A stretch of DNA of 56,603 bases from a virus (taxonomy: Duplodnaviria > Caudoviricetes). The notes under the pieces were generated by a model. It saw only the letters and a program-made list of their open reading frames with translations, was not told where the DNA came from and searched no databases. The DNA lies in IMG/VR virus record IMGVR_UViG_3300013137_000024, positions 1 to 56,603 of that record, one strand, 5' to 3'. Made by a program: the position numbers and the translations under genes. Of this stretch, positions 1-56,603 are shown one piece after another. Numbering within the stretch: position 1 is the stretch's first letter; every line of letters starts with the position of its first letter.

Positions 1-4
1 CGTT

Positions 5-3000
5 TTGGGCTTGGTCAAGGGCCAACAAGCACCCCGTAAGGCCACGTTCTATACGTTCCAAGGGCCTATCGTCACGGGCGATGGTGGTGGTGTTACTGCT
101 ACCGATCCGTCTCAGGTGACTGTTCGGGTGAATGGAACCCAGGTGATTCCAACGGCTGTAGATGGTGCCAATCGGGCAGTAACCCTCTCAGTGGCTCCGG
201 CCCCGGGATCGGTTGTGTCCATCACCTACTACTTCAACACCTGGCAGGATACGTTTGATTACTTGCCCAACGTTGGAGTTTCTCAGGTGACCTCCTGCGG
301 GGATAGCCCCGGGTCTTCATCTTACATTCAAGGGGCTGATTTCGTTCTCCAGAATGACACCATTGTCTGGGGTACCGCAGTCACAACCGAAAGTGGGGTT
401 CATACCAGCGGGTCTACCTATTTCGGGACCGAGCAGATTTCCACCCTCCTGGTAGACAACCGGACTTTCATGTCTGAATGCTCTGCTGTAGTGGTGACGG
501 GGGCAGCGAGTCTGACCACATTCCAGCTGCCGTTCGATCCGACTCTTGGGAATGGCCGTGATACTCCGTTGGGGCAGTCTTTGTTCCAGACGGTGTCCAA
601 CTCCCGTATTGACCTCCCTGTCAACCGGCCGGACGTGGTGTGGGCATACTGGGGATGGGATGCTCAGGATGCTCTCGAACGTGGTCGGGTGGGGGTGCTC
701 AAAGTCGAAGGCAATGTCGTCACCTTGGCAGAAGCCATCCCAGTGGGTGCTCGGGTTTTCGCGACCTTCTACTACAGCACCCTGACCGATGAAGATTTCT
801 CCCTGACCTGTGTGGTTCCGGGGGCCTCGGGTGTTGGGACCTACACGGTCACGAAGTCTGATGGTTCCGCCGTGTTTGGTCCGACTTTCTCTACAACGTC
901 CAAGGGTCCATCCCTCAATGGAGTCACCATCGAGTTCCCTTCGGGATCCGAATTGACTCCGGATGTACATTTCGAGGGTCTTAGCGGGGCCTATTTCACC
1001 GGTCCTGTTCAGGAAGTGGCGTCCGTGGAATTCGCCACTCGTCAAGCCACTCCCGCTCGGTTCACCTCACCTGGAGCTGGCCCTTACGAGTTCATCAATG
1101 GGAGTTCGGATCATCTCAGAACGGTTGTCCACACGCAGGATATCGGGGCCGGAGGTTTGGACCTTGACAATCCCTCCGATTTCAACGGTGGGTTCTTTGC
1201 ATCCGTTGTGGGAAACGAGGTTGAGTATCCCAATGGTCAGGATTTTGATGTTCCGTTGGGATCGCATGAAGAGATCCTGTTGACCGTCGACAACGTAGAC
1301 ATCCTGGCCAAGACCGATGAAAATCTGACGGATGCCGATATCGGTGTATTTGCCACGGCAATCAATGCGGCTGCTTCTGGCCAGCAAGGCGTAGCAGTTG
1401 CCGGTGGCGCCGCGACAATTACCCTCGCAGCTGCGTCTCGTTCCAACCTCGATGATCGATACATCGGGTGGAGGGTGGTTGTAGGGAACGGGGCTGCCGT
1501 GGCCACGGCGGGGCAGATGCGGACGGTAACGGATTATGTCGGGGGCGCCGGAATTGCCACTGTGGATTCCGACTGGGATGTGGGTCCTATTCAGGCGCCA
1601 GATCCATATTACATTTACGATCCGAATGCTCGGGCAGCCATTGCTGGTACAACCGTATTCTCGGGTCCTGTGACGTTGGCCGCAGGCAAACATGAACATC
1701 TTCAACTCATCTATCACGGGGACAATTCCGGACTCGCGACTTTGGAATTCGTGGTATCCGATCCCGCCGCGGTTGCAACGGCAACAATCACGGTGGATCC
1801 TGCTGTAACTGGTGGTGATAGTGTCACCATTGGCGGATCGGGACCGGGTGCTGGTCCAGCTGTTGTGTTCGATTATGCTGCTGTACCCGACCCGGCGAAC
1901 CGGAAATTCAGCGATGCAGCAACGTTGGCTGCATCCATTACTGATCCGGCGGTGCAACCTTTGCTGGTGGCAGCCTTTGGATACCCGAAATCTCTTCCGG
2001 CAGAAACCATCTCTGCGGTTGCGGTCGGAACCGTTGTGACCATCACGTACAGCGTGGTGGGTTGGCACGGGGTTCAGACGACTTTGGCCAAGGGTGGCGA
2101 TCCCGCGCACATCACTCTGTCGGGGGCGTCTCTTGGGTTCACGGCAGCCGAGTACCAATTCGCGTCTGTAACCACTTTGGCGACGGCTGTTCAGGCCGCG
2201 GTGGACATTGCTGTGGTGGACGCCTGCGATACGGCTGGTGGCAATCCCGATTTCCTTGGTTTGGCCATCGAATGCGATGCCAATGCCAACAACCAACTCG
2301 AATTCCGGATCCAGCTGCCGGGGGTGGACTCCGCCGGATACATCCAGTTTCTGGATTCGACGGGCACTCCGGATGACGATTTCGCCATCCTCGCCGGGTT
2401 GGACACCGCTGCATCTGAAGCTCTCGGTCAGGCGGCCTTGCTTCAAGGGCCGATCGCCAAGACTTACGAATGCCCGGCTAGTGGATCGGCCAAGCCCTAT
2501 GACCGGTTGATTCTCCGCAACCGAATTCTGCCCGGTGGTGGCCCGAATAGCAGCATGAATGCTGCCGCGGTCGTAGCCCAGACGGGTTTGGCGGTTCAGG
2601 CCGCATCCTCTCTGTCTGGACTCGATATCGGGATGTTCGGTTTGGCAGAACGTACTGCCACGGTAAAAGCAGCGACCCTGACAAGTCGGGTGTCCTTGGC
2701 CGGCGGATTTGATGCCAATGCCGAAGTGCAACTCACGTTCTATGATGGTACGGGAACCAAGGCAGCCAACAACACCTTCTCGTTTGTGTTGGATGGCTAC
2801 GCTGTCACGGTTACTTTCGATTCGATCAGCACGGGAACGACTCGGGCGTTGGGTCCGACCTCGGTGGGTGGCCACACCACAGTTCTCGATCAGATCCAGG
2901 ATGCCCTGGCCGCTGTTCCCGGGACTCCTTTTGGGGACCGTGCCACTGTGTATGCGGCAGAATTGATCCGGCAAGAAGGCTGCGGGATCCGCATTATCGG

Positions 3001-4834
3001 AGCAGCCTATGACACGACGGCTGAAGTGACCATCGGTTCGGGCAATGCCAACGCCACATTGGGATTCTCGGCCGGACAGACTTCAGGCCGTTCCCCGGTT
3101 GAAGCCAAGGTTTTGGCCTCGGCCCTCAATGCCAACCGGGATTCCACGAGTTTGCTTTTTTACATGACCGATTTCACCTCGGAGGATCCCGGGGTCAAGT
3201 TTGCCAAGTATGGATTCGCGACGACTGAACTCGATGCCACCGGACTGGAATACCTGTACATCCAGGACGCTCCGACCCTGACCACGGGATTGGGCGCGGC
3301 CTCGACGTTGGAATTCCTGGATGCTTCGGCGGCCAATGCCCTCAATTACGGGACTCAATTGGGCATTCTCGATGGGGATGGGGCTACGGGCGAACCTGCT
3401 CTCAACGGATTTTTCGTCACGTCGAACAATCCGGCGGGATCCGGTTCTGTCAACACCTCCGTTCTCAATGATGGATTGGGCCAGGACGGCATCGTGGGAC
3501 AGACCTATCGGGATGATGTCACCGGATTGACTTTTACTGTCCTTCCCCGTGGATTCCATGACAACCCCACGGGTCCCTGGATCGCGTACCCGACAGGGGG
3601 TAATGCGACGTTCCGGTTTGACGTGAACAGCACGCTCAGGACCAATGTCAACATCCCGGTCAATGTCATCAATGGTGTCGAACTGAAGGTTTCGAACACC
3701 GTTGGGGTCACTGTCGGGGATACCGCAGTGGTTTCAACTCATGAGCGTGGTGGAAACGAACCGGGTATCGGGGATCTGTATTATGTCACCTACTACTACG
3801 TGAAAGAGGATTTCACCACTGCTTTCTACCGGAATTTCAATGTCATCGAGCAGAACTTTGGGCCGATCAACCCGGACAATCCTTTGTCGTTGGCTGCCTA
3901 TCTGGCTATCACCAACGGAGCAGTGGTGGTCGGATTGAAACAGGTTCCTCGGGAGGCAGATTCCATCTATGGGTCCCTGACGAGTTACCGGGATGCCATC
4001 ACTGAGTTGGAAGGGGTTCTTCCCGGTCAGGTGCAGCCGGACATGATCACCCCTCTTCGTGGGGACTCGACGCAATTGTTCCAGGTTCTCAAGAAGTCCA
4101 ATGATATCCAATCGAGTCCTCGGTATCGGGCGGAACGGACCTCGATCATCGGTCTCGCGGCCGGAACTCTTCCGGTAGCCGCTGGGAATCTGGCCCAGAC
4201 TTTGATGCACAACCGTATGCGGTTGGTCTATCCGGATCAGGCGGTGGTGTCACTCCAGGACAACGCGGGGAATACGTCAGATTACTTGATTGATGGCCCT
4301 TACATCGCGGCGGCCCTCACCGGCTCCGTGTGTTCCCCGAACGTCGATGTTGCAACTCCGTGGACTGGCCGGCGTCTTGTTGGATTCACTCAACTGGGTC
4401 GTAGACTCGATGCGGTTGAACAGAACCAACTGGCAATCAAAGGTGTCACCATCCTCGAAGACCAACCCCCCTTCCTGCGAGTTCGTCACGGTTTGACCAC
4501 GGATATCACCGGGGCAACCACAGATGGCAACATTTTGTTGGGTAAACTGCCGACCATCCGTCTGATTGCAGACGAGGTGCAACGCCAGACTCGAAACGTT
4601 CTTGAGAAGTTCATTGGGGTCAAGTTCATCCCCAGTATCCTTTCCCAGATCGAAGGACAACTGGCGGCTCTGCTGCGGTCTCTCGTGGCGGCGCAGATCA
4701 TCACAGCGTACACGGGCGTCAAAGCCGCTATGTCTGCCACAGATCCCACAACTGCGGAGATCTCGGCCTGGTATTCTCCGGTTTTCCCTCTTGATTACAT
4801 CGAGGTCAAGTTCAGGGTCCGTAGCAGCCTTTAG
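5..4834 (+). CDS. Contractile tail sheath protein, very large, 5'-truncated (frame open to the window edge)
   Basis: The C-terminal ~350 aa reads like a sheath C-terminal domain (LSLAAYLAITNGA, R.R.VYPD, YIAAALTG, GVTILED..LRVRHGLTTD, TIRLIADEV, FIGVKF, WYSPVFPLDYIEVKFRV). The rest is Gly/Thr/Ala-rich beta-type insertions. There is no in-frame stop before position 5. Confidence 0.85.
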   Translation: MGLVKGQQAPRKATFYTFQGPIVTGDGGGVTATDPSQVTVRVNGTQVIPTAVDGANRAVTLSVAPAPGSVVSITYYFNTWQDTFDYLPNVGVSQVTSCGDSPGSSSYIQGADFVLQNDTIVWGTAVTTESGVHTSGSTYFGTEQISTLLVDNRTFMSECSAVVVTGAASLTTFQLPFDPTLGNGRDTPLGQSLFQTVSNSRIDLPVNRPDVVWAYWGWDAQDALERGRVGVLKVEGNVVTLAEAIPVGARVFATFYYSTLTDEDFSLTCVVPGASGVGTYTVTKSDGSAVFGPTFSTTSKGPSLNGVTIEFPSGSELTPDVHFEGLSGAYFTGPVQEVASVEFATRQATPARFTSPGAGPYEFINGSSDHLRTVVHTQDIGAGGLDLDNPSDFNGGFFASVVGNEVEYPNGQDFDVPLGSHEEILLTVDNVDILAKTDENLTDADIGVFATAINAAASGQQGVAVAGGAATITLAAASRSNLDDRYIGWRVVVGNGAAVATAGQMRTVTDYVGGAGIATVDSDWDVGPIQAPDPYYIYDPNARAAIAGTTVFSGPVTLAAGKHEHLQLIYHGDNSGLATLEFVVSDPAAVATATITVDPAVTGGDSVTIGGSGPGAGPAVVFDYAAVPDPANRKFSDAATLAASITDPAVQPLLVAAFGYPKSLPAETISAVAVGTVVTITYSVVGWHGVQTTLAKGGDPAHITLSGASLGFTAAEYQFASVTTLATAVQAAVDIAVVDACDTAGGNPDFLGLAIECDANANNQLEFRIQLPGVDSAGYIQFLDSTGTPDDDFAILAGLDTAASEALGQAALLQGPIAKTYECPASGSAKPYDRLILRNRILPGGGPNSSMNAAAVVAQTGLAVQAASSLSGLDIGMFGLAERTATVKAATLTSRVSLAGGFDANAEVQLTFYDGTGTKAANNTFSFVLDGYAVTVTFDSISTGTTRALGPTSVGGHTTVLDQIQDALAAVPGTPFGDRATVYAAELIRQEGCGIRIIGAAYDTTAEVTIGSGNANATLGFSAGQTSGRSPVEAKVLASALNANRDSTSLLFYMTDFTSEDPGVKFAKYGFATTELDATGLEYLYIQDAPTLTTGLGAASTLEFLDASAANALNYGTQLGILDGDGATGEPALNGFFVTSNNPAGSGSVNTSVLNDGLGQDGIVGQTYRDDVTGLTFTVLPRGFHDNPTGPWIAYPTGGNATFRFDVNSTLRTNVNIPVNVINGVELKVSNTVGVTVGDTAVVSTHERGGNEPGIGDLYYVTYYYVKEDFTTAFYRNFNVIEQNFGPINPDNPLSLAAYLAITNGAVVVGLKQVPREADSIYGSLTSYRDAITELEGVLPGQVQPDMITPLRGDSTQLFQVLKKSNDIQSSPRYRAERTSIIGLAAGTLPVAAGNLAQTLMHNRMRLVYPDQAVVSLQDNAGNTSDYLIDGPYIAAALTGSVCSPNVDVATPWTGRRLVGFTQLGRRLDAVEQNQLAIKGVTILEDQPPFLRVRHGLTTDITGATTDGNILLGKLPTIRLIADEVQRQTRNVLEKFIGVKFIPSILSQIEGQLAALLRSLVAAQIITAYTGVKAAMSATDPTTAEISAWYSPVFPLDYIEVKFRVRSSL

Positions 4835-4947
4835 CCAATAGATCCTGGTACTTACGCATCACCAAGAAATCCCAGACATTTTGAGATTGGGGTTCGGTAT
4901 TTCCATTATACACTTTTCCTTTGTAGGACCTGCCTGTGGAGGCACAA

Positions 4948-5427
4948 ATGTCTTTTGATTTGAAGAACGCCATGTTTGCATCAGTCGGCAAGTACAATCG
5001 GGATCAAGGAAAGCACGCCCACATGGTGTCACACCTAGAAAAACTTTGGGGTCCGACGATTCGTACTGCGACAACTATTACGGTGGGACCTCAGACGAAT
5101 TTCAAGAATCTTCTGGAACAGGGATTCGTAATTCCCCTGCAGGAATTCCTCACAGATCAGTTGGGACCTTTGGTATGGCAAATTCGGCCGTTGGAAGATT
5201 ATTTTGGGGTGAGTGGCGAAGCCCTTTCTGGCTCGGGTCTTTACTTTGAAGTTTATATCACAGGCAAAGAGTTCAGAACCATTACCCTACGTTTTCTGGG
5301 TGAAAACCAATCACGTAAGGAAATCCGGATGCCTTTTCGTTGGGAACAACCTTTGTCCAGGATTTTTCTCCTGATTGGAGACAAGCTGAAAATCTTATGG
5401 TTTGAGGAGGATACCACTTCTGGGTGA
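4948..5427 (+). CDS. Hypothetical protein (paralog of 5543..5998)
   Basis: GGAGG at 4938-4942 precedes ATG 4948. Shares EKLWGP.I..A, (Y/L)EV...K.F..I and QPL.R.F.LI..K with the next gene. Confidence 0.7.
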   Translation: MSFDLKNAMFASVGKYNRDQGKHAHMVSHLEKLWGPTIRTATTITVGPQTNFKNLLEQGFVIPLQEFLTDQLGPLVWQIRPLEDYFGVSGEALSGSGLYFEVYITGKEFRTITLRFLGENQSRKEIRMPFRWEQPLSRIFLLIGDKLKILWFEEDTTSG

Positions 5428-5542
5428 AAACCAATCACGTAAGGAAATCCGGATGCCTTTTCGTTGGGAACAACCTTTGTCCAGGATTTGTCTCCTGATT
5501 GGAGACAAGCTAAAATATCTTATGGTTTGAGAAGGATACCAC
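5294..5542. repeat. Near-perfect tandem duplication (124 bp at 5294-5417, 125 bp at 5418-5542)
   Basis: Both copies read ttctgggtgaaaaccaatcacgtaagg...ggataccac and differ by about three substitutions and one 1-bp indel. Confidence 0.95.
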
Positions 5543-5998
5543 ATGGCACAGCAGATCGAAAAACTTTGGGGTCCAGTGATCAAGGTGGCGAACAACGTAA
5601 TGATCCCGATGACGAGTTCGACCACGTTTGGGGACATCTTGGAAACGACGTTTTCTACGCCACTCCGGGATGCTTTGACGAAAGCTTTGGCAAATTTCGG
5701 ATGGGTGTTCGAAGAGGAACTGGCCAATGATAATCACGGGGTGTACGGGTGGCGGGACTCCGCGGAGGGTGAAGAACGGTATGAACTTGAGGTCCTTCTC
5801 TCCAAGGACTTCAAGGTCATCAATATCAAGTACACTGAACCCACCAAGTCTCCCGTATCCAGCTCCATTCCATTCCTTGCCACTATTCGTCAGCCCCTGC
5901 TCCGTCTATTCTCTTTGATCGTGGGCAAGATTCCGAGGGGTGCTTTCGAGCCTGTTCCTATACCTGAAGAAGATGATGAGGAAATTCTCGATGTCTGA
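5543..5998 (+). CDS. Hypothetical protein (paralog of 4948..5427) with acidic C-terminus
   Basis: GAAGGA precedes ATG 5543. Full-length similarity to the upstream ORF; ends EEDDEEILDV. Confidence 0.7.
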   Translation: MAQQIEKLWGPVIKVANNVMIPMTSSTTFGDILETTFSTPLRDALTKALANFGWVFEEELANDNHGVYGWRDSAEGEERYELEVLLSKDFKVINIKYTEPTKSPVSSSIPFLATIRQPLLRLFSLIVGKIPRGAFEPVPIPEEDDEEILDV

Positions 5999-6374
5999 TG
6001 CTGCACACCGGGTTGCGAACCATTGGGTAAAATGTGCGGGAAGAAACCTTCGGGAACAACTCAAAAGTATTTCAGATCGGGCGGCCCAAGCGGCGTTACA
6101 GACTCAACGTGTTGGCACGATGGCTCTTGAGGAACGTCTGAAACGAGCCCTGGAAAATCGTGGTGGATTCATTGTCCGAAAATTGGAATTCAGGTGGATC
6201 AGGGGGATCGTGTACATCGATATTATGATTGTGGTTCCCGATGCGTTAGGGAAATCGGGGGCCGAGGATTTGCTGACGGAGATTTTAGGGGGGACTTACC
6301 CCTACCGGGTCATTGGACGATTGGATTCTGCTCATTCTGAGCTTTGGGGATATGCGGGCAAGGCAGTAGAATAA
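5991..6374 (+). CDS. Hypothetical protein
   Basis: ATG 5991 overlaps the upstream stop (ATGTCTGA) and has GAGG upstream. The ORF ends just before a strong hairpin. Confidence 0.6.
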   Translation: MSDAAHRVANHWVKCAGRNLREQLKSISDRAAQAALQTQRVGTMALEERLKRALENRGGFIVRKLEFRWIRGIVYIDIMIVVPDALGKSGAEDLLTEILGGTYPYRVIGRLDSAHSELWGYAGKAVE

Positions 6375-6384
6375 CAGCGGGTGA

Positions 6385-6421
6385 CCGGTTCCGGAGGGAT
6401 GGGGGATCCCTCCGGAACCGG
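6385..6421. terminator. Perfect 16-bp hairpin between convergent genes, probable bidirectional terminator
   Basis: ccggttccggagggat (6385-6400), loop ggggg, atccctccggaaccgg (6406-6421). Lies between the + stop at 6374 and the - stop at 6434. No clear U-tract. Confidence 0.75.
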
Positions 6422-6433
6422 CCCGTTCTTGCA

Positions 6434-6916
6434 TCAGTGCGCCGCGGCGGTCGGCTCGGCCTTCCGCTTCGTGACCTTGCCGGTCTTCTTCGCGGCCTCG
6501 AGGCGCTCCACGGCGGCCTTCTTCGCGGCGTTGGACGGCTTCTTGCCCTTCGGGATCAGGTCCGAGATGTCCACGCCGGCTCCCTGCGCATCCGCCCACA
6601 GCAGGCTGGCGGACGGCAGATCCGACTTGCGGCGCGGCACCCGCCCCTCCTTGCCGTTCCGCGGCTGGGTGAGGACCTCCACCGCCACCTCGCCATCTTC
6701 CGACACGATCAGCCGGGCCACGCCCGTCATCCCCTTCTGCCGGGCGAGACCATCCGCGATGGTCTGGTACACCGGCCCCTTCAGGCTGTCGTCCACCGCC
6801 TTCTGAGCGGCAGCGTGCGCTGCCGCCGTCTCCTGGAGACGCTTGATCATCGCGTCATCGATCTCGGGCAGCACGTTCTGAGGCACTGCGAATGCGAACA
6901 CCTTGCGATCCATCAT
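6434..6916 (-). CDS. Small basic Ala/Lys-rich protein, possibly DNA-binding or nucleoid-associated
   Basis: Minus strand reads GGAGGttcagaaATGATG. Strong GC3 bias. C-terminus KGKKPSNAAKKAAVERLEAAKKTGKVTKRK. It has its own promoter and terminator. Confidence 0.75.
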   Translation of the reverse strand: MMDRKVFAFAVPQNVLPEIDDAMIKRLQETAAAHAAAQKAVDDSLKGPVYQTIADGLARQKGMTGVARLIVSEDGEVAVEVLTQPRNGKEGRVPRRKSDLPSASLLWADAQGAGVDISDLIPKGKKPSNAAKKAAVERLEAAKKTGKVTKRKAEPTAAAH

Positions 6917-6980
6917 TTCTGAACCTCCGTTTTTTGGCCTTTTTTCACCCGGGAATCCATATTCCCGGAAACCAGGGACA

Positions 6981-7008
6981 ATGATAGTGTCATTTTTCTG
7001 AATTGCAA
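6981..7008 (-). promoter_or_regulatory. Sigma70-like promoter for the minus-strand gene
   Basis: Minus strand reads TTGCAA (7008-7003), 16 nt, TATCAT (6986-6981). Confidence 0.5.
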
Positions 7009-7077
7009 CTGTTTCTCACGAACTTTTTGCAATCTTGGGAGAAAAGTTTGCGAGTTGACCCATTTGACACTGACCTC

Positions 7078-7106
7078 TTGACAGTGGATGACAGCATGGG
7101 TATAGT
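7078..7106 (+). promoter_or_regulatory. Near-consensus sigma70 promoter for the MerR/VIT-vWA operon
   Basis: TTGACA (7078-7083), 17 nt, TATAGT (7101-7106), followed by GGGAGG and ATG 7129. Confidence 0.8.
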
Positions 7107-7128
7107 TGGAAGGTTGGGAGGTATCCCG

Positions 7129-7503
7129 ATGACGATGAACCAGTTGAGTGAAGCGAGTGGGTTGACACCCCGAACTATCCGATACTACGTGGCCAACGGG
7201 TTGTTACCCACCCCGAAACGAGGGACAAAATCCCCGTATTCTAAAGAACATCTCGATGTCATTCGGAAGATCAAGGAGTGGCAGTTTGGGGGGAAATCGT
7301 TGGACGAGATCCGATTTCTGTTGTGTCAACCCCCGGCAGCAGAACCCCCCAAAGAGATTCCCATGCCCGAGTCGGAGACATGGGAGCAGCACCGGTTGGC
7401 AGACGATGTGGTCGTACAGGTGAAAGCAGGGCTCCCCATGGAGCGGTCATTGCGGGTAGCTCAGGCCATGAAAGGGTTTTTCATGGCCCTGAGGGACGAA
7501 TAG
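7129..7503 (+). CDS. MerR-family helix-turn-helix regulator
   Basis: MTMNQLSEASGLTPRTIRYYVANGLLPTP...YSKEHL..IRKIKEWQ..GKSLDEIR is a typical MerR winged HTH. The RBS precedes 7129, so the ORF-track start at 7003 is too far upstream. Confidence 0.88.
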   Translation: MTMNQLSEASGLTPRTIRYYVANGLLPTPKRGTKSPYSKEHLDVIRKIKEWQFGGKSLDEIRFLLCQPPAAEPPKEIPMPESETWEQHRLADDVVVQVKAGLPMERSLRVAQAMKGFFMALRDE

Positions 7504-7526
7504 AGAACAACCCATCGGAGGTCGTC

Positions 7527-10028
7527 ATGTTGGGATCGTATGGTTTGACCTTTTCTTCGGAGTCTTGCAGCAGAGGGAACACTCTGGTGAATGCTGCCAC
7601 GGGTGAAGATTTGCCCTTGGCCATGCAACATCTGTCTCTGTCTGGCCAGGTTTCCCCTGCCGGGGCACTTCTTCGGGCGACACACCAGTTCAAATGCGCT
7701 GGTGCCCAACCCATGGAGGCTCTTTACATTTTCATGCTTCCCCGGGGAGCCATCCTTCGCAGATTCATTGTCAAAGGGGACGGTTTCGAGGTGGAATCCA
7801 AGCTCAGCCCCCGCGAGGAAGCCCGAAAAGAGTACGAGGCCGGAGTGGGAGACGGGCATCTTTCGACTTTGGCTGAGATGAACTCCGATGGGATGGTCTC
7901 GCTGGCCGTTGGGCAGGTTCAGCCGGATGAGATCATTACTGTCATCGTGGAACTGGTTGCCGGTGTTGACGTGTCGGATGGCCATTACCGTTTCCGATTC
8001 CCGTTTACATTGGCCCCCAGTTACCACGCTCAGGCCAAAATGACATCCACGGGGACTGGTGGCAAAGTAGAATTGCCTTCATCCGTGTTCGGGGATTTGG
8101 TACTTCCCGAATGGACGAAGGACACAGAGAATCTGCATTCGGTGTCTTTCAAGATTCAGGTGGATGCAGGAGGACCTCTCGACTCCGTGGCTTCTCCTTC
8201 GCATCGCATTCTGGTTCGTCCTGGGGCTGATGGATCGGCCGAAGTCGAGTTGTCAGCCCTAGGGGACACGCCGAACCGGGATCTCGTCCTCGATGTGGCC
8301 GCCAAGTCCATCGAACCCGTGGTATTCGCGGATCAGAAGCTGGTCAATCAGACCACAGAAGCGGGTGATCCCAACATATCGGTTTTGGCTCCGAGATGGA
8401 CAGCCGTCATTCCGTCGTTGTCTTTGCCCAAGGCGGCAAATAGACCCCGGGAGGTATGTTTCGTGCTGGACCGGTCGGGGTCGATGGCCGGCGACCCTCT
8501 CGAACGGGCCAAGGTAGCATTGAAAGCATGCCTATCGGCTCTTTCGCCTGCGGATAAGGTGGGGTTCGTTCATTTTGGCAGTGACGCCGTGCGATTCGAC
8601 AAAACTCTCTGCCTGGTGACGGATGCAAATCGCAAACGGGCTCAGAAGTGGATCGATGAGATCTACGCGGACGGCGGGACTGAGCTGGCGCCTGCTCTTG
8701 GGGAGGCAGTCGAGATCCTCGAAACACCCGGCAAAGACGTGTTTGTGTTGACCGACGGTCAGGTGTTTGAAACGGGGCCGATCATCGAACAATGCGCCGC
8801 GGCGGGGACCCGGATTCATGTCCTTGGGATTGGATCGGCATCTCAGGACCGGTTCCTAGCGTCTCTGGCACGTCGTACTGGCGGGGTTGAACGGATGGTC
8901 GGTGTGACCGAAGATGTGGCTGCCGCGGCCCTGGGCATGTTCAATGCCATTCGGCAACCGGTCCAGACGGACGTGAAAGCCACTGTCGAGATGGATGGTG
9001 GGGCCCAGGTGCAGGAACACGATATCGGAACCGTGTGGGAGGGCAAGAGCCTGCTCATCACCGACAACGGCCAATCCGGGGAGTTCCGGCCCATTCGGGT
9101 CAACCTGTCATGGGCTCCTGGGCAGGACATCGTGGTTGATCTCCCGAATCCCCGACCAACTCCGAATGGACTCTCCGCCATGCTGTGGGCTGGCCATAAG
9201 GTCGAGGACCTTGAGTCCCAATTGGACATGTCGATAGCGGGGCCGGCGGCCGAGGCCATCGAAGGTGAACTCCGGACAATTTCGACCGACTACGGACTTG
9301 CGAGCCGGGTGATGTCTCTGTGTGCTGTCGTGAAACGACCGGGGGACAAGCCCGGGGAAATGACCCAGCAAATCGTTCCGGTGGGGATGCCGGAAGGCAT
9401 GGGGAACGTTTTCGCCCCTGCTATCTCTGCGGCATTCGTCGCGACATTGGGTGGCTTCTCTTCTTACAATTCTCCTGGGTTGTGTTGTTCTATGGGCACT
9501 GGCAGTAACCACAGCACCCCGACTTTCACGTCTTATCTGGTCAGCAATCAGGCCTCGGGTTCGTGGGAAAGTCGGTCCTTTGGTCTGGTCGAAAGAGAGG
9601 ACGCCCCCATCAGACCCGGGTCCTATGCAATTCGTGGGCTCTCTTGTCAGGGCGCGCAGCCACGAAAGAAACGTATTGGATTCGCAGCCCCGGTGTTCGA
9701 TCTGTTCACCGAACTGGGCAAACTCGAATCTGATGGTGGTCTCCCTGGAAAGACCCCGGAGGATCGATTCGTTCAAACGATCCTTCTGGTCCTGGTGACC
9801 CTGGCGGCTGAAACCGAGAACACCGGTTCGCCCCTGTTCCGATCTCACCTTAATCGCATGGTCGGATTCATCACCGGCCAGGAGAAAGTTTTCAAGGGAC
9901 ACGAGGGCCTCATCCAGAAGGTGTTGGCCGCAGGAAGTGTTCCTGGTGATTGGCAGAAAGAGTACACCGGATACAAGGGTCATTCGGACAAGGTGTGGAA
10001 AGCCCTGGAATCCGCGTTCGGTGTCTGA
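7527..10028 (+). CDS. VIT (vault/inter-alpha-trypsin) plus von Willebrand factor A domain protein
   Basis: VIT-like N-terminus (HQFKC...MEALYIFMLPRGA...EARKEYEA...VGQVQPDE, FRFPFTLAPSY, PNRDLVL). vWA MIDAS motif VLDRSGSM...GGTEL...VLTDG...RIHVLGIG...FLASLARRTGG, then YGLASRVMSLCAV. GGAGG precedes ATG 7527. Confidence 0.9.
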   Translation: MLGSYGLTFSSESCSRGNTLVNAATGEDLPLAMQHLSLSGQVSPAGALLRATHQFKCAGAQPMEALYIFMLPRGAILRRFIVKGDGFEVESKLSPREEARKEYEAGVGDGHLSTLAEMNSDGMVSLAVGQVQPDEIITVIVELVAGVDVSDGHYRFRFPFTLAPSYHAQAKMTSTGTGGKVELPSSVFGDLVLPEWTKDTENLHSVSFKIQVDAGGPLDSVASPSHRILVRPGADGSAEVELSALGDTPNRDLVLDVAAKSIEPVVFADQKLVNQTTEAGDPNISVLAPRWTAVIPSLSLPKAANRPREVCFVLDRSGSMAGDPLERAKVALKACLSALSPADKVGFVHFGSDAVRFDKTLCLVTDANRKRAQKWIDEIYADGGTELAPALGEAVEILETPGKDVFVLTDGQVFETGPIIEQCAAAGTRIHVLGIGSASQDRFLASLARRTGGVERMVGVTEDVAAAALGMFNAIRQPVQTDVKATVEMDGGAQVQEHDIGTVWEGKSLLITDNGQSGEFRPIRVNLSWAPGQDIVVDLPNPRPTPNGLSAMLWAGHKVEDLESQLDMSIAGPAAEAIEGELRTISTDYGLASRVMSLCAVVKRPGDKPGEMTQQIVPVGMPEGMGNVFAPAISAAFVATLGGFSSYNSPGLCCSMGTGSNHSTPTFTSYLVSNQASGSWESRSFGLVEREDAPIRPGSYAIRGLSCQGAQPRKKRIGFAAPVFDLFTELGKLESDGGLPGKTPEDRFVQTILLVLVTLAAETENTGSPLFRSHLNRMVGFITGQEKVFKGHEGLIQKVLAAGSVPGDWQKEYTGYKGHSDKVWKALESAFGV

Positions 10029-10105
10029 TTTCTCACTCCTTCGATAGATCGCCTATATCTGTTGAGTAGTGTGACCCCGGTTCGTTGTTTTGGGAGGTTC
10101 ACACT

Positions 10106-10951
10106 ATGGCGAACACGGACAATGGCCCTCAGGCTGGTGTGGGCGGCACTTCGTACATGTACGAGTTCGGTACGAGTCCAAACACCCGGACGGCTGTCAA
10201 CCAGAAGGTGCGAATCCTGGCCCCCCATTATGGGAACAACCAGGCGTTGTATCAGGTGGGAGTTCTCTCTTCCTTCGGACCGTCCGAGAACCGAACGATC
10301 GATGAAGTTCGTGGGATCGGGTTCGGGGACAAGATTGCCGAACTCGTCCCTTCGATCACCAACGCGGCGGGTGGGACTTTCGAGAAAGCTCTCGTTTACC
10401 TTTGCAACATTTGGCAAGCAACGGGTTACGCCTCTGGTGTAGACGGGCCCGTACGGTCATTGTCGCATCATCGCTGGCCTTTCGATCTTGAGATGCAATT
10501 GGTTTTCTCCTCCCTGGCCGATTGGGACCTGGTTGGACGAGACAAGGCCAATGTCGGGGCAGATAACGCGCCCGGCACGTTCAACGGTGGGGTGAAGCGG
10601 GTTACTTACGGTCAGGTAACCGATGATATGGCCAAGGGTGATTACCCGGGTGGCGCGCCTGGAAAGCAGCCAGGACATTCTGCAGTCATTACCATTTGTG
10701 AGGCCTGTTGGTTCGAATCCTGGTCTTTGAACCTCACCAAAGATGCGGGCGCAATCATGGAGCAAGGCAACGTCAAAATCACGGCCATGCACGATTACGC
10801 CTCGATGTATGGAGAGTTCCTGGCTACTGGTAACGATCCGACCATCGGGCAATTGGGTTCCATTCGGTTCGCCAAGGGTGATGGGGCTACTTACGCGAGT
10901 TCTGTGGGCGGGCCGGCCGCGCTGGGTGGTTCTCAGCGGTTTACCGCCTAA
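10106..10951 (+). CDS. Tail tube protein (probable)
   Basis: QVGVLSSFGPSENRTIDEVRGIGFGDKIAELVP...WPFDLE...TICEACWFESWS resembles myovirus tube proteins. It sits between sheath and tape measure, with GGGAGG before ATG 10106. Confidence 0.65.
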   Translation: MANTDNGPQAGVGGTSYMYEFGTSPNTRTAVNQKVRILAPHYGNNQALYQVGVLSSFGPSENRTIDEVRGIGFGDKIAELVPSITNAAGGTFEKALVYLCNIWQATGYASGVDGPVRSLSHHRWPFDLEMQLVFSSLADWDLVGRDKANVGADNAPGTFNGGVKRVTYGQVTDDMAKGDYPGGAPGKQPGHSAVITICEACWFESWSLNLTKDAGAIMEQGNVKITAMHDYASMYGEFLATGNDPTIGQLGSIRFAKGDGATYASSVGGPAALGGSQRFTA

Positions 10952-10974
10952 TCGGTCGGTAGAGTGATACATCC

Positions 10975-11157
10975 GGGAACGGCTGGTTGCCGGGAAAATG
11001 AAAGCACAAGAAGAACGTAGAGATTCTTTGCAGGTTCTGGTCCTTCGCATCTTTTGAGAGATGGGGATGGTTAGACCCAGATGAAACCGGATAGCAAGAA
11101 CGAACCTTTCTTGTGCTGTTGAAAGCAACCTGAGCCGTTCCCTCTGAGGAGGGAACG
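10975..11157 (+). ncRNA. Structured intergenic or leader RNA of unknown family
   Basis: Nested perfect complementarity: 10975-10984/11133-11142, 10985-10990/11125-11130, 11003-11012/11108-11117 and 11032-11037/11102-11107. An alternative hairpin 11136-11144/11149-11157 covers the RBS. Confidence 0.6.
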
Positions 11158-12294
11158 ATGGACATTACGTTTGATCTTCTTGAGCGCATCTTGGCTCCTA
11201 TCGAGGATCTTGGCCGGGATGAAGTGACCATCCCTGTCGGGGACACCACTGTAACTCTCAAAGTCATTCTTCCCGAACAGGAGAACGAATCCCAACGGGC
11301 GGCGTCGGCGTCCGGAGTAGCCTCGGAGTCAGAAGAGAAAGAGGACACGTCCGAGGTCGCTGGGGTCACTAAGATGGTGGACTACATCCAGCGATTGGAA
11401 GTGGAAGTTCTTTCTCGGGCGATTGTTGCCGTTGGGGACACCGATTTTCGGGCTGTCAAGTATGTCGAGACCGACGAGACTTTGGGGGATGGTCAGAAGG
11501 TCAGGATCCCGCTGCATGCGGCATTGAAGAAGTTCGTTTTGCGTTGGGCCGGGCCAGTGCGAACCCGGATCTATCAGAACTACCATGAACTCCTTACACA
11601 AGTGGAACGCAAAGCAGAAGAGAGGATCAAGTATGACCCCTCGGATGTCACGACCGAGCTTGAGAGGGCCAAAGCCCGGGTTACAAGATTGGAAAAAGAA
11701 CTCGAGCGGCGAAAGAATCCGTCGCTTTCCAGCGTGGTGGGGTCTCAAATCCATGCAATTGCACAGGGGGAACTGACCCGAGAGTCTGAACCTGAAGAAG
11801 AATCCAAACCCCCCACTCCCGAGCCCGTAACACCACCGGCAGGCCGGCCGGTAATGGCCCCGCCTCCGGTTCAACGGGTGACACCACAGACCCCGAAACC
11901 GGTTGTTGCCCAACCCCATGATGATCTGGGGGATGTCGAAGATTCGTTTGCATCTCCGGATGACATGGGCGCCGCAGTTGAGGCCGAGAACCGGAGACTT
12001 TTGGTGGATCGTCGCCGGATCGAAGCGGGTCTCCCACCGATGGCCTCTTCGGTTTCATCGGGGATCGATCATCTCCGGGAGGTCTATGGACATCGGAGAC
12101 CCCCACATGCCGGAGCTGCCGAGGCCGCGGCCGAGGTGTTCACGGAGCCCGATCTTCCCACTGAACCTCCGGTTACGGGACAAGTCGAGGTCCTGACACG
12201 ACGGCAGGAGAGACCACCAACGCATGTCCAAGTGGATGGACCCGCTAAGGGATCCCGGAATCCTCGTTTCAACCCTCCGAAGAGGGTGCCGTGA
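11158..12294 (+). CDS. Tail assembly chaperone-like protein with Pro-rich low-complexity C-terminus
   Basis: Lies between tube and tape measure. N-terminus VTLKVILPEQE...EVLSRAIVAVG is chaperone-like. GAGGAGG RBS. Confidence 0.5.
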   Translation: MDITFDLLERILAPIEDLGRDEVTIPVGDTTVTLKVILPEQENESQRAASASGVASESEEKEDTSEVAGVTKMVDYIQRLEVEVLSRAIVAVGDTDFRAVKYVETDETLGDGQKVRIPLHAALKKFVLRWAGPVRTRIYQNYHELLTQVERKAEERIKYDPSDVTTELERAKARVTRLEKELERRKNPSLSSVVGSQIHAIAQGELTRESEPEEESKPPTPEPVTPPAGRPVMAPPPVQRVTPQTPKPVVAQPHDDLGDVEDSFASPDDMGAAVEAENRRLLVDRRRIEAGLPPMASSVSSGIDHLREVYGHRRPPHAGAAEAAAEVFTEPDLPTEPPVTGQVEVLTRRQERPPTHVQVDGPAKGSRNPRFNPPKRVP

Positions 12295-12303
12295 CGGAGG
12301 GAT

Positions 12304-13479
12304 ATGGTTCTCCCAAACACGACACCCGAACAAAGATCCCCGTTCTATGCGGACGTGGAATCTCTCATATCAGTCGGTTTTCTTAGCCATCCTGTAGAAG
12401 TCCAAGGTATCCCCATGAATCTCAGATCTCTCAGTCCGGGGGATCTATTCCTTCTTCGGACTCGAGTCGGGAATGCCGGAACGGATATTCGATGGCAGGC
12501 TTGGACTGTGGCTTCTTCCATCTGGATGCTGGATGGCTATGTGATTCTTGGGGATACCCACGTAACGGCAGAATTGTATCATCGGATCCTTCGAGTGCCG
12601 AAATCCGTTCTCGAAACCATGTTCTATGTGGCTTTGGGACTCCACAAGAGACAATCCCAGGCAATGGAAGCCGTGGAGTCCTATTGTTTCGAGAGTACAT
12701 CTCGGTTTCGATGGACAGCATTCAAGAATGGGCCTGTTAGTTCTCATGCTGGTATCCCCGGGGCCGAGAAGCTCGGGCTGAACTCCGTTCAACAGATGTG
12801 GGCGGTTTACAACGAAATCGAGGACATTCGCAACAGGGAGGAGTCGCTTTGGGAAGGGCTGAAATTGGTGGCTTCGGCATCGGCCCCCAAGGGAGTGAAG
12901 CAACTCGATGCTGCTGACAAGCGGCGGCGGGCTGCAGATCGGGATCGTCGGCAGTCGTTGATGGATAAGTTCTATTACACCCAGATTGGATACCTTCTTG
13001 AAGGGAAAGCCCCGAAGGATGGGCCTCAGTTCATTCAGCAGTCCAAGACAGTCGAGGATCTCGAAAAGGAGATGTATGACTGGGTTGTTGGGAACGAAGA
13101 CTGGCATGACAAGATCATCAACGCATACAAGAGGGAAGTCGTAGCCAAGTTCGAGAAGGAAAAGGCAGAAGCCAGGGCCAGAGCTGAAGCGTTGGCCAAG
13201 GCTGAAAAAGAGGAGTCCGGGGGGTCTCCGCCATTGGTTGGTTATGCGCCGGATGTCCTGATGGCGATGCTTCGGGAGCGTGATCAGGGCCGTGGTGGGA
13301 CTCGGATGATTTACGATGATCCTCAACGCGAATCCGTCTATCGGAAATACGTCATAGGACAGCCTGATTCCGGGCGTCTTCGTGCCGTTGGAGGCAGATT
13401 GGTCGTAACCGATGGGCCGAGTCCTACGGGTGAACCTGAACCCACGGACGAACCGGTGATGCCTGAGATGGAGTACTAA
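12304..13479 (+). CDS. Hypothetical protein immediately upstream of the tape measure (second chaperone-position gene)
   Basis: GGAGGG RBS, 391 aa, charged helical central region; call rests on gene order. Confidence 0.5.
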   Translation: MVLPNTTPEQRSPFYADVESLISVGFLSHPVEVQGIPMNLRSLSPGDLFLLRTRVGNAGTDIRWQAWTVASSIWMLDGYVILGDTHVTAELYHRILRVPKSVLETMFYVALGLHKRQSQAMEAVESYCFESTSRFRWTAFKNGPVSSHAGIPGAEKLGLNSVQQMWAVYNEIEDIRNREESLWEGLKLVASASAPKGVKQLDAADKRRRAADRDRRQSLMDKFYYTQIGYLLEGKAPKDGPQFIQQSKTVEDLEKEMYDWVVGNEDWHDKIINAYKREVVAKFEKEKAEARARAEALAKAEKEESGGSPPLVGYAPDVLMAMLRERDQGRGGTRMIYDDPQRESVYRKYVIGQPDSGRLRAVGGRLVVTDGPSPTGEPEPTDEPVMPEMEY

Positions 13480-13482
13480 TCG

Positions 13483-16400
13483 ATGGCTAAGGGTCGAAGA
13501 TCAGCAGGTAGGGGGGCGGGTGGTGGGGAAGGTCTGCTCGAATTAGCTGCCTCTTTCAAGCTGGATTTCAAGGAAGCCCAAGAGGACATTGAGGATTTCC
13601 AAAACAAGTTGAAGAAAGGTTTCTCCGACGCCGTAGCTGCCAGCATGGCGTTGGGCCCAAAACGCAACACAAAAATTCATGACGACATCAAAGAATTGGG
13701 ACAGGCGCTCCAAAAAGCTTATGCCGAGTTTCAATCATCCGAAACCAAGGCTCAAGAGACCTTCATTTCGGATACGGAAAGGGCTCAACGACAGGCAGAT
13801 GTCCGCATAGCCAAGGGGAGATATGGGGATCTCAAGAAACGCTGGGACGACGAGATGCGGATCGTTGATCGGCGCAAGAAAGCCGAAGAAGAAGCCGCCG
13901 AACGTCTCAACGGACAGCTCTCCCAAGCGACTCAGACCTTCGGGGAAGGGATGCACGGCGTGTTCCAGGACATCATGTCCAAGGATGTCGGGAACCTGGC
14001 CGGACTTTTCAGCAAATTGGCCAAAGCCAGTCAAACAGCGTCTCACAAAGCACAAGAAGCGGCCCAAGGACGTGAAGGCAAATCCGGCGATCTCATGAAA
14101 GGGTTGGGATCCTTCCTCGCCAAGATCGGACCTACCCTTGCCGCCATTGCCGCGGTCGCTGCTGGATTCGCGGCTGTGATCAAGATCCTGATTGATGCGG
14201 ATGCCCAGGCCAAGGATTTCAACCGGACGCTCATGGAAAGTGGAGTGGCCGGGGGAGGTTTGAGTTCCACCCTGGGGGGCATGGAGGAAACCCTACGTAA
14301 AACTCGAGATCTGTTCATGAATCACCCACTGTACAATTTCAAATGGGGGGTCACGCCCAAGGATTTAGCCAAGATTCAAGGGGAATTCGAAGAAGTTGGT
14401 ATGGCGTTCGGGGAGTACACCCAGAAAGTCGAGAAAGCCAAGACCGACCAAGATGCACTTGGCAAAGCTATTGAGTCGACCCTTACGTATTCCAAGTTGT
14501 TCAACATGTCCACGTCAGAGATTGCCAAGCAGTACAACACTTACATGGAAGACCTTGGAATGACCGTGGGGATCATCTCCGAACGTTTCAGTGAGCTACT
14601 GTCGGTGGCCCGGGAGTCGGGGTTCGGGGTCAAGAGGTTCTTCTCGATGATATCTCAGGCGACATCTGGCATGACCCTTTACAACGTACGGATTGCGGAA
14701 GCGGTCAGTTTGCTCGATGCTTTCGCCAAGGCCGTAGGGAAGGAAAAGGCCGGGGAGTTGTTGAAAACCGTGAACGAACAATTCCGAGATATGGATCCCT
14801 CAGAACGCATCAAGCGCGTCAAGTTGATGGGTGAAAAATATGCTAAAAAGACTCTTCAGACGGATACTCAGAAAATGGCTGCTAGTGTGCTCGAAAGCAT
14901 CAAAGGGGTCATGGCCACTCCGAAAGGAGCTGGTCTGAAACCGATTTTGGAAGAAATGTTCCGGGGGGACAAATTCGGGGGTTACGCCAAAGTTATGTCC
15001 AGTCCCGAGAATTTCAACAAGGCCGTGGGCCAAATGGATGAGGGGGAATTGGCCAAGTTCAATATGGCTATCGGGGCATACAATGAAGATCTCGTTCATG
15101 TAGCGCGTAGTTTCGAATTGTACAGCAAAGCCGTCGCAGGGGGAAATTTGCAAGGTGCTTTGCCCTATGCGGGTTTCCAGGCCAATACCAAAATGGCATT
15201 GGGAGCCTTACAGACATTGTTCAAAGGCAGGAGTATTGGTCAGATCGATTTGGCTCGTGATAAAGGTGAAAGTGAGAAAGCGGCCGAAATGGTTTTGAAT
15301 ATAGGTCCTGGACGTTTTAGGGAATTATTCAATTTGGATCGTCAATACATAGATGCACATCTGACGCTCATGGATGAAGCCACTAAGATATCGAAAGCTG
15401 CCCCCGAAGACCAAGCCAGGATGATCAAGGAGTTCAACAATACATTTGCCAAATCCATGGGTGTAGCATTGGACCTGCAAGATGGAAAAGTGATTCGTCG
15501 CAAGGCCGAGTTTGACAATGAAGGCAAACCCATAGGTGAGATTGTTGAAGACACCAAGGATGCTTTGGTCGATCTCATCAAAGTCAAACCTGCCGAGCTA
15601 AGCAAAGATACACAGATGGCTATACAAATAGCCGAGAATACTCGGGATTTCACGCAGATTCTCGAGACCGGAGTGCAAGCGGTTCTCAATCATATTTACA
15701 ATGTCGTTACAGACATCAGGGACATTCTTTTCATTGGTCGCCGAAAATTGGAAGGTGCAGAAAAAACCGCCCAACAGCAAGCCGCGGATGAAATTGCTAC
15801 TGTCATATCGGATTCACAGAAAGAGGTTATGAAGGCTCAACATGAACAACGGGATCTCGCCAAGCAGCTCAAGAAAGCAGAGACCCCCGAAGAACAGGCT
15901 GCTATCGAAACCAAGATCAGGGATGCCAAACGGCGGGAGGATGAAGCTCGAGGTCGTGAAAGGGTGGGTCGAGAGCAGAGAAGACGGGTTGTGGGGGTGG
16001 CTGAACTTCAGGATGTGGATGAGAAGGTTCGGCCCAAACTGAAAACCAAAGAAGAGTGGTTGGAATTCTCGGCTAGGGAACAAGTCGCCAAACTGGAAGA
16101 AGAAGATCCTTTGCGGGAAGGCGCTGAAATAGCCGGGGAGATTGCAGCCAGGAATGAACGGGAACGACTTCGAGCTCATCCCGAAGAGGTCTATTCTGAA
16201 ACCATCCTAGAAGGCCCATCGTCGTCGCCTAAAACTATCATTGAAAATAAGGTCGAAGAGGCCCGTCAGAAAGCGATGGCCGATTACATTAATCAAGGGC
16301 AGAAGAAATTGATTGCACCTACGGCCACGGCTAATGCCGTGGCTAACTGGGATGAATATGATCGCCGTAAGCAGGCGAAAATCGCGGCCATTCTGAAGGG

Positions 16401-16752
16401 ATCCGATCAGACTATGACCTCAGACATGGCGATCGATTATGGACAAGCTTTGGGGAGGCCTATTCCTGATGTCAAAGTTTGGGAATCCCTGACCGATGCC
16501 CAGCGTCAACTCATTCGTGATTCTTTTGATCCGGGGGACCTTCCGGGTTTGAAAGATGGATTCATCAGCCATGGGGGTGTTACCGCTCGGATTGATACGA
16601 ACGATGACGTGCTCGCTTTCCAACGGGGAGGTCCTATCGCACGGGCTATGGGGACTGGCACAACCGTCAACAACATCACTCTGGTAGGTGCCGGGCCTCG
16701 TGATCTTCTCAACGGTTTGATCAATGCCATGGATGCAGGGGTCATCCACTGA
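13483..16752 (+). CDS. Tape measure protein
   Basis: 1089 aa, helical and Ala/Lys/Glu-rich. Hydrophobic stretch IGPTLAAIAAVAAGFAAVIKILI. C-terminal DGFISHGG...DDVLAFQRGGPI...TTVNNITL. Canonical position after tube and chaperones. Confidence 0.75.
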   Translation: MAKGRRSAGRGAGGGEGLLELAASFKLDFKEAQEDIEDFQNKLKKGFSDAVAASMALGPKRNTKIHDDIKELGQALQKAYAEFQSSETKAQETFISDTERAQRQADVRIAKGRYGDLKKRWDDEMRIVDRRKKAEEEAAERLNGQLSQATQTFGEGMHGVFQDIMSKDVGNLAGLFSKLAKASQTASHKAQEAAQGREGKSGDLMKGLGSFLAKIGPTLAAIAAVAAGFAAVIKILIDADAQAKDFNRTLMESGVAGGGLSSTLGGMEETLRKTRDLFMNHPLYNFKWGVTPKDLAKIQGEFEEVGMAFGEYTQKVEKAKTDQDALGKAIESTLTYSKLFNMSTSEIAKQYNTYMEDLGMTVGIISERFSELLSVARESGFGVKRFFSMISQATSGMTLYNVRIAEAVSLLDAFAKAVGKEKAGELLKTVNEQFRDMDPSERIKRVKLMGEKYAKKTLQTDTQKMAASVLESIKGVMATPKGAGLKPILEEMFRGDKFGGYAKVMSSPENFNKAVGQMDEGELAKFNMAIGAYNEDLVHVARSFELYSKAVAGGNLQGALPYAGFQANTKMALGALQTLFKGRSIGQIDLARDKGESEKAAEMVLNIGPGRFRELFNLDRQYIDAHLTLMDEATKISKAAPEDQARMIKEFNNTFAKSMGVALDLQDGKVIRRKAEFDNEGKPIGEIVEDTKDALVDLIKVKPAELSKDTQMAIQIAENTRDFTQILETGVQAVLNHIYNVVTDIRDILFIGRRKLEGAEKTAQQQAADEIATVISDSQKEVMKAQHEQRDLAKQLKKAETPEEQAAIETKIRDAKRREDEARGRERVGREQRRRVVGVAELQDVDEKVRPKLKTKEEWLEFSAREQVAKLEEEDPLREGAEIAGEIAARNERERLRAHPEEVYSETILEGPSSSPKTIIENKVEEARQKAMADYINQGQKKLIAPTATANAVANWDEYDRRKQAKIAAILKGSDQTMTSDMAIDYGQALGRPIPDVKVWESLTDAQRQLIRDSFDPGDLPGLKDGFISHGGVTARIDTNDDVLAFQRGGPIARAMGTGTTVNNITLVGAGPRDLLNGLINAMDAGVIH

Positions 16753-16766
16753 TGATGGGGTGCTAG

Positions 16767-17450
16767 GTGGACGGTCTGAGTGTTTTCCAGTCGGCGTTCC
16801 AATCACCGAGTGATGAATACGACGGATCGGGGAAACGCCCCGTTGTGTTCGACATCCTCGGCCCTGACATGGAAACTTCCATTCTGCCTGATTACCTGAA
16901 AATGGTACTCCACGTCAACCCATCATCCATGAACATTTCCTATCAGAATGTCATTGAACGTATTCAAACAAGGGGTGGATTCGTAGAACAACACTGGGGC
17001 GAAGGTGTCCGATCCTTGGATTTCAACCTGAGCACTGGCGGTTTCATGCGGTTGTACTCGGGCCTATCCAACATCACTGGGGGTCCTGGAGCCATTGATG
17101 TCAGAGGCACCCGACGGCAGACAATTGCCTATGACAAATATGTAGATCTCCTTGCCCTCTTCCACAACAATGGGTCAGTCTATGATCAGGAAGGGCGGAT
17201 CGTGTTTCAAGGTATCATCAAGGTGTCTTTCGATGGGGGCATTTACTTCGGGTGGTTTTCCGATTTCACTGTCACGGACGCCGCGGAGAAACCCTATCAA
17301 TTTGCATTGACAACCAAGTTCACGGTGGATCATGAAATTCAACGTTTCCGATCTCTTCCTTACGGGAGCTCTTTGACTGACATCATTCGAGGTGCCCCCG
17401 CACCGGTTATGACTGCCACCGGAATGTTTGGATTCGAGAAGGGGGTCTGA
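16767..17450 (+). CDS. Tube-initiator or baseplate-proximal tube-fold protein (probable)
   Basis: LHVNPSSMNISY...IQTRGGFVEQHWG...YFGWFSDFTVTDAAEKPYQFALTTKFTV resembles tube-fold proteins that follow tape measures. Confidence 0.55.
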   Translation: MDGLSVFQSAFQSPSDEYDGSGKRPVVFDILGPDMETSILPDYLKMVLHVNPSSMNISYQNVIERIQTRGGFVEQHWGEGVRSLDFNLSTGGFMRLYSGLSNITGGPGAIDVRGTRRQTIAYDKYVDLLALFHNNGSVYDQEGRIVFQGIIKVSFDGGIYFGWFSDFTVTDAAEKPYQFALTTKFTVDHEIQRFRSLPYGSSLTDIIRGAPAPVMTATGMFGFEKGV

Positions 17451-17454
17451 CCAG

Positions 17455-18846
17455 ATGGCCGGACAGTTTGCACAAATCAGTACGGTCGAAGGTGCCCCGG
17501 GGGTTCCATCCCCTTCTGAGAAGGCCCAATCGCTTCGTACTACGGGATACAGCAAAACTCGTGACCAAATGCTTTCTCGTGCCGTGGCAAGTCCACCTCC
17601 GCCTGATGCCTATCGCAAAATCGCAACTGGCCCGGCCACCGAGATTGCACTTGACCCAGCCCAAGCTGTTCCCATCTCGGGATCTGATTCGTTGCTCCGG
17701 GGCCTCTCCCCATTCGTCATTCAAATCGAACTCCCTCTCGTTTTCGGGATGGATGGCGGGTTCACCAACCAGGCCCAGAATTCTGTCAACATCAACGCCT
17801 ATGGCAATGCCAACGGACAGGCTGATTTGTATGCCAATGCCCGTTCATCCGTGGCTGCTTCGGGCATTGCCGCCTGGAACGGTGGTGTCTTGGGGATCCC
17901 AGCAGATCCCAATCCTACGGTGGGGCAGACCAATCCAGCCCCCGGTGGGACCAACGTGTCCAATACTGGGGAAGGAAGCAACAGACTGGGTGCTCCGGCC
18001 ATCGCTGACCAATATGCGGCCATGGATGTGGCTTCCCAGTTGCAAGCCATTCTCAATGCTCCCCCATTGGTTTTGCTGATCAACCCTCACCAGTTCCAAA
18101 TGACCTTGTCCAAGATTCAGTCCTATCAGGACAGGACTCGGTTCGGATACATCTTCCACACGTGGGGGGAAGAACAGCCCAAACTCTCCATCACGACCAA
18201 GTGCGGTGCGTTCATCTCTGGGGGTCGAGGGGTTCAATTCGCCAGCAAGAATGATTCTGCCGCCTGGCAGAACCTCATGAACCTCTTGCATTTCTACAAG
18301 AACAACGGTTACATCTTTGATACCATTGGCAAATCCTACGCCCACCATTTTGTGGGAGCCCTTTCCATTACCTATGACGGCTGGATCTACTACGGGCACA
18401 TGGAGTCTTTCGGGTGGAATTACGAGGAGACCACTCAGAATGGTGGAATTGATTTCGCCATTGAGTTCACGGTGTCTTCGGCGATAGACACCACTCCGGC
18501 AACATATGCCATAACGCCCATGACATCTCCTGTTCCGAGTCCCAGTGACCCGAGGTATTTTGGGGCCGCCAGTGTCGGGAGTGATGGGCCGGGTGTGTAC
18601 ACCATCGGTAAGGATGGGATCACCAGTGTGGGCCGGGATGTCGGATGGTCGGGAGTGAATACCCTCGTTCCGGATGATTTGGGCAAAGTATTCACTAGGG
18701 GCGAGTTCCAGCAAGCTGATCCTACGGCCATTGGACAAACATCGGCTTCCATGGGGGCCGAAGGTTTCTATTTCGTGACCGAGCTCGCGGAAAAGACGAT
18801 TCAACAGGGTAGTCCCGGTTCCAATGAACCTTTTGGGTTGGGGTGA
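17455..18846 (+). CDS. Second tube-initiator-like protein, paralog of 16767..17450
   Basis: LLINPHQFQMT...RTRFGYIFHTWGEE...LLHFYKNNG...ITYDGWIYYGHMESF aligns by eye with the preceding ORF. Confidence 0.55.
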   Translation: MAGQFAQISTVEGAPGVPSPSEKAQSLRTTGYSKTRDQMLSRAVASPPPPDAYRKIATGPATEIALDPAQAVPISGSDSLLRGLSPFVIQIELPLVFGMDGGFTNQAQNSVNINAYGNANGQADLYANARSSVAASGIAAWNGGVLGIPADPNPTVGQTNPAPGGTNVSNTGEGSNRLGAPAIADQYAAMDVASQLQAILNAPPLVLLINPHQFQMTLSKIQSYQDRTRFGYIFHTWGEEQPKLSITTKCGAFISGGRGVQFASKNDSAAWQNLMNLLHFYKNNGYIFDTIGKSYAHHFVGALSITYDGWIYYGHMESFGWNYEETTQNGGIDFAIEFTVSSAIDTTPATYAITPMTSPVPSPSDPRYFGAASVGSDGPGVYTIGKDGITSVGRDVGWSGVNTLVPDDLGKVFTRGEFQQADPTAIGQTSASMGAEGFYFVTELAEKTIQQGSPGSNEPFGLG

Positions 18847-18849
18847 CAT

Positions 18850-21800
18850 GTGGGGATTCAGAACAGACCCCATGTAGGAACATGGAAAGTCAATGCCAAG
18901 AAGGTGGTTCAGCACACCCCCGACGCTCTGGTGTATATCAATGGGGACATGACGCTTCCGGGATGTCCCAAGTGCAACAGTCGGTTGGACATTCATCAGT
19001 TCTTGACCGATGTGAGCGTGGATGCTGGAGTTGATCTGACGGGCGGGTCTGCATCATTCACTCTGGCAATTCCGATCCATCATCATCAATCCATGGCCCG
19101 AGATGCCCGAATGGTTCTTCGGGCGGGCCTCGAGGTTCACATTTACGAGCGTGGTTATTTCCCGGTCAAGGGTCTCTATTCCAATCTTGAGCAACCGGCC
19201 GGTAACCAGGCTGTTGGGACCAACCCCGATCTGGCCCCCGGTTTCTCCTCCGTGGGTCAAGGGGATCCCTATCGGGATGTTCCTCCCGTTGTGGGCGAAG
19301 CCTTCAATGATCTCAGATTACAAGACGGAGTCAAGAGTACCGCGACCGGCCAGCCTTTCAATCAAAGGGAAAATGCCACTGTTTTGTACAACACCCTGAC
19401 AGATGCCGGTTATGCCCCAAGCACGGCAATGGCGGCTGTGATCAATTCCTGGTACGAATGCAATCTCGATTTGAACAATCCCAATGTCAGCAGTCATGCT
19501 TCTGGTTACATTCATATCATGCCCGATTGGAACATTCCCGGATACAATTCCACTGAACCTGCCGAGAGTGCCCAAGCGGTTGTCCGATACTTGCGATGGA
19601 AAAAATTCCCATCCGGTCAGAGCAATTCAACTGTTGCATCTGAGACCAAACGATTCTCAATCCGGGCTGAAGCTCCGGGCAAAGCCACGTCAGCGATGAA
19701 ACCCGGTGAACGGCAATCCTGGAACATCCCCACCGATGCTGATTGGACGGTATCCCAAGTCAATGTGTGGATTGGGGACCAACGTTCGGGATGGGCCAGT
19801 AAACGAATGGGTTCCCTTGCCAGCGACAAAGGATTCAATGCTCAAGCATCGGCTGAGAGGCAACAACAGGATGCAGCGGCCGAAGCCCAAGCAAAACTGG
19901 AATCCACCAAACCGTCTGGGGACAGGCGGGATGCGGGATTACTGGGGTCCCCCACACTTTCTGATCAGGAAGGGCTTGGTGGTTACGATATAGAAAACAT
20001 CCTGGCTTATCCCTACTACCATGTGTTCCATGGGGTCGTAACCTCAGTGGCCATGGTTTACGATGCCGGGTTCCAGACGTTCACTTGCCAGTGCATTTCG
20101 ATGCTCCAATTGTGGCAATATCTCCCGGTCAGTGTCAATGCTTCTATTTTCGGGGCACGAGCAGTCAACTCCAAAAACCACCCCTCGATCATGGGGCATA
20201 ATTTCACGGGGATGCACCCGTACGCCATCATCTACCGACTTTACGAGGATTTGGCTGGTGCTGGTGCCGGGGTATCCTGGGCTCTTTCCCAAATGACTAC
20301 AACGGATGCTTCTTTTGCTGGCGAGAGTCTGTGGTCCATTTTCCAACGCTATTGGGAACGCAGATTCAGTACCAGCATGATCAAACTCAGGTTGCACGGT
20401 GCAACAGGAGAACTTTTCAACACTTTCTATGCTACTTTGCTTGGAAGAGGCGCTTCGGCTGCTGACCTGACAAACGCTCTCAAAGGACGTTTTGGGGCTA
20501 TCAAAGGAGACCCGTCAGCCCAGATTTTCTCCAAAGGACTTGGGGCGTCCATGATCAACCCGAAACGCCTGGACGCCCTCGTGGTGAACAAGGGTCTCGG
20601 GGCCAATGCTGAAGGGGTGAATGCCAAAGGCTCCGATGGTGATTTCGATTTGAACATGGCCGAAATGATTGCTTTCACAACCAAATTAGGTCATATGGGT
20701 CAGTTCCAAATGTTCGAATCGACCTATGAAACCAAGGGCAATGTGGCTCAGGAGGTCTGCCGAGTAACGGGATTTGAATTCTACCAGGACGTGGATGGGG
20801 ATTTCGTGTTCAAGCCTCCTTTCTACAACTTGGACACCTCGTCTGCCAGGGTGTATCGAATCGAAGACATCGACATCATTTCACTCCAGATGGATGAAAA
20901 GGAACCTCAAGCCACGTATATCGTGGGAAAGGGCAACTGGTTCCAGAACTTGGAAGGTCACGGGGTCGAGAATGAAATGGGTGTGCAGACCACCTACATT
21001 GATTACCGACTGGTAGCTCAGTTCGGGTGGCGGGCAGCTTCTTTCGAATGCCAATACCTGACTGATCCCAAGTCAGTGATGTTCATGTCCATCAATTTCA
21101 TGGATGTTCAGAATGCTCAGATACACTCCGGGTCATTGACCATCCCCATACGTCCTGAGATGCGTCCGGGATATCCTGTATACATTGTGCCTCTTGATTG
21201 TTACTACTATGTGACCAACATCGTCCATGCTTACATTCCAGGTGGTCGATGCACTTCAACTTTGACCCTGACTGCCAAGCGTTCCAAGTTTTTTGCCCCG
21301 GGGGATTACCGCAAGTCTGGGGTTGAAGCAATCGATCTCGGGAACCCCATTTTGCCTGAGAAACCACTCGAGGTGTTGGATGAAGCCGGGAGACCTCGTC
21401 TGGTGGGTTTCCCCAATGTGGTTATGGCTCTGGATCCATATCAGATCAATCCGTTGTTCCTGGTTCTGGGGGCTGACATTGACCTTCTCAACACCCCGCA
21501 GAAAGTTGTGAACCTCATCGAAATGGCAATTCAATTCCGGGTGCTGACGGCGAATCCGGACGGGACATACACCTTCACGACATCGGCTGGCAAGAAGATG
21601 GTGTTTTTCTTTGATGCTAATCAACTGTCGGTCACCGGGGAAGGCACCAAGGATGAGAAATGGACAACATCCGGGGCTGGGCCGTCCGGAACATATCCTT
21701 TGATGGAGGCCGCGAATGCCTGGGCAGCTGCTATGGGCCAACATGCGGAGGCCAAGGACAAAGCGCGGAAAGACCTTTTGGCTTTGGAAGCCAAGATTGC

Positions 21801-23877
21801 CACATTGCAAGCCGAACTCAGAACTGCCCAGGCCCGGGGAAATGACAAGGCTTTGAAGGTGATACAGAAGAACATCAATAGTGTGGTGGACAATCGGGTG
21901 TCACTGAAAAAGACCATTGAGACCCCGGATACAGATGTTTCGTTGGCCGGTTCCAATGAAGGATTGGCTGCTTTGCTACAAGTGATGAATGAACTGGGGG
22001 CCAAGTACCGGCCGGAATCCGGGCAACCCGGGAGCCGGGATTTGGCCTCCACTACTGTTTTGTTGGACATCCTCTCGGATAAGAAAGCCAGCATTTCTAC
22101 GGTTGATGTGCCGGGGGCCTATCGGTACTACTCAGCGTCCCATCCTGACCCCAATCAGCAGGGACAAGCCGAGCCAAACTTTGATGGTTGGGCCAATGCC
22201 CGTAGTAAAACCATTGAGTACAACAACCCTCTTCTGCTCCCCGAGTGGACGAAGGATCCAGTCAAAGGATTTGTCCCATCGAATCGAATCACGCTGTCTC
22301 CGGGTTCCAAGTATCGACCTGAGGCTCAGTTTGGAGATTTGCAACCCACTCGGGGTATTCGGATCCTGACACACAACCCGGCTTTTCCCAATGGGGAGGT
22401 GGTACCGACCAGTGAGATTCGTGATTTCACATGGGCGAGTCATGATTTAAAGGTGCCCATGAAAGGGAATAGTGCCAAGAAGGAAATCCAGGCGTCTGAT
22501 ACCGGGGCACTGCCCAATCTTCGGGGCGGTATGCAACAAACTCTGAGAGTTCAAGCCCAGGAAGTCACCGACCTGGCCACGATACAAGGTACATTCGCCC
22601 CATGGTTGAAAGGGTTCAATGATCAAATTCAGAACGCCATTGTCGCGATGCAGGCAGATCCTGTGCTGGCCCCCTATGTACAACCATTCCCGACAATGAT
22701 AGACCCCAACTATGTTGTCATCCGACGGTTCTCATTCCCGACGAATGACCCGATGGGTGATTACAAGTTTGCTGATACTAATGGAACGTTGACTTCGTTT
22801 TTCAACGCAGACAGCGTGGCATTGAAAGGTTCCACTGGCACCACTGTCTGGATGATGGCGGCAGATGAATATGCCGACGCTATCTACAGTCAATATATCC
22901 GGGCCAAAAACTCCTGGATGGGGGATTTGATGACCCGGTTCACGGGTTCCGAAGATATTGAAAAGATGAACCAAATCAACAGCCTGTTTACAGAAGCCGT
23001 CACTTCCAATCTGGGCAAAGCGATTCCTCGGGATTGGTCGGACGTGTCCAAAACATCGGCCACGGCCAAACCAATTTCGTCGCCCATATTCCCCGTGTCT
23101 GACGCTCAAGGATATGAGGTCGTGGGATCCCTCCGTTATGGGCGGGATATCACTATCGAGCCGGATGGGGTTTTCGACACACTGCACAAACAAGATCCCT
23201 TGTCCATGCTTGATCAAGCATTGGTTGTGAAGGTCCTGGAACAACTGACTAGACGGCAAGGAATCGATGCGGAGACTCAGCATAATGTGGTCAGAAGTCT
23301 GCGTTCCGGGATGACTGATAACCAACTCATTGATATCGGATTGTTGACCCAGAACAGAGATTCCAACATGCTCCAACTCGATTTCATGAACTGGTGGACC
23401 AACCACGGCAAAGATGGGATTCAGAAGATCCCCGTGAACAATGCCGCCTATTCATTGGCTGATCTCAACCTGATAATGAATAAGGGGGTTTGCACTTGCA
23501 AATCCGCCGAGGCCTCCATTGTACTGGAAGCAGCGGGGATGACTGGTTTCGTAAGAGTTGCTTCTCCGACGGATGCAACCCCCAACCAGGGGACAACTGC
23601 GGACAATGTGACTCCTTGGTTGCAATATGCGGCAGATCAAGCGGGTCTTCAATGGAAAATGTCCCAAGACGCTTTGCGCGGGGCTCAACTCAACAAACAG
23701 CCTGCGACTATCGTTCAATCGGCCCAGGGGTTGGTGGATGGAAGCGCATTTGCTACGGCCGAAGCCCAGGCACAGCAAGCAAAGAATGATCTTTGGGCGG
23801 CCAATGAAGCCCGGAAAACTGCGGGGAAGGAGTTTTGGGCGGCCAATGAAGCCCGGAAAACTGCGGGGAAGGAGTAA
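18850..23877 (+). CDS. Baseplate hub (gp27/gpD-like) with an inserted tail-lysozyme-like domain
   Basis: Hub-type motifs VCRVTGFEFYQDVDGDFVFKPPFYN and GSLTIPIRPEMRPGYPVY...YYVTNIVH...STLTLT. The insert NATVLYNTLTDAGY...AMAAVINSWYECNL resembles phage tail lysozyme (Phage_lysozyme2 type). Confidence 0.65.
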   Translation: MGIQNRPHVGTWKVNAKKVVQHTPDALVYINGDMTLPGCPKCNSRLDIHQFLTDVSVDAGVDLTGGSASFTLAIPIHHHQSMARDARMVLRAGLEVHIYERGYFPVKGLYSNLEQPAGNQAVGTNPDLAPGFSSVGQGDPYRDVPPVVGEAFNDLRLQDGVKSTATGQPFNQRENATVLYNTLTDAGYAPSTAMAAVINSWYECNLDLNNPNVSSHASGYIHIMPDWNIPGYNSTEPAESAQAVVRYLRWKKFPSGQSNSTVASETKRFSIRAEAPGKATSAMKPGERQSWNIPTDADWTVSQVNVWIGDQRSGWASKRMGSLASDKGFNAQASAERQQQDAAAEAQAKLESTKPSGDRRDAGLLGSPTLSDQEGLGGYDIENILAYPYYHVFHGVVTSVAMVYDAGFQTFTCQCISMLQLWQYLPVSVNASIFGARAVNSKNHPSIMGHNFTGMHPYAIIYRLYEDLAGAGAGVSWALSQMTTTDASFAGESLWSIFQRYWERRFSTSMIKLRLHGATGELFNTFYATLLGRGASAADLTNALKGRFGAIKGDPSAQIFSKGLGASMINPKRLDALVVNKGLGANAEGVNAKGSDGDFDLNMAEMIAFTTKLGHMGQFQMFESTYETKGNVAQEVCRVTGFEFYQDVDGDFVFKPPFYNLDTSSARVYRIEDIDIISLQMDEKEPQATYIVGKGNWFQNLEGHGVENEMGVQTTYIDYRLVAQFGWRAASFECQYLTDPKSVMFMSINFMDVQNAQIHSGSLTIPIRPEMRPGYPVYIVPLDCYYYVTNIVHAYIPGGRCTSTLTLTAKRSKFFAPGDYRKSGVEAIDLGNPILPEKPLEVLDEAGRPRLVGFPNVVMALDPYQINPLFLVLGADIDLLNTPQKVVNLIEMAIQFRVLTANPDGTYTFTTSAGKKMVFFFDANQLSVTGEGTKDEKWTTSGAGPSGTYPLMEAANAWAAAMGQHAEAKDKARKDLLALEAKIATLQAELRTAQARGNDKALKVIQKNINSVVDNRVSLKKTIETPDTDVSLAGSNEGLAALLQVMNELGAKYRPESGQPGSRDLASTTVLLDILSDKKASISTVDVPGAYRYYSASHPDPNQQGQAEPNFDGWANARSKTIEYNNPLLLPEWTKDPVKGFVPSNRITLSPGSKYRPEAQFGDLQPTRGIRILTHNPAFPNGEVVPTSEIRDFTWASHDLKVPMKGNSAKKEIQASDTGALPNLRGGMQQTLRVQAQEVTDLATIQGTFAPWLKGFNDQIQNAIVAMQADPVLAPYVQPFPTMIDPNYVVIRRFSFPTNDPMGDYKFADTNGTLTSFFNADSVALKGSTGTTVWMMAADEYADAIYSQYIRAKNSWMGDLMTRFTGSEDIEKMNQINSLFTEAVTSNLGKAIPRDWSDVSKTSATAKPISSPIFPVSDAQGYEVVGSLRYGRDITIEPDGVFDTLHKQDPLSMLDQALVVKVLEQLTRRQGIDAETQHNVVRSLRSGMTDNQLIDIGLLTQNRDSNMLQLDFMNWWTNHGKDGIQKIPVNNAAYSLADLNLIMNKGVCTCKSAEASIVLEAAGMTGFVRVASPTDATPNQGTTADNVTPWLQYAADQAGLQWKMSQDALRGAQLNKQPATIVQSAQGLVDGSAFATAEAQAQQAKNDLWAANEARKTAGKEFWAANEARKTAGKE
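23792..23875. repeat. Perfect 42-bp tandem duplication at the 3' end of the hub gene
   Basis: tttgggcggccaatgaagcccggaaaactgcggggaaggagt occurs at 23792-23833 and 23834-23875, encoding WAANEARKTAGKE twice. Confidence 0.95.
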
Positions 23878-23880
23878 TCC

Positions 23881-26304
23881 ATGCCTGTTCGTGATCCATC
23901 TCGGCGTGGTGCGTTGGCACGGTTGGGGACTCTTTCCCCTGCCCAGATCAATACTTCCCAGGCCAAAATGAAGGCCCAGAAACGGGCCATGAATCCTGAC
24001 ACCAATCTTGGTTTGGGAATAGCCAAGGTCCTCAATATCGATTACGTAGAATTCTATGTCACACTCCGGACACTGACTGGGGTGTCCCAGCAATTCGACC
24101 GGATTCCGGTTCCTCTGACCTTTCCTGGGGGTGGGAATCGACATTTCTTTGGTGCCATGCCCTGCATCGGGGATTACTGCATCGTGGGATGGATTCCTCA
24201 TAACACGGCACCGGGGAGCGGGGAAGGAACCAAGACTCCTGTGATTCTCGCATGGTTGATTCCGGGAGTCTGGACCGGATTGGATTGGGTCATTACTGCC
24301 GAATTTGAAAGGGATGAATTTGACCAGGCGGTGCCTTCCAATCAACAAATCGCGGAAGGTGCCCATAATTTCGTCCGGCACAAACTGCGGCACATTCAGC
24401 CCGGGAACATCGTAGGTTCATCTGCTCAGGGATCCGACATTGTTTTGGATGAAGGAGTCACACTGGCTAACCGCCGGGGAAATGAATTCAGGTTGCGGGA
24501 TCAGGATCAGGCCGTTGTCACCCGGGCATTGCAGCGGTTTGATGCCCTGGCAGGTGCTAGGTTGTACGCCGGCATGGTGCAACGGGATGCAACCTTGTTG
24601 GCGACAACCATGATCTCCGATGGGGGTTTGTGGGACGCTACGCCGCAGGCCGTGGCCGGGATCCCAGTTCAAGGGATACCAAATGACCCATCGGCCCCCC
24701 GAGGATTCTTGACTCCCGCTCGAGTCCTTCGTAAAGGCATTCCTTCCGATGCCACAACGGGTTTCCTTGGCCGAAGTCTTCTTGGAACGGATTCTTATCT
24801 CGATCCCTATGAGTTTTTGAAAGCCGGATTATTTATTGATGAGTCGGGTCAAGTGGTCTCTTCTGCCATTTCGGATGCTGTGTATGGCGGGAAACCCATA
24901 TATCGGGTTGGGACGAATCCGGGGAATGCAGTGGTAGACCATGATGCACCAACGTTCACCGAATACCGGGTCGAAGTCACACACACGTCGGATGGTCGTC
25001 TTCCTGTCACGGAGCAGACTGATCTGTTTGACGCCGAACGGCTTCCTCAATCGGATCCAAAAGCTGCGTCTCCCAGTTTGCCTCCAAACACGCCTTTCAT
25101 CGAATGGGTCCTTGGAACGGTGGTAGGCAATGATCCCTACTCCGAAGATGGTCGCAGAAAGTATGGATTACCCATCAAAGCTGTGATTTTCGATGGGGAC
25201 ACTGTGAATCCCCGATTGGACCCGGTCGTGTCATCCGGAACCAATCCCACGCCTTTGAAGGACCATCTGGCTTCTTTGTTCCGGTTCCGTCCGCCATTGG
25301 CCCAAAGCGGACAAGAGACTTTCTGGGGTGTCAATAAACAGGGGCAACTGAAAGCTTCGATTGGCGGGGATCCCAAGGGCTACTCGGCTGAAGTGGCTTT
25401 GGCCGGAGGTCTCAAACTGGCGATTGGGGGCCGTTTCGAATGGATCGGAGATGGGCATTTTGGTATCGGGACAAAAGGTTCCAACAGCATCTCTCTCAAA
25501 GCCGAGGAAGGCCCCGTAACCATCTATGGGGGGGGTGGCCTCAAAGACGCATCTACAGTGATGTCCAATCTCTCAGGGACGGGCCGAGGATCCGATGATC
25601 TCCCATCTGTTGACATCCAAGGCAAAACCAATGTGTGGGTTCAAAGCCAGAAACAGGTCCGAATCAAAGGGGCCGAGATCGTCGGGTCGGCCTCGAGTAT
25701 CGATCTGACGGGCCAGGATGGGATCGCTCTGAACGGGATCAAACAAGTCGGGGTGGTTACGGAGAATTTCCAAGTGTCGGTCAGTGGCAAATGTTCCGAG
25801 TCATTTGCCGGTCCCAAGTACCTGTTGCCCACCAGTGGGCCTTTGCACGAACGCACTTACACGCCGGCTTTCCCCGGGCTGGTGTGCGAAAAGGTGTCGT
25901 ACACATGGGGAGACCGAGTGGAAACTTTCTACTTGGGAAACCATATGACCGAGATTCTAGTCGGAAATATGGTTTATGCAACGGAGTTGGGCATTTGGTC
26001 GGCTCGGGCATTGTCCAACACATTGCTTGTAGACTCGTCCGGAATCAAGGCCACGGCCACTATCGGGGCGGTGACTATTACAGCTCCGGCCGGGGCTGTC
26101 GCCATTACCGGGACCACGGGAGTCGTTCTGGCTTCTCCGGGGGGTCAGGCAGTGGTACATGGAAGTGCAGGAGTGACTTTGAGCGCCCCCGTGACCGGAA
26201 TCGAAATGGGCCCCATCATCACGGCAGGATCCCGGGATCCTTTGACCAATTTGCCTTTTTTGACCTTCGGGATGGGGGCCCCGGCCCATCAGGTGTTGCC
26301 TTAG
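23881..26304 (+). CDS. Central spike (gpV/gp5/VgrG-C-like)
   Basis: OB-fold-like N-terminus (GIAKVLNIDY...GAMPCIGDYCIVGW). Beta-helix-like C-terminal repeats (GAVTITAPAGAVAITGTTGVVLASPGGQAVVHGSAGVTLSAP). Follows the hub gene. Confidence 0.65.
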   Translation: MPVRDPSRRGALARLGTLSPAQINTSQAKMKAQKRAMNPDTNLGLGIAKVLNIDYVEFYVTLRTLTGVSQQFDRIPVPLTFPGGGNRHFFGAMPCIGDYCIVGWIPHNTAPGSGEGTKTPVILAWLIPGVWTGLDWVITAEFERDEFDQAVPSNQQIAEGAHNFVRHKLRHIQPGNIVGSSAQGSDIVLDEGVTLANRRGNEFRLRDQDQAVVTRALQRFDALAGARLYAGMVQRDATLLATTMISDGGLWDATPQAVAGIPVQGIPNDPSAPRGFLTPARVLRKGIPSDATTGFLGRSLLGTDSYLDPYEFLKAGLFIDESGQVVSSAISDAVYGGKPIYRVGTNPGNAVVDHDAPTFTEYRVEVTHTSDGRLPVTEQTDLFDAERLPQSDPKAASPSLPPNTPFIEWVLGTVVGNDPYSEDGRRKYGLPIKAVIFDGDTVNPRLDPVVSSGTNPTPLKDHLASLFRFRPPLAQSGQETFWGVNKQGQLKASIGGDPKGYSAEVALAGGLKLAIGGRFEWIGDGHFGIGTKGSNSISLKAEEGPVTIYGGGGLKDASTVMSNLSGTGRGSDDLPSVDIQGKTNVWVQSQKQVRIKGAEIVGSASSIDLTGQDGIALNGIKQVGVVTENFQVSVSGKCSESFAGPKYLLPTSGPLHERTYTPAFPGLVCEKVSYTWGDRVETFYLGNHMTEILVGNMVYATELGIWSARALSNTLLVDSSGIKATATIGAVTITAPAGAVAITGTTGVVLASPGGQAVVHGSAGVTLSAPVTGIEMGPIITAGSRDPLTNLPFLTFGMGAPAHQVLP

Positions 26305-26318
26305 AGGGGATTGGTGAT

Positions 26319-26921
26319 ATGGCTCTGAACCCGGCTGTGATTCTGACTGCATTGCAAGCCGCCCGGTCTTCGGGGGCACTGCCGCTGTTGGGAATCAACT
26401 ATGACCGGCTGGCCACTGGGATTGCTCAAGGAGTGTCCCAATGGGGGGTGGGTCAACCTCAGAACCTGGCCCTGACGGGGATGGCCACTGGTTTTGGGGG
26501 TGCCGGGACAATTGTTTCCGCCGGGACCAAGATCGTGGTTCCAGCAAACTACGGTGTAGTGCTGGGGGCACTGATTTCAGCTGGGATGGTAGGTCCCGTT
26601 GGGCCTAGCCTGGCCATGGCCGTCACCAACGGGATCTCGTCTGCTTTCACTGTATCGGGCCAATATTCTGGGGTGTCCTCGATGGTGGGATCGGGGAATG
26701 ATGTTGCCAAAGTAACGATGGCGAATGCCGGGACTTTGATAGGTATCCTCAACTCAGTACTGGTCGGTTCTTTGGGGACGGGTTCTTCTATCGGAATGCT
26801 GTCTGCGGGGTTGGGGAATGGTATTGCTTCCCTTCTTTTGCTCGGAACCGGGACGGGTGTCGTGATGGGGACCCCAGGTCCCTATGCGGCAACCGGTCCC
26901 ACTTTGTCGGTGGTGATCTGA
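26319..26921 (+). CDS. Gly/Ala-rich hydrophobic protein (200 aa) downstream of the spike
   Basis: GAGGGG upstream of ATG 26319. Three related motifs: LATGIAQGV, LAMAVTNGI and LSAGLGNGI. Very few charged residues. Confidence 0.7.
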   Translation: MALNPAVILTALQAARSSGALPLLGINYDRLATGIAQGVSQWGVGQPQNLALTGMATGFGGAGTIVSAGTKIVVPANYGVVLGALISAGMVGPVGPSLAMAVTNGISSAFTVSGQYSGVSSMVGSGNDVAKVTMANAGTLIGILNSVLVGSLGTGSSIGMLSAGLGNGIASLLLLGTGTGVVMGTPGPYAATGPTLSVVI

Positions 26922-26922
26922 A

Positions 26923-29900
26923 ATGAGCCGTTTCACGGGTCATGTGCTGCGGGGAGCGAACATCTCTCCAGCAAATGCCACAATCACGAGTGAACCTTCT
27001 ACGGGCGTAGCGCGGGATATTCGCTCTCTGCCCGGACCTGGAATCTATACGTTGACTGCACCTGCTCTGATTGAAGCCAGAGCAGACCAGTATCGTGCTG
27101 CGGTTCTTGAAGCACCCGGAACCACCACCCAGGAGTTTCTCGTATGGGCGGCGAATACGTCCAGTTTGACCATCTTGGACGATCCAAATGATCCTACTTG
27201 GCAAACTGAAACCGGCACCGGCACTTTCTATTCCGGCACTTTGACTGTAACAGATCTCGATCCTCTTGTCACACATACAGACGGGACAAATTATGTCATC
27301 ATCACGGATAACGGGAATCGGAGTCTGTCTGCCATCCTCTATATCGTGGTGGCCAGGGGAGACACCGAATACGACGATGATGGATGGGTTGATCCGGATA
27401 ATCCTTCCGCGGGTCGTAAAGGGACCAATCCATATCTGGTGTTCACCATCAATCCCGCATCCCAGAATCCCGTGTCTGGCAAGGTAACCATCACTGCCCC
27501 TCAGTTGGCGTTGCTTGGAGGCGGGCTGTCATTGGATCGGGGGGATAACGTTGTAATTGTCCGGTATCTGTTGGCGCCTGCTCGGTTCTGGTGGACCAGG
27601 AATGATAGGTACGAGACCCGATTCGGTTGGAATGGGCAAACCCAACGTTGGGAACCCTACAAGGGGGGTTCTCCAAAGGATCTGGGGATTCTTTTGTTGA
27701 ATAGCGGTTACAAGCTGTTCCCCAAAGTGGTGAACCTCCCTGTTGGGGCATATTTGCCGGGAAACGAGACCCAACCCGATGAATACGCCATGATCCGGTT
27801 GGGTTCTGATCCGGGGGTCACAAGTCTTCCGGTGGGGCCGGGGGGATTGTTCCTCGGGATTCAAGTCAAACCAGATGTTGATGTGGAGGCCTTCGATTTT
27901 GCTACGGCTCCGGCTTTGTCCGGCATCATGGGACAGACCAGTGGGGCGCTTCGGTTCAATCCCAGTTTTGCAGAACTATATGCTGGTAGGACTGTCTGGT
28001 ATGTCCCCAAAACCTTTGTGGTGGGATCGAATGGTGTTGTCGGGAAGATGCTCGATGCCGTTACAGGTTCTTTGTTTGTTGCCCCTATTCCGGGCATCCT
28101 GGATTGTCCTCTCATTCGGTTTGGCAACCGGAGGTATCTGCAAGCAACGATCTATCCAAATGACGCTGCAATGAGCCTGGCTCCGGTTCCCACAGCCGGG
28201 TCTGTCCAAGTTTCTGCTTCTACCGGCAGGATCCGACTGAGTTCAGCAGATGTTGACCAAGCAGATCCTTCTTCCCCGAGTTTCAGCAAGCACTATCTGG
28301 GCGAAGATGTGATCTATGATGGGGTGGCACTGAATGCCACTCCACAACCTGTCCAGAAACAGGTTCAGCTCGTGGATACGGTTGGCAATCCTGCCACTGG
28401 GAACAGCAGTGCTTTTTATATTCCCGATGCCGTGACCTTGCCCGATGAGTTCATCAATCTCTCCGAGACGCACCGAGGTCTCGGGATCTCCGGTGTGTTG
28501 GATGTGCCTGATGGCACAGGAGCAATCCCCTCCAATCCTGGAACTCCGGCTTCGGTTCGTCCGGGCGGGGATTCCGAAGTTACTCTCAACACCGGTAGGG
28601 TCCGCCAAGTTTATTCGATAGGTGATACCATTCTGTTCTCTGGCAGATCGGCAATGTTCTCCCTCCATTATGTGGACCGGGAATCTGATCTTCCATCGGC
28701 TAGCAATGTGGGAACAGGAGAGGCTTGGATTGCCCGTGAACGAGGCATCACTGGTTCCAAGGTGATGCTCAACTCAGGAGATCTTGCATCTATCGGGGAT
28801 GGGGCGATTTATTTCCTCCAGACCACTTTCACCCCAGCAGTGTACACCCAGTTGGGACAATTGATATCCCGAAACCGGGATATTTTTCGGTTCGATGGAA
28901 CCGAGGTTTTATACTTTGCTATCGACGGGTCAGGCTATTCTTGGCCGTCTTCGATTCTTTTGGCCGCATTGCCGGGCAGAACATTCTTCACGGCTGCTGA
29001 AGTGGCCAGTAGCATTTTCAGTGTTGTCACGGGAACGGGCCGGGTCTATGCCTCCGCAGGTCGAATCCTGATTGAAGCCGACGATCCCACTTTGGGATCC
29101 GTAGAAATCGGGTTTGGGAATCCCAAGGACCTCTCCGGGGCCGCGGTGTTAGGATTTTTACCGGGATGGCGGGCTGTTGGAGGTGTAGGAACGTGGCTCC
29201 CGGATGCCGGATTGGCCGTGGGACTGTTCCGGACCCCTTACGATCTCGATCGGACTCAGGGCTATGCTGATATTTCTGACGTGGCACGAGTCAATGGGGG
29301 GATTGTTCATTCTAGCGTACCTGCAAGCCCCTTTGTATTCCTGGATAATCCCCCGCTTCAGGATGTGGCCGGGATTGACGAAGGGATTTTCTTTGCCCTG
29401 ACGACACTTATAGATGACGGCACCGGCAATGTCCAAGTAGTGATCAAGCCCCTGGAGCACTATTTGGACATCATTCATCGTTTTGGACAGAAGAAGTTCG
29501 ATTGGATTTCCGATGGAATCACGGAAAATGAATATGTCCAACCCGTGACGATCCTGTCTTTTGACAATCTGAACGTCGTTCCCAAATCTCTGCTGGCGGC
29601 CCCTGGGATTGGGGGCGGTCTGTGGATTGACCCTGACGGAACGGGATACGTATTCCAAGATCAAGGTTCAGATTATCTATTGCCCCAGGAAGGTCAATCG
29701 GGAACGGCCATCCTGACCGAACGTTTTGGCCAACGGATCTTGTTCGGCGCCATGGGCCGTGTGGTGGTTGCTGGTGGAACCACTTTCGAGGATGTAACTA
29801 CGGATTACACCGGGGTGCAACCGGGGTATCGACTCAAGATCACTTCGGGTTCCTGTCAGGGTTCATATCTTGTTCGATCCGTTTTGAGTCCCACGGCCCT

Positions 29901-32900
29901 CGTGGTTTCCCCAAACCTCCGAACGGTGGATGCTTTCCCTGTTACCTGGGAGGTGTACGAAGGCTACTCAACGAGCGTATACGATCCAGCACTTGTGGCC
30001 GATATGTTCTATGATCCATTCTCCCATCTGACGAGTGAACCTTTCAAGGTCCGACTGTTGTCTCCGTTGGGAGCAGTGCCAGACCCAGCAATAGGGGGCC
30101 ATCTCAAAGCCAATATGGCAGGGGCGTTGGCATCTGGGCGGAACATCAATGTCCGTTACGGGCTCACTGCTCCGAATGTTACGAACACGGCAACTTTGGT
30201 TGCCTTGACCCAAACTGTTCTGGGCCCTATTGCCAATGGGTCTCTCATTGTTTCAACCACGGAACCCCGATTCAGCACTGGAGCCTTTGATGTTCAAATC
30301 GGAACCGACAGGTATACCCCCGTGGGTGTGGTTTCGTTCTCACCCGATCCCGTAACCGTTGAATATCTGTTGAATGATGATGGGCCATTCTTGAAAGGAA
30401 CCCTGAAATTCAAACAAACGTTCCTGACGACCTATTCGATGGCTCAAGTGGTTTATGTCGAAACTTTCTTAGCCCCTTCTGATCTCACTGCTCTGACCGT
30501 CGAATATGCAGCTTCTACGGGAGAACTGAGTCTTTCTGAAAACGACATGACGGTTTGGCAAGGGACAACGGCCTATTTCGTGGAACAAATGATTACCGAG
30601 GATAGACAAGATGTGTCATTGAATCCTATCCTCGGATCTTTTGCTTTCAATCAGCCCATCCCGAAGGGGTCCTCAGTCGAAGCGGAATATTGGTTGGCAG
30701 ATCTTGAGGGCCGCAAGGTAGGCAACCCCATCACGGAGTTTCTCCCAGTTTTTGTTCGGAATGAAGTTGCAGTGCGTGTAGATGACCACACCTATACGTT
30801 CAATTCCCAAGCATGGACAGTGGTTTCTGAGGTGGAACCCATTGTTTTCCTTGGGGCCATTATGCAGAATTTCGGCACCTCGGACTGTGTTTTTTCCTAT
30901 CCCGGCGGCCGAGGACAGATTACGTTTCTCAGTCAAGTCGTGACCTCTGACACCATTGTCAAGGTGAACTATGCTGTTTTAGAAGCCCAAGGAGGGGAGC
31001 AGGCTTTCGAAACGAGTTCCAAACCGGTTTATCGGCCCCCATTTTACATCAAGGCCAATCAAAGTCGTTTTGGATTGCGGGGGAATAGGGCGGCTGATTT
31101 CCAAGCCGGACAGATGTTGCGCTTCGGGGAGGACTGTTTCTACATTCGGGGGACGCAATATTATCCCACGAGTGCCAATGGTCCTGTCACGTCGGTAGAG
31201 ATTTTCCCTACGACCATCAATGAGGTGGGTTCGCGAGCTCCCGCCAATGATGTTCTATCTTTAGTCACGGATCAACCGATCACGACGGTCGTAGATCCAG
31301 ATGGGGCCGCTATTCCAACCACGGCCCCGGCTGGATTCATGCAAAGTCTCGATCTCAATACGTTCCCGTTTGAATCCGTGAGTCGAGGTCAACGGACAAT
31401 TGTGTTTTTGGGGAACCTGATGCAATTCGCGGTTCCCGGGCATATTTTTGAAATCGGGGGCCATCCCCACACGATTTCCCAAGCCCAATTGTCTGAAGAT
31501 GGGATGAGATCCCGGATTACTATGACGGCTCCTTTCCGGACGGGATTCTCGATGGATTCCCCGCCCACAGTGAAGTTGTCCTATCGGCCAGTTTATCCCC
31601 CACAGACGGTTGATTTCATAGGGGTGGGTCCTCTTGTCTCCACAGAATCATCCGAGTTGGTTCTGTTTGGCCGGACAGATGGTGTTGGGGAACTTCCTGG
31701 TGAAACCCTGGTTCCCGGCATCGATTACACCCTGGATGCTTCTACGGGGGCAATCAAGATCCTGGCTCCTCGTCAGGAACCCCTGGATGGATCCGAGAAG
31801 CTTCTTCTCTCATTCACACGAAATAGATCACTCCAACCGGCCATTCAGAACGGATTGGTGGTTACGCCCCGGATGTCAGCAACGTATTTGTACACGGATG
31901 TCCCGACCGAACAGAATGGGCTCTTGGGGGCACTTCTCACCGGGACGTATACGTTTTCCAATCCTGACACGTTCTATTTCCGTGCGGTGCCTATAGCATC
32001 TTTCCTTGGGGAAATGGCACAAGAAGCCATTCGAGAAATCGCGGCCACCCAACCAGCGGGAGGCCCTTATCAGCCCAGTGACAGCACCAAGAATTGGGAC
32101 CAAGGCCGTGTTGGTCTGTTGTCACAACGTAAGCATTTACAAGACAAGGATCGGGCATCCAGGGCTTTTCTCGATTTCTACAACTCGACCATCTTGGCTT
32201 TTGAACAGATCGAAGAAACCTGTTCGGGGGGCTTTATCGGGGATCGGGATGGGAAGTTTCGTTTCTGGGTGGGGCTGGATCGGGAGTATCCCACGCCCGG
32301 TTATGAAGACCCCATCACTGGTGTTTTGATCTCGCGGTTTGTTTGGAGTGATGCTTTTAACGGGCAGGCAGCAGACCCGTTGAATCCTAATTTCATCACA
32401 GTGTTGCCTTCCGATTATGTCGTAACACCGGACTCTTTCATCCTGGCAAGCGGTGTGATGGACGGCCAAATCCCCAACCCTGATCTCATGTTCAGGCTCA
32501 TGTCCGAGCAGGAACAAATGATCCTCAATGACGTGGACGATTTGGTTCTGGTGCGCCTTGGTGAACCAGATGTGTCCAGCACGTGGACGTATCCATTTTT
32601 CCATTTCAAAACCAAAGGGAATGTTGCGCGGATGGTCGATTCACATCGATTTTCGCGCCTGTTCCCGACATTGACCCGGGCTTTTTTCATGACTTATCCC
32701 GGGATCAATAGCACGGGAGATGCGGTTCCGGGGGCCTATACCTGGGGACGATACACCGACACCGGGGATTGGGAAGAAACGCACGGGCACGGGATTGGAC
32801 AGCTTCATAATCCGGCCATTGGGGATTTGGACAACGTGAGGACAGCCAAGTTGTCCAAACGACGGGCCAGGGCTCGAATCTGGGGCTATTTCCCGAACGG

Positions 32901-35900
32901 AATCCCAGCTGGGGTGTTCGATGGGGGAACGTCTCCGATCATCACGGACCCGTGTGTGATTGCATCTTCTGTCCTGTTGCGGGATCTTCAGGTGGATCCT
33001 GACACCGGCTATCCAGATCAGAATCAATTCATCTCCCAAAGTCCGACTGGCACTGTCCCCGACTTGGAATCGGGAGATCCAGAATTGGTGGTTCCGCCCT
33101 TCAAAGCAGGGAATGAGATCGAATGGGGCAAACCGGATGGTACCACTAAACGAGCCTTGTCCCCATTGGGGGTGAGTATTTTCGGGATCCCCATGCTCAC
33201 CGGAGTGTATATCCGAGATGTTCTGTATGGATGCGTGATTCGATTCAAGAGCGGTGCAGGGAATATCTCGAGCCCCGATCAACTTCTGGTGGGTACAGGC
33301 AACACCACGGGGATCCCGGCCCATTTATACCCCATTGAAACCGGGGACACCATCTATGCCGGTCCCAATATCGGGACGGATCAAGAGCCCGCCGATCCTC
33401 CGACTCGTGAAACGATGATGTCCTTGGCATCCAATATTGATGCCTATCGAGACGGGTTTGACCTTGAAGTGACCGCCGATGGGGTTATCGAGGATAAGAC
33501 CTATCCTTCAATGAATGACCCGTCATTTCTCCCCATCAGAGAGATCCTTGGACAAAACCCCCCCGACCCTCTAACTCCTTTGGAGGGTCTTGTTGAGTTC
33601 GTTTACGTCAACGAGAATCCGCTCGAATTGCCGGCCCTCAGGGGGGAAGCCAAGGACGATTCTGGGGACTATCAGATTCCGTACATTCGGACGACGAATA
33701 CAGAGTTGGATCGTTTTGCCCAAGTGTTCACCGGCATGACTAATCTCATGGACCTGGATGATCTGGGAACATCCGCCGTATACCCCGATGAGATAGTCAG
33801 TCCTTTCTGTGATGTCGTGACCGGAACCCTGCATTTCCCGATTGACATCACCCCCGCTCCCGCTCTCGGGGTGGGACCTATTCAAGAGTATGATTTGTTA
33901 TTGGTGCAAACATATCCCGATGCAGGGCCATTCCCTGTCCCCGGCCCGCAAGGAATCTTCTCGGTCGGGGGATATGATGTTATCGGGGGAGAAGGTTTCA
34001 TTGGTGTACCCCGATTTGTCACTGAAACAACACCTCCGGCCGTTCCCGGAGGGCCGACGGGTTCCCCGATTCAATACACGTTTGATCGGGCAATGGCCTA
34101 CATTGACACCACCCCGGGCTATCCTTATGCGGGAGATCCCCAGGCCCAAGTACCCCCGCCTCCAGGGGTGGAGTTCTTTGAAGTGGCGTCGGAAGGGGCT
34201 ACCTATCTGAAGTTTACGTCCATCGGACAAATTGTGCTCAATGATGGTGTCATGGCGTCCGGTAATCTGAATGACATCTGGGCCGCCAGTGTCAACAATT
34301 CCGTAACGGTCACTGTCTACTCGAGATGGGATGACACCGTCACGGATGGTCCTGGATTCCCATTGCCCACGGTCAATCCGGGGGGTGCAATTTGCCTGCA
34401 ACTAGTCATTTCCCAAAATACTGTGTTGGTTATTCCCTATGCAGGAGTGCCTTTTATTGTTGGACTGTTGACCCCGCCCGTTTCGGGCGGGGATTGTCCG
34501 CTCGATCCGGATGGGCCTGATCCAAGCTATCGGTATATCAAAATCCCGGCCACGGGGATCATCCCTTGGGGGGTTCCTCCCATCCCCAATCAGTGGTTTT
34601 TGCCGTACGAGATAGTCAATCCCGGGCCGAATCAGGTCACCAAGACGTTGTATGGATTCGAATTCACCGTAGGTGTTTACACTGCTGCTGGGGGACATTC
34701 GGAGACAGCCTGGATTTCTTCTGATCGTCTGACATTCAACGAAGTCATTGACATGCGGCTTGCCAAATCCAGGGACACAGTACATCCGCAATCCGGATTG
34801 CCACTGAATGCCAGATTGACGGTAGATGTCGTCACTATCGGAGGTGGAACAGAATCCAATGTGAACTCTTGGTGTAATGGGGTGATAGGATTGATCCCCG
34901 ATCCATTTACCTTCCCAAGCCCGATGAATGGAACATGGTCTATTGCGGCTAAACACGGTTCAATTCGGGTGTGCGGTTACGAAGGATGGAACAATACTCC
35001 GGTTACCGGATCGGGAATTTCCGCTTCTCTGCTTCCATCAAGCGAGCGCATGGAGACAGACGCCATTCTGACAGCCACCGGCAAGACCGCTAGCAAGTAC
35101 AATGCGGGACTCGTTGCCCCCGAAATGTGGGATGACCGGTTTGTCGAACTCAGTGTGACCCAAGGAGCCGTTACCAATGTCGTTCCCGGGGACATTGTGG
35201 TCGTAGAACGATCTTCGAATGCGACCCATTTTGCAACCACGATGGCCGGAACCTATCTGGTACGACATGCCGTAGAGGCCACTCCGGGTGAAAAGTTCCG
35301 GGCAGTGTCCCTCAGATCCTATGCTGGATACGGTGCCGGTTGGTGTCCGGTGCATTTCCCCACGGTAGAGAATTACGATTCGGCAACCCATGTCTTGACC
35401 CTGTCCGATCTGGCTCCGGTTAATCAGGGAACTCCAGTCGGGGCTCTTCAGTCCGGATTTTTACCGGTAGGGAGGTTGTACGTCATTCGAGATGTGGCCG
35501 GGTTAGCATCCCCTGACGAGACTACATTTAGGGCGGCGGTTGTCAGTGCTATGGTCGTAGCAATTGCCACGGATCCCGATTCCAAAGGATTGTTTACTCT
35601 CAATCCGGTGTTGTGTCGAGATGCAGCCGGGGATCTTATCTCGGAGGCCGAATTCGAAACCGCCCTTGAAACTGGAATGCCCGTCTCCGGTATGGTTTTT
35701 TGGCCTGTGACAGTGGGTGGGGAGCAGGGTCTGCCATCGAATAACTGTGTGGGGTATCACACAGATGCAGATCCCCCAGCTCCCGCATTGGGCCGGGCAG
35801 TGTTCGGATTCCGTTGGGTGTCTATTGTACCGCCCCCCCAACTGAATGAAGATCCGACGGTTCAGAACGCAGTTTTCAGTGGAAATTTGGTGGATCCTCT

Positions 35901-38118
35901 TAAAATCGATGTTCCGGCTGGAGCGGGGCCCGATGTCCTGATTCCTTTGGTCAGCCCACTGGAGATCTCCAATGTGTTCCTTCCAGACATCACGGATCCC
36001 ATCTATTCTTGGGTAATAGACACCCTGGATGTATCTTGGGTTCAACCTTCTACCTGGACAACAATCAACATTCCAGCAACCTCCTGGGGGGCAGGTCCAG
36101 GAACCAGTTTCATCAGGTGTGTCCTTCCATTTTCTACATTAGCTTTGGAAAATATGGGATCCGCGCCTCCGGCAGATCCAGAAGGATTTTTTGCTCAGGC
36201 CGGTCTGTTCCTCGAACCCTCATTCCCGAGAATGGCAACTAACTTGGCCACTGCATATCGACATATTGTAGATACAACCTGGGATTTTCCCGACCCGTCT
36301 GCTCTTCCGGACCTGGATCGTGAGTTGGGGATGCGGGACACGGATACCTATGTGATTGGGGCACCTACAGGAATTCCCGAAGAAGTTACATTGACCGTCC
36401 GGAGGATTCGGAGATTCCATCAAACCGAAATCTATCAGAACCTCAGGCCTCTTCGATTCGCGTATGAGATCCGTCGAGGAATCATTATGTCTTACACCCC
36501 TGAGGGCACTCGGCAAACTGGGGTCGTGGACACAACGGATTTCTTCATGAACTGGGTGGCCCCTCCCGGCTCCCCTAAACCCGCTGATGTGTGGACAGAC
36601 GGATCGGGGCCTTACCTTGGAACAAATTTGGGAACCTTCGACAATGCGGATGTGAACATACATCCCGGAGATCTTTTCCGTTTGCTGGGGGATGATGGTC
36701 AACTCATCGAAGAAATCCCGATTGCCTCCGTGTTGGGGACTTCCCAGATCCTGTTGGCCATCCCCGGGATCACTCAAGTTCCGAACCCCGATGGATATCG
36801 GTTCGAAATCTATCTCCGCAGGCCACCAGTTCCACATGAACAATCCAATGAACAACTCTTGGGAATGATTACAGACCGAGAGATTTTCAGGACCGATGCC
36901 GATTGGGCAACCGATAAGAATAAAGGTGGCTATGTTCCAGATACGGGGACTGACACGTATGAAGATGTCGTAAACCATCTCTATGATGATTCTCTCATCC
37001 AAAGTTTCTCGACCCTGGGGGCTAGAAAAGGGGACATTGTAATCGTGGATCCGGCGGGAACCATTCCGCAGGATGGGGGTCTGCCGATATTGCCGGAGAA
37101 AGGGGGGCGGCCTCTCGGGGATTTGGGCGTTCCCGGTCGGTTGGATGCGGGCGGGAATCCAGTGTACACAGCGGGGCGTCCCACTCCATTGGACGACAAT
37201 CGAGGGTTCTACCGCGTCAAACAAGTAGTGGAAAACGTGGTACCCCCGTATATGTTGGTAGACCGAATCAACACTTTTGCGGGAGAGGCCGGGACTCCGG
37301 AAATCTTTGCCCAGACCAACAATCATAGGGCCTATGCAGTCTATCCGACGATTGATGACTCTGCTCTGGCCGTGGGATTGCAAGAGGGTCAGATGGATCT
37401 TCGACCCACAGCAGTACGAGACCCCGTGACCAAGAAATTTGATGACCGAGTAGGGCTTCTGAGATTCCATTCCATTCGGCCCTTCTCGTATAGGGTGATT
37501 CGGCCTTCCAAACTTTTCACAGACGAAACCATCGATCTCGTCTTGATGCACCGGGAACGGATGCTGTCTCTCATCGAGTTGCTCCGCAGGTTGATCTCGG
37601 GATACAAGAGTGGCACCTACTACGTATTCCAACGGGATGACCAACTCGATGAATTGGGGGACCCCCGAGATCCGGACATCGGATTGGGGGTGATCTCCAA
37701 TCCGTACCTCCTGGCTGTGATTGGCCGAACCGATGTGGTTCCATTCTCTAACAATGAATATGCACTGTCGCTTCTGGATCGTCGGTTCTGGATCTACGAC
37801 CGCAGATTGGATTCACTCACTACAGATCCTACGAATCCATTCAACATGAAACTCGGTGTGCCTGCTTATACAGCCTATACCGTGGATCCAGACGGGATTG
37901 ACGTGAATCCCGTTTTGCCAGAGCGGGTGGAACAGGTGCTGAACACTAGAGATCGATTTCGGCCATTACGATACACTTGGTTAGCATATCGGACTAACCG
38001 AGTGTATGGAACCCTCGCCGCCATTGCACGATTTGACACGGAGTTGCCAAGACGTTTGGTGGAACAATTCCAAGCCGTTGAACGATCGAGATCTCTGGAC
38101 AAGGTGCAACAGTCATGA
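26923..38118 (+). CDS. Giant (3731 aa) putative virion or baseplate-associated structural protein
   Basis: Uninterrupted 11.2-kb ORF, Gly/Pro/Thr/Val-rich, located between spike and wedge genes. No enzyme motif recognised. Confidence 0.7.
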   Translation: MSRFTGHVLRGANISPANATITSEPSTGVARDIRSLPGPGIYTLTAPALIEARADQYRAAVLEAPGTTTQEFLVWAANTSSLTILDDPNDPTWQTETGTGTFYSGTLTVTDLDPLVTHTDGTNYVIITDNGNRSLSAILYIVVARGDTEYDDDGWVDPDNPSAGRKGTNPYLVFTINPASQNPVSGKVTITAPQLALLGGGLSLDRGDNVVIVRYLLAPARFWWTRNDRYETRFGWNGQTQRWEPYKGGSPKDLGILLLNSGYKLFPKVVNLPVGAYLPGNETQPDEYAMIRLGSDPGVTSLPVGPGGLFLGIQVKPDVDVEAFDFATAPALSGIMGQTSGALRFNPSFAELYAGRTVWYVPKTFVVGSNGVVGKMLDAVTGSLFVAPIPGILDCPLIRFGNRRYLQATIYPNDAAMSLAPVPTAGSVQVSASTGRIRLSSADVDQADPSSPSFSKHYLGEDVIYDGVALNATPQPVQKQVQLVDTVGNPATGNSSAFYIPDAVTLPDEFINLSETHRGLGISGVLDVPDGTGAIPSNPGTPASVRPGGDSEVTLNTGRVRQVYSIGDTILFSGRSAMFSLHYVDRESDLPSASNVGTGEAWIARERGITGSKVMLNSGDLASIGDGAIYFLQTTFTPAVYTQLGQLISRNRDIFRFDGTEVLYFAIDGSGYSWPSSILLAALPGRTFFTAAEVASSIFSVVTGTGRVYASAGRILIEADDPTLGSVEIGFGNPKDLSGAAVLGFLPGWRAVGGVGTWLPDAGLAVGLFRTPYDLDRTQGYADISDVARVNGGIVHSSVPASPFVFLDNPPLQDVAGIDEGIFFALTTLIDDGTGNVQVVIKPLEHYLDIIHRFGQKKFDWISDGITENEYVQPVTILSFDNLNVVPKSLLAAPGIGGGLWIDPDGTGYVFQDQGSDYLLPQEGQSGTAILTERFGQRILFGAMGRVVVAGGTTFEDVTTDYTGVQPGYRLKITSGSCQGSYLVRSVLSPTALVVSPNLRTVDAFPVTWEVYEGYSTSVYDPALVADMFYDPFSHLTSEPFKVRLLSPLGAVPDPAIGGHLKANMAGALASGRNINVRYGLTAPNVTNTATLVALTQTVLGPIANGSLIVSTTEPRFSTGAFDVQIGTDRYTPVGVVSFSPDPVTVEYLLNDDGPFLKGTLKFKQTFLTTYSMAQVVYVETFLAPSDLTALTVEYAASTGELSLSENDMTVWQGTTAYFVEQMITEDRQDVSLNPILGSFAFNQPIPKGSSVEAEYWLADLEGRKVGNPITEFLPVFVRNEVAVRVDDHTYTFNSQAWTVVSEVEPIVFLGAIMQNFGTSDCVFSYPGGRGQITFLSQVVTSDTIVKVNYAVLEAQGGEQAFETSSKPVYRPPFYIKANQSRFGLRGNRAADFQAGQMLRFGEDCFYIRGTQYYPTSANGPVTSVEIFPTTINEVGSRAPANDVLSLVTDQPITTVVDPDGAAIPTTAPAGFMQSLDLNTFPFESVSRGQRTIVFLGNLMQFAVPGHIFEIGGHPHTISQAQLSEDGMRSRITMTAPFRTGFSMDSPPTVKLSYRPVYPPQTVDFIGVGPLVSTESSELVLFGRTDGVGELPGETLVPGIDYTLDASTGAIKILAPRQEPLDGSEKLLLSFTRNRSLQPAIQNGLVVTPRMSATYLYTDVPTEQNGLLGALLTGTYTFSNPDTFYFRAVPIASFLGEMAQEAIREIAATQPAGGPYQPSDSTKNWDQGRVGLLSQRKHLQDKDRASRAFLDFYNSTILAFEQIEETCSGGFIGDRDGKFRFWVGLDREYPTPGYEDPITGVLISRFVWSDAFNGQAADPLNPNFITVLPSDYVVTPDSFILASGVMDGQIPNPDLMFRLMSEQEQMILNDVDDLVLVRLGEPDVSSTWTYPFFHFKTKGNVARMVDSHRFSRLFPTLTRAFFMTYPGINSTGDAVPGAYTWGRYTDTGDWEETHGHGIGQLHNPAIGDLDNVRTAKLSKRRARARIWGYFPNGIPAGVFDGGTSPIITDPCVIASSVLLRDLQVDPDTGYPDQNQFISQSPTGTVPDLESGDPELVVPPFKAGNEIEWGKPDGTTKRALSPLGVSIFGIPMLTGVYIRDVLYGCVIRFKSGAGNISSPDQLLVGTGNTTGIPAHLYPIETGDTIYAGPNIGTDQEPADPPTRETMMSLASNIDAYRDGFDLEVTADGVIEDKTYPSMNDPSFLPIREILGQNPPDPLTPLEGLVEFVYVNENPLELPALRGEAKDDSGDYQIPYIRTTNTELDRFAQVFTGMTNLMDLDDLGTSAVYPDEIVSPFCDVVTGTLHFPIDITPAPALGVGPIQEYDLLLVQTYPDAGPFPVPGPQGIFSVGGYDVIGGEGFIGVPRFVTETTPPAVPGGPTGSPIQYTFDRAMAYIDTTPGYPYAGDPQAQVPPPPGVEFFEVASEGATYLKFTSIGQIVLNDGVMASGNLNDIWAASVNNSVTVTVYSRWDDTVTDGPGFPLPTVNPGGAICLQLVISQNTVLVIPYAGVPFIVGLLTPPVSGGDCPLDPDGPDPSYRYIKIPATGIIPWGVPPIPNQWFLPYEIVNPGPNQVTKTLYGFEFTVGVYTAAGGHSETAWISSDRLTFNEVIDMRLAKSRDTVHPQSGLPLNARLTVDVVTIGGGTESNVNSWCNGVIGLIPDPFTFPSPMNGTWSIAAKHGSIRVCGYEGWNNTPVTGSGISASLLPSSERMETDAILTATGKTASKYNAGLVAPEMWDDRFVELSVTQGAVTNVVPGDIVVVERSSNATHFATTMAGTYLVRHAVEATPGEKFRAVSLRSYAGYGAGWCPVHFPTVENYDSATHVLTLSDLAPVNQGTPVGALQSGFLPVGRLYVIRDVAGLASPDETTFRAAVVSAMVVAIATDPDSKGLFTLNPVLCRDAAGDLISEAEFETALETGMPVSGMVFWPVTVGGEQGLPSNNCVGYHTDADPPAPALGRAVFGFRWVSIVPPPQLNEDPTVQNAVFSGNLVDPLKIDVPAGAGPDVLIPLVSPLEISNVFLPDITDPIYSWVIDTLDVSWVQPSTWTTINIPATSWGAGPGTSFIRCVLPFSTLALENMGSAPPADPEGFFAQAGLFLEPSFPRMATNLATAYRHIVDTTWDFPDPSALPDLDRELGMRDTDTYVIGAPTGIPEEVTLTVRRIRRFHQTEIYQNLRPLRFAYEIRRGIIMSYTPEGTRQTGVVDTTDFFMNWVAPPGSPKPADVWTDGSGPYLGTNLGTFDNADVNIHPGDLFRLLGDDGQLIEEIPIASVLGTSQILLAIPGITQVPNPDGYRFEIYLRRPPVPHEQSNEQLLGMITDREIFRTDADWATDKNKGGYVPDTGTDTYEDVVNHLYDDSLIQSFSTLGARKGDIVIVDPAGTIPQDGGLPILPEKGGRPLGDLGVPGRLDAGGNPVYTAGRPTPLDDNRGFYRVKQVVENVVPPYMLVDRINTFAGEAGTPEIFAQTNNHRAYAVYPTIDDSALAVGLQEGQMDLRPTAVRDPVTKKFDDRVGLLRFHSIRPFSYRVIRPSKLFTDETIDLVLMHRERMLSLIELLRRLISGYKSGTYYVFQRDDQLDELGDPRDPDIGLGVISNPYLLAVIGRTDVVPFSNNEYALSLLDRRFWIYDRRLDSLTTDPTNPFNMKLGVPAYTAYTVDPDGIDVNPVLPERVEQVLNTRDRFRPLRYTWLAYRTNRVYGTLAAIARFDTELPRRLVEQFQAVERSRSLDKVQQS

Positions 38119-38339
38119 CGAATGAAGAACTTGAACAATTGATGGCCCGGTTGGGGATCAAACCCGGGGATTGGGCGAGTACCACGGAGCGGCCTACGCA
38201 TATGCCTTTTGTACAGGCCCAGATGGATAATTTGGTTAAACTTAGAGACTATCTCGAAGGATTGGTTGCAACAGACAATCAGTCTCTTGCCCGACTGCGA
38301 GAACAGCTCACTCGGCTGCAACGTGGGGGAGGTTGCTAA
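38115..38339 (+). CDS. Small coiled-coil protein
   Basis: Translationally coupled on both sides (ATGA and TAATG overlaps). Heptad pattern LVKLRDYL...LARLREQLTRL. Confidence 0.7.
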   Translation: MTNEELEQLMARLGIKPGDWASTTERPTHMPFVQAQMDNLVKLRDYLEGLVATDNQSLARLREQLTRLQRGGGC

Positions 38340-41191
38340 TGGCTGCCGGACAGTGGGGGACGATTGAGATCCAAGTACCCGATTTTCTGGAACCCATCCG
38401 GGATGCTATCAATTTTGTGGCTGAGTTTCTGGTGGCGGTGTTGGATATCGTTTTGGCTGCTCTTCAGCTAGTCAAAGCCTATCTTGTTGGATTTCTGGAT
38501 CCTATCCTCGCATTCCTTCAGCAGATCATTGATTACATAACGACACTACTAAGAGATTTACGACAACTGGGTTTGTATATCACAGGGGATTGGAAGCAAC
38601 TCGAGTATCCTTTCGGAGAATTGCGCGGGGGATACCAGGCTTACGAACAACGAATGATCGCTCGTATGGCAGACCGGACTGACCCCACCCGGCCGGATCT
38701 GTCTGCCAATACCAAGATGTTCAGTTTGTGGTTCTATCTCTCGGTAGACATTTCTGACATTGAACGCCTTATTGAGTTTGTCCGACAGCTCATGCAATTT
38801 TTCGGACACCGGTTCAATCCGGTAGGGACTCCACCGATTCCGTCTATTACGAGTGTCACATACAACGCTGATGCCATTTCGATTCTGCAGCCTCAGGTAA
38901 TGGGTGAATATTTCAAGAAGAATCTGGGATTGCCCTCGGTGGCCGTTGTCAAATGGAAAGTTAACTCAACGGCTTCGACCAATTTGTTCAATCCGTTCCC
39001 GGCTCTACCTCCGGATGGATTCATTGTCACGGTATCGACCTTCCCTGATGGGATCCCGGTTTTTTATGACAGGCCTCAAGGCGGGGCAGGGACTCATCCC
39101 AGTGCCTACGATTCCACCAAACGGGTCCAACCTCGGGACTCGGGTCGGGTCTACGGGCCAACATCCCAACCTCTTGTGCTCCATGGCGGGGCCGAGATGT
39201 TGGCTTTCTTTGGGGATCAATATGGTTATAACGCTTCTATGAACAAGGGGGTGGTGAAACCCAATCGCACCAGAGCGTATGGGGTTCTCTCCCCGAGTGC
39301 CCGAACGGTTGTCCCCCTCGAATTCTTGGAAACCTCTGGTTGGTACAACTTCCAACGGACCTTCTATGTGTCTTCCGCCATGCGTGGAACCCAATTCATG
39401 TCCGGTGAGTTCCAACTGGCTTTGTCCCTGAATGACATGCCACGTTCGGCATCTATCGTGGCCAATCCAGATGGAACGATGTCCATCGTTCCATCTGAAG
39501 AACATACTTCGTTGGTGTACGTCCGAGTCGCTTCTTGCACCAAGAACGTGGCTAACCAGAACCCAAGGTTCAAATACGATTTCACTACTTTGGCCAGTGC
39601 CCCATCTCCGACATCTCTGGTGTGGCGGGTGGCAACCACTGTTCCGGCTAACTCGGTGAGTCCTTTCTCGGCCCCCGCCAGGGTTCTTTTCCCAAACGCT
39701 AACACGGTCAAATATTTCGAAGCGGTTCAGACGGCATTGATTATCCTGGCTTTGTGCCGCCCCGATTTTCAAACCCTGGCTGAGATCCTGCCAAACCTCC
39801 CGCAAGAAACTCGGGATCTTATTGAACATAACAAGCTCATCCTTCGGGACATTGCCGCGAAACCCTGTGGTTTGGAGACCTTCCAGCATCTCGTAGGGTT
39901 CGTGTTCAAGGATCCGGCCAAAGAGTATGCTGCCAAAGGAGTGTTTCCCCTCGAGTTCCGCCAACATGTTTTCGACAAGACGCAACAATTGGTCTATGAC
40001 TTGTATGACAAAACGGGCCCAATGCCCGATGTTGAACGGTCTGTGGTTCTTCGCACGGAGAAACTCCGTTGCGTGAAAATGTCGGAGTTATCGGTGGATG
40101 TTCCCTCGAACTTGAGGGACTACACTCTTCTTCAGATGTTCAATACCTCACAAGGGGGCCAGGTCCTGGATAGTGGGTTTGCCCTCAATCGGTATTCTAT
40201 GGGCGTCCCCGAGGACATCTCGGACCAACTCCTGGATCAAGCCGGGGTTTACCAGATGCGGACTCCGCAATTCATGGAAGCCCCCATGAATCCCACTGAC
40301 GATTCGACTTTTGATGTGGGAGAACGATATTTCCCCACGGATGCGGCCTATCAAACCGCTTTAGAAGCGGCAGGTCCGGGACTCAAGATCATCTATGAGC
40401 ATGCCCAACGTGATCCCGCTGGGGGATGGATTGTTCCATCCGAGTATCTGCCTTTCCTCGATCGGATCAGTCGGGGTGGGATGCAAGGCTCTGCCGATGA
40501 TGATGCTCCCGTGTTCTACATCAATCGAAGCGGGCTCAACGAAGGATTCACTCCGGTCCCTTCCAAACGGGCCGTGTTGTTTGCCCGGGGGATGCTGACA
40601 GACTATCGAGGGGGTCAACTCCTGTCCGAAGCTTTGTTCGCCCTGAGTGCTGCCGGTTCTGTTGTGAACCGGTCCCCAAAGGACGGTGAATGGCTTGCCT
40701 ATCGGTTCATGGATTCACTCGTAGGTATCGAAGATTTCCTTTGGGCTTTGGAGAACTGGTTGCAATCCATCAAGAATGCTATTCAGTCTATCATAGACAC
40801 GATCAGGAAGTACATCGAGTACCTCGAAGCCCGCATCATCGAGATGCAACAGTTCATCCGGAGGATCAATGACCTCATTCAATCGATTCTTCAGAACATC
40901 TTTGTGATACCCAAATGTTCCGCCATGATGTTGTATTCCAATGGAACGGGGGGAATGCTTGCCGATTTCGTGGCGGCCAAAAACAAGCCTGCTGATTCCC
41001 CATTGGCTTTTGGAGCGGGTGTGGGGGTGGTATTCCCGATTCCGCTCATTGGTTTGATTGGGGACATTCTCATGGCTCTGTTCAACACGGATGCGGAGGC
41101 GCCGGATGGCATCGCTGGACCTTTGCCGCCTCCGGCGGTCATCCCGAATCCACCCCAACCGATTGATCCGGTGGAACCTGATGTTTTGTGA
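38339..41191 (+). CDS. Hypothetical structural protein with amphipathic helical termini
   Basis: GGAGG and TAATG coupling. N-terminal FLVAVLDIVLAALQLVKAYLVGFLDPILAFLQQIID and C-terminal WLQSIKNAIQSIIDTIRKYIEYLEARI helices. Confidence 0.7.
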   Translation: MAAGQWGTIEIQVPDFLEPIRDAINFVAEFLVAVLDIVLAALQLVKAYLVGFLDPILAFLQQIIDYITTLLRDLRQLGLYITGDWKQLEYPFGELRGGYQAYEQRMIARMADRTDPTRPDLSANTKMFSLWFYLSVDISDIERLIEFVRQLMQFFGHRFNPVGTPPIPSITSVTYNADAISILQPQVMGEYFKKNLGLPSVAVVKWKVNSTASTNLFNPFPALPPDGFIVTVSTFPDGIPVFYDRPQGGAGTHPSAYDSTKRVQPRDSGRVYGPTSQPLVLHGGAEMLAFFGDQYGYNASMNKGVVKPNRTRAYGVLSPSARTVVPLEFLETSGWYNFQRTFYVSSAMRGTQFMSGEFQLALSLNDMPRSASIVANPDGTMSIVPSEEHTSLVYVRVASCTKNVANQNPRFKYDFTTLASAPSPTSLVWRVATTVPANSVSPFSAPARVLFPNANTVKYFEAVQTALIILALCRPDFQTLAEILPNLPQETRDLIEHNKLILRDIAAKPCGLETFQHLVGFVFKDPAKEYAAKGVFPLEFRQHVFDKTQQLVYDLYDKTGPMPDVERSVVLRTEKLRCVKMSELSVDVPSNLRDYTLLQMFNTSQGGQVLDSGFALNRYSMGVPEDISDQLLDQAGVYQMRTPQFMEAPMNPTDDSTFDVGERYFPTDAAYQTALEAAGPGLKIIYEHAQRDPAGGWIVPSEYLPFLDRISRGGMQGSADDDAPVFYINRSGLNEGFTPVPSKRAVLFARGMLTDYRGGQLLSEALFALSAAGSVVNRSPKDGEWLAYRFMDSLVGIEDFLWALENWLQSIKNAIQSIIDTIRKYIEYLEARIIEMQQFIRRINDLIQSILQNIFVIPKCSAMMLYSNGTGGMLADFVAAKNKPADSPLAFGAGVGVVFPIPLIGLIGDILMALFNTDAEAPDGIAGPLPPPAVIPNPPQPIDPVEPDVL

Positions 41192-41200
41192 GGTGCTGGC

Positions 41201-42094
41201 ATGACTTTCGACAAGATGAGTGTTTGGCCCACGGGCTATTTTCGATCCACCACCTCGTGGTTGTTGCAAGCACGTCGGGATGTTCCCAAACGTTTGGCTG
41301 TGATCAATGCTGAAATTCAAAGGATTGGATTCGTGACCGTGACCTATCGGACTCAGTCCCAAGGGGATAGCGTCATGGCTACCGAAGAACGGGTTGGGAT
41401 ATCGGTGACTCATGGGTCCTCTCTGGGACGATTACTCCAAGCGTACATTGCTCAGGGGGGGAATCCTTTCGACATCTCTCCATTTTCACATTTGAAAGGA
41501 CGCCAGATTGTCAGTGTCGATGCGGACGGCAACCAGACCATTTCGGACACCTATCCCAACGGTGGAGTGGTAGCTCCCATCTCCGTCAATTACAATGACC
41601 CTCTCCCAATCAGAGGCGAAGACACCGGATTCGGGACCTATCGAGGAGGTTACCTGAAGACAGATCGGTATTTCCCGCCGAGGCAGGGGGGAAAAATGGA
41701 TCGGGGCAGTACGGACTCCGACATTGTGGTTCGGACCATGCAGCAGATTCGGGGGTGGGCCAACCAGGATATCAAAGAACGTTTGCAAAACATTGAATGG
41801 CGAATCATCAAACTATGTGACCTTCGGGAACAACTAGAAAAAGAGCGGGATGAAATCCTGGTTCAAGCCTTGGGTGGGGGTTCAGTTATAGAAGTCGGGC
41901 AGTTGGATCCGGTTCGATTCAATCCTGGGTTGCAGATTCAAGTGCTCATCCAAGACATGAATCAAATCCTGTTTGAGATGGCCGAAGATGGTTCGGTTCC
42001 TTCGTATGGACAGCCCAATGCAACTTTGAATTTCCTCGGGTTCACTTTCCGAGATGCAGTGTCAGAAGTAGCTCGAGATGCCATGGGATGTTGA
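41201..42094 (+). CDS. Hypothetical protein
   Basis: GAGG RBS, 297 aa, coiled-coil segment IKERLQNIEWRIIKLCDLREQLEKERDE. Confidence 0.65.
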   Translation: MTFDKMSVWPTGYFRSTTSWLLQARRDVPKRLAVINAEIQRIGFVTVTYRTQSQGDSVMATEERVGISVTHGSSLGRLLQAYIAQGGNPFDISPFSHLKGRQIVSVDADGNQTISDTYPNGGVVAPISVNYNDPLPIRGEDTGFGTYRGGYLKTDRYFPPRQGGKMDRGSTDSDIVVRTMQQIRGWANQDIKERLQNIEWRIIKLCDLREQLEKERDEILVQALGGGSVIEVGQLDPVRFNPGLQIQVLIQDMNQILFEMAEDGSVPSYGQPNATLNFLGFTFRDAVSEVARDAMGC

Positions 42095-42139
42095 TTCGGT
42101 GCTTTGTCAATAGTCTGACCCTGAGGGGAGGTTTGCGCT

Positions 42140-43270
42140 GTGTCCCAGGATGTTCGACTCGGTTGGCCATGTCCGCATCAGACTCTGGAAGAGGTGGTGC
42201 ATCTCGACCAGGACAGAAGAAGCCTTTACACTCGTCAACCCATTGGTGGCGTTGGGACGGTACGAATCACGGTCAATGATGAACTGCTGATCCCCCAAGG
42301 GGGTTTGTTCTCTCCGGCCCAACTGTACGGTGCTCTATCTGGACCTTTCGAACTTGTAGAAGATGAAGATATCCTGACCGTGACTACCTCGGCCGGCACG
42401 GATTCTATTTCGTTTCAGATTCGGGGCATCGTGAGGCTGAGTTCTTCTGACGTTCTCCAGCGCATCCGGGCGGGGATCTCAACGTCCAAGGCCAACATGG
42501 AGACGGAAAATGGGCATCTCCTGTTCACGGACACCACGGCCATAGGACCCGATGCATTTGTGCAGATTGGGGGAACGGCCGCCGCGGCATTGGGGTTCGG
42601 AAATGGTTATCAGCAGGTCACCCACGGCAAAATGGTCTATCCTGGTTGGGGTGTCTATGATAGGCCCATCGAAAGTAAAATCGATGCCCAAAGTGTGTTC
42701 CGGTATCCCAAATTTGCTTTGCCGGTGCGTACCAATCCGGTTTTCAAGGTCTCTTATACGGTTCCCCCCAATCGGTGTCTCCGATGCCGTGGGGGTTACG
42801 TCGAGAATGATCTGAGGCTTGACCCCACAGGTCAGACCATCATGGTTCAGAATGAAGACCTTCTCTACCAAGCGGCTTTGAAGATCATACTGACGGACAG
42901 GGGCAGCAATCCTTACCAGCCCTGGTATGGGACTCAATTGAGATCCCGCATCGGATCAAAGATCCTGGCAGGTGCTGCCGCAATGATCAGTGAAGATGTC
43001 CGTCAGGCCCTGGCCCGGTTTCAATCGTTGCAAGAAGCCCAGTCCAAGTACCAGAAGGTTACTTACAAAGAACGGCTGTACACGGTTCTGAGCGTGAATG
43101 TGAAACCTCATGTACAGAATCTGACTGCTTTCACTGTCGAAATTGTTGTCCAGAACGCATCCGGAGAGCCGGTTAATCTGACAACAGTGTTTACAGTTCC
43201 CGGTGTTGTAGCATTGATGGGTTCCAATGGATTGGCCTTGGGAACCCAATGGGCCGGAGTGGTGAAGTAA
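42140..43270 (+). CDS. Baseplate wedge gp25/gpW-like protein with N-terminal extension
   Basis: C-terminal DLRLDPTGQ...EDLLYQAALKIILTDRGSNPYQPWYGTQLRSRIG is the gp25/W signature. GGGGAGG precedes GTG 42140. Confidence 0.8.
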   Translation: MSQDVRLGWPCPHQTLEEVVHLDQDRRSLYTRQPIGGVGTVRITVNDELLIPQGGLFSPAQLYGALSGPFELVEDEDILTVTTSAGTDSISFQIRGIVRLSSSDVLQRIRAGISTSKANMETENGHLLFTDTTAIGPDAFVQIGGTAAAALGFGNGYQQVTHGKMVYPGWGVYDRPIESKIDAQSVFRYPKFALPVRTNPVFKVSYTVPPNRCLRCRGGYVENDLRLDPTGQTIMVQNEDLLYQAALKIILTDRGSNPYQPWYGTQLRSRIGSKILAGAAAMISEDVRQALARFQSLQEAQSKYQKVTYKERLYTVLSVNVKPHVQNLTAFTVEIVVQNASGEPVNLTTVFTVPGVVALMGSNGLALGTQWAGVVK

Positions 43271-46200
43271 ATGGCAATGTCCCCCCAAATTCTCGGACCC
43301 GATGGTCAGTACCGAACAACCTTTGCATATTCTACTGACACGGCCGATCAGTTTTTCTCGGGGCGATGTGACCCGGACACAGCAGATATGCAGATTGCGC
43401 TGCGAAGTGACGATTTTCAGTCTGATCCGGATCTTGTAACTTTTGAGGGTGAGACCTTCATCATCCCCAATCCCGCTGTATACCCTGATGGAATCACCCT
43501 TCTCCCCGGGTCCAATCTGATTCAAGTGCGTTCGGTATTGTCCAATGGGGACAGCACTTCACCGGCCAGTTTGGATATCACGCTGTCTCTTGAACGTGAT
43601 GTCAAATCGGGTGTTCTTGCCCCCACAGATGTCTCTGTGGAACGAATGGATCGCACGGTAAAGATTGCTGTCCGTGGCGGAACTGATCCTGCCATCATGG
43701 GGTACAACGTTTATGGTTCTGCGGCCCCTGGCGGGGGTCTAACCGGGTACAAACGAATCAACCCTTCCCTGATAACAGCCGGGGCAACAGAAGATGCCAC
43801 CAGCACTCTTGGGGAAATGACCGCCGACGCTGTTGTGGCAACCAATCCGGATGGGACCCCGATAGCGGATCCAACGTACCTTCAGGTTCTAGGGGTGGAA
43901 ACCAGTCGTCCCGTTGCTTCAGATCTTCTTGGGGACACTCTTAGCATTCCCGAAGTAATCAAGACCGATTACCACCAGGTGATAGTCATTCCCGATACTA
44001 CGAGCCGAGTACGGACTATTTTGACTGTCGAATCTGTAGATACAGTGCAAATCTATTCGTTTGTCCATGACCGGAGATCTGTCGCCACGTCATCTCTGAA
44101 CCCGGCCATTCCCAACTCTGAGTTCTTGACCCTGGCGGATTCGGACCCCATTTATTATGTTGTCACTGCGTTGTATCTGATTGACAACCAACAGTATGAA
44201 TCCCCATATTCGCCCGAATTGGCAGCTGCACCATTGGTGGTGACTCCGGTCATTGCATCTCTTCCTTCGGTGTCGCATGCCCAGATCGTACAAGACTTCT
44301 CGTTGTCCATTTTCCGGACACATCCTGAGGCGGGGATTGCACCAGGATCATTTCTTCGAGACACCACGATTGATCCATTTGCCACCGAAGCTGAACGCAT
44401 CCGATTCATTGTTGGGTTTGTGCAGAACTGTCAATCGTTCGCCACTCTTCTGGCAATCGATGATCCGGGATATACGGGGACATCGGTTCCGGTGGCTCAA
44501 TCCCCTTATAAACAAGCTATCAAACAGGCTTTTTATCTTCAATCGGATCAGGATGTTCAGAACATCATTGACAATGCTTTCGACCGATTGGCTTCATCTA
44601 GGGGTCAGACTCGGTCTTCAGGTAAACGTTCTCGGGGAGAAGTGACCATCTATACGATTTTCCGGCCTACAACCACCTACAACATTCCTATCGGGACTGC
44701 CATGACAGGTGGTGGAATCACTATTCGTAGTACCTCCACGGGACAGATTACATCGACAGGGGCCGGGAGTTCTTACAATCCGGCAACGGGTCGGTATATG
44801 ACCCGGGTTTTCGTACAAGCAGATCAACCCGGAACTGCTGGAAATGTGGCAGAAGGTCAAATCCGAACCTTGATGAACGGTTCGGCGGGGCTCCAGGTAA
44901 TCAATGAAACCAAACTCTATGGGGGATACAACGCCGAAAGCAATCGGGACCTGGCTGTTCGATGTGATCGAATCATCGCTTCGGTTGATTCAGGTACGGC
45001 CGAGGGCCTGTACCAACGAGCGATTGGGGTGCCCGGTGTTCGGGAGGTCAATATTGTTGGGGCTGGTAATTCATTGATGATGCGCGACCTCGATGCTACC
45101 GGTCGGCATACCGGAGGCAAAGTCGATATCTGGCTCCGAGGAGACAACCTTGCTCGGATTACAGACAGGTTTGCTTTCTCGTTTGAATTGGTGATCAACG
45201 GGCAATTCGAGCCCGTGGGCTCACTGAACGATTTGCGTTTCCGGGTCATCAATGAATCGGTGACCGAATCCAACCCCATCATTCAGATGATAGAGAACGC
45301 GGCGTGGGGTTACGTGTTCAAAGATCTCGATACTGGTAAGGTGTTCGATCTTACTGATGTGCTGATTGAAAGTCCGGATACCATCGTGTTGTCTCCGGAT
45401 TACAACACTCCCGCGAGTGTCAGTCTGACAGATCGTTTTGTCGGAACTTACAGGTTCCGCACAAGTGACAAGCATGTTTTCGCGCGGCAACCGGTGGATT
45501 CAATCGTGTCCTTGGTGGGAGACCAATCTGGTGTCATTCTGTCAAGCGACTATGCTTTGTACCCCGGGAGTGTCCCCCTTGAGTTAGGCCGTTCAATCGA
45601 AGCCGGGGACTATCTTCAGGTTTCCACGGATGCCACGATTCCGTCTTCTGAGGCCCTGTCCACTCCTTCTACGGGAGAATCCCACACACTCATAGACCGA
45701 ACAGAATACCTCAACAATTTGGGGATCAATCCCATTACGGTCAGGGTGTGGGACACCCAACGGGTTACCGAATATTACGGTCCCTACTATCCCACAAGTT
45801 CTCCTGATTTCAGTTTCATCCCCGAGATGGGGGAAACGCCTCTGGCTTTGTATCTCACTGCGGGGTCACGTCTTGAAGCAGGTATGACGGTATTGGTGGA
45901 TTACGAATACGATGAGAACTTCACTGTAACCTACGTCACTGATTCGATGGTGAGCAGTGTTCAGAACGCCATGGATCCTCATCTTCATGTTACGGCCGAT
46001 ATCTTGTCGAAAGATGCCTTGGCGACGGGGATAGATCTCGAAGCCACTATCGTTTTGCAACCGGGATACACCCAATCCTCTGTGGATGGGCCGGTTCGTA
46101 CTGCTCTGGCTCGTTTTTTTGGTTCTTTGAAGTTGGGTCAGGCTTTGAGACAATCCGATGTCGTGGGCGTGATCGAATCAGTGATGGGTGTCTCCTATGT

Positions 46201-46810
46201 GGTAATTCCTATCATACGGATGACCAAAACCGATGGTTCTATGGTTCTCCGTGAGGATATTGTTACAACCAATGCTAAAACGGACTACACTTTTATTGAA
46301 CCCTGGTCCACGGTCGCTGTAGATGTCTATCTCTTAACCAACCCCCTGAGTTATGGAACTGTGGGCGGGGGTGGGAATCTGAATGACTCCAAAGGGGTTT
46401 TTGTCACCACTTTGGACCCCAACCTGGTGCCTCATACGATTGACTTGGAATGCTACTCGGCACCCCCAAATCCCAACGGGATTCCCATCAGGGAAGTGTC
46501 CAATGCGGCTTTCATCATTGGAAATGAAGGACTGTGGATTCCCGGATACAGCGACGACGACACACTCAAACAGAGATATCCTTTTGCAACGGATGAAGAA
46601 CGTTCTTTGCATCGGGTGCAGATAACCGCAAATCGGGTTTTGGTGGCGTTGCCCAAAGGCACAGTGCCCAGCGAAGGTACTTATCAGTTAACCTATGTGG
46701 TTTATGGTGATTCCGGGGTCAAGAACATTGAACCCAGTGCGGTGGAATATCTTGAGTTGGGCACCTTGAACTTCGTGTATGACGAAGATCGTTGTGGCAG
46801 GAGGGTTTGA
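43271..46810 (+). CDS. Baseplate J-like (gp6/gpJ) wedge protein, enlarged
   Basis: PGSFLRDTTIDPFA, SRGEVTIY...IPIGT, QPGTAGNVAEGQI, GGYNAESNRDLAVR, GGKVDIW and LGQALRQSDVVGVIESVMGVSYV are baseplate-J motifs. Follows the gp25-like gene. Confidence 0.85.
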   Translation: MAMSPQILGPDGQYRTTFAYSTDTADQFFSGRCDPDTADMQIALRSDDFQSDPDLVTFEGETFIIPNPAVYPDGITLLPGSNLIQVRSVLSNGDSTSPASLDITLSLERDVKSGVLAPTDVSVERMDRTVKIAVRGGTDPAIMGYNVYGSAAPGGGLTGYKRINPSLITAGATEDATSTLGEMTADAVVATNPDGTPIADPTYLQVLGVETSRPVASDLLGDTLSIPEVIKTDYHQVIVIPDTTSRVRTILTVESVDTVQIYSFVHDRRSVATSSLNPAIPNSEFLTLADSDPIYYVVTALYLIDNQQYESPYSPELAAAPLVVTPVIASLPSVSHAQIVQDFSLSIFRTHPEAGIAPGSFLRDTTIDPFATEAERIRFIVGFVQNCQSFATLLAIDDPGYTGTSVPVAQSPYKQAIKQAFYLQSDQDVQNIIDNAFDRLASSRGQTRSSGKRSRGEVTIYTIFRPTTTYNIPIGTAMTGGGITIRSTSTGQITSTGAGSSYNPATGRYMTRVFVQADQPGTAGNVAEGQIRTLMNGSAGLQVINETKLYGGYNAESNRDLAVRCDRIIASVDSGTAEGLYQRAIGVPGVREVNIVGAGNSLMMRDLDATGRHTGGKVDIWLRGDNLARITDRFAFSFELVINGQFEPVGSLNDLRFRVINESVTESNPIIQMIENAAWGYVFKDLDTGKVFDLTDVLIESPDTIVLSPDYNTPASVSLTDRFVGTYRFRTSDKHVFARQPVDSIVSLVGDQSGVILSSDYALYPGSVPLELGRSIEAGDYLQVSTDATIPSSEALSTPSTGESHTLIDRTEYLNNLGINPITVRVWDTQRVTEYYGPYYPTSSPDFSFIPEMGETPLALYLTAGSRLEAGMTVLVDYEYDENFTVTYVTDSMVSSVQNAMDPHLHVTADILSKDALATGIDLEATIVLQPGYTQSSVDGPVRTALARFFGSLKLGQALRQSDVVGVIESVMGVSYVVIPIIRMTKTDGSMVLREDIVTTNAKTDYTFIEPWSTVAVDVYLLTNPLSYGTVGGGGNLNDSKGVFVTTLDPNLVPHTIDLECYSAPPNPNGIPIREVSNAAFIIGNEGLWIPGYSDDDTLKQRYPFATDEERSLHRVQITANRVLVALPKGTVPSEGTYQLTYVVYGDSGVKNIEPSAVEYLELGTLNFVYDEDRCGRRV

Positions 46811-46812
46811 CT

Positions 46813-48384
46813 GTGATCGCAGATCCCAAGGATATCCTGCCAGGAATGGACCCTCAAAATCCAGCCCCATTCACGGCCAAGACCCAGGATCATATGACGG
46901 CTGTCAGGTCTCAGGTGGACCGTATCGTGGCCGAGCTCATGCGGGTTCTCCCTTCCAACTATGTGTCCCAGACGACAGGACCTTTCTACACCATGGAATT
47001 CCAGGCGGCCGCTGAGCAATTGGCAGAATTTCAAATCACGGCCCAAGAACTGTTGGCGGATTGGTCTACCGATTTCACTAGGTCTGAAGTTTTGTTCCAA
47101 ATTTTGGGGGCGTTGGTCTTTCCCAATGCCACAACCGCAGACGGATGGCCCCAAATCAGCGGTGACGTGTCCTACAGAACTTTCCTGCAACGAATGGTAA
47201 CCTTGCTCCTCCAAGGATCAACCAAAGACTCAGTGAAAGGGGGGGTGGAGGCACTGACCAACGCCACGGTAGAAATCATTGAACGGGCGTTGGCTGCTCG
47301 ACAGATGAAAACAGGATGCGCTTGGGGGCCCGCGGATCAATTTACTTTCGAGATTAATGTCAGTGACCAGCGGCCACTCGAAGTTACGGGGGAAACGCAT
47401 ACCTTCACTGGATATACGGAATCCTTGAATTATCTGGGGATTGATGCCCAAACTGTTCAGGTATTCAGCCTAGACAGGTCTATTCGTTATTACGGTCCTT
47501 CCGACTTTGGGGTCACCCAGGATTTTGATTTGATCTCGGAGATGGGTTCGACTCCGTTGATGTTGGAACTTACCCCCGAATCTCGTCTTGTGATTGGTTC
47601 TTCTGTCCTGGTCGATTACATTAGGCACATCCCCAGCTTTCCTGCTAACCCATTCACATTACAACACAATGTTCAGATTGTTTTGCGGGCATTGAGACCT
47701 GCACACACTTTGTACGACTATCGGTATCTTTTCCGTGAGATCATGTCCTCTTTGATTCAAGCTGATGTGCAAGTCTGGGACATGTCCCGGTTTGAGTACG
47801 AGGACTCCCGTAGGTATTGGCTGGGGGTATATGCCATTACGGGTTCCGATGGGGTGACTCTTTCTGACAGGTCCCTTTTCAGGGATTACTCTCGAGATTT
47901 CAGTGCCGTACCTACGGGGGCGACACTCAGTGTCTTGACGGGGGCCAATCAAGGGGAATATCAGGTGCAAGAAGTCCGAGTATTCCCGGTGGGGGATGAC
48001 CCAACCCCAAGATTGTATACAACTATTCCGACCGGGTTGACGGGGTATGCCACGGTGCTGGGTTCAGATGTGTTTGACATCGATCCCACACATGATTTCT
48101 CGGCCATTGAAGAAAATGAGATCCTGGTATTTCATACCGGACCCAATGCTGGGAGCTATCGGATCAGCGTTCTTTTGGGTCTAAATGGTGGTGTGGTGGG
48201 CCAGTTCTCTCCTCCACCGGGGTCCCAATACACGAGTGTTCGATTGTCGGCTTCTCTGTTGCGGGTGAAGGGCTGGATGTCTTCGGCTGCCCGTAATCAA
48301 GAGTACCGGGTCACGGTAGACCGATTGGGGGTTCAAAGTCCCAATCATGAAAATGAAGATGCCAGTGCTTTTTTTTGTAGGTGA
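46813..48384 (+). CDS. Baseplate wedge gpI/gp7-like protein
   Basis: LPSNY, LFQILGALV, YRTFLQRMVTLLLQGSTKDSV...FTFEINV and LRALRPAHTLY fit a wedge gpI-type protein downstream of J. GGAGGG precedes GTG 46813. Confidence 0.65.
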   Translation: MIADPKDILPGMDPQNPAPFTAKTQDHMTAVRSQVDRIVAELMRVLPSNYVSQTTGPFYTMEFQAAAEQLAEFQITAQELLADWSTDFTRSEVLFQILGALVFPNATTADGWPQISGDVSYRTFLQRMVTLLLQGSTKDSVKGGVEALTNATVEIIERALAARQMKTGCAWGPADQFTFEINVSDQRPLEVTGETHTFTGYTESLNYLGIDAQTVQVFSLDRSIRYYGPSDFGVTQDFDLISEMGSTPLMLELTPESRLVIGSSVLVDYIRHIPSFPANPFTLQHNVQIVLRALRPAHTLYDYRYLFREIMSSLIQADVQVWDMSRFEYEDSRRYWLGVYAITGSDGVTLSDRSLFRDYSRDFSAVPTGATLSVLTGANQGEYQVQEVRVFPVGDDPTPRLYTTIPTGLTGYATVLGSDVFDIDPTHDFSAIEENEILVFHTGPNAGSYRISVLLGLNGGVVGQFSPPPGSQYTSVRLSASLLRVKGWMSSAARNQEYRVTVDRLGVQSPNHENEDASAFFCR

Positions 48385-48390
48385 TTCCCA

Positions 48391-51300
48391 ATGGGTTTGA
48401 TCATTGTGCCCATCAATGCTGAGACACTGCAAGTGATTTTCTCGGGAGTTCCAGACCCCGCCGTAGCGAATGTTTCAAATTGGTTCTTTGCTCCTACTAC
48501 ATACTATCCAGTACCTCTTACGGCACTCTCGGTGACTTACCCTTATGCGGGAGATCTTCTTCAAGCTCAGGTGACTGTTCAGGGAATGACCAGTATTTGG
48601 TATCAGGGCCAAGTAACAACTCCCGGACCGGTCATTTGGGATGACATTTTCATGGGCCTGGGGGATTTGGCCCAGGATGTTTTTTGGACTCGTAAAGGGC
48701 CTTTGGTGAAAGATTGGGGGGATGAAACCCCTGCCACTGTCAAGGATGTTCATGTTTATGTGGGAATATCCCAAACCGAAGTCGAAATCACTGATGTCAA
48801 TCCTTACACCGGGCGTGTTCAGACGGCCATTCCTATTCCATTGTTGCCATCGGGGGATCCGAACGGTCTGGTCACAGTAGATTACCGATGGATAGCCACC
48901 CCGATTATGGAACTGTCTGGTCTCAATACAGAGGGGTTGGTTCTCAATAAATGGGATAGGTCAGGTCGAGCAGCAAGGTCCGGGCAATTCCCCATGGCGG
49001 TTGTATTGCCTCAAAGGCATCGCCCGGATCCTCTGTTGATCGGATGGAGATTTATGGGGTTCGAGCGGGCAGCTTCAGCCTTGCTGAATGCCCCCACTAC
49101 TTTGACTTTGAATCAGAATCCGGCCGCAGACTGCGTGCCCGTATTTACTCGTAACCAACTTAGTAGTTCAGGGTCTTTTGAAGCTACTTCGGCACCCGCT
49201 GACGCTAATTCTCCTTGGATTCTTACGGGATTGGATTCCGGGTACCCGGTTTTGTCTGGTGAATTTGTAGGGACTTATGTCCTGGAAGATGCCCATTCGG
49301 GCATTTATGATCCTGAAGGGACCAACCTTTTCATCGCTAAGTACACCCAACCCGTACAACTGCATGATCTCGATCCCGAAGGTGTTTCGGGATATCTTAC
49401 TGTCAGATTTGAAATCCTGGACTATGAACTCGATGGGGTATTTACCGGGATTGGATTTGGACTGTGCGGCAATGCCAAATTCGGTTTGATTGGGGCAGTC
49501 CTAATCAATGGTCTTCAACATATAGGTTGGTTGACTGACATTGCCCGGCCCGATCTCGAAACATCCTGGATTTTGGGTCCTCAAGTCCAGGGAACGATTT
49601 TGACCCCCACGTCTCCGGAATTCTCCAACAATCGTGTCAGTGTTACGACCTCCGAAATCCCAGTCGGATTGTCTTCCGGTAGTCGTTTTCAGATATTGGA
49701 TGGGGTCCAAAGTGGTGTATACACGATCATTTCTGCAACGGGGCATACTGATCGGACCACCACACTGCTGGTAACACCAGATTTTTCTACTCGGCCGGGT
49801 TTGGTTGGGACCAAGTATCCCCTTTTGGTATTCGAGACCCCGTGGCAGGGAACACCTTCCACGTATCGACTAGCTATCGACCCGGATGATCAGGCTGTAA
49901 CTTTGTGGATGGCCGGTTCGGTATCCATGCCCGGTGGGCGGCCCATTCTGAACATGGAAGCAGACGCTGCGTGGGTGCTTCAGGCGGAAGATTCACCTGT
50001 TTTCGGAATGTCTGAAGATGGGGTCTTCTGGGGTTCCCTATCATTTGCTGCCACCAACAACAGTCGGTGGTCTTTTGTTCGTTACCATATCGTCCCCCAT
50101 GTTCCTCGATTTCGAGCTGTCAGTTTGAATCGGAATGCTCTGAATGTAACTGATTCCGTTTTGGATGATGGATTTGCTTGGTTTGCCCGTTTCGGATATT
50201 CATGGTGGAAAGCATCGGATTTGGTCATACAAAGTTCGGGGTCAACATATCTTAATGGCTTCAATTCCCCCTCCACTTTCACGGCGGAGCTACCCGAGAT
50301 TTTTCTCGACCGGCAAACCAATTTTGATTTGACAACGGAATTCATTCAGGAATTCACCAGTCTAGGATGTTCCCCTATCATAGAGTTTGCAGATCCTGAA
50401 CGGTTGATGTGGTTCGGGACCTTAAGTTATGTTGCCAAAGTGTCGCCCGGATTGGATTATCGGAGGTTGGTGTCCCCACCCAGCGCGAGTATGGAAGGGT
50501 TTGCTCTTCCTACGGATGCCGGGGGTTGGTTTGCGATGCCAGCCACGTTGACATCTGGGATAACTATCACTCAGTTGAATGGGCAAGAAATCAGTTATAC
50601 GGGAGACATTGACGATCCCGAAGCTATCAACCCCAACTCTCCTGTTGGACGTGTGTTTTTTGCGGTTTTGCAAGTGACCGCTGTCATTTCTGGAGAAGAT
50701 GCGTTAGCACCCTTCTATTTTGGGGCTGATGTGGGTCGGGATGCCCATCTGAGGGTGCGATTCAAGGATGCTTTAGAATCATCCGAACGCAAAATCATGT
50801 TGACCACATTATCGGACACGCCTGTTCAAGAGGTGCTATTCGATTGGAATGATTCAGCGGCCCACACCTATCAATTGGTAGCCAATGGTACGGGGGCCAT
50901 TCGATTGACTGTAGATGGTGAACCACTGGGATCAGCGGTTCAAGCGGAAACGTGTCCTGGCCATCGGGGCGATTTTCTTCATGACCGCTACGAGTATGGA
51001 ACGTTTGCCATTCGGGGAAGCAAGAGTGTTACCATCTGGGATGACATCGGATATGAAACCACATCCCCTGTAGATCCTTTGGGTCCTGATGTCAGGATTA
51101 CCCAATCCGAAAATCAACGTTTGGTGTACCGAGCATTTGTTCACGGATCCTACAATGATGTTGTAGATGACGGCGGACGGGTTTTGACTGCCCGTTTGGC
51201 CATAACAGATGCAGAATTGGTGGCTGATCTGACCAGTGTGTTTGTGGCGGCAGATGTGCATCCTGTATCAGGGCATGTTCAGATTCGGTTTGGTGGTTCA

Positions 51301-53205
51301 ACCAATCCCCACGTGGACCTGACTGACATCACTGGAATAGTGGCCGGTTCCTATTCTTTTGATTGGACAGATGGGGAACCCCATACCTATCAGGTCAAGG
51401 TCACAAATCTGGGGGTGGTGAGCCTACTGATTGACGATAACCTACAGATTCCCACCCTAACTTTGGCTTCTTTCCCCGGACGGGCCAGTCCAACAACTGA
51501 AGATGTGTGTGATTTTGGAACTTTGGGGGATCCCAGTTGGACTAGCATTTCTTTATGGCAGTTCGTGAATCTGATTACCCTGCCCGGATCAGAAGTGCTC
51601 AAAACCGTAGGAATCTATCGAGGTAACACTTTTGATACATTGATGGATATTGATTGTTGGGAGTTGCCTCGTGCAGATAGTTCTACTGCAGCCAATTCCT
51701 CGGATGACATCTCGGTAGATATCCGGGAGGTGGATTGGTCAGTCCGTCAAGATTATCGGATCCTCCGAACACCCGAATGGGGTGTGACGGTTTTCATTCC
51801 GTCTTTGGGTTCTGCTCCTTGGCATGTTGGAAAACGGCAAGGATGGGTCAATCCTAAATCAGAACCATCTGCTGGATGGATCAATGTCGAATACGAGGAC
51901 CTGTTACCTAATTGGGATCAGATACCGAGTCATGTGAGATTTGGATCCTCCGAAACGGCTCTACAACGGTGGTCTCAATTTAGGTACCGGTTGTTCCGGC
52001 CACAGGATCCTGATCTCATTGCGCCTCCCAGTATGGTGCTGAATCGTGGGAACATGTTGACCAGTGGTGATCTGGGCAAAGACACATCATTGGAGATCGT
52101 GGCTATCCAATCTTTGGACACACGCCGAGTTACTCTCAAATCCACGCACATTTATGCTCAATCGGTGTACAAGATCATCGACGGAACTAAGATCATCACT
52201 CGAGAATCATGGGATTTTGACAAAAAAGCCCAATTGATTACGCTCAAAGATCCCATCTATCAGCCCACTGGGGGTACGGCGGAGTTCTCATCAGAGCATG
52301 CAAATCTCACTGTGGTTTTCATTCCCGGCTTGCCCGTCACTGAGACCTACCTGACCAATCAGGCCCTGCTTGAAAGCGCCCTGCTACTCAATGAAAGAAC
52401 TCCTCCGTTCCAGAAGGACCAGTTTGGTAAATCCGTTTTGACAGTGAAGGAAATTGTCACCGCCACGGATGTCACTCATGTTGATTTGACCCCCACGGGC
52501 AATCCGGCATCCCAGGTTATCCGTATCGAAGACGGAGCTCAGATCTTTGTCTCTGCAGATTACCAAGCGACATTTGCACCGCCGGTACAACCCCCTGTTC
52601 CTGCCGATTTCACGTTTGATCCGGGAACGCAAATCGTGACTTTGGCCTCTGGGAGGTCGTTCTCCGACCCGGCCGCTTCATTGATGGTGTGGTACACGCC
52701 CGTAGCTATCAATGTTGAGAACGGAGACCCGACAGCGGCCCACATAGATCCTCCGGGAACTCGTTTCCGGGATTTGAAGTTTATCACCGTGGACAATGAT
52801 GGGGACACCGATCTTATCACCACTGTGAGCGACTGCACACTGCCTTTGGGGCAATCCGGGTTCATTCCCGGTGAAGGTGGGGATCCTGTCTACAGTCTCA
52901 CCGGGACGGGAGATCCGTTGGGAGCCGCTCATCCCTATGACGGACTTCGGGATACCAAAACTACTGTCGGGGCACCCGTGGGAAGTCTGGTGTTTGAGTA
53001 TCGCGGGTCTCTGTTCAACGAACAGAACCCAATTGTAGAGACGGCTCGGGTGACTTTCGATCTCATGAAGCCGGACGGCACTCCGATTACTCGATGGGAA
53101 CGTTTGGATAACCGACCCATCCAACAACTTGTTTCAGGCGTCTTCTTGTTTGCATCCGGAGGTTCGACAGATGGGGGTTTCCTGAACGATGCTGCTCTGT
53201 ATTGA
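48391..53205 (+). CDS. Large beta-rich tail or baseplate protein with two lectin (ConA/LamG-like) repeats
   Basis: 1604 aa. Internal repeat FDWNDSAAHTYQLVA...IRLTVDG versus FDWTDGEPHTYQVKV...VSLLIDD. Confidence 0.6.
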   Translation: MGLIIVPINAETLQVIFSGVPDPAVANVSNWFFAPTTYYPVPLTALSVTYPYAGDLLQAQVTVQGMTSIWYQGQVTTPGPVIWDDIFMGLGDLAQDVFWTRKGPLVKDWGDETPATVKDVHVYVGISQTEVEITDVNPYTGRVQTAIPIPLLPSGDPNGLVTVDYRWIATPIMELSGLNTEGLVLNKWDRSGRAARSGQFPMAVVLPQRHRPDPLLIGWRFMGFERAASALLNAPTTLTLNQNPAADCVPVFTRNQLSSSGSFEATSAPADANSPWILTGLDSGYPVLSGEFVGTYVLEDAHSGIYDPEGTNLFIAKYTQPVQLHDLDPEGVSGYLTVRFEILDYELDGVFTGIGFGLCGNAKFGLIGAVLINGLQHIGWLTDIARPDLETSWILGPQVQGTILTPTSPEFSNNRVSVTTSEIPVGLSSGSRFQILDGVQSGVYTIISATGHTDRTTTLLVTPDFSTRPGLVGTKYPLLVFETPWQGTPSTYRLAIDPDDQAVTLWMAGSVSMPGGRPILNMEADAAWVLQAEDSPVFGMSEDGVFWGSLSFAATNNSRWSFVRYHIVPHVPRFRAVSLNRNALNVTDSVLDDGFAWFARFGYSWWKASDLVIQSSGSTYLNGFNSPSTFTAELPEIFLDRQTNFDLTTEFIQEFTSLGCSPIIEFADPERLMWFGTLSYVAKVSPGLDYRRLVSPPSASMEGFALPTDAGGWFAMPATLTSGITITQLNGQEISYTGDIDDPEAINPNSPVGRVFFAVLQVTAVISGEDALAPFYFGADVGRDAHLRVRFKDALESSERKIMLTTLSDTPVQEVLFDWNDSAAHTYQLVANGTGAIRLTVDGEPLGSAVQAETCPGHRGDFLHDRYEYGTFAIRGSKSVTIWDDIGYETTSPVDPLGPDVRITQSENQRLVYRAFVHGSYNDVVDDGGRVLTARLAITDAELVADLTSVFVAADVHPVSGHVQIRFGGSTNPHVDLTDITGIVAGSYSFDWTDGEPHTYQVKVTNLGVVSLLIDDNLQIPTLTLASFPGRASPTTEDVCDFGTLGDPSWTSISLWQFVNLITLPGSEVLKTVGIYRGNTFDTLMDIDCWELPRADSSTAANSSDDISVDIREVDWSVRQDYRILRTPEWGVTVFIPSLGSAPWHVGKRQGWVNPKSEPSAGWINVEYEDLLPNWDQIPSHVRFGSSETALQRWSQFRYRLFRPQDPDLIAPPSMVLNRGNMLTSGDLGKDTSLEIVAIQSLDTRRVTLKSTHIYAQSVYKIIDGTKIITRESWDFDKKAQLITLKDPIYQPTGGTAEFSSEHANLTVVFIPGLPVTETYLTNQALLESALLLNERTPPFQKDQFGKSVLTVKEIVTATDVTHVDLTPTGNPASQVIRIEDGAQIFVSADYQATFAPPVQPPVPADFTFDPGTQIVTLASGRSFSDPAASLMVWYTPVAINVENGDPTAAHIDPPGTRFRDLKFITVDNDGDTDLITTVSDCTLPLGQSGFIPGEGGDPVYSLTGTGDPLGAAHPYDGLRDTKTTVGAPVGSLVFEYRGSLFNEQNPIVETARVTFDLMKPDGTPITRWERLDNRPIQQLVSGVFLFASGGSTDGGFLNDAALY

Positions 53206-53219
53206 CGGTAAAGTCTCCT

Positions 53220-53267
53220 CCGGTAAAAGCCCTATCCGTCTGAGAAGGTAGGGCATCCGGTCTTTTT
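53220..53267 (+). terminator. Terminator-like hairpin with T-tract
   Basis: ccgg..gccctatc, loop cgtctgagaa, ggtagggc..ccgg, followed by tcttttt, in the intergenic gap. Confidence 0.4.
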
Positions 53268-53286
53268 GTTGTTGGAGGCCCCTACA

Positions 53287-53934
53287 ATGCGTTTTGCCGA
53301 AAAGATCAAGGCCCCGACGGGGGATCGTCCCCAATTTGCATTCCAGCAGATGTACTATGAGTCCATTCGGGACCGGGCCAAAGGATCTGTGGTACTGCAT
53401 CTCACTTGGCCTGATGGAACTGTCATTGACCATCGCGAAGTCCCAAACATTATTGTGTACGACTGTGGCGTTCTGGTCGGGCGATTGTTAAAGAACTCAC
53501 TGGTGCCGGTCCTCGCCCGGTCTAACGGAATCAACATGTTGGCCGTCGGTACGGGAGCATTGGGGGATCTTCTCAATCCGGATGCTCCGAAACCCGGACA
53601 ACGCAAGCTCAATCATGAATTGGCCCGAAAAGCCGTTACTGCTCAGTATCGTACTGATGGTGGAATAGCGGTTTCATACCCAACCCATATTGTTGATTTC
53701 ACGGTAACGTTTGGGGAAAGTGAAGCCAATGGCCCTTTGAATGAGATGGGATTGCTGAGCGCCTATGACCTCTCCGAAACCACGGACGCCAACACGATCA
53801 ACAATGGTCCGGATGATTACGACCCGACCATCGATGTGACAAACAAGGATTTGTTCCTGAATTATCTATGCTATCCAGTTTGTACCAAACCTGTGGGTTC
53901 TATCCTGGCGATCACTTGGAGAGTTACGGTCTAG
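53287..53934 (+). CDS. Tail fibre anchor or collar-like protein (gpH N-terminal-like)
   Basis: NIIVY...INMLAVGTG...KLNHELARK...VDFTVTFGESEANGPLNEMGL...ITWRVTV. GGAGG precedes ATG 53287. Confidence 0.65.
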   Translation: MRFAEKIKAPTGDRPQFAFQQMYYESIRDRAKGSVVLHLTWPDGTVIDHREVPNIIVYDCGVLVGRLLKNSLVPVLARSNGINMLAVGTGALGDLLNPDAPKPGQRKLNHELARKAVTAQYRTDGGIAVSYPTHIVDFTVTFGESEANGPLNEMGLLSAYDLSETTDANTINNGPDDYDPTIDVTNKDLFLNYLCYPVCTKPVGSILAITWRVTV

Positions 53935-53937
53935 TAC

Positions 53938-54288
53938 ATGACTGACATCGACACTCGATGGGGAAAGGTTGCTTTCGATACCGTGACTTATAAGATTACT
54001 GTTCCAAGTAGTATGCAGAACAAATTCGAGCATTTCCTATCATTGTTGGTTCGCAATGGGGGGCATTCCGGTACTTTCGGTTTGCATTTCGATGGCGATG
54101 GGATGGATGGGCTCGAGGTCGAACCGGGGATCCTCAGGTTTCCAGGTGTAGGTGCAATCGGAGGTTCCGGATCAGATTTCGAGATTGCTACCGGAGAAGG
54201 TTACACCGGGTTTTTCCGGGATGTTACCCGGGATCACCCCGGAGGGGAACTGGTTAAAATACCAGCCCAAGATGCAGATAAGAGGTAA
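53938..54288 (+). CDS. Hypothetical protein
   Basis: 116-aa ORF tightly packed between its neighbours (3-nt gaps on both sides). Confidence 0.55.
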   Translation: MTDIDTRWGKVAFDTVTYKITVPSSMQNKFEHFLSLLVRNGGHSGTFGLHFDGDGMDGLEVEPGILRFPGVGAIGGSGSDFEIATGEGYTGFFRDVTRDHPGGELVKIPAQDADKR

Positions 54289-54291
54289 TCC

Positions 54292-56603
54292 GTGGGCACG
54301 AAGGACCTGGATAGACTCTATGGTGCTTTGAACGATCCGGCGGCAGTCATTCAGACTCCGAATACGGTTTCCCGTAATATCAAAGTGGGGGACCGGGCTT
54401 TTGCTACAACTGTTCAGGAGAGTGGCAAGGTCATTCTCGATGCCGAACTCCAACTGCATCAAGATTCGATTTGGTGGGAAAATCTGTTACTCAAAGGATG
54501 GCAAATTCCTTCGGGGTGGCTACGAGGACAGAATCGGAATGGGCCGCATACGAATTTCATTTACACGGCACCTCTCGGATTCGATGATTCTTCAGGTCGG
54601 ATTCCGGTCCCGATTCAACCAGATGGGACACTCCTGAATGCCCTCATCATGCCCCGTGTTGAAGCCGTGGTTGCGGGGCACCCGGTTGTTGTGGAATACA
54701 CCAACACCACCACGGAAGGCGGCAACCTCATCCTCTTCGAGGACCCGCCCAGTCCGGCAGATGACCCACCCGTGATCAAACGGACGGATTTCGTATTTCT
54801 CGAGGTCTGGCTCGCTCTCGTGGCCCCAAGTCCACGGGCCAGGGGAACCGTCGTTATCAATGATTCCACGAAAATCGTTCCGGGGGTTGATCAAGTTCTT
54901 ATCGGGGGTGTTCCCCTGACCGCATCCCTACTGCCCGGCCCTGGTTTGTTTGTTGTGGTGGCGGGGGATAATGCCGCGACGGCTACGAACCTCGCCGCTG
55001 CGATTACTGCGACCCTTCCTTTGGTTGCAACGGGATCTTCCTCGGGCAATGTGGTCACAGTAGTAGCCACACCTCCCGGGGTAGCCGGCAACGCTATCAC
55101 ACTGGCAACAGTCGTTACGGAGCCTTTGAGCATCACGGTTTCTGGTCCTAACCTGACTGGTGGGATAGACTACTTCAATAAACCAGATCAGTCTACGTTG
55201 TATCGGCATGGAAACGTGTTGTCGCCTCTTATGGTAGCACTCCCCGACGAGTTTTTGGATGCCAGGCTTCTTTCGGAAACCAGTCAGAGGATCCAAGTCC
55301 AATACCGGATTCGGGTCACGGGGGCGACTGAGGCGGTCAATTACAAGACCCATCCGGACGGGTTCTCCTCCGCGGGAGTTTTGGCACAAGGAGCAGGACC
55401 AACGCCCGTGGTGGACTATCCCTTCGTGCCAGCGGACAGAGCATCCATCCGGAACAATTCATCGGCTGTTGCTTACGGCATGGCGGATGATGGTTTGTGG
55501 ATTGCTGGGGATGGCAGTTCGACTTCGGCCCAGGCTCTCGGGACAGTCGATGGCTATGCTTATGCCATACCCCTTGCTTTCGTGTTCCGGCACAATGATG
55601 CTGGGTTGTCTTCTCCCCGAGGTTTCGACCCGGCCGCGAATGCCAATGGTGCATTGAGTTATCTGCACCCCGATTACCTGGTCTTTCCTTATTGTGCCAC
55701 TGGTCCCGTACCTGCCGGATTATCCGACCGACCCGACAAGGAATTCTGTGACGTGATTGGTCTCAGTCGAGTAATGGATCTTCGGAGGCATGTGGTATTC
55801 CCCGGTGTGGACTTGGCCGGGGAGGTGGCTTTTCAAATCCAATCCCTTCTCGACGGGTCTCTCAAAACCTGGTCTGTGGATACGGCTGACCAACAATGGC
55901 TGGGGGATGAATCGGGGGATGTCTCTCCAACGTTTCTGATTTGCGATGAAATCGGACGGACTGCTGCCAAAGAAGGGGCCGACCCCATCTCGGGGGATAC
56001 CAAACGCGGAGTCTGTATCCGTAATTTCGACCACATTGCTCGGAGATTTGCAGACCAGCCTGTGGTGGAACGGGTTGTGTTCTCTTTCTATCCCGGAGAT
56101 CGTCAGGTAGCCCCTCCGGTTGCACCGGGATTGGTGAATCCCGGCAAGTATGTTGTGAAGAATCCGTTAGACCCGGGAATAGGCGATGCCTGGTATGAAG
56201 ATGACGTTCTTCATTTGGACTTGGCCAACCTGGATGCCACGGGGCAAAGCTGTCTGTTTGATGGTCGGGACGGTGGAACCTCGGGAGTCGGTCTCGCTGG
56301 AACCTCTGTGGTTTACTTTGCCCCTCCTGGGACAACAATCACGGATGTTCTGTCCGCTTATCATGATGATGGGCATTCCGTAGTCCCCATTGATCAGCAG
56401 GTGCAAGTCAAGTTGATTCAAGGACTGGGGACATCACATCTGACTGTGACTTTGGATGCCAATGATCAGACAGCCAATAATGGTGGTGTTCCAGCAATAA
56501 ATCATCCGGTAATTGGCTATGACATCATCAACCAAGGATCACAAAGACGCATTTTCCTCGAAGTTGAAATCACCTATCCCATTGGGGTGGGTGCAACCCA
56601 TAC
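54292..56603 (+). CDS. Tail fibre or baseplate-attachment-like protein, 3'-truncated (absent from the ORF track)
   Basis: AAGAGG precedes GTG 54292, and every segment translated by hand is open to the window end. Motifs VQESGKVILDAELQ, RTDFVFLEVW, ETSQRIQVQYRIRV, GTVDGYAYAIPLAFVFRHN and SDRPD...DLRRHV resemble fibre-attachment proteins of large phages. Confidence 0.7.
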   Translation, partial: MGTKDLDRLYGALNDPAAVIQTPNTVSRNIKVGDRAFATTVQESGKVILDAELQLHQDSIWWENLLLKGWQIPSGWLRGQNRNGPHTNFIYTAPLGFDDSSGRIPVPIQPDGTLLNALIMPRVEAVVAGHPVVVEYTNTTTEGGNLILFEDPPSPADDPPVIKRTDFVFLEVWLALVAPSPRARGTVVINDSTKIVPGVDQVLIGGVPLTASLLPGPGLFVVVAGDNAATATNLAAAITATLPLVATGSSSGNVVTVVATPPGVAGNAITLATVVTEPLSITVSGPNLTGGIDYFNKPDQSTLYRHGNVLSPLMVALPDEFLDARLLSETSQRIQVQYRIRVTGATEAVNYKTHPDGFSSAGVLAQGAGPTPVVDYPFVPADRASIRNNSSAVAYGMADDGLWIAGDGSSTSAQALGTVDGYAYAIPLAFVFRHNDAGLSSPRGFDPAANANGALSYLHPDYLVFPYCATGPVPAGLSDRPDKEFCDVIGLSRVMDLRRHVVFPGVDLAGEVAFQIQSLLDGSLKTWSVDTADQQWLGDESGDVSPTFLICDEIGRTAAKEGADPISGDTKRGVCIRNFDHIARRFADQPVVERVVFSFYPGDRQVAPPVAPGLVNPGKYVVKNPLDPGIGDAWYEDDVLHLDLANLDATGQSCLFDGRDGGTSGVGLAGTSVVYFAPPGTTITDVLSAYHDDGHSVVPIDQQVQVKLIQGLGTSHLTVTLDANDQTANNGGVPAINHPVIGYDIINQGSQRRIFLEVEITYPIGVGATH

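Follow-up and report, generated by a model that had tools for sequence, protein, structure and literature searches.

A MerR-like regulator and a VIT-vWA protein form an undescribed two-gene cassette shared by bacteria and very large phages

INTRODUCTION

Regulators of the MerR family typically recognise a dyad located inside an over-long spacer of 19–20 bp between the −35 and −10 boxes. Two members of this family, TnrA and GlnR, are controlled by contact with glutamine synthetase. Direct protein antagonism is also described in the available text on the MerR-like BluR, which is antagonised by BluF (PMC3509220), and in that on Myxococcus xanthus CarS, whose acidic pocket takes up the recognition helix of CarA/CarH and mimics operator DNA (PMC2926617).

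For the second protein studied here, the architecture is that of ITIH heavy chains, PARP4 and VWA5A, and bacterial VIT-vWA proteins are likewise found in TIGR03788 (marine proteobacterial sortase target). The vWA-MoxR systems, in which a MoxR-type AAA+ protein is encoded next to the vWA protein, and the BatA/BatB aerotolerance proteins carry a MIDAS vWA domain as well, but no VIT domain. LT3126 of Limnobacter thiooxidans (708 aa) is described as a bacterial VIT-vWA protein with a conserved MIDAS and a predicted cytoplasmic location (bioRxiv 10.64898/2026.05.23.727404). The available text of that report gives a low basal expression, a strong induction by gamma rays, heat and oxidative stress and a survival increased ~200-fold upon overexpression; the terms ‘MerR’, ‘operon’ and ‘transcriptional regulator’ do not occur in it (bioRxiv 10.64898/2026.05.23.727404).

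Here we analysed two adjacent genes encoding a MerR-like protein (R) and a VIT-vWA protein (V) in a 56,603-nt IMG/VR virus record (completeness estimate 11%, CheckV), referred to as a whole as the window. An initial annotation had read the pair as an autoregulated two-gene system carried inside a phage tail module. We conclude that it is an undescribed regulator-partner cassette. A literature search in a collection with few subscription journals returned no description of a prokaryotic MerR + VIT-vWA pair.

RESULTS

The pair lies in a variable hotspot

Table 1. Coordinates of the features discussed in the text (positions in the window)
Feature	Position	Strand	Remarks
Variable accessory hotspot	4835..10084	.	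between conserved giant ORF and conserved 288-aa gene
13-nt inverted repeat	7015..7054	.	85% complementary, 14 nt between arms; just upstream of promoter
Promoter and operator region	7056..7106	+	sigma-70 scan, 11/12 matches
MerR-like partner (R), 124 aa	7129..7503	+	Pfam, AF2 model, superposition, family alignment
RBS-like GGAGG	7517..7521	+	5 nt before ATG of VIT-vWA gene
VIT-vWA protein (V), 833 aa	7527..10028	+	ITIH-like architecture
VIT domain, aa 34-141	7626..7949	+	Pfam VIT E 3.8e-12, 46.8 bits
vWA domain, aa 309-456	8451..8894	+	MIDAS residues D315, S317, S319, T385, D410
Disordered low-complexity linker, aa 633-721	9423..9689	+	pLDDT < 50
C-terminal helical domain, aa 722-833	9690..10025	+	AF2 model, alignments
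gp25-like sheath initiator	42140-43270		~32 kb downstream of the MerR/VIT-vWA pair
Baseplate_J protein	43271-46810		~32 kb downstream of the MerR/VIT-vWA pair

The large ORFs of the window are all on the + strand and baseplate genes are present among them (Table 1). A location inside a tail module holds only loosely, the recognisable baseplate genes being ~32 kb distant from the pair. Both ORFs of the pair are found at the positions annotated initially. They lie in a hotspot, bordered by a giant ORF ending at 4834 and a 288-aa gene starting at 10085, that also holds three small ORFs (two of them paralogous) and one minus-strand ORF. Both borders are kept in 24 of 27 viral loci, and none of the 27 contains a match to the small hotspot ORFs. 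In many relatives the giant gene almost abuts the 288-aa gene; in one, a PLD-like nuclease gene lies inside the same hotspot. No Pfam, PHROG or NCBIfam family was matched by the immediate neighbours of the pair, and a profile of the 288-aa neighbour retrieved nothing usable from PDB sequences (best E 0.76). An AAA_3 search of the window was empty while control genomes were matched, which confirms the annotated absence of a MoxR AAA+ partner and sets the pair apart from vWA-MoxR systems. The sequencing runs listed for window positions 4800-14000 are two DNA runs (shares 0.95 and 0.09) and no RNA run.

R is a short MerR-like protein

Pfam MerR_1 matched residues 1-64 of R (E 3.3e-15; 56.4 bits for a cut-off of 21.6). 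In the AF2 model (pLDDT 92), a winged HTH (1-66) and a Pro-rich linker (67-84) precede a beta-hairpin (85-99) and a helix (104-123), a C-terminal beta-beta-alpha module of ~40 residues. The N-terminal domain superposes on CadR, PbrR, CueR and MerR with 1.2-1.7 Å across 65-67 residues, and on structures of the TnrA/GlnR group (7tea, 4r22, 4r4e). Matches in the structural search stop around residue 67-75, none being obtained for the C-terminal module. The long antiparallel coiled-coil dimerisation helix of the MerR family is absent from the model of R, as it is from GlnR and TnrA.

No ligand-binding domain could be recognised in R. A Cys-rich metal site is absent, since the translation contains one Cys in total, and R scored far under all cut-offs of the NCBIfam metal-sensor equivalogs (for example, 32.9 compared to 150.85 for MerR). 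The initial description of a short MerR HTH with a small C-terminal module and no Cys-rich site was thus accurate, including the motif quoted for it, ETWEQHRLADDVVVQV, which is present in R. PHROGs matches of R were limited to two unnamed families.

V carries an intact MIDAS and a family-specific C-terminal domain

In addition to the VIT domain, Pfam VWA_3 was matched at residues 309-454 of V (E 3.5e-15, 56.8 bits). No substitution of the MIDAS residues occurs in any of 29 aligned relatives; in a larger alignment, they are kept in 22/22 or 21/22 viral rows and in 79/79 bacterial rows. The AF2 model (pLDDT 81, pTM 0.81) agrees with Pfam and the alignments on the architecture annotated initially, namely, within 833 aa, a VIT and a vWA domain, an intact MIDAS, a low-complexity linker and a helical C-terminus. 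The linker differs in length between relatives, with gappy alignment columns. V looks cytoplasmic, since no N-terminal hydrophobic stretch was seen (as judged by eye only). A single marginal family was matched in PHROGs.

Profile comparison with eukaryotic VIT-vWA proteins gave ITIH4 (E 5e-39), ITIH1 (1e-28) and PARP4 (8e-25), and Foldseek ranked ITIH1 first (6fpy, E 9e-30, ~15% identity); BatB-type structures (3ibs, 4jdu) were among the fold matches. V thus resembles ITIH heavy chains, PARP4 and VWA5A in architecture and fold, with the MIDAS intact, but only the prokaryotic family has the DGG..H helical domain at the C-terminus and the MerR partner. TIGR03788 aligns to residues 49-625 with 225.5 bits; V is not a member, since the curated cut-off is 551.65.

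In the C-terminal domain, D736-G737-G738 and H774 are invariant and the domain is specific to the MerR-paired family. An exhaustive search with it returned 80 proteins, mostly short, which may be gene fragments. Its assignment as SQHop-cyclase/TED-like was not retained (feature matches all < 0.9, weak leads that do not name a fold), nor was an ankyrin-like assignment, for which a few ankyrin-repeat proteins (Pfam) matched query positions 43-116 only. Pfam detected no nuclease, protease, NTPase or pore domain in R or V. In V there is thus no enzymatic domain to account for its output.

R and V are paired in bacteria and phages

Related loci were collected with V as the sole query. In 104 of 107 (27/27 viral and 77/80 bacterial), the gene immediately preceding V in the same orientation is MerR-like, and the two genes often overlap or are closely spaced. 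In two of the exceptions, the DNA upstream amounts to just 44 and 327 bp; in the third (L093) the R gene is truncated, its C-terminal two thirds being left behind an IS-like ORF, and the V frame is open. The MerR partners have a common C-terminal module, W..Y..a.DV.V.VR..PWR. As a specificity control, we examined a more distant VIT-vWA family of ~720 aa in a 301-genome sample: neither partner nor promoter motif was found at its loci (0/10), whereas both MerR-paired-family members of the same sample have the two. This conservation supports the two-gene system of the initial annotation and clearly contradicts a pairing confined to this locus.

At one locus (L079) both proteins lie in one open frame. 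This could be an assembly error, since it is a single case from a MAG and no fused MerR-VIT-vWA protein was found among the longer proteins searched (2 unrelated matches), although this is weak evidence.

The cassette is common in soil and freshwater bacteria and occurs mostly in Acidobacteriota, but also in Verrucomicrobiota, Hydrogenedentota and other phyla; at least 186 species-representative bacterial genomes carry the module. The nearest cellular relatives have ordinary chromosomal surroundings in bacteria. Their flanking genes are split about evenly between the strands; among 143 of them (166 Pfam families), no family occurs in more than 5 members, so that no third gene emerges, and the 25 commonest families include no defence, phage or AAA family. 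An upstream 384-aa ORF common to 16 of the 80 bacterial loci was dismissed as a probable shadow ORF, because it has no Pfam match and overlaps a better minus-strand gene call in one locus (L075).

The pair is an accessory in phages

The phage copies form one clade (20/20 rows) with a support of 95 (FastTree, SH-like support only). Of 68 related phage loci with room upstream, 24 contain the pair and 44 lack it. A tree of the neighbouring gene limits it to one of two subclades, where its distribution is patchy (16 present, 12 absent, 3 fragments). The locus L131 lacks a stretch of ~3.6 kb found in L133, with flanks 84-87% identical, and of the PLD-like gene located downstream it retains just the 3′ end; as judged from this comparison, this close relative has deleted the pair. 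By the same comparisons, the pair is an accessory rather than a core virion gene. No match was obtained by tblastn against 50,697 deposited phage genomes. A single-sequence scan of viral contigs with V also retrieved nothing, whereas an alignment-based scan found the relatives.

A conserved operator covers the −35 box of the cassette promoter

The promoter upstream of R combines a −35 TTGACA (7078-7083) and a −10 TATAGT (7101-7106) with a 17-nt spacer. Copies of TTGACAsTG are located at 7064 and 7078, together with further TGAC[AC] repeats; in the whole window, TTGACASTG occurs 6 times for 0.97 expected, including the two in the promoter region. Of 96 distinct 200-nt regions upstream of the relatives, 83 contain TTGACA[CG]TG, compared to a background of 10 matches in 2.5 Mb. 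The motif is present in 75 of 77 bacterial regions and, in exact form, in 8 of 19 viral ones, with variants visible. The bacterial consensus is gACAgTACTTGACAcTGtCa, followed by a 17-nt spacer and tAt.cT. The motif belongs to a conserved 19-bp palindrome, GACAsT-N7-AsTGTC, spanning the −35 box.

Five bacterial genomes of 6.7-9.1 Mb were scanned with the operator core. With zero mismatch, it occurs once per genome in four of them, always at the cassette; in the fifth, the cassette operator is matched at one mismatch. Other one-mismatch matches occurred at the control rate. An operator conserved over the cassette's own −35 box and unique in these genomes is consistent with the autoregulation put forward initially, though the reader of the motif may be R, a sigma factor or another protein.

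The −35 hexamer forms the centre of the dyad, and the spacer, in the window as in the bacterial consensus, is not of the over-long MerR type (19-20 bp). Repression by occlusion therefore fits better than MerR-style promoter remodelling.

Complex modelling predicts that V covers the recognition helix of R

Complex modelling of the pair, which the initial annotation had suggested as a check, gave an ipSAE of 0.74 (runs 0.76, 0.74 and 0.73), compared to a maximum of 0.00 in three controls. Between runs, 55% or more of the contacts agreed, and partner pLDDT was at least 78. The pass mark used is reached by 58 of 80 solved complexes and by 2 of 110 mismatched pairs, counts that hold only roughly here because our own alignments were used and a Mg ion was included. 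The prediction supports direct binding of R and V.

The predicted interface joins residues 3-4, 12-22, 29-36 and 57-59 of R to residues 64-192 and 609-616 of V. The docking surface for the recognition helix would be composed of the VIT domain with residues 171-192 and 609-616, and the VIT domain placed over this helix resembles an antirepressor. Within the paired family, D190 and E182 are kept in 97 and 95 of 101 rows, respectively, compared to S and A at positions 190 and 182 in 10/10 unpaired relatives. E64 and E104 are not specific for pairing, since the unpaired family retains E64 and, for the most part, E104. Covariation in the paired alignment showed a weak enrichment at the interface (equally high scores were reached by 31 of 2000 random blocks). 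It does not confirm the modelled interface, because the strongest pairs, V 548-599 with R 62 and 105-112, lie outside; this hints at another or additional R-V contact. In addition, basic HTH surfaces may dock on any acidic surface.

The predicted arrangement would be similar to that of CarA/CarH with CarS, where a beta-rich partner neutralises a MerR-type winged-helix repressor; in the model of the pair, the recognition helix and wing of R are placed against an acidic face of the beta-rich VIT domain. This is a works-like comparison and not one of homology: CarS is a small SH3-like protein encoded at another locus and light-induced, whereas V has 833 aa and is in the same operon as R, and CarA/CarH have a B12-binding domain where R has just its beta-beta-alpha tail. 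As with TnrA/GlnR and BluR, control would be exerted by direct protein contact instead of a small ligand, but the partners, an enzyme for TnrA/GlnR and a BLUF-EAL protein for BluR, are unrelated to V.

DISCUSSION

The results are best accounted for, in our opinion, by a self-contained autoregulated cellular two-gene cassette, captured once by a lineage of very large phages where it is a dispensable accessory in a variable hotspot of the structural gene block; we regard this as moderately probable. R would bind the 19-bp palindrome over the −35 box of its own strong sigma-70-type promoter and repress both genes, a role suggested by the conservation and uniqueness of the operator. V would in turn bind R directly, its acidic VIT surface (E64, E104, E182, D190) and the 609-616 segment gripping the recognition helix and wing. 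If this model is correct, DNA binding and V binding should be mutually exclusive, and V would act on R in an antirepressor-like manner. The MIDAS site, together with the helical C-terminal domain specific to the family, probably provides the input or output surfaces, at which a ligand or protein might decide whether V holds R. Together, these proposed steps would make the cassette a switch or feedback loop that is gated by a protein and built around a metal-dependent scaffold for protein binding. The model needs a conditional V-R binding, because permanent masking combined with a single transcript would make autorepression futile. In phages, transcription of the cassette would start at a host-type promoter and not depend on the structural genes. 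The most likely target of the cassette is the physiology of the host or the host-encoded copy of the circuit, rather than virion assembly.

A more specific version, which we put forward tentatively and consider rather doubtful, makes the VIT domain an HTH trap gripping the DNA-reading surface of a MerR-like repressor, its hold being switched by contact of a target with the MIDAS or C-terminal domain. The pair would then be a one-step protein sensor wired to transcription. Since operator and interface are common to phage and bacterial copies, the phage copies could plug into, silence or decoy the host circuit.

The initial annotation also saw in the pair a sensor-effector for host manipulation, superinfection exclusion or counter-defence. 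V would sense a foreign protein via its MIDAS, release or capture of R would trigger a protective or abortive response, and the phage copy would exclude rivals or decoy the host copy. The patchy gain and loss in phages, the variable hotspot with its PLD-like nuclease gene in one relative and the host-type promoter would suit such a role, and the common operator makes cross-talk with a host copy conceivable. The MerR HTH also resembles mad1, the small HTH protein of a PADLOC system (E 2.4e-8, 46 residues), but this match is limited to the generic HTH. VIT-vWA itself has no PADLOC match at E up to 0.1 (PADLOC-DB 2.0.0, covering systems up to 2023), the bacterial flanking genes show no enrichment for defence, and no effector domain was detected in either protein. 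The proposal is therefore not borne out by these searches and we consider it unlikely. We find similarly improbable that R is an ordinary local regulator answering a small molecule or stress, with V as its regulated product, perhaps a stress-protective scaffold, and without R-V contact. A conserved operator unique per genome does indicate dedicated local regulation, and the available text on LT3126 provides a stress-induced bacterial VIT-vWA protein (bioRxiv 10.64898/2026.05.23.727404). However, R has only its ~40-residue module in place of a recognisable ligand-binding domain, and contact between the proteins is favoured by the complex prediction with its null controls, by the family-specific acidic residues at the predicted interface and by the in-frame fusion at one locus. 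As to LT3126, its length as given there is closer to that of the distant family, in which the MerR partner is missing from 10/10 loci, and its phenotype was therefore not carried over to the R-paired family.

A toxin-antitoxin-like unit, in which free V would be harmful and R would neutralise it and autorepress the operon as in type II systems, appears highly improbable. The gene order (a small DNA-binding autoregulator before a larger partner, often overlapping or close), the predicted direct complex and the self-contained character of the unit are reminiscent of such systems. Nevertheless, V is an 833-aa scaffold without detected toxic domain, the open V frame beside a truncated R in L093 argues against a lethal free V, and the predicted contact involves the HTH of R instead of a separate neutralising tail. 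It seems to us just as remote that V is a tail or baseplate accessory, the expression of which is timed by R. vWA domains often serve as adhesins, and phages do encode vWA proteins; in addition, the pair is part of a long run of same-strand genes that includes giant ORFs and baseplate genes, and has the same position in 24/27 viral loci. Against a routine virion assembly factor stand the own sigma-70-type promoter, the absence of the pair from most related loci, its deletion in L131, the empty tblastn search and the fact that bacterial chromosomes lacking phage genes encode full-length relatives accompanied by the same partner and operator.

For the preferred cassette reading, the behaviour in phages is of interest: a very large phage lineage would have taken a whole regulatory circuit from bacteria, promoter and operator included, and its members keep or lose it as a unit, as expected of host-interaction genes. 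VIT-vWA proteins span bacteria to humans, and we know of no molecular function assigned to the VIT domain, including that of ITIH, PARP4 and VWA5A. The cassette offers it, on the basis of the model, a simple candidate role, the binding of a defined 124-aa HTH partner encoded next door, and the 19-bp operator and the interface residues are likewise defined. If the partner-switch reading is true, R and V would represent a new kind of protein-gated MerR regulator and give a handle on the module.

Two adjacent genes encode a MerR-like and a VIT-vWA protein

The window, an IMG/VR virus record of 56.6 kb, represents part of a very large phage genome, since CheckV estimates its completeness at 11%; contigs related to it reach 435 kb and 618 kb. 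Features are collected in the table, where L-numbers designate fetched bacterial or viral loci related to the window. V, the VIT-vWA protein, was modelled by AlphaFold2 (pLDDT 81, pTM 0.81) as an ITIH-like body followed by a disordered linker (residues 633-721) and a helical C-terminal domain (722-833). ITIH1 was the best PDB fold match of this model (6fpy, E 9e-30), the V sequence profile extends to ITIH4, ITIH1 and PARP4, and the MIDAS residues are invariant among aligned relatives. VIT and vWA proteins are named repeatedly in a preprint about 6-crossing knots in AlphaFold models (bioRxiv 10.1101/2023.06.16.545156).

In the model of R, the MerR-like protein (pLDDT 92), residues 1-66 form a canonical MerR winged HTH, followed by a Pro-rich linker and a module of about 40 residues composed of a β-hairpin and a helix. 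The N-domain superposes on CadR, PbrR, CueR and MerR (1.2-1.7 Å), and no match to the C-module was obtained among PDB structures. R carries a single Cys and no coiled coil. Since ORFs, domains and models agree with it, the description of both genes in the initial annotation (HTH, VIT, vWA, MIDAS, linker and helical C-terminus) is correct. No MoxR gene was found in the window either, confirming the reported absence of this AAA+ partner.

Features of the window and of related loci (positions are those of the window unless a locus is named)
Feature	Position	Strand	Description
R	7129-7503	+	124 aa; MerR-type HTH, Pfam MerR_1 E 3.3e-15
V	7527-10028	+	833 aa; VIT domain E 3.8e-12, VWA_3 E 3.5e-15
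RBS-like GGAGG	within 23-nt gap between R and V ORFs	+	sequence
Sigma-70-type promoter	TTGACA at 7078, 17-nt spacer, TATAGT ending 7106	+	11/12 consensus matches; 22 nt before R start
Paralogous small ORFs	4936-5427 and 5543-5998		31% identity over 136 aa, E 2e-15; EKLWGP motif in both
Third small hotspot ORF	5940-6374		after the two paralogues
Minus-strand ORF	6434-6916	-	160 aa, Lys/Ala-rich tail; divergent from R gene
Weak promoter-like site for minus-strand ORF	7008-6981	-	sequence
288-aa protein	10085-10951		very strongly conserved, with 62% mean column identity; numerous invariant Gly, Trp and His
Giant ORFs	2-4834, 13483-16752, 18850-23877, 26923-38118, 48391-53205	+	1610, 1089, 1675, 3731, 1604 aa
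807-aa ORF	23881-26304		weak DUF2345 (spike-like) match
PLD-like nuclease-family gene (PLDc_2)	L133 6073-6516		E 3.5e-30; directly after V gene
Deletion scar	L131 near 6469-6520		compared with close relative L133
R remnant and adjoining IS-like ORF	L093 5001-5960	- (IS-like ORF)	rve (integrase-core) match weak, E 0.008, under cut-off
R and V in single open frame	L079 2758-5535		926 codons; Acidobacteria MAG, sole case
Shortened V frames	L123/L124 5237-5989		related phages; about 250 aa
Shortened V frames	L125/L126 (= L024/L027) 3691-5262		related phages; about 524 aa

Conservation of the pairing across bacteria and phages

Among the candidates scored, 932 relatives of V were found at E <= 0.001, with full-length identity up to 62%. 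Alignment-based scans provided 27 viral loci and the best 80 of 186 stretches in species-representative bacterial genomes, the latter mainly from Acidobacteriota (Bryobacterales, Solibacteraceae); further carriers belong to Verrucomicrobiota, Hydrogenedentota, Planctomycetota, Armatimonadota, Myxococcota and others. When every locus was searched with R of the window as query, a homologue was present immediately upstream and on the same strand in 27/27 viral loci and in 77 of these best 80 bacterial loci. The two-gene pairing proposed at first from the window alone is thus kept elsewhere. In two of the three misses (L082 and L102), upstream DNA is limited to 44 and 327 bp. In the third, the Acidobacteriota MAG locus L093, the 5′ HTH-coding part of the R gene is lost, its C-terminal two thirds are kept and the V frame is open. 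The single frame of L079 reflects a genuine gene fusion or else a fault of the assembly, and no further fusion turned up when longer proteins were searched. The shortened V frames of related phages look like decaying copies, or may be due to sequencing frameshifts.

The R homologues form a separate family with a common C-terminal module, W..Y..a.DV.V.VR..PWR. As a specificity control, 301 genomes of one bacterial order were sampled. A VIT-vWA match occurred in 23, and both members of the paired family among them (2/2) have a MerR partner. Partner and operator motif were absent at 10/10 fetched loci of a distant, unpaired VIT-vWA family (about 720 aa, 26-30% identical). No third gene is conserved next to the pair in bacteria, since the nearest flanking genes lie about equally on both strands (upstream 38 plus and 36 minus, downstream 31 plus and 38 minus) and none of the 166 Pfam families found in 143 flanking genes has more than 5 members. 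Taken together, the pair is very likely a conserved, locally regulated two-gene unit.

The cassette carries its own promoter and operator

Alignment of the regions upstream of R in relatives showed conservation reaching far past the -35 hexamer. Of 96 distinct upstream regions of 200 nt, 83 contain the motif TTGACA[CG]TG (75/77 bacterial, 8/19 viral), whereas it was matched 10 times in a 2.5-Mb background taken from these loci. In bacteria the consensus, gACAgTACTTGACAcTGtCa, also written GACAGTACTTGACACTGTC, forms a dyad of 19 bp, GACAsT-N7-AsTGTC, with the -35 box at its centre and a -10 element, tAt.cT, 17 nt after. Viral versions either retain the right half, CTTGACAGTGGC, or contain TTGACAGT in tandem, and the window itself has two motif copies, at 7064 and 7078. 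We further searched five bacterial genomes (6.7-9.1 Mb) for the 14-nt operator core. It was found exactly once in four of them, always at the cassette; in the fifth, the cassette site differs from the core by one mismatch. Remaining one-mismatch matches occurred at the same rate as with a reversed-pattern control.

Because the operator is conserved on the cassette's promoter and its core occurs exactly once in four of the five genomes, we infer that R would be a dedicated autoregulator occluding the -35 box. In its normal spacer length (17 nt) and in the position of its dyad, this promoter departs from classical MerR promoters.

A predicted contact between R and V

The complex was predicted from the V alignment, the R alignment and Mg, in three runs and with three controls. 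The R-V complex obtained an ipSAE of 0.74 (runs 0.76, 0.74 and 0.73; best control 0.00), with at least 55% of contacts common to the runs and a partner pLDDT of at least 78. The pass mark, which 58/80 solved complexes and 2/110 mismatched pairs attained, is a rough guide here, since own alignments were supplied and a Mg ion was included. On the basis of these models, R probably binds V.

The confident interface of the model involves the DNA-reading face of R (helix 12-22, wing 29-36 and residues 57-59) and, in V, the VIT residues 64, 66, 100, 104, 108, 127 and 171-192, plus 609-616. Among the acidic contact residues of V, E64 and mostly E104 are also conserved in the unpaired family. In contrast, D190 and E182 are kept in the paired family (D 97/101, E 95/101) and replaced by S and A in 10/10 unpaired relatives, and the C-terminal DGG..H domain of V is confined to the paired family.

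Covariation was calculated by MI-APC on a paired alignment (96 pairs, Neff 87). The modelled interface block was weakly enriched, 31 of 2000 random blocks being equally high. Covariation does not confirm the modelled geometry, since the strongest pairs fall outside the interface, between V 548-599 and R 62 and 105-112. These may reflect a second R-V contact via the R C-module. That V masks the HTH of R is a tentative reading of the model. A similar arrangement is described for the antirepressor CarS, in whose acidic pocket the MerR-type repressors CarA and CarH place their recognition helix (PMC2926617); V is likewise predicted to take a MerR-type recognition helix on an acidic surface. The predicted mode of V on R also resembles BluF acting on BluR.

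The pair is a cassette probably gained and lost by huge phages

In the window, R and V lie in a variable hotspot (4835..10084) between a giant ORF and the gene of the 288-aa protein. Family matches of the giant ORFs are nearly nil, with a weak DUF4815 in the first. Neither Pfam nor PHROG matched the three small hotspot ORFs, and homologues of these were absent from the 27 viral loci. The ORF divergent from R, the sole sizeable minus-strand ORF of the window without overlap to a longer plus-strand ORF, matched no family and lacks homologues in related loci. The 288-aa protein, without a match in Pfam, PHROG, NCBIfam or PDB sequences, was found in 508 stretches of IMG/VR contigs of up to 618 kb and is a good marker of this huge-phage group.

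All 27 viral loci share the same order: giant ORF, variable stretch, R, V, then conserved genes of 288, 378, 391, 1089, 227 and 472 aa. As these loci had been selected through V itself, we searched again with the 288-aa neighbour and fetched the best 80 of the 508 viral stretches. Among the 68 of these with at least 3.5 kb upstream, the pair is present in 24 and missing in 44, in many of which the giant gene nearly abuts the 288-aa gene. In the tree of the 288-aa protein, one major subclade is without the pair (24 absent, 0 present), and in the other its distribution is irregular (16 loci with the pair, 12 without it, 3 with fragments); the starred branches require at least three changes. A loss is seen in L131, whose flanks are 84-87% identical to L133 at the nucleotide level. 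About 3.6 kb are missing, and only the 3′ end of the PLD-like gene remains, which is a deletion scar: R, V and most of the PLD-like gene were lost in a single event.

In the V tree, calculated after 4 duplicates and 4 partial sequences had been dropped, the phage copies form one clade (20/20 rows, SH-like support 95) neighboured by a Myxococcia MAG sequence. This nearest bacterial sequence (L100) lies on a 30-kb contig, with an unusually long R-like partner and no operator motif upstream; the contig may be bacterial or mis-binned phage. Most simply, the phages would have captured the pair from bacteria once and lost it repeatedly since.

Given this history and the host-type promoter, the pair is likely an accessory in the phage, a moron-like cassette in a variable hotspot and not a virion assembly factor. 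A routine assembly role, an outcome that would have undone the initial proposal, is contradicted by the 44/68 loci without the pair, by the deletion in L131 and by the promoter.

Function and relation to known systems

The counter-defence or superinfection-exclusion role also suggested for the pair is not supported. V matched none of the PADLOC defence models, no enzymatic domain was found in it with Pfam, and the bacterial neighbourhoods (143 flanking genes) are unremarkable. A stress-induced, protective VIT-vWA protein is described from Limnobacter in a preprint (bioRxiv 10.64898/2026.05.23.727404); judged by its length, it would fit the unpaired family.

We lean, by a narrow preference, towards a regulatory reading as a whole. 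R would repress the operon at the -35 operator, the VIT domain of V would bind R, and this contact would be gated by some ligand that engages V at its MIDAS site or C-terminal domain. A literature search covering few subscription journals yielded no account of MerR and VIT-vWA proteins paired in prokaryotes. A MerR-type regulator under the control of a protein partner is an already known kind of system; the partner, the operator and the capture by phages appear to be new.
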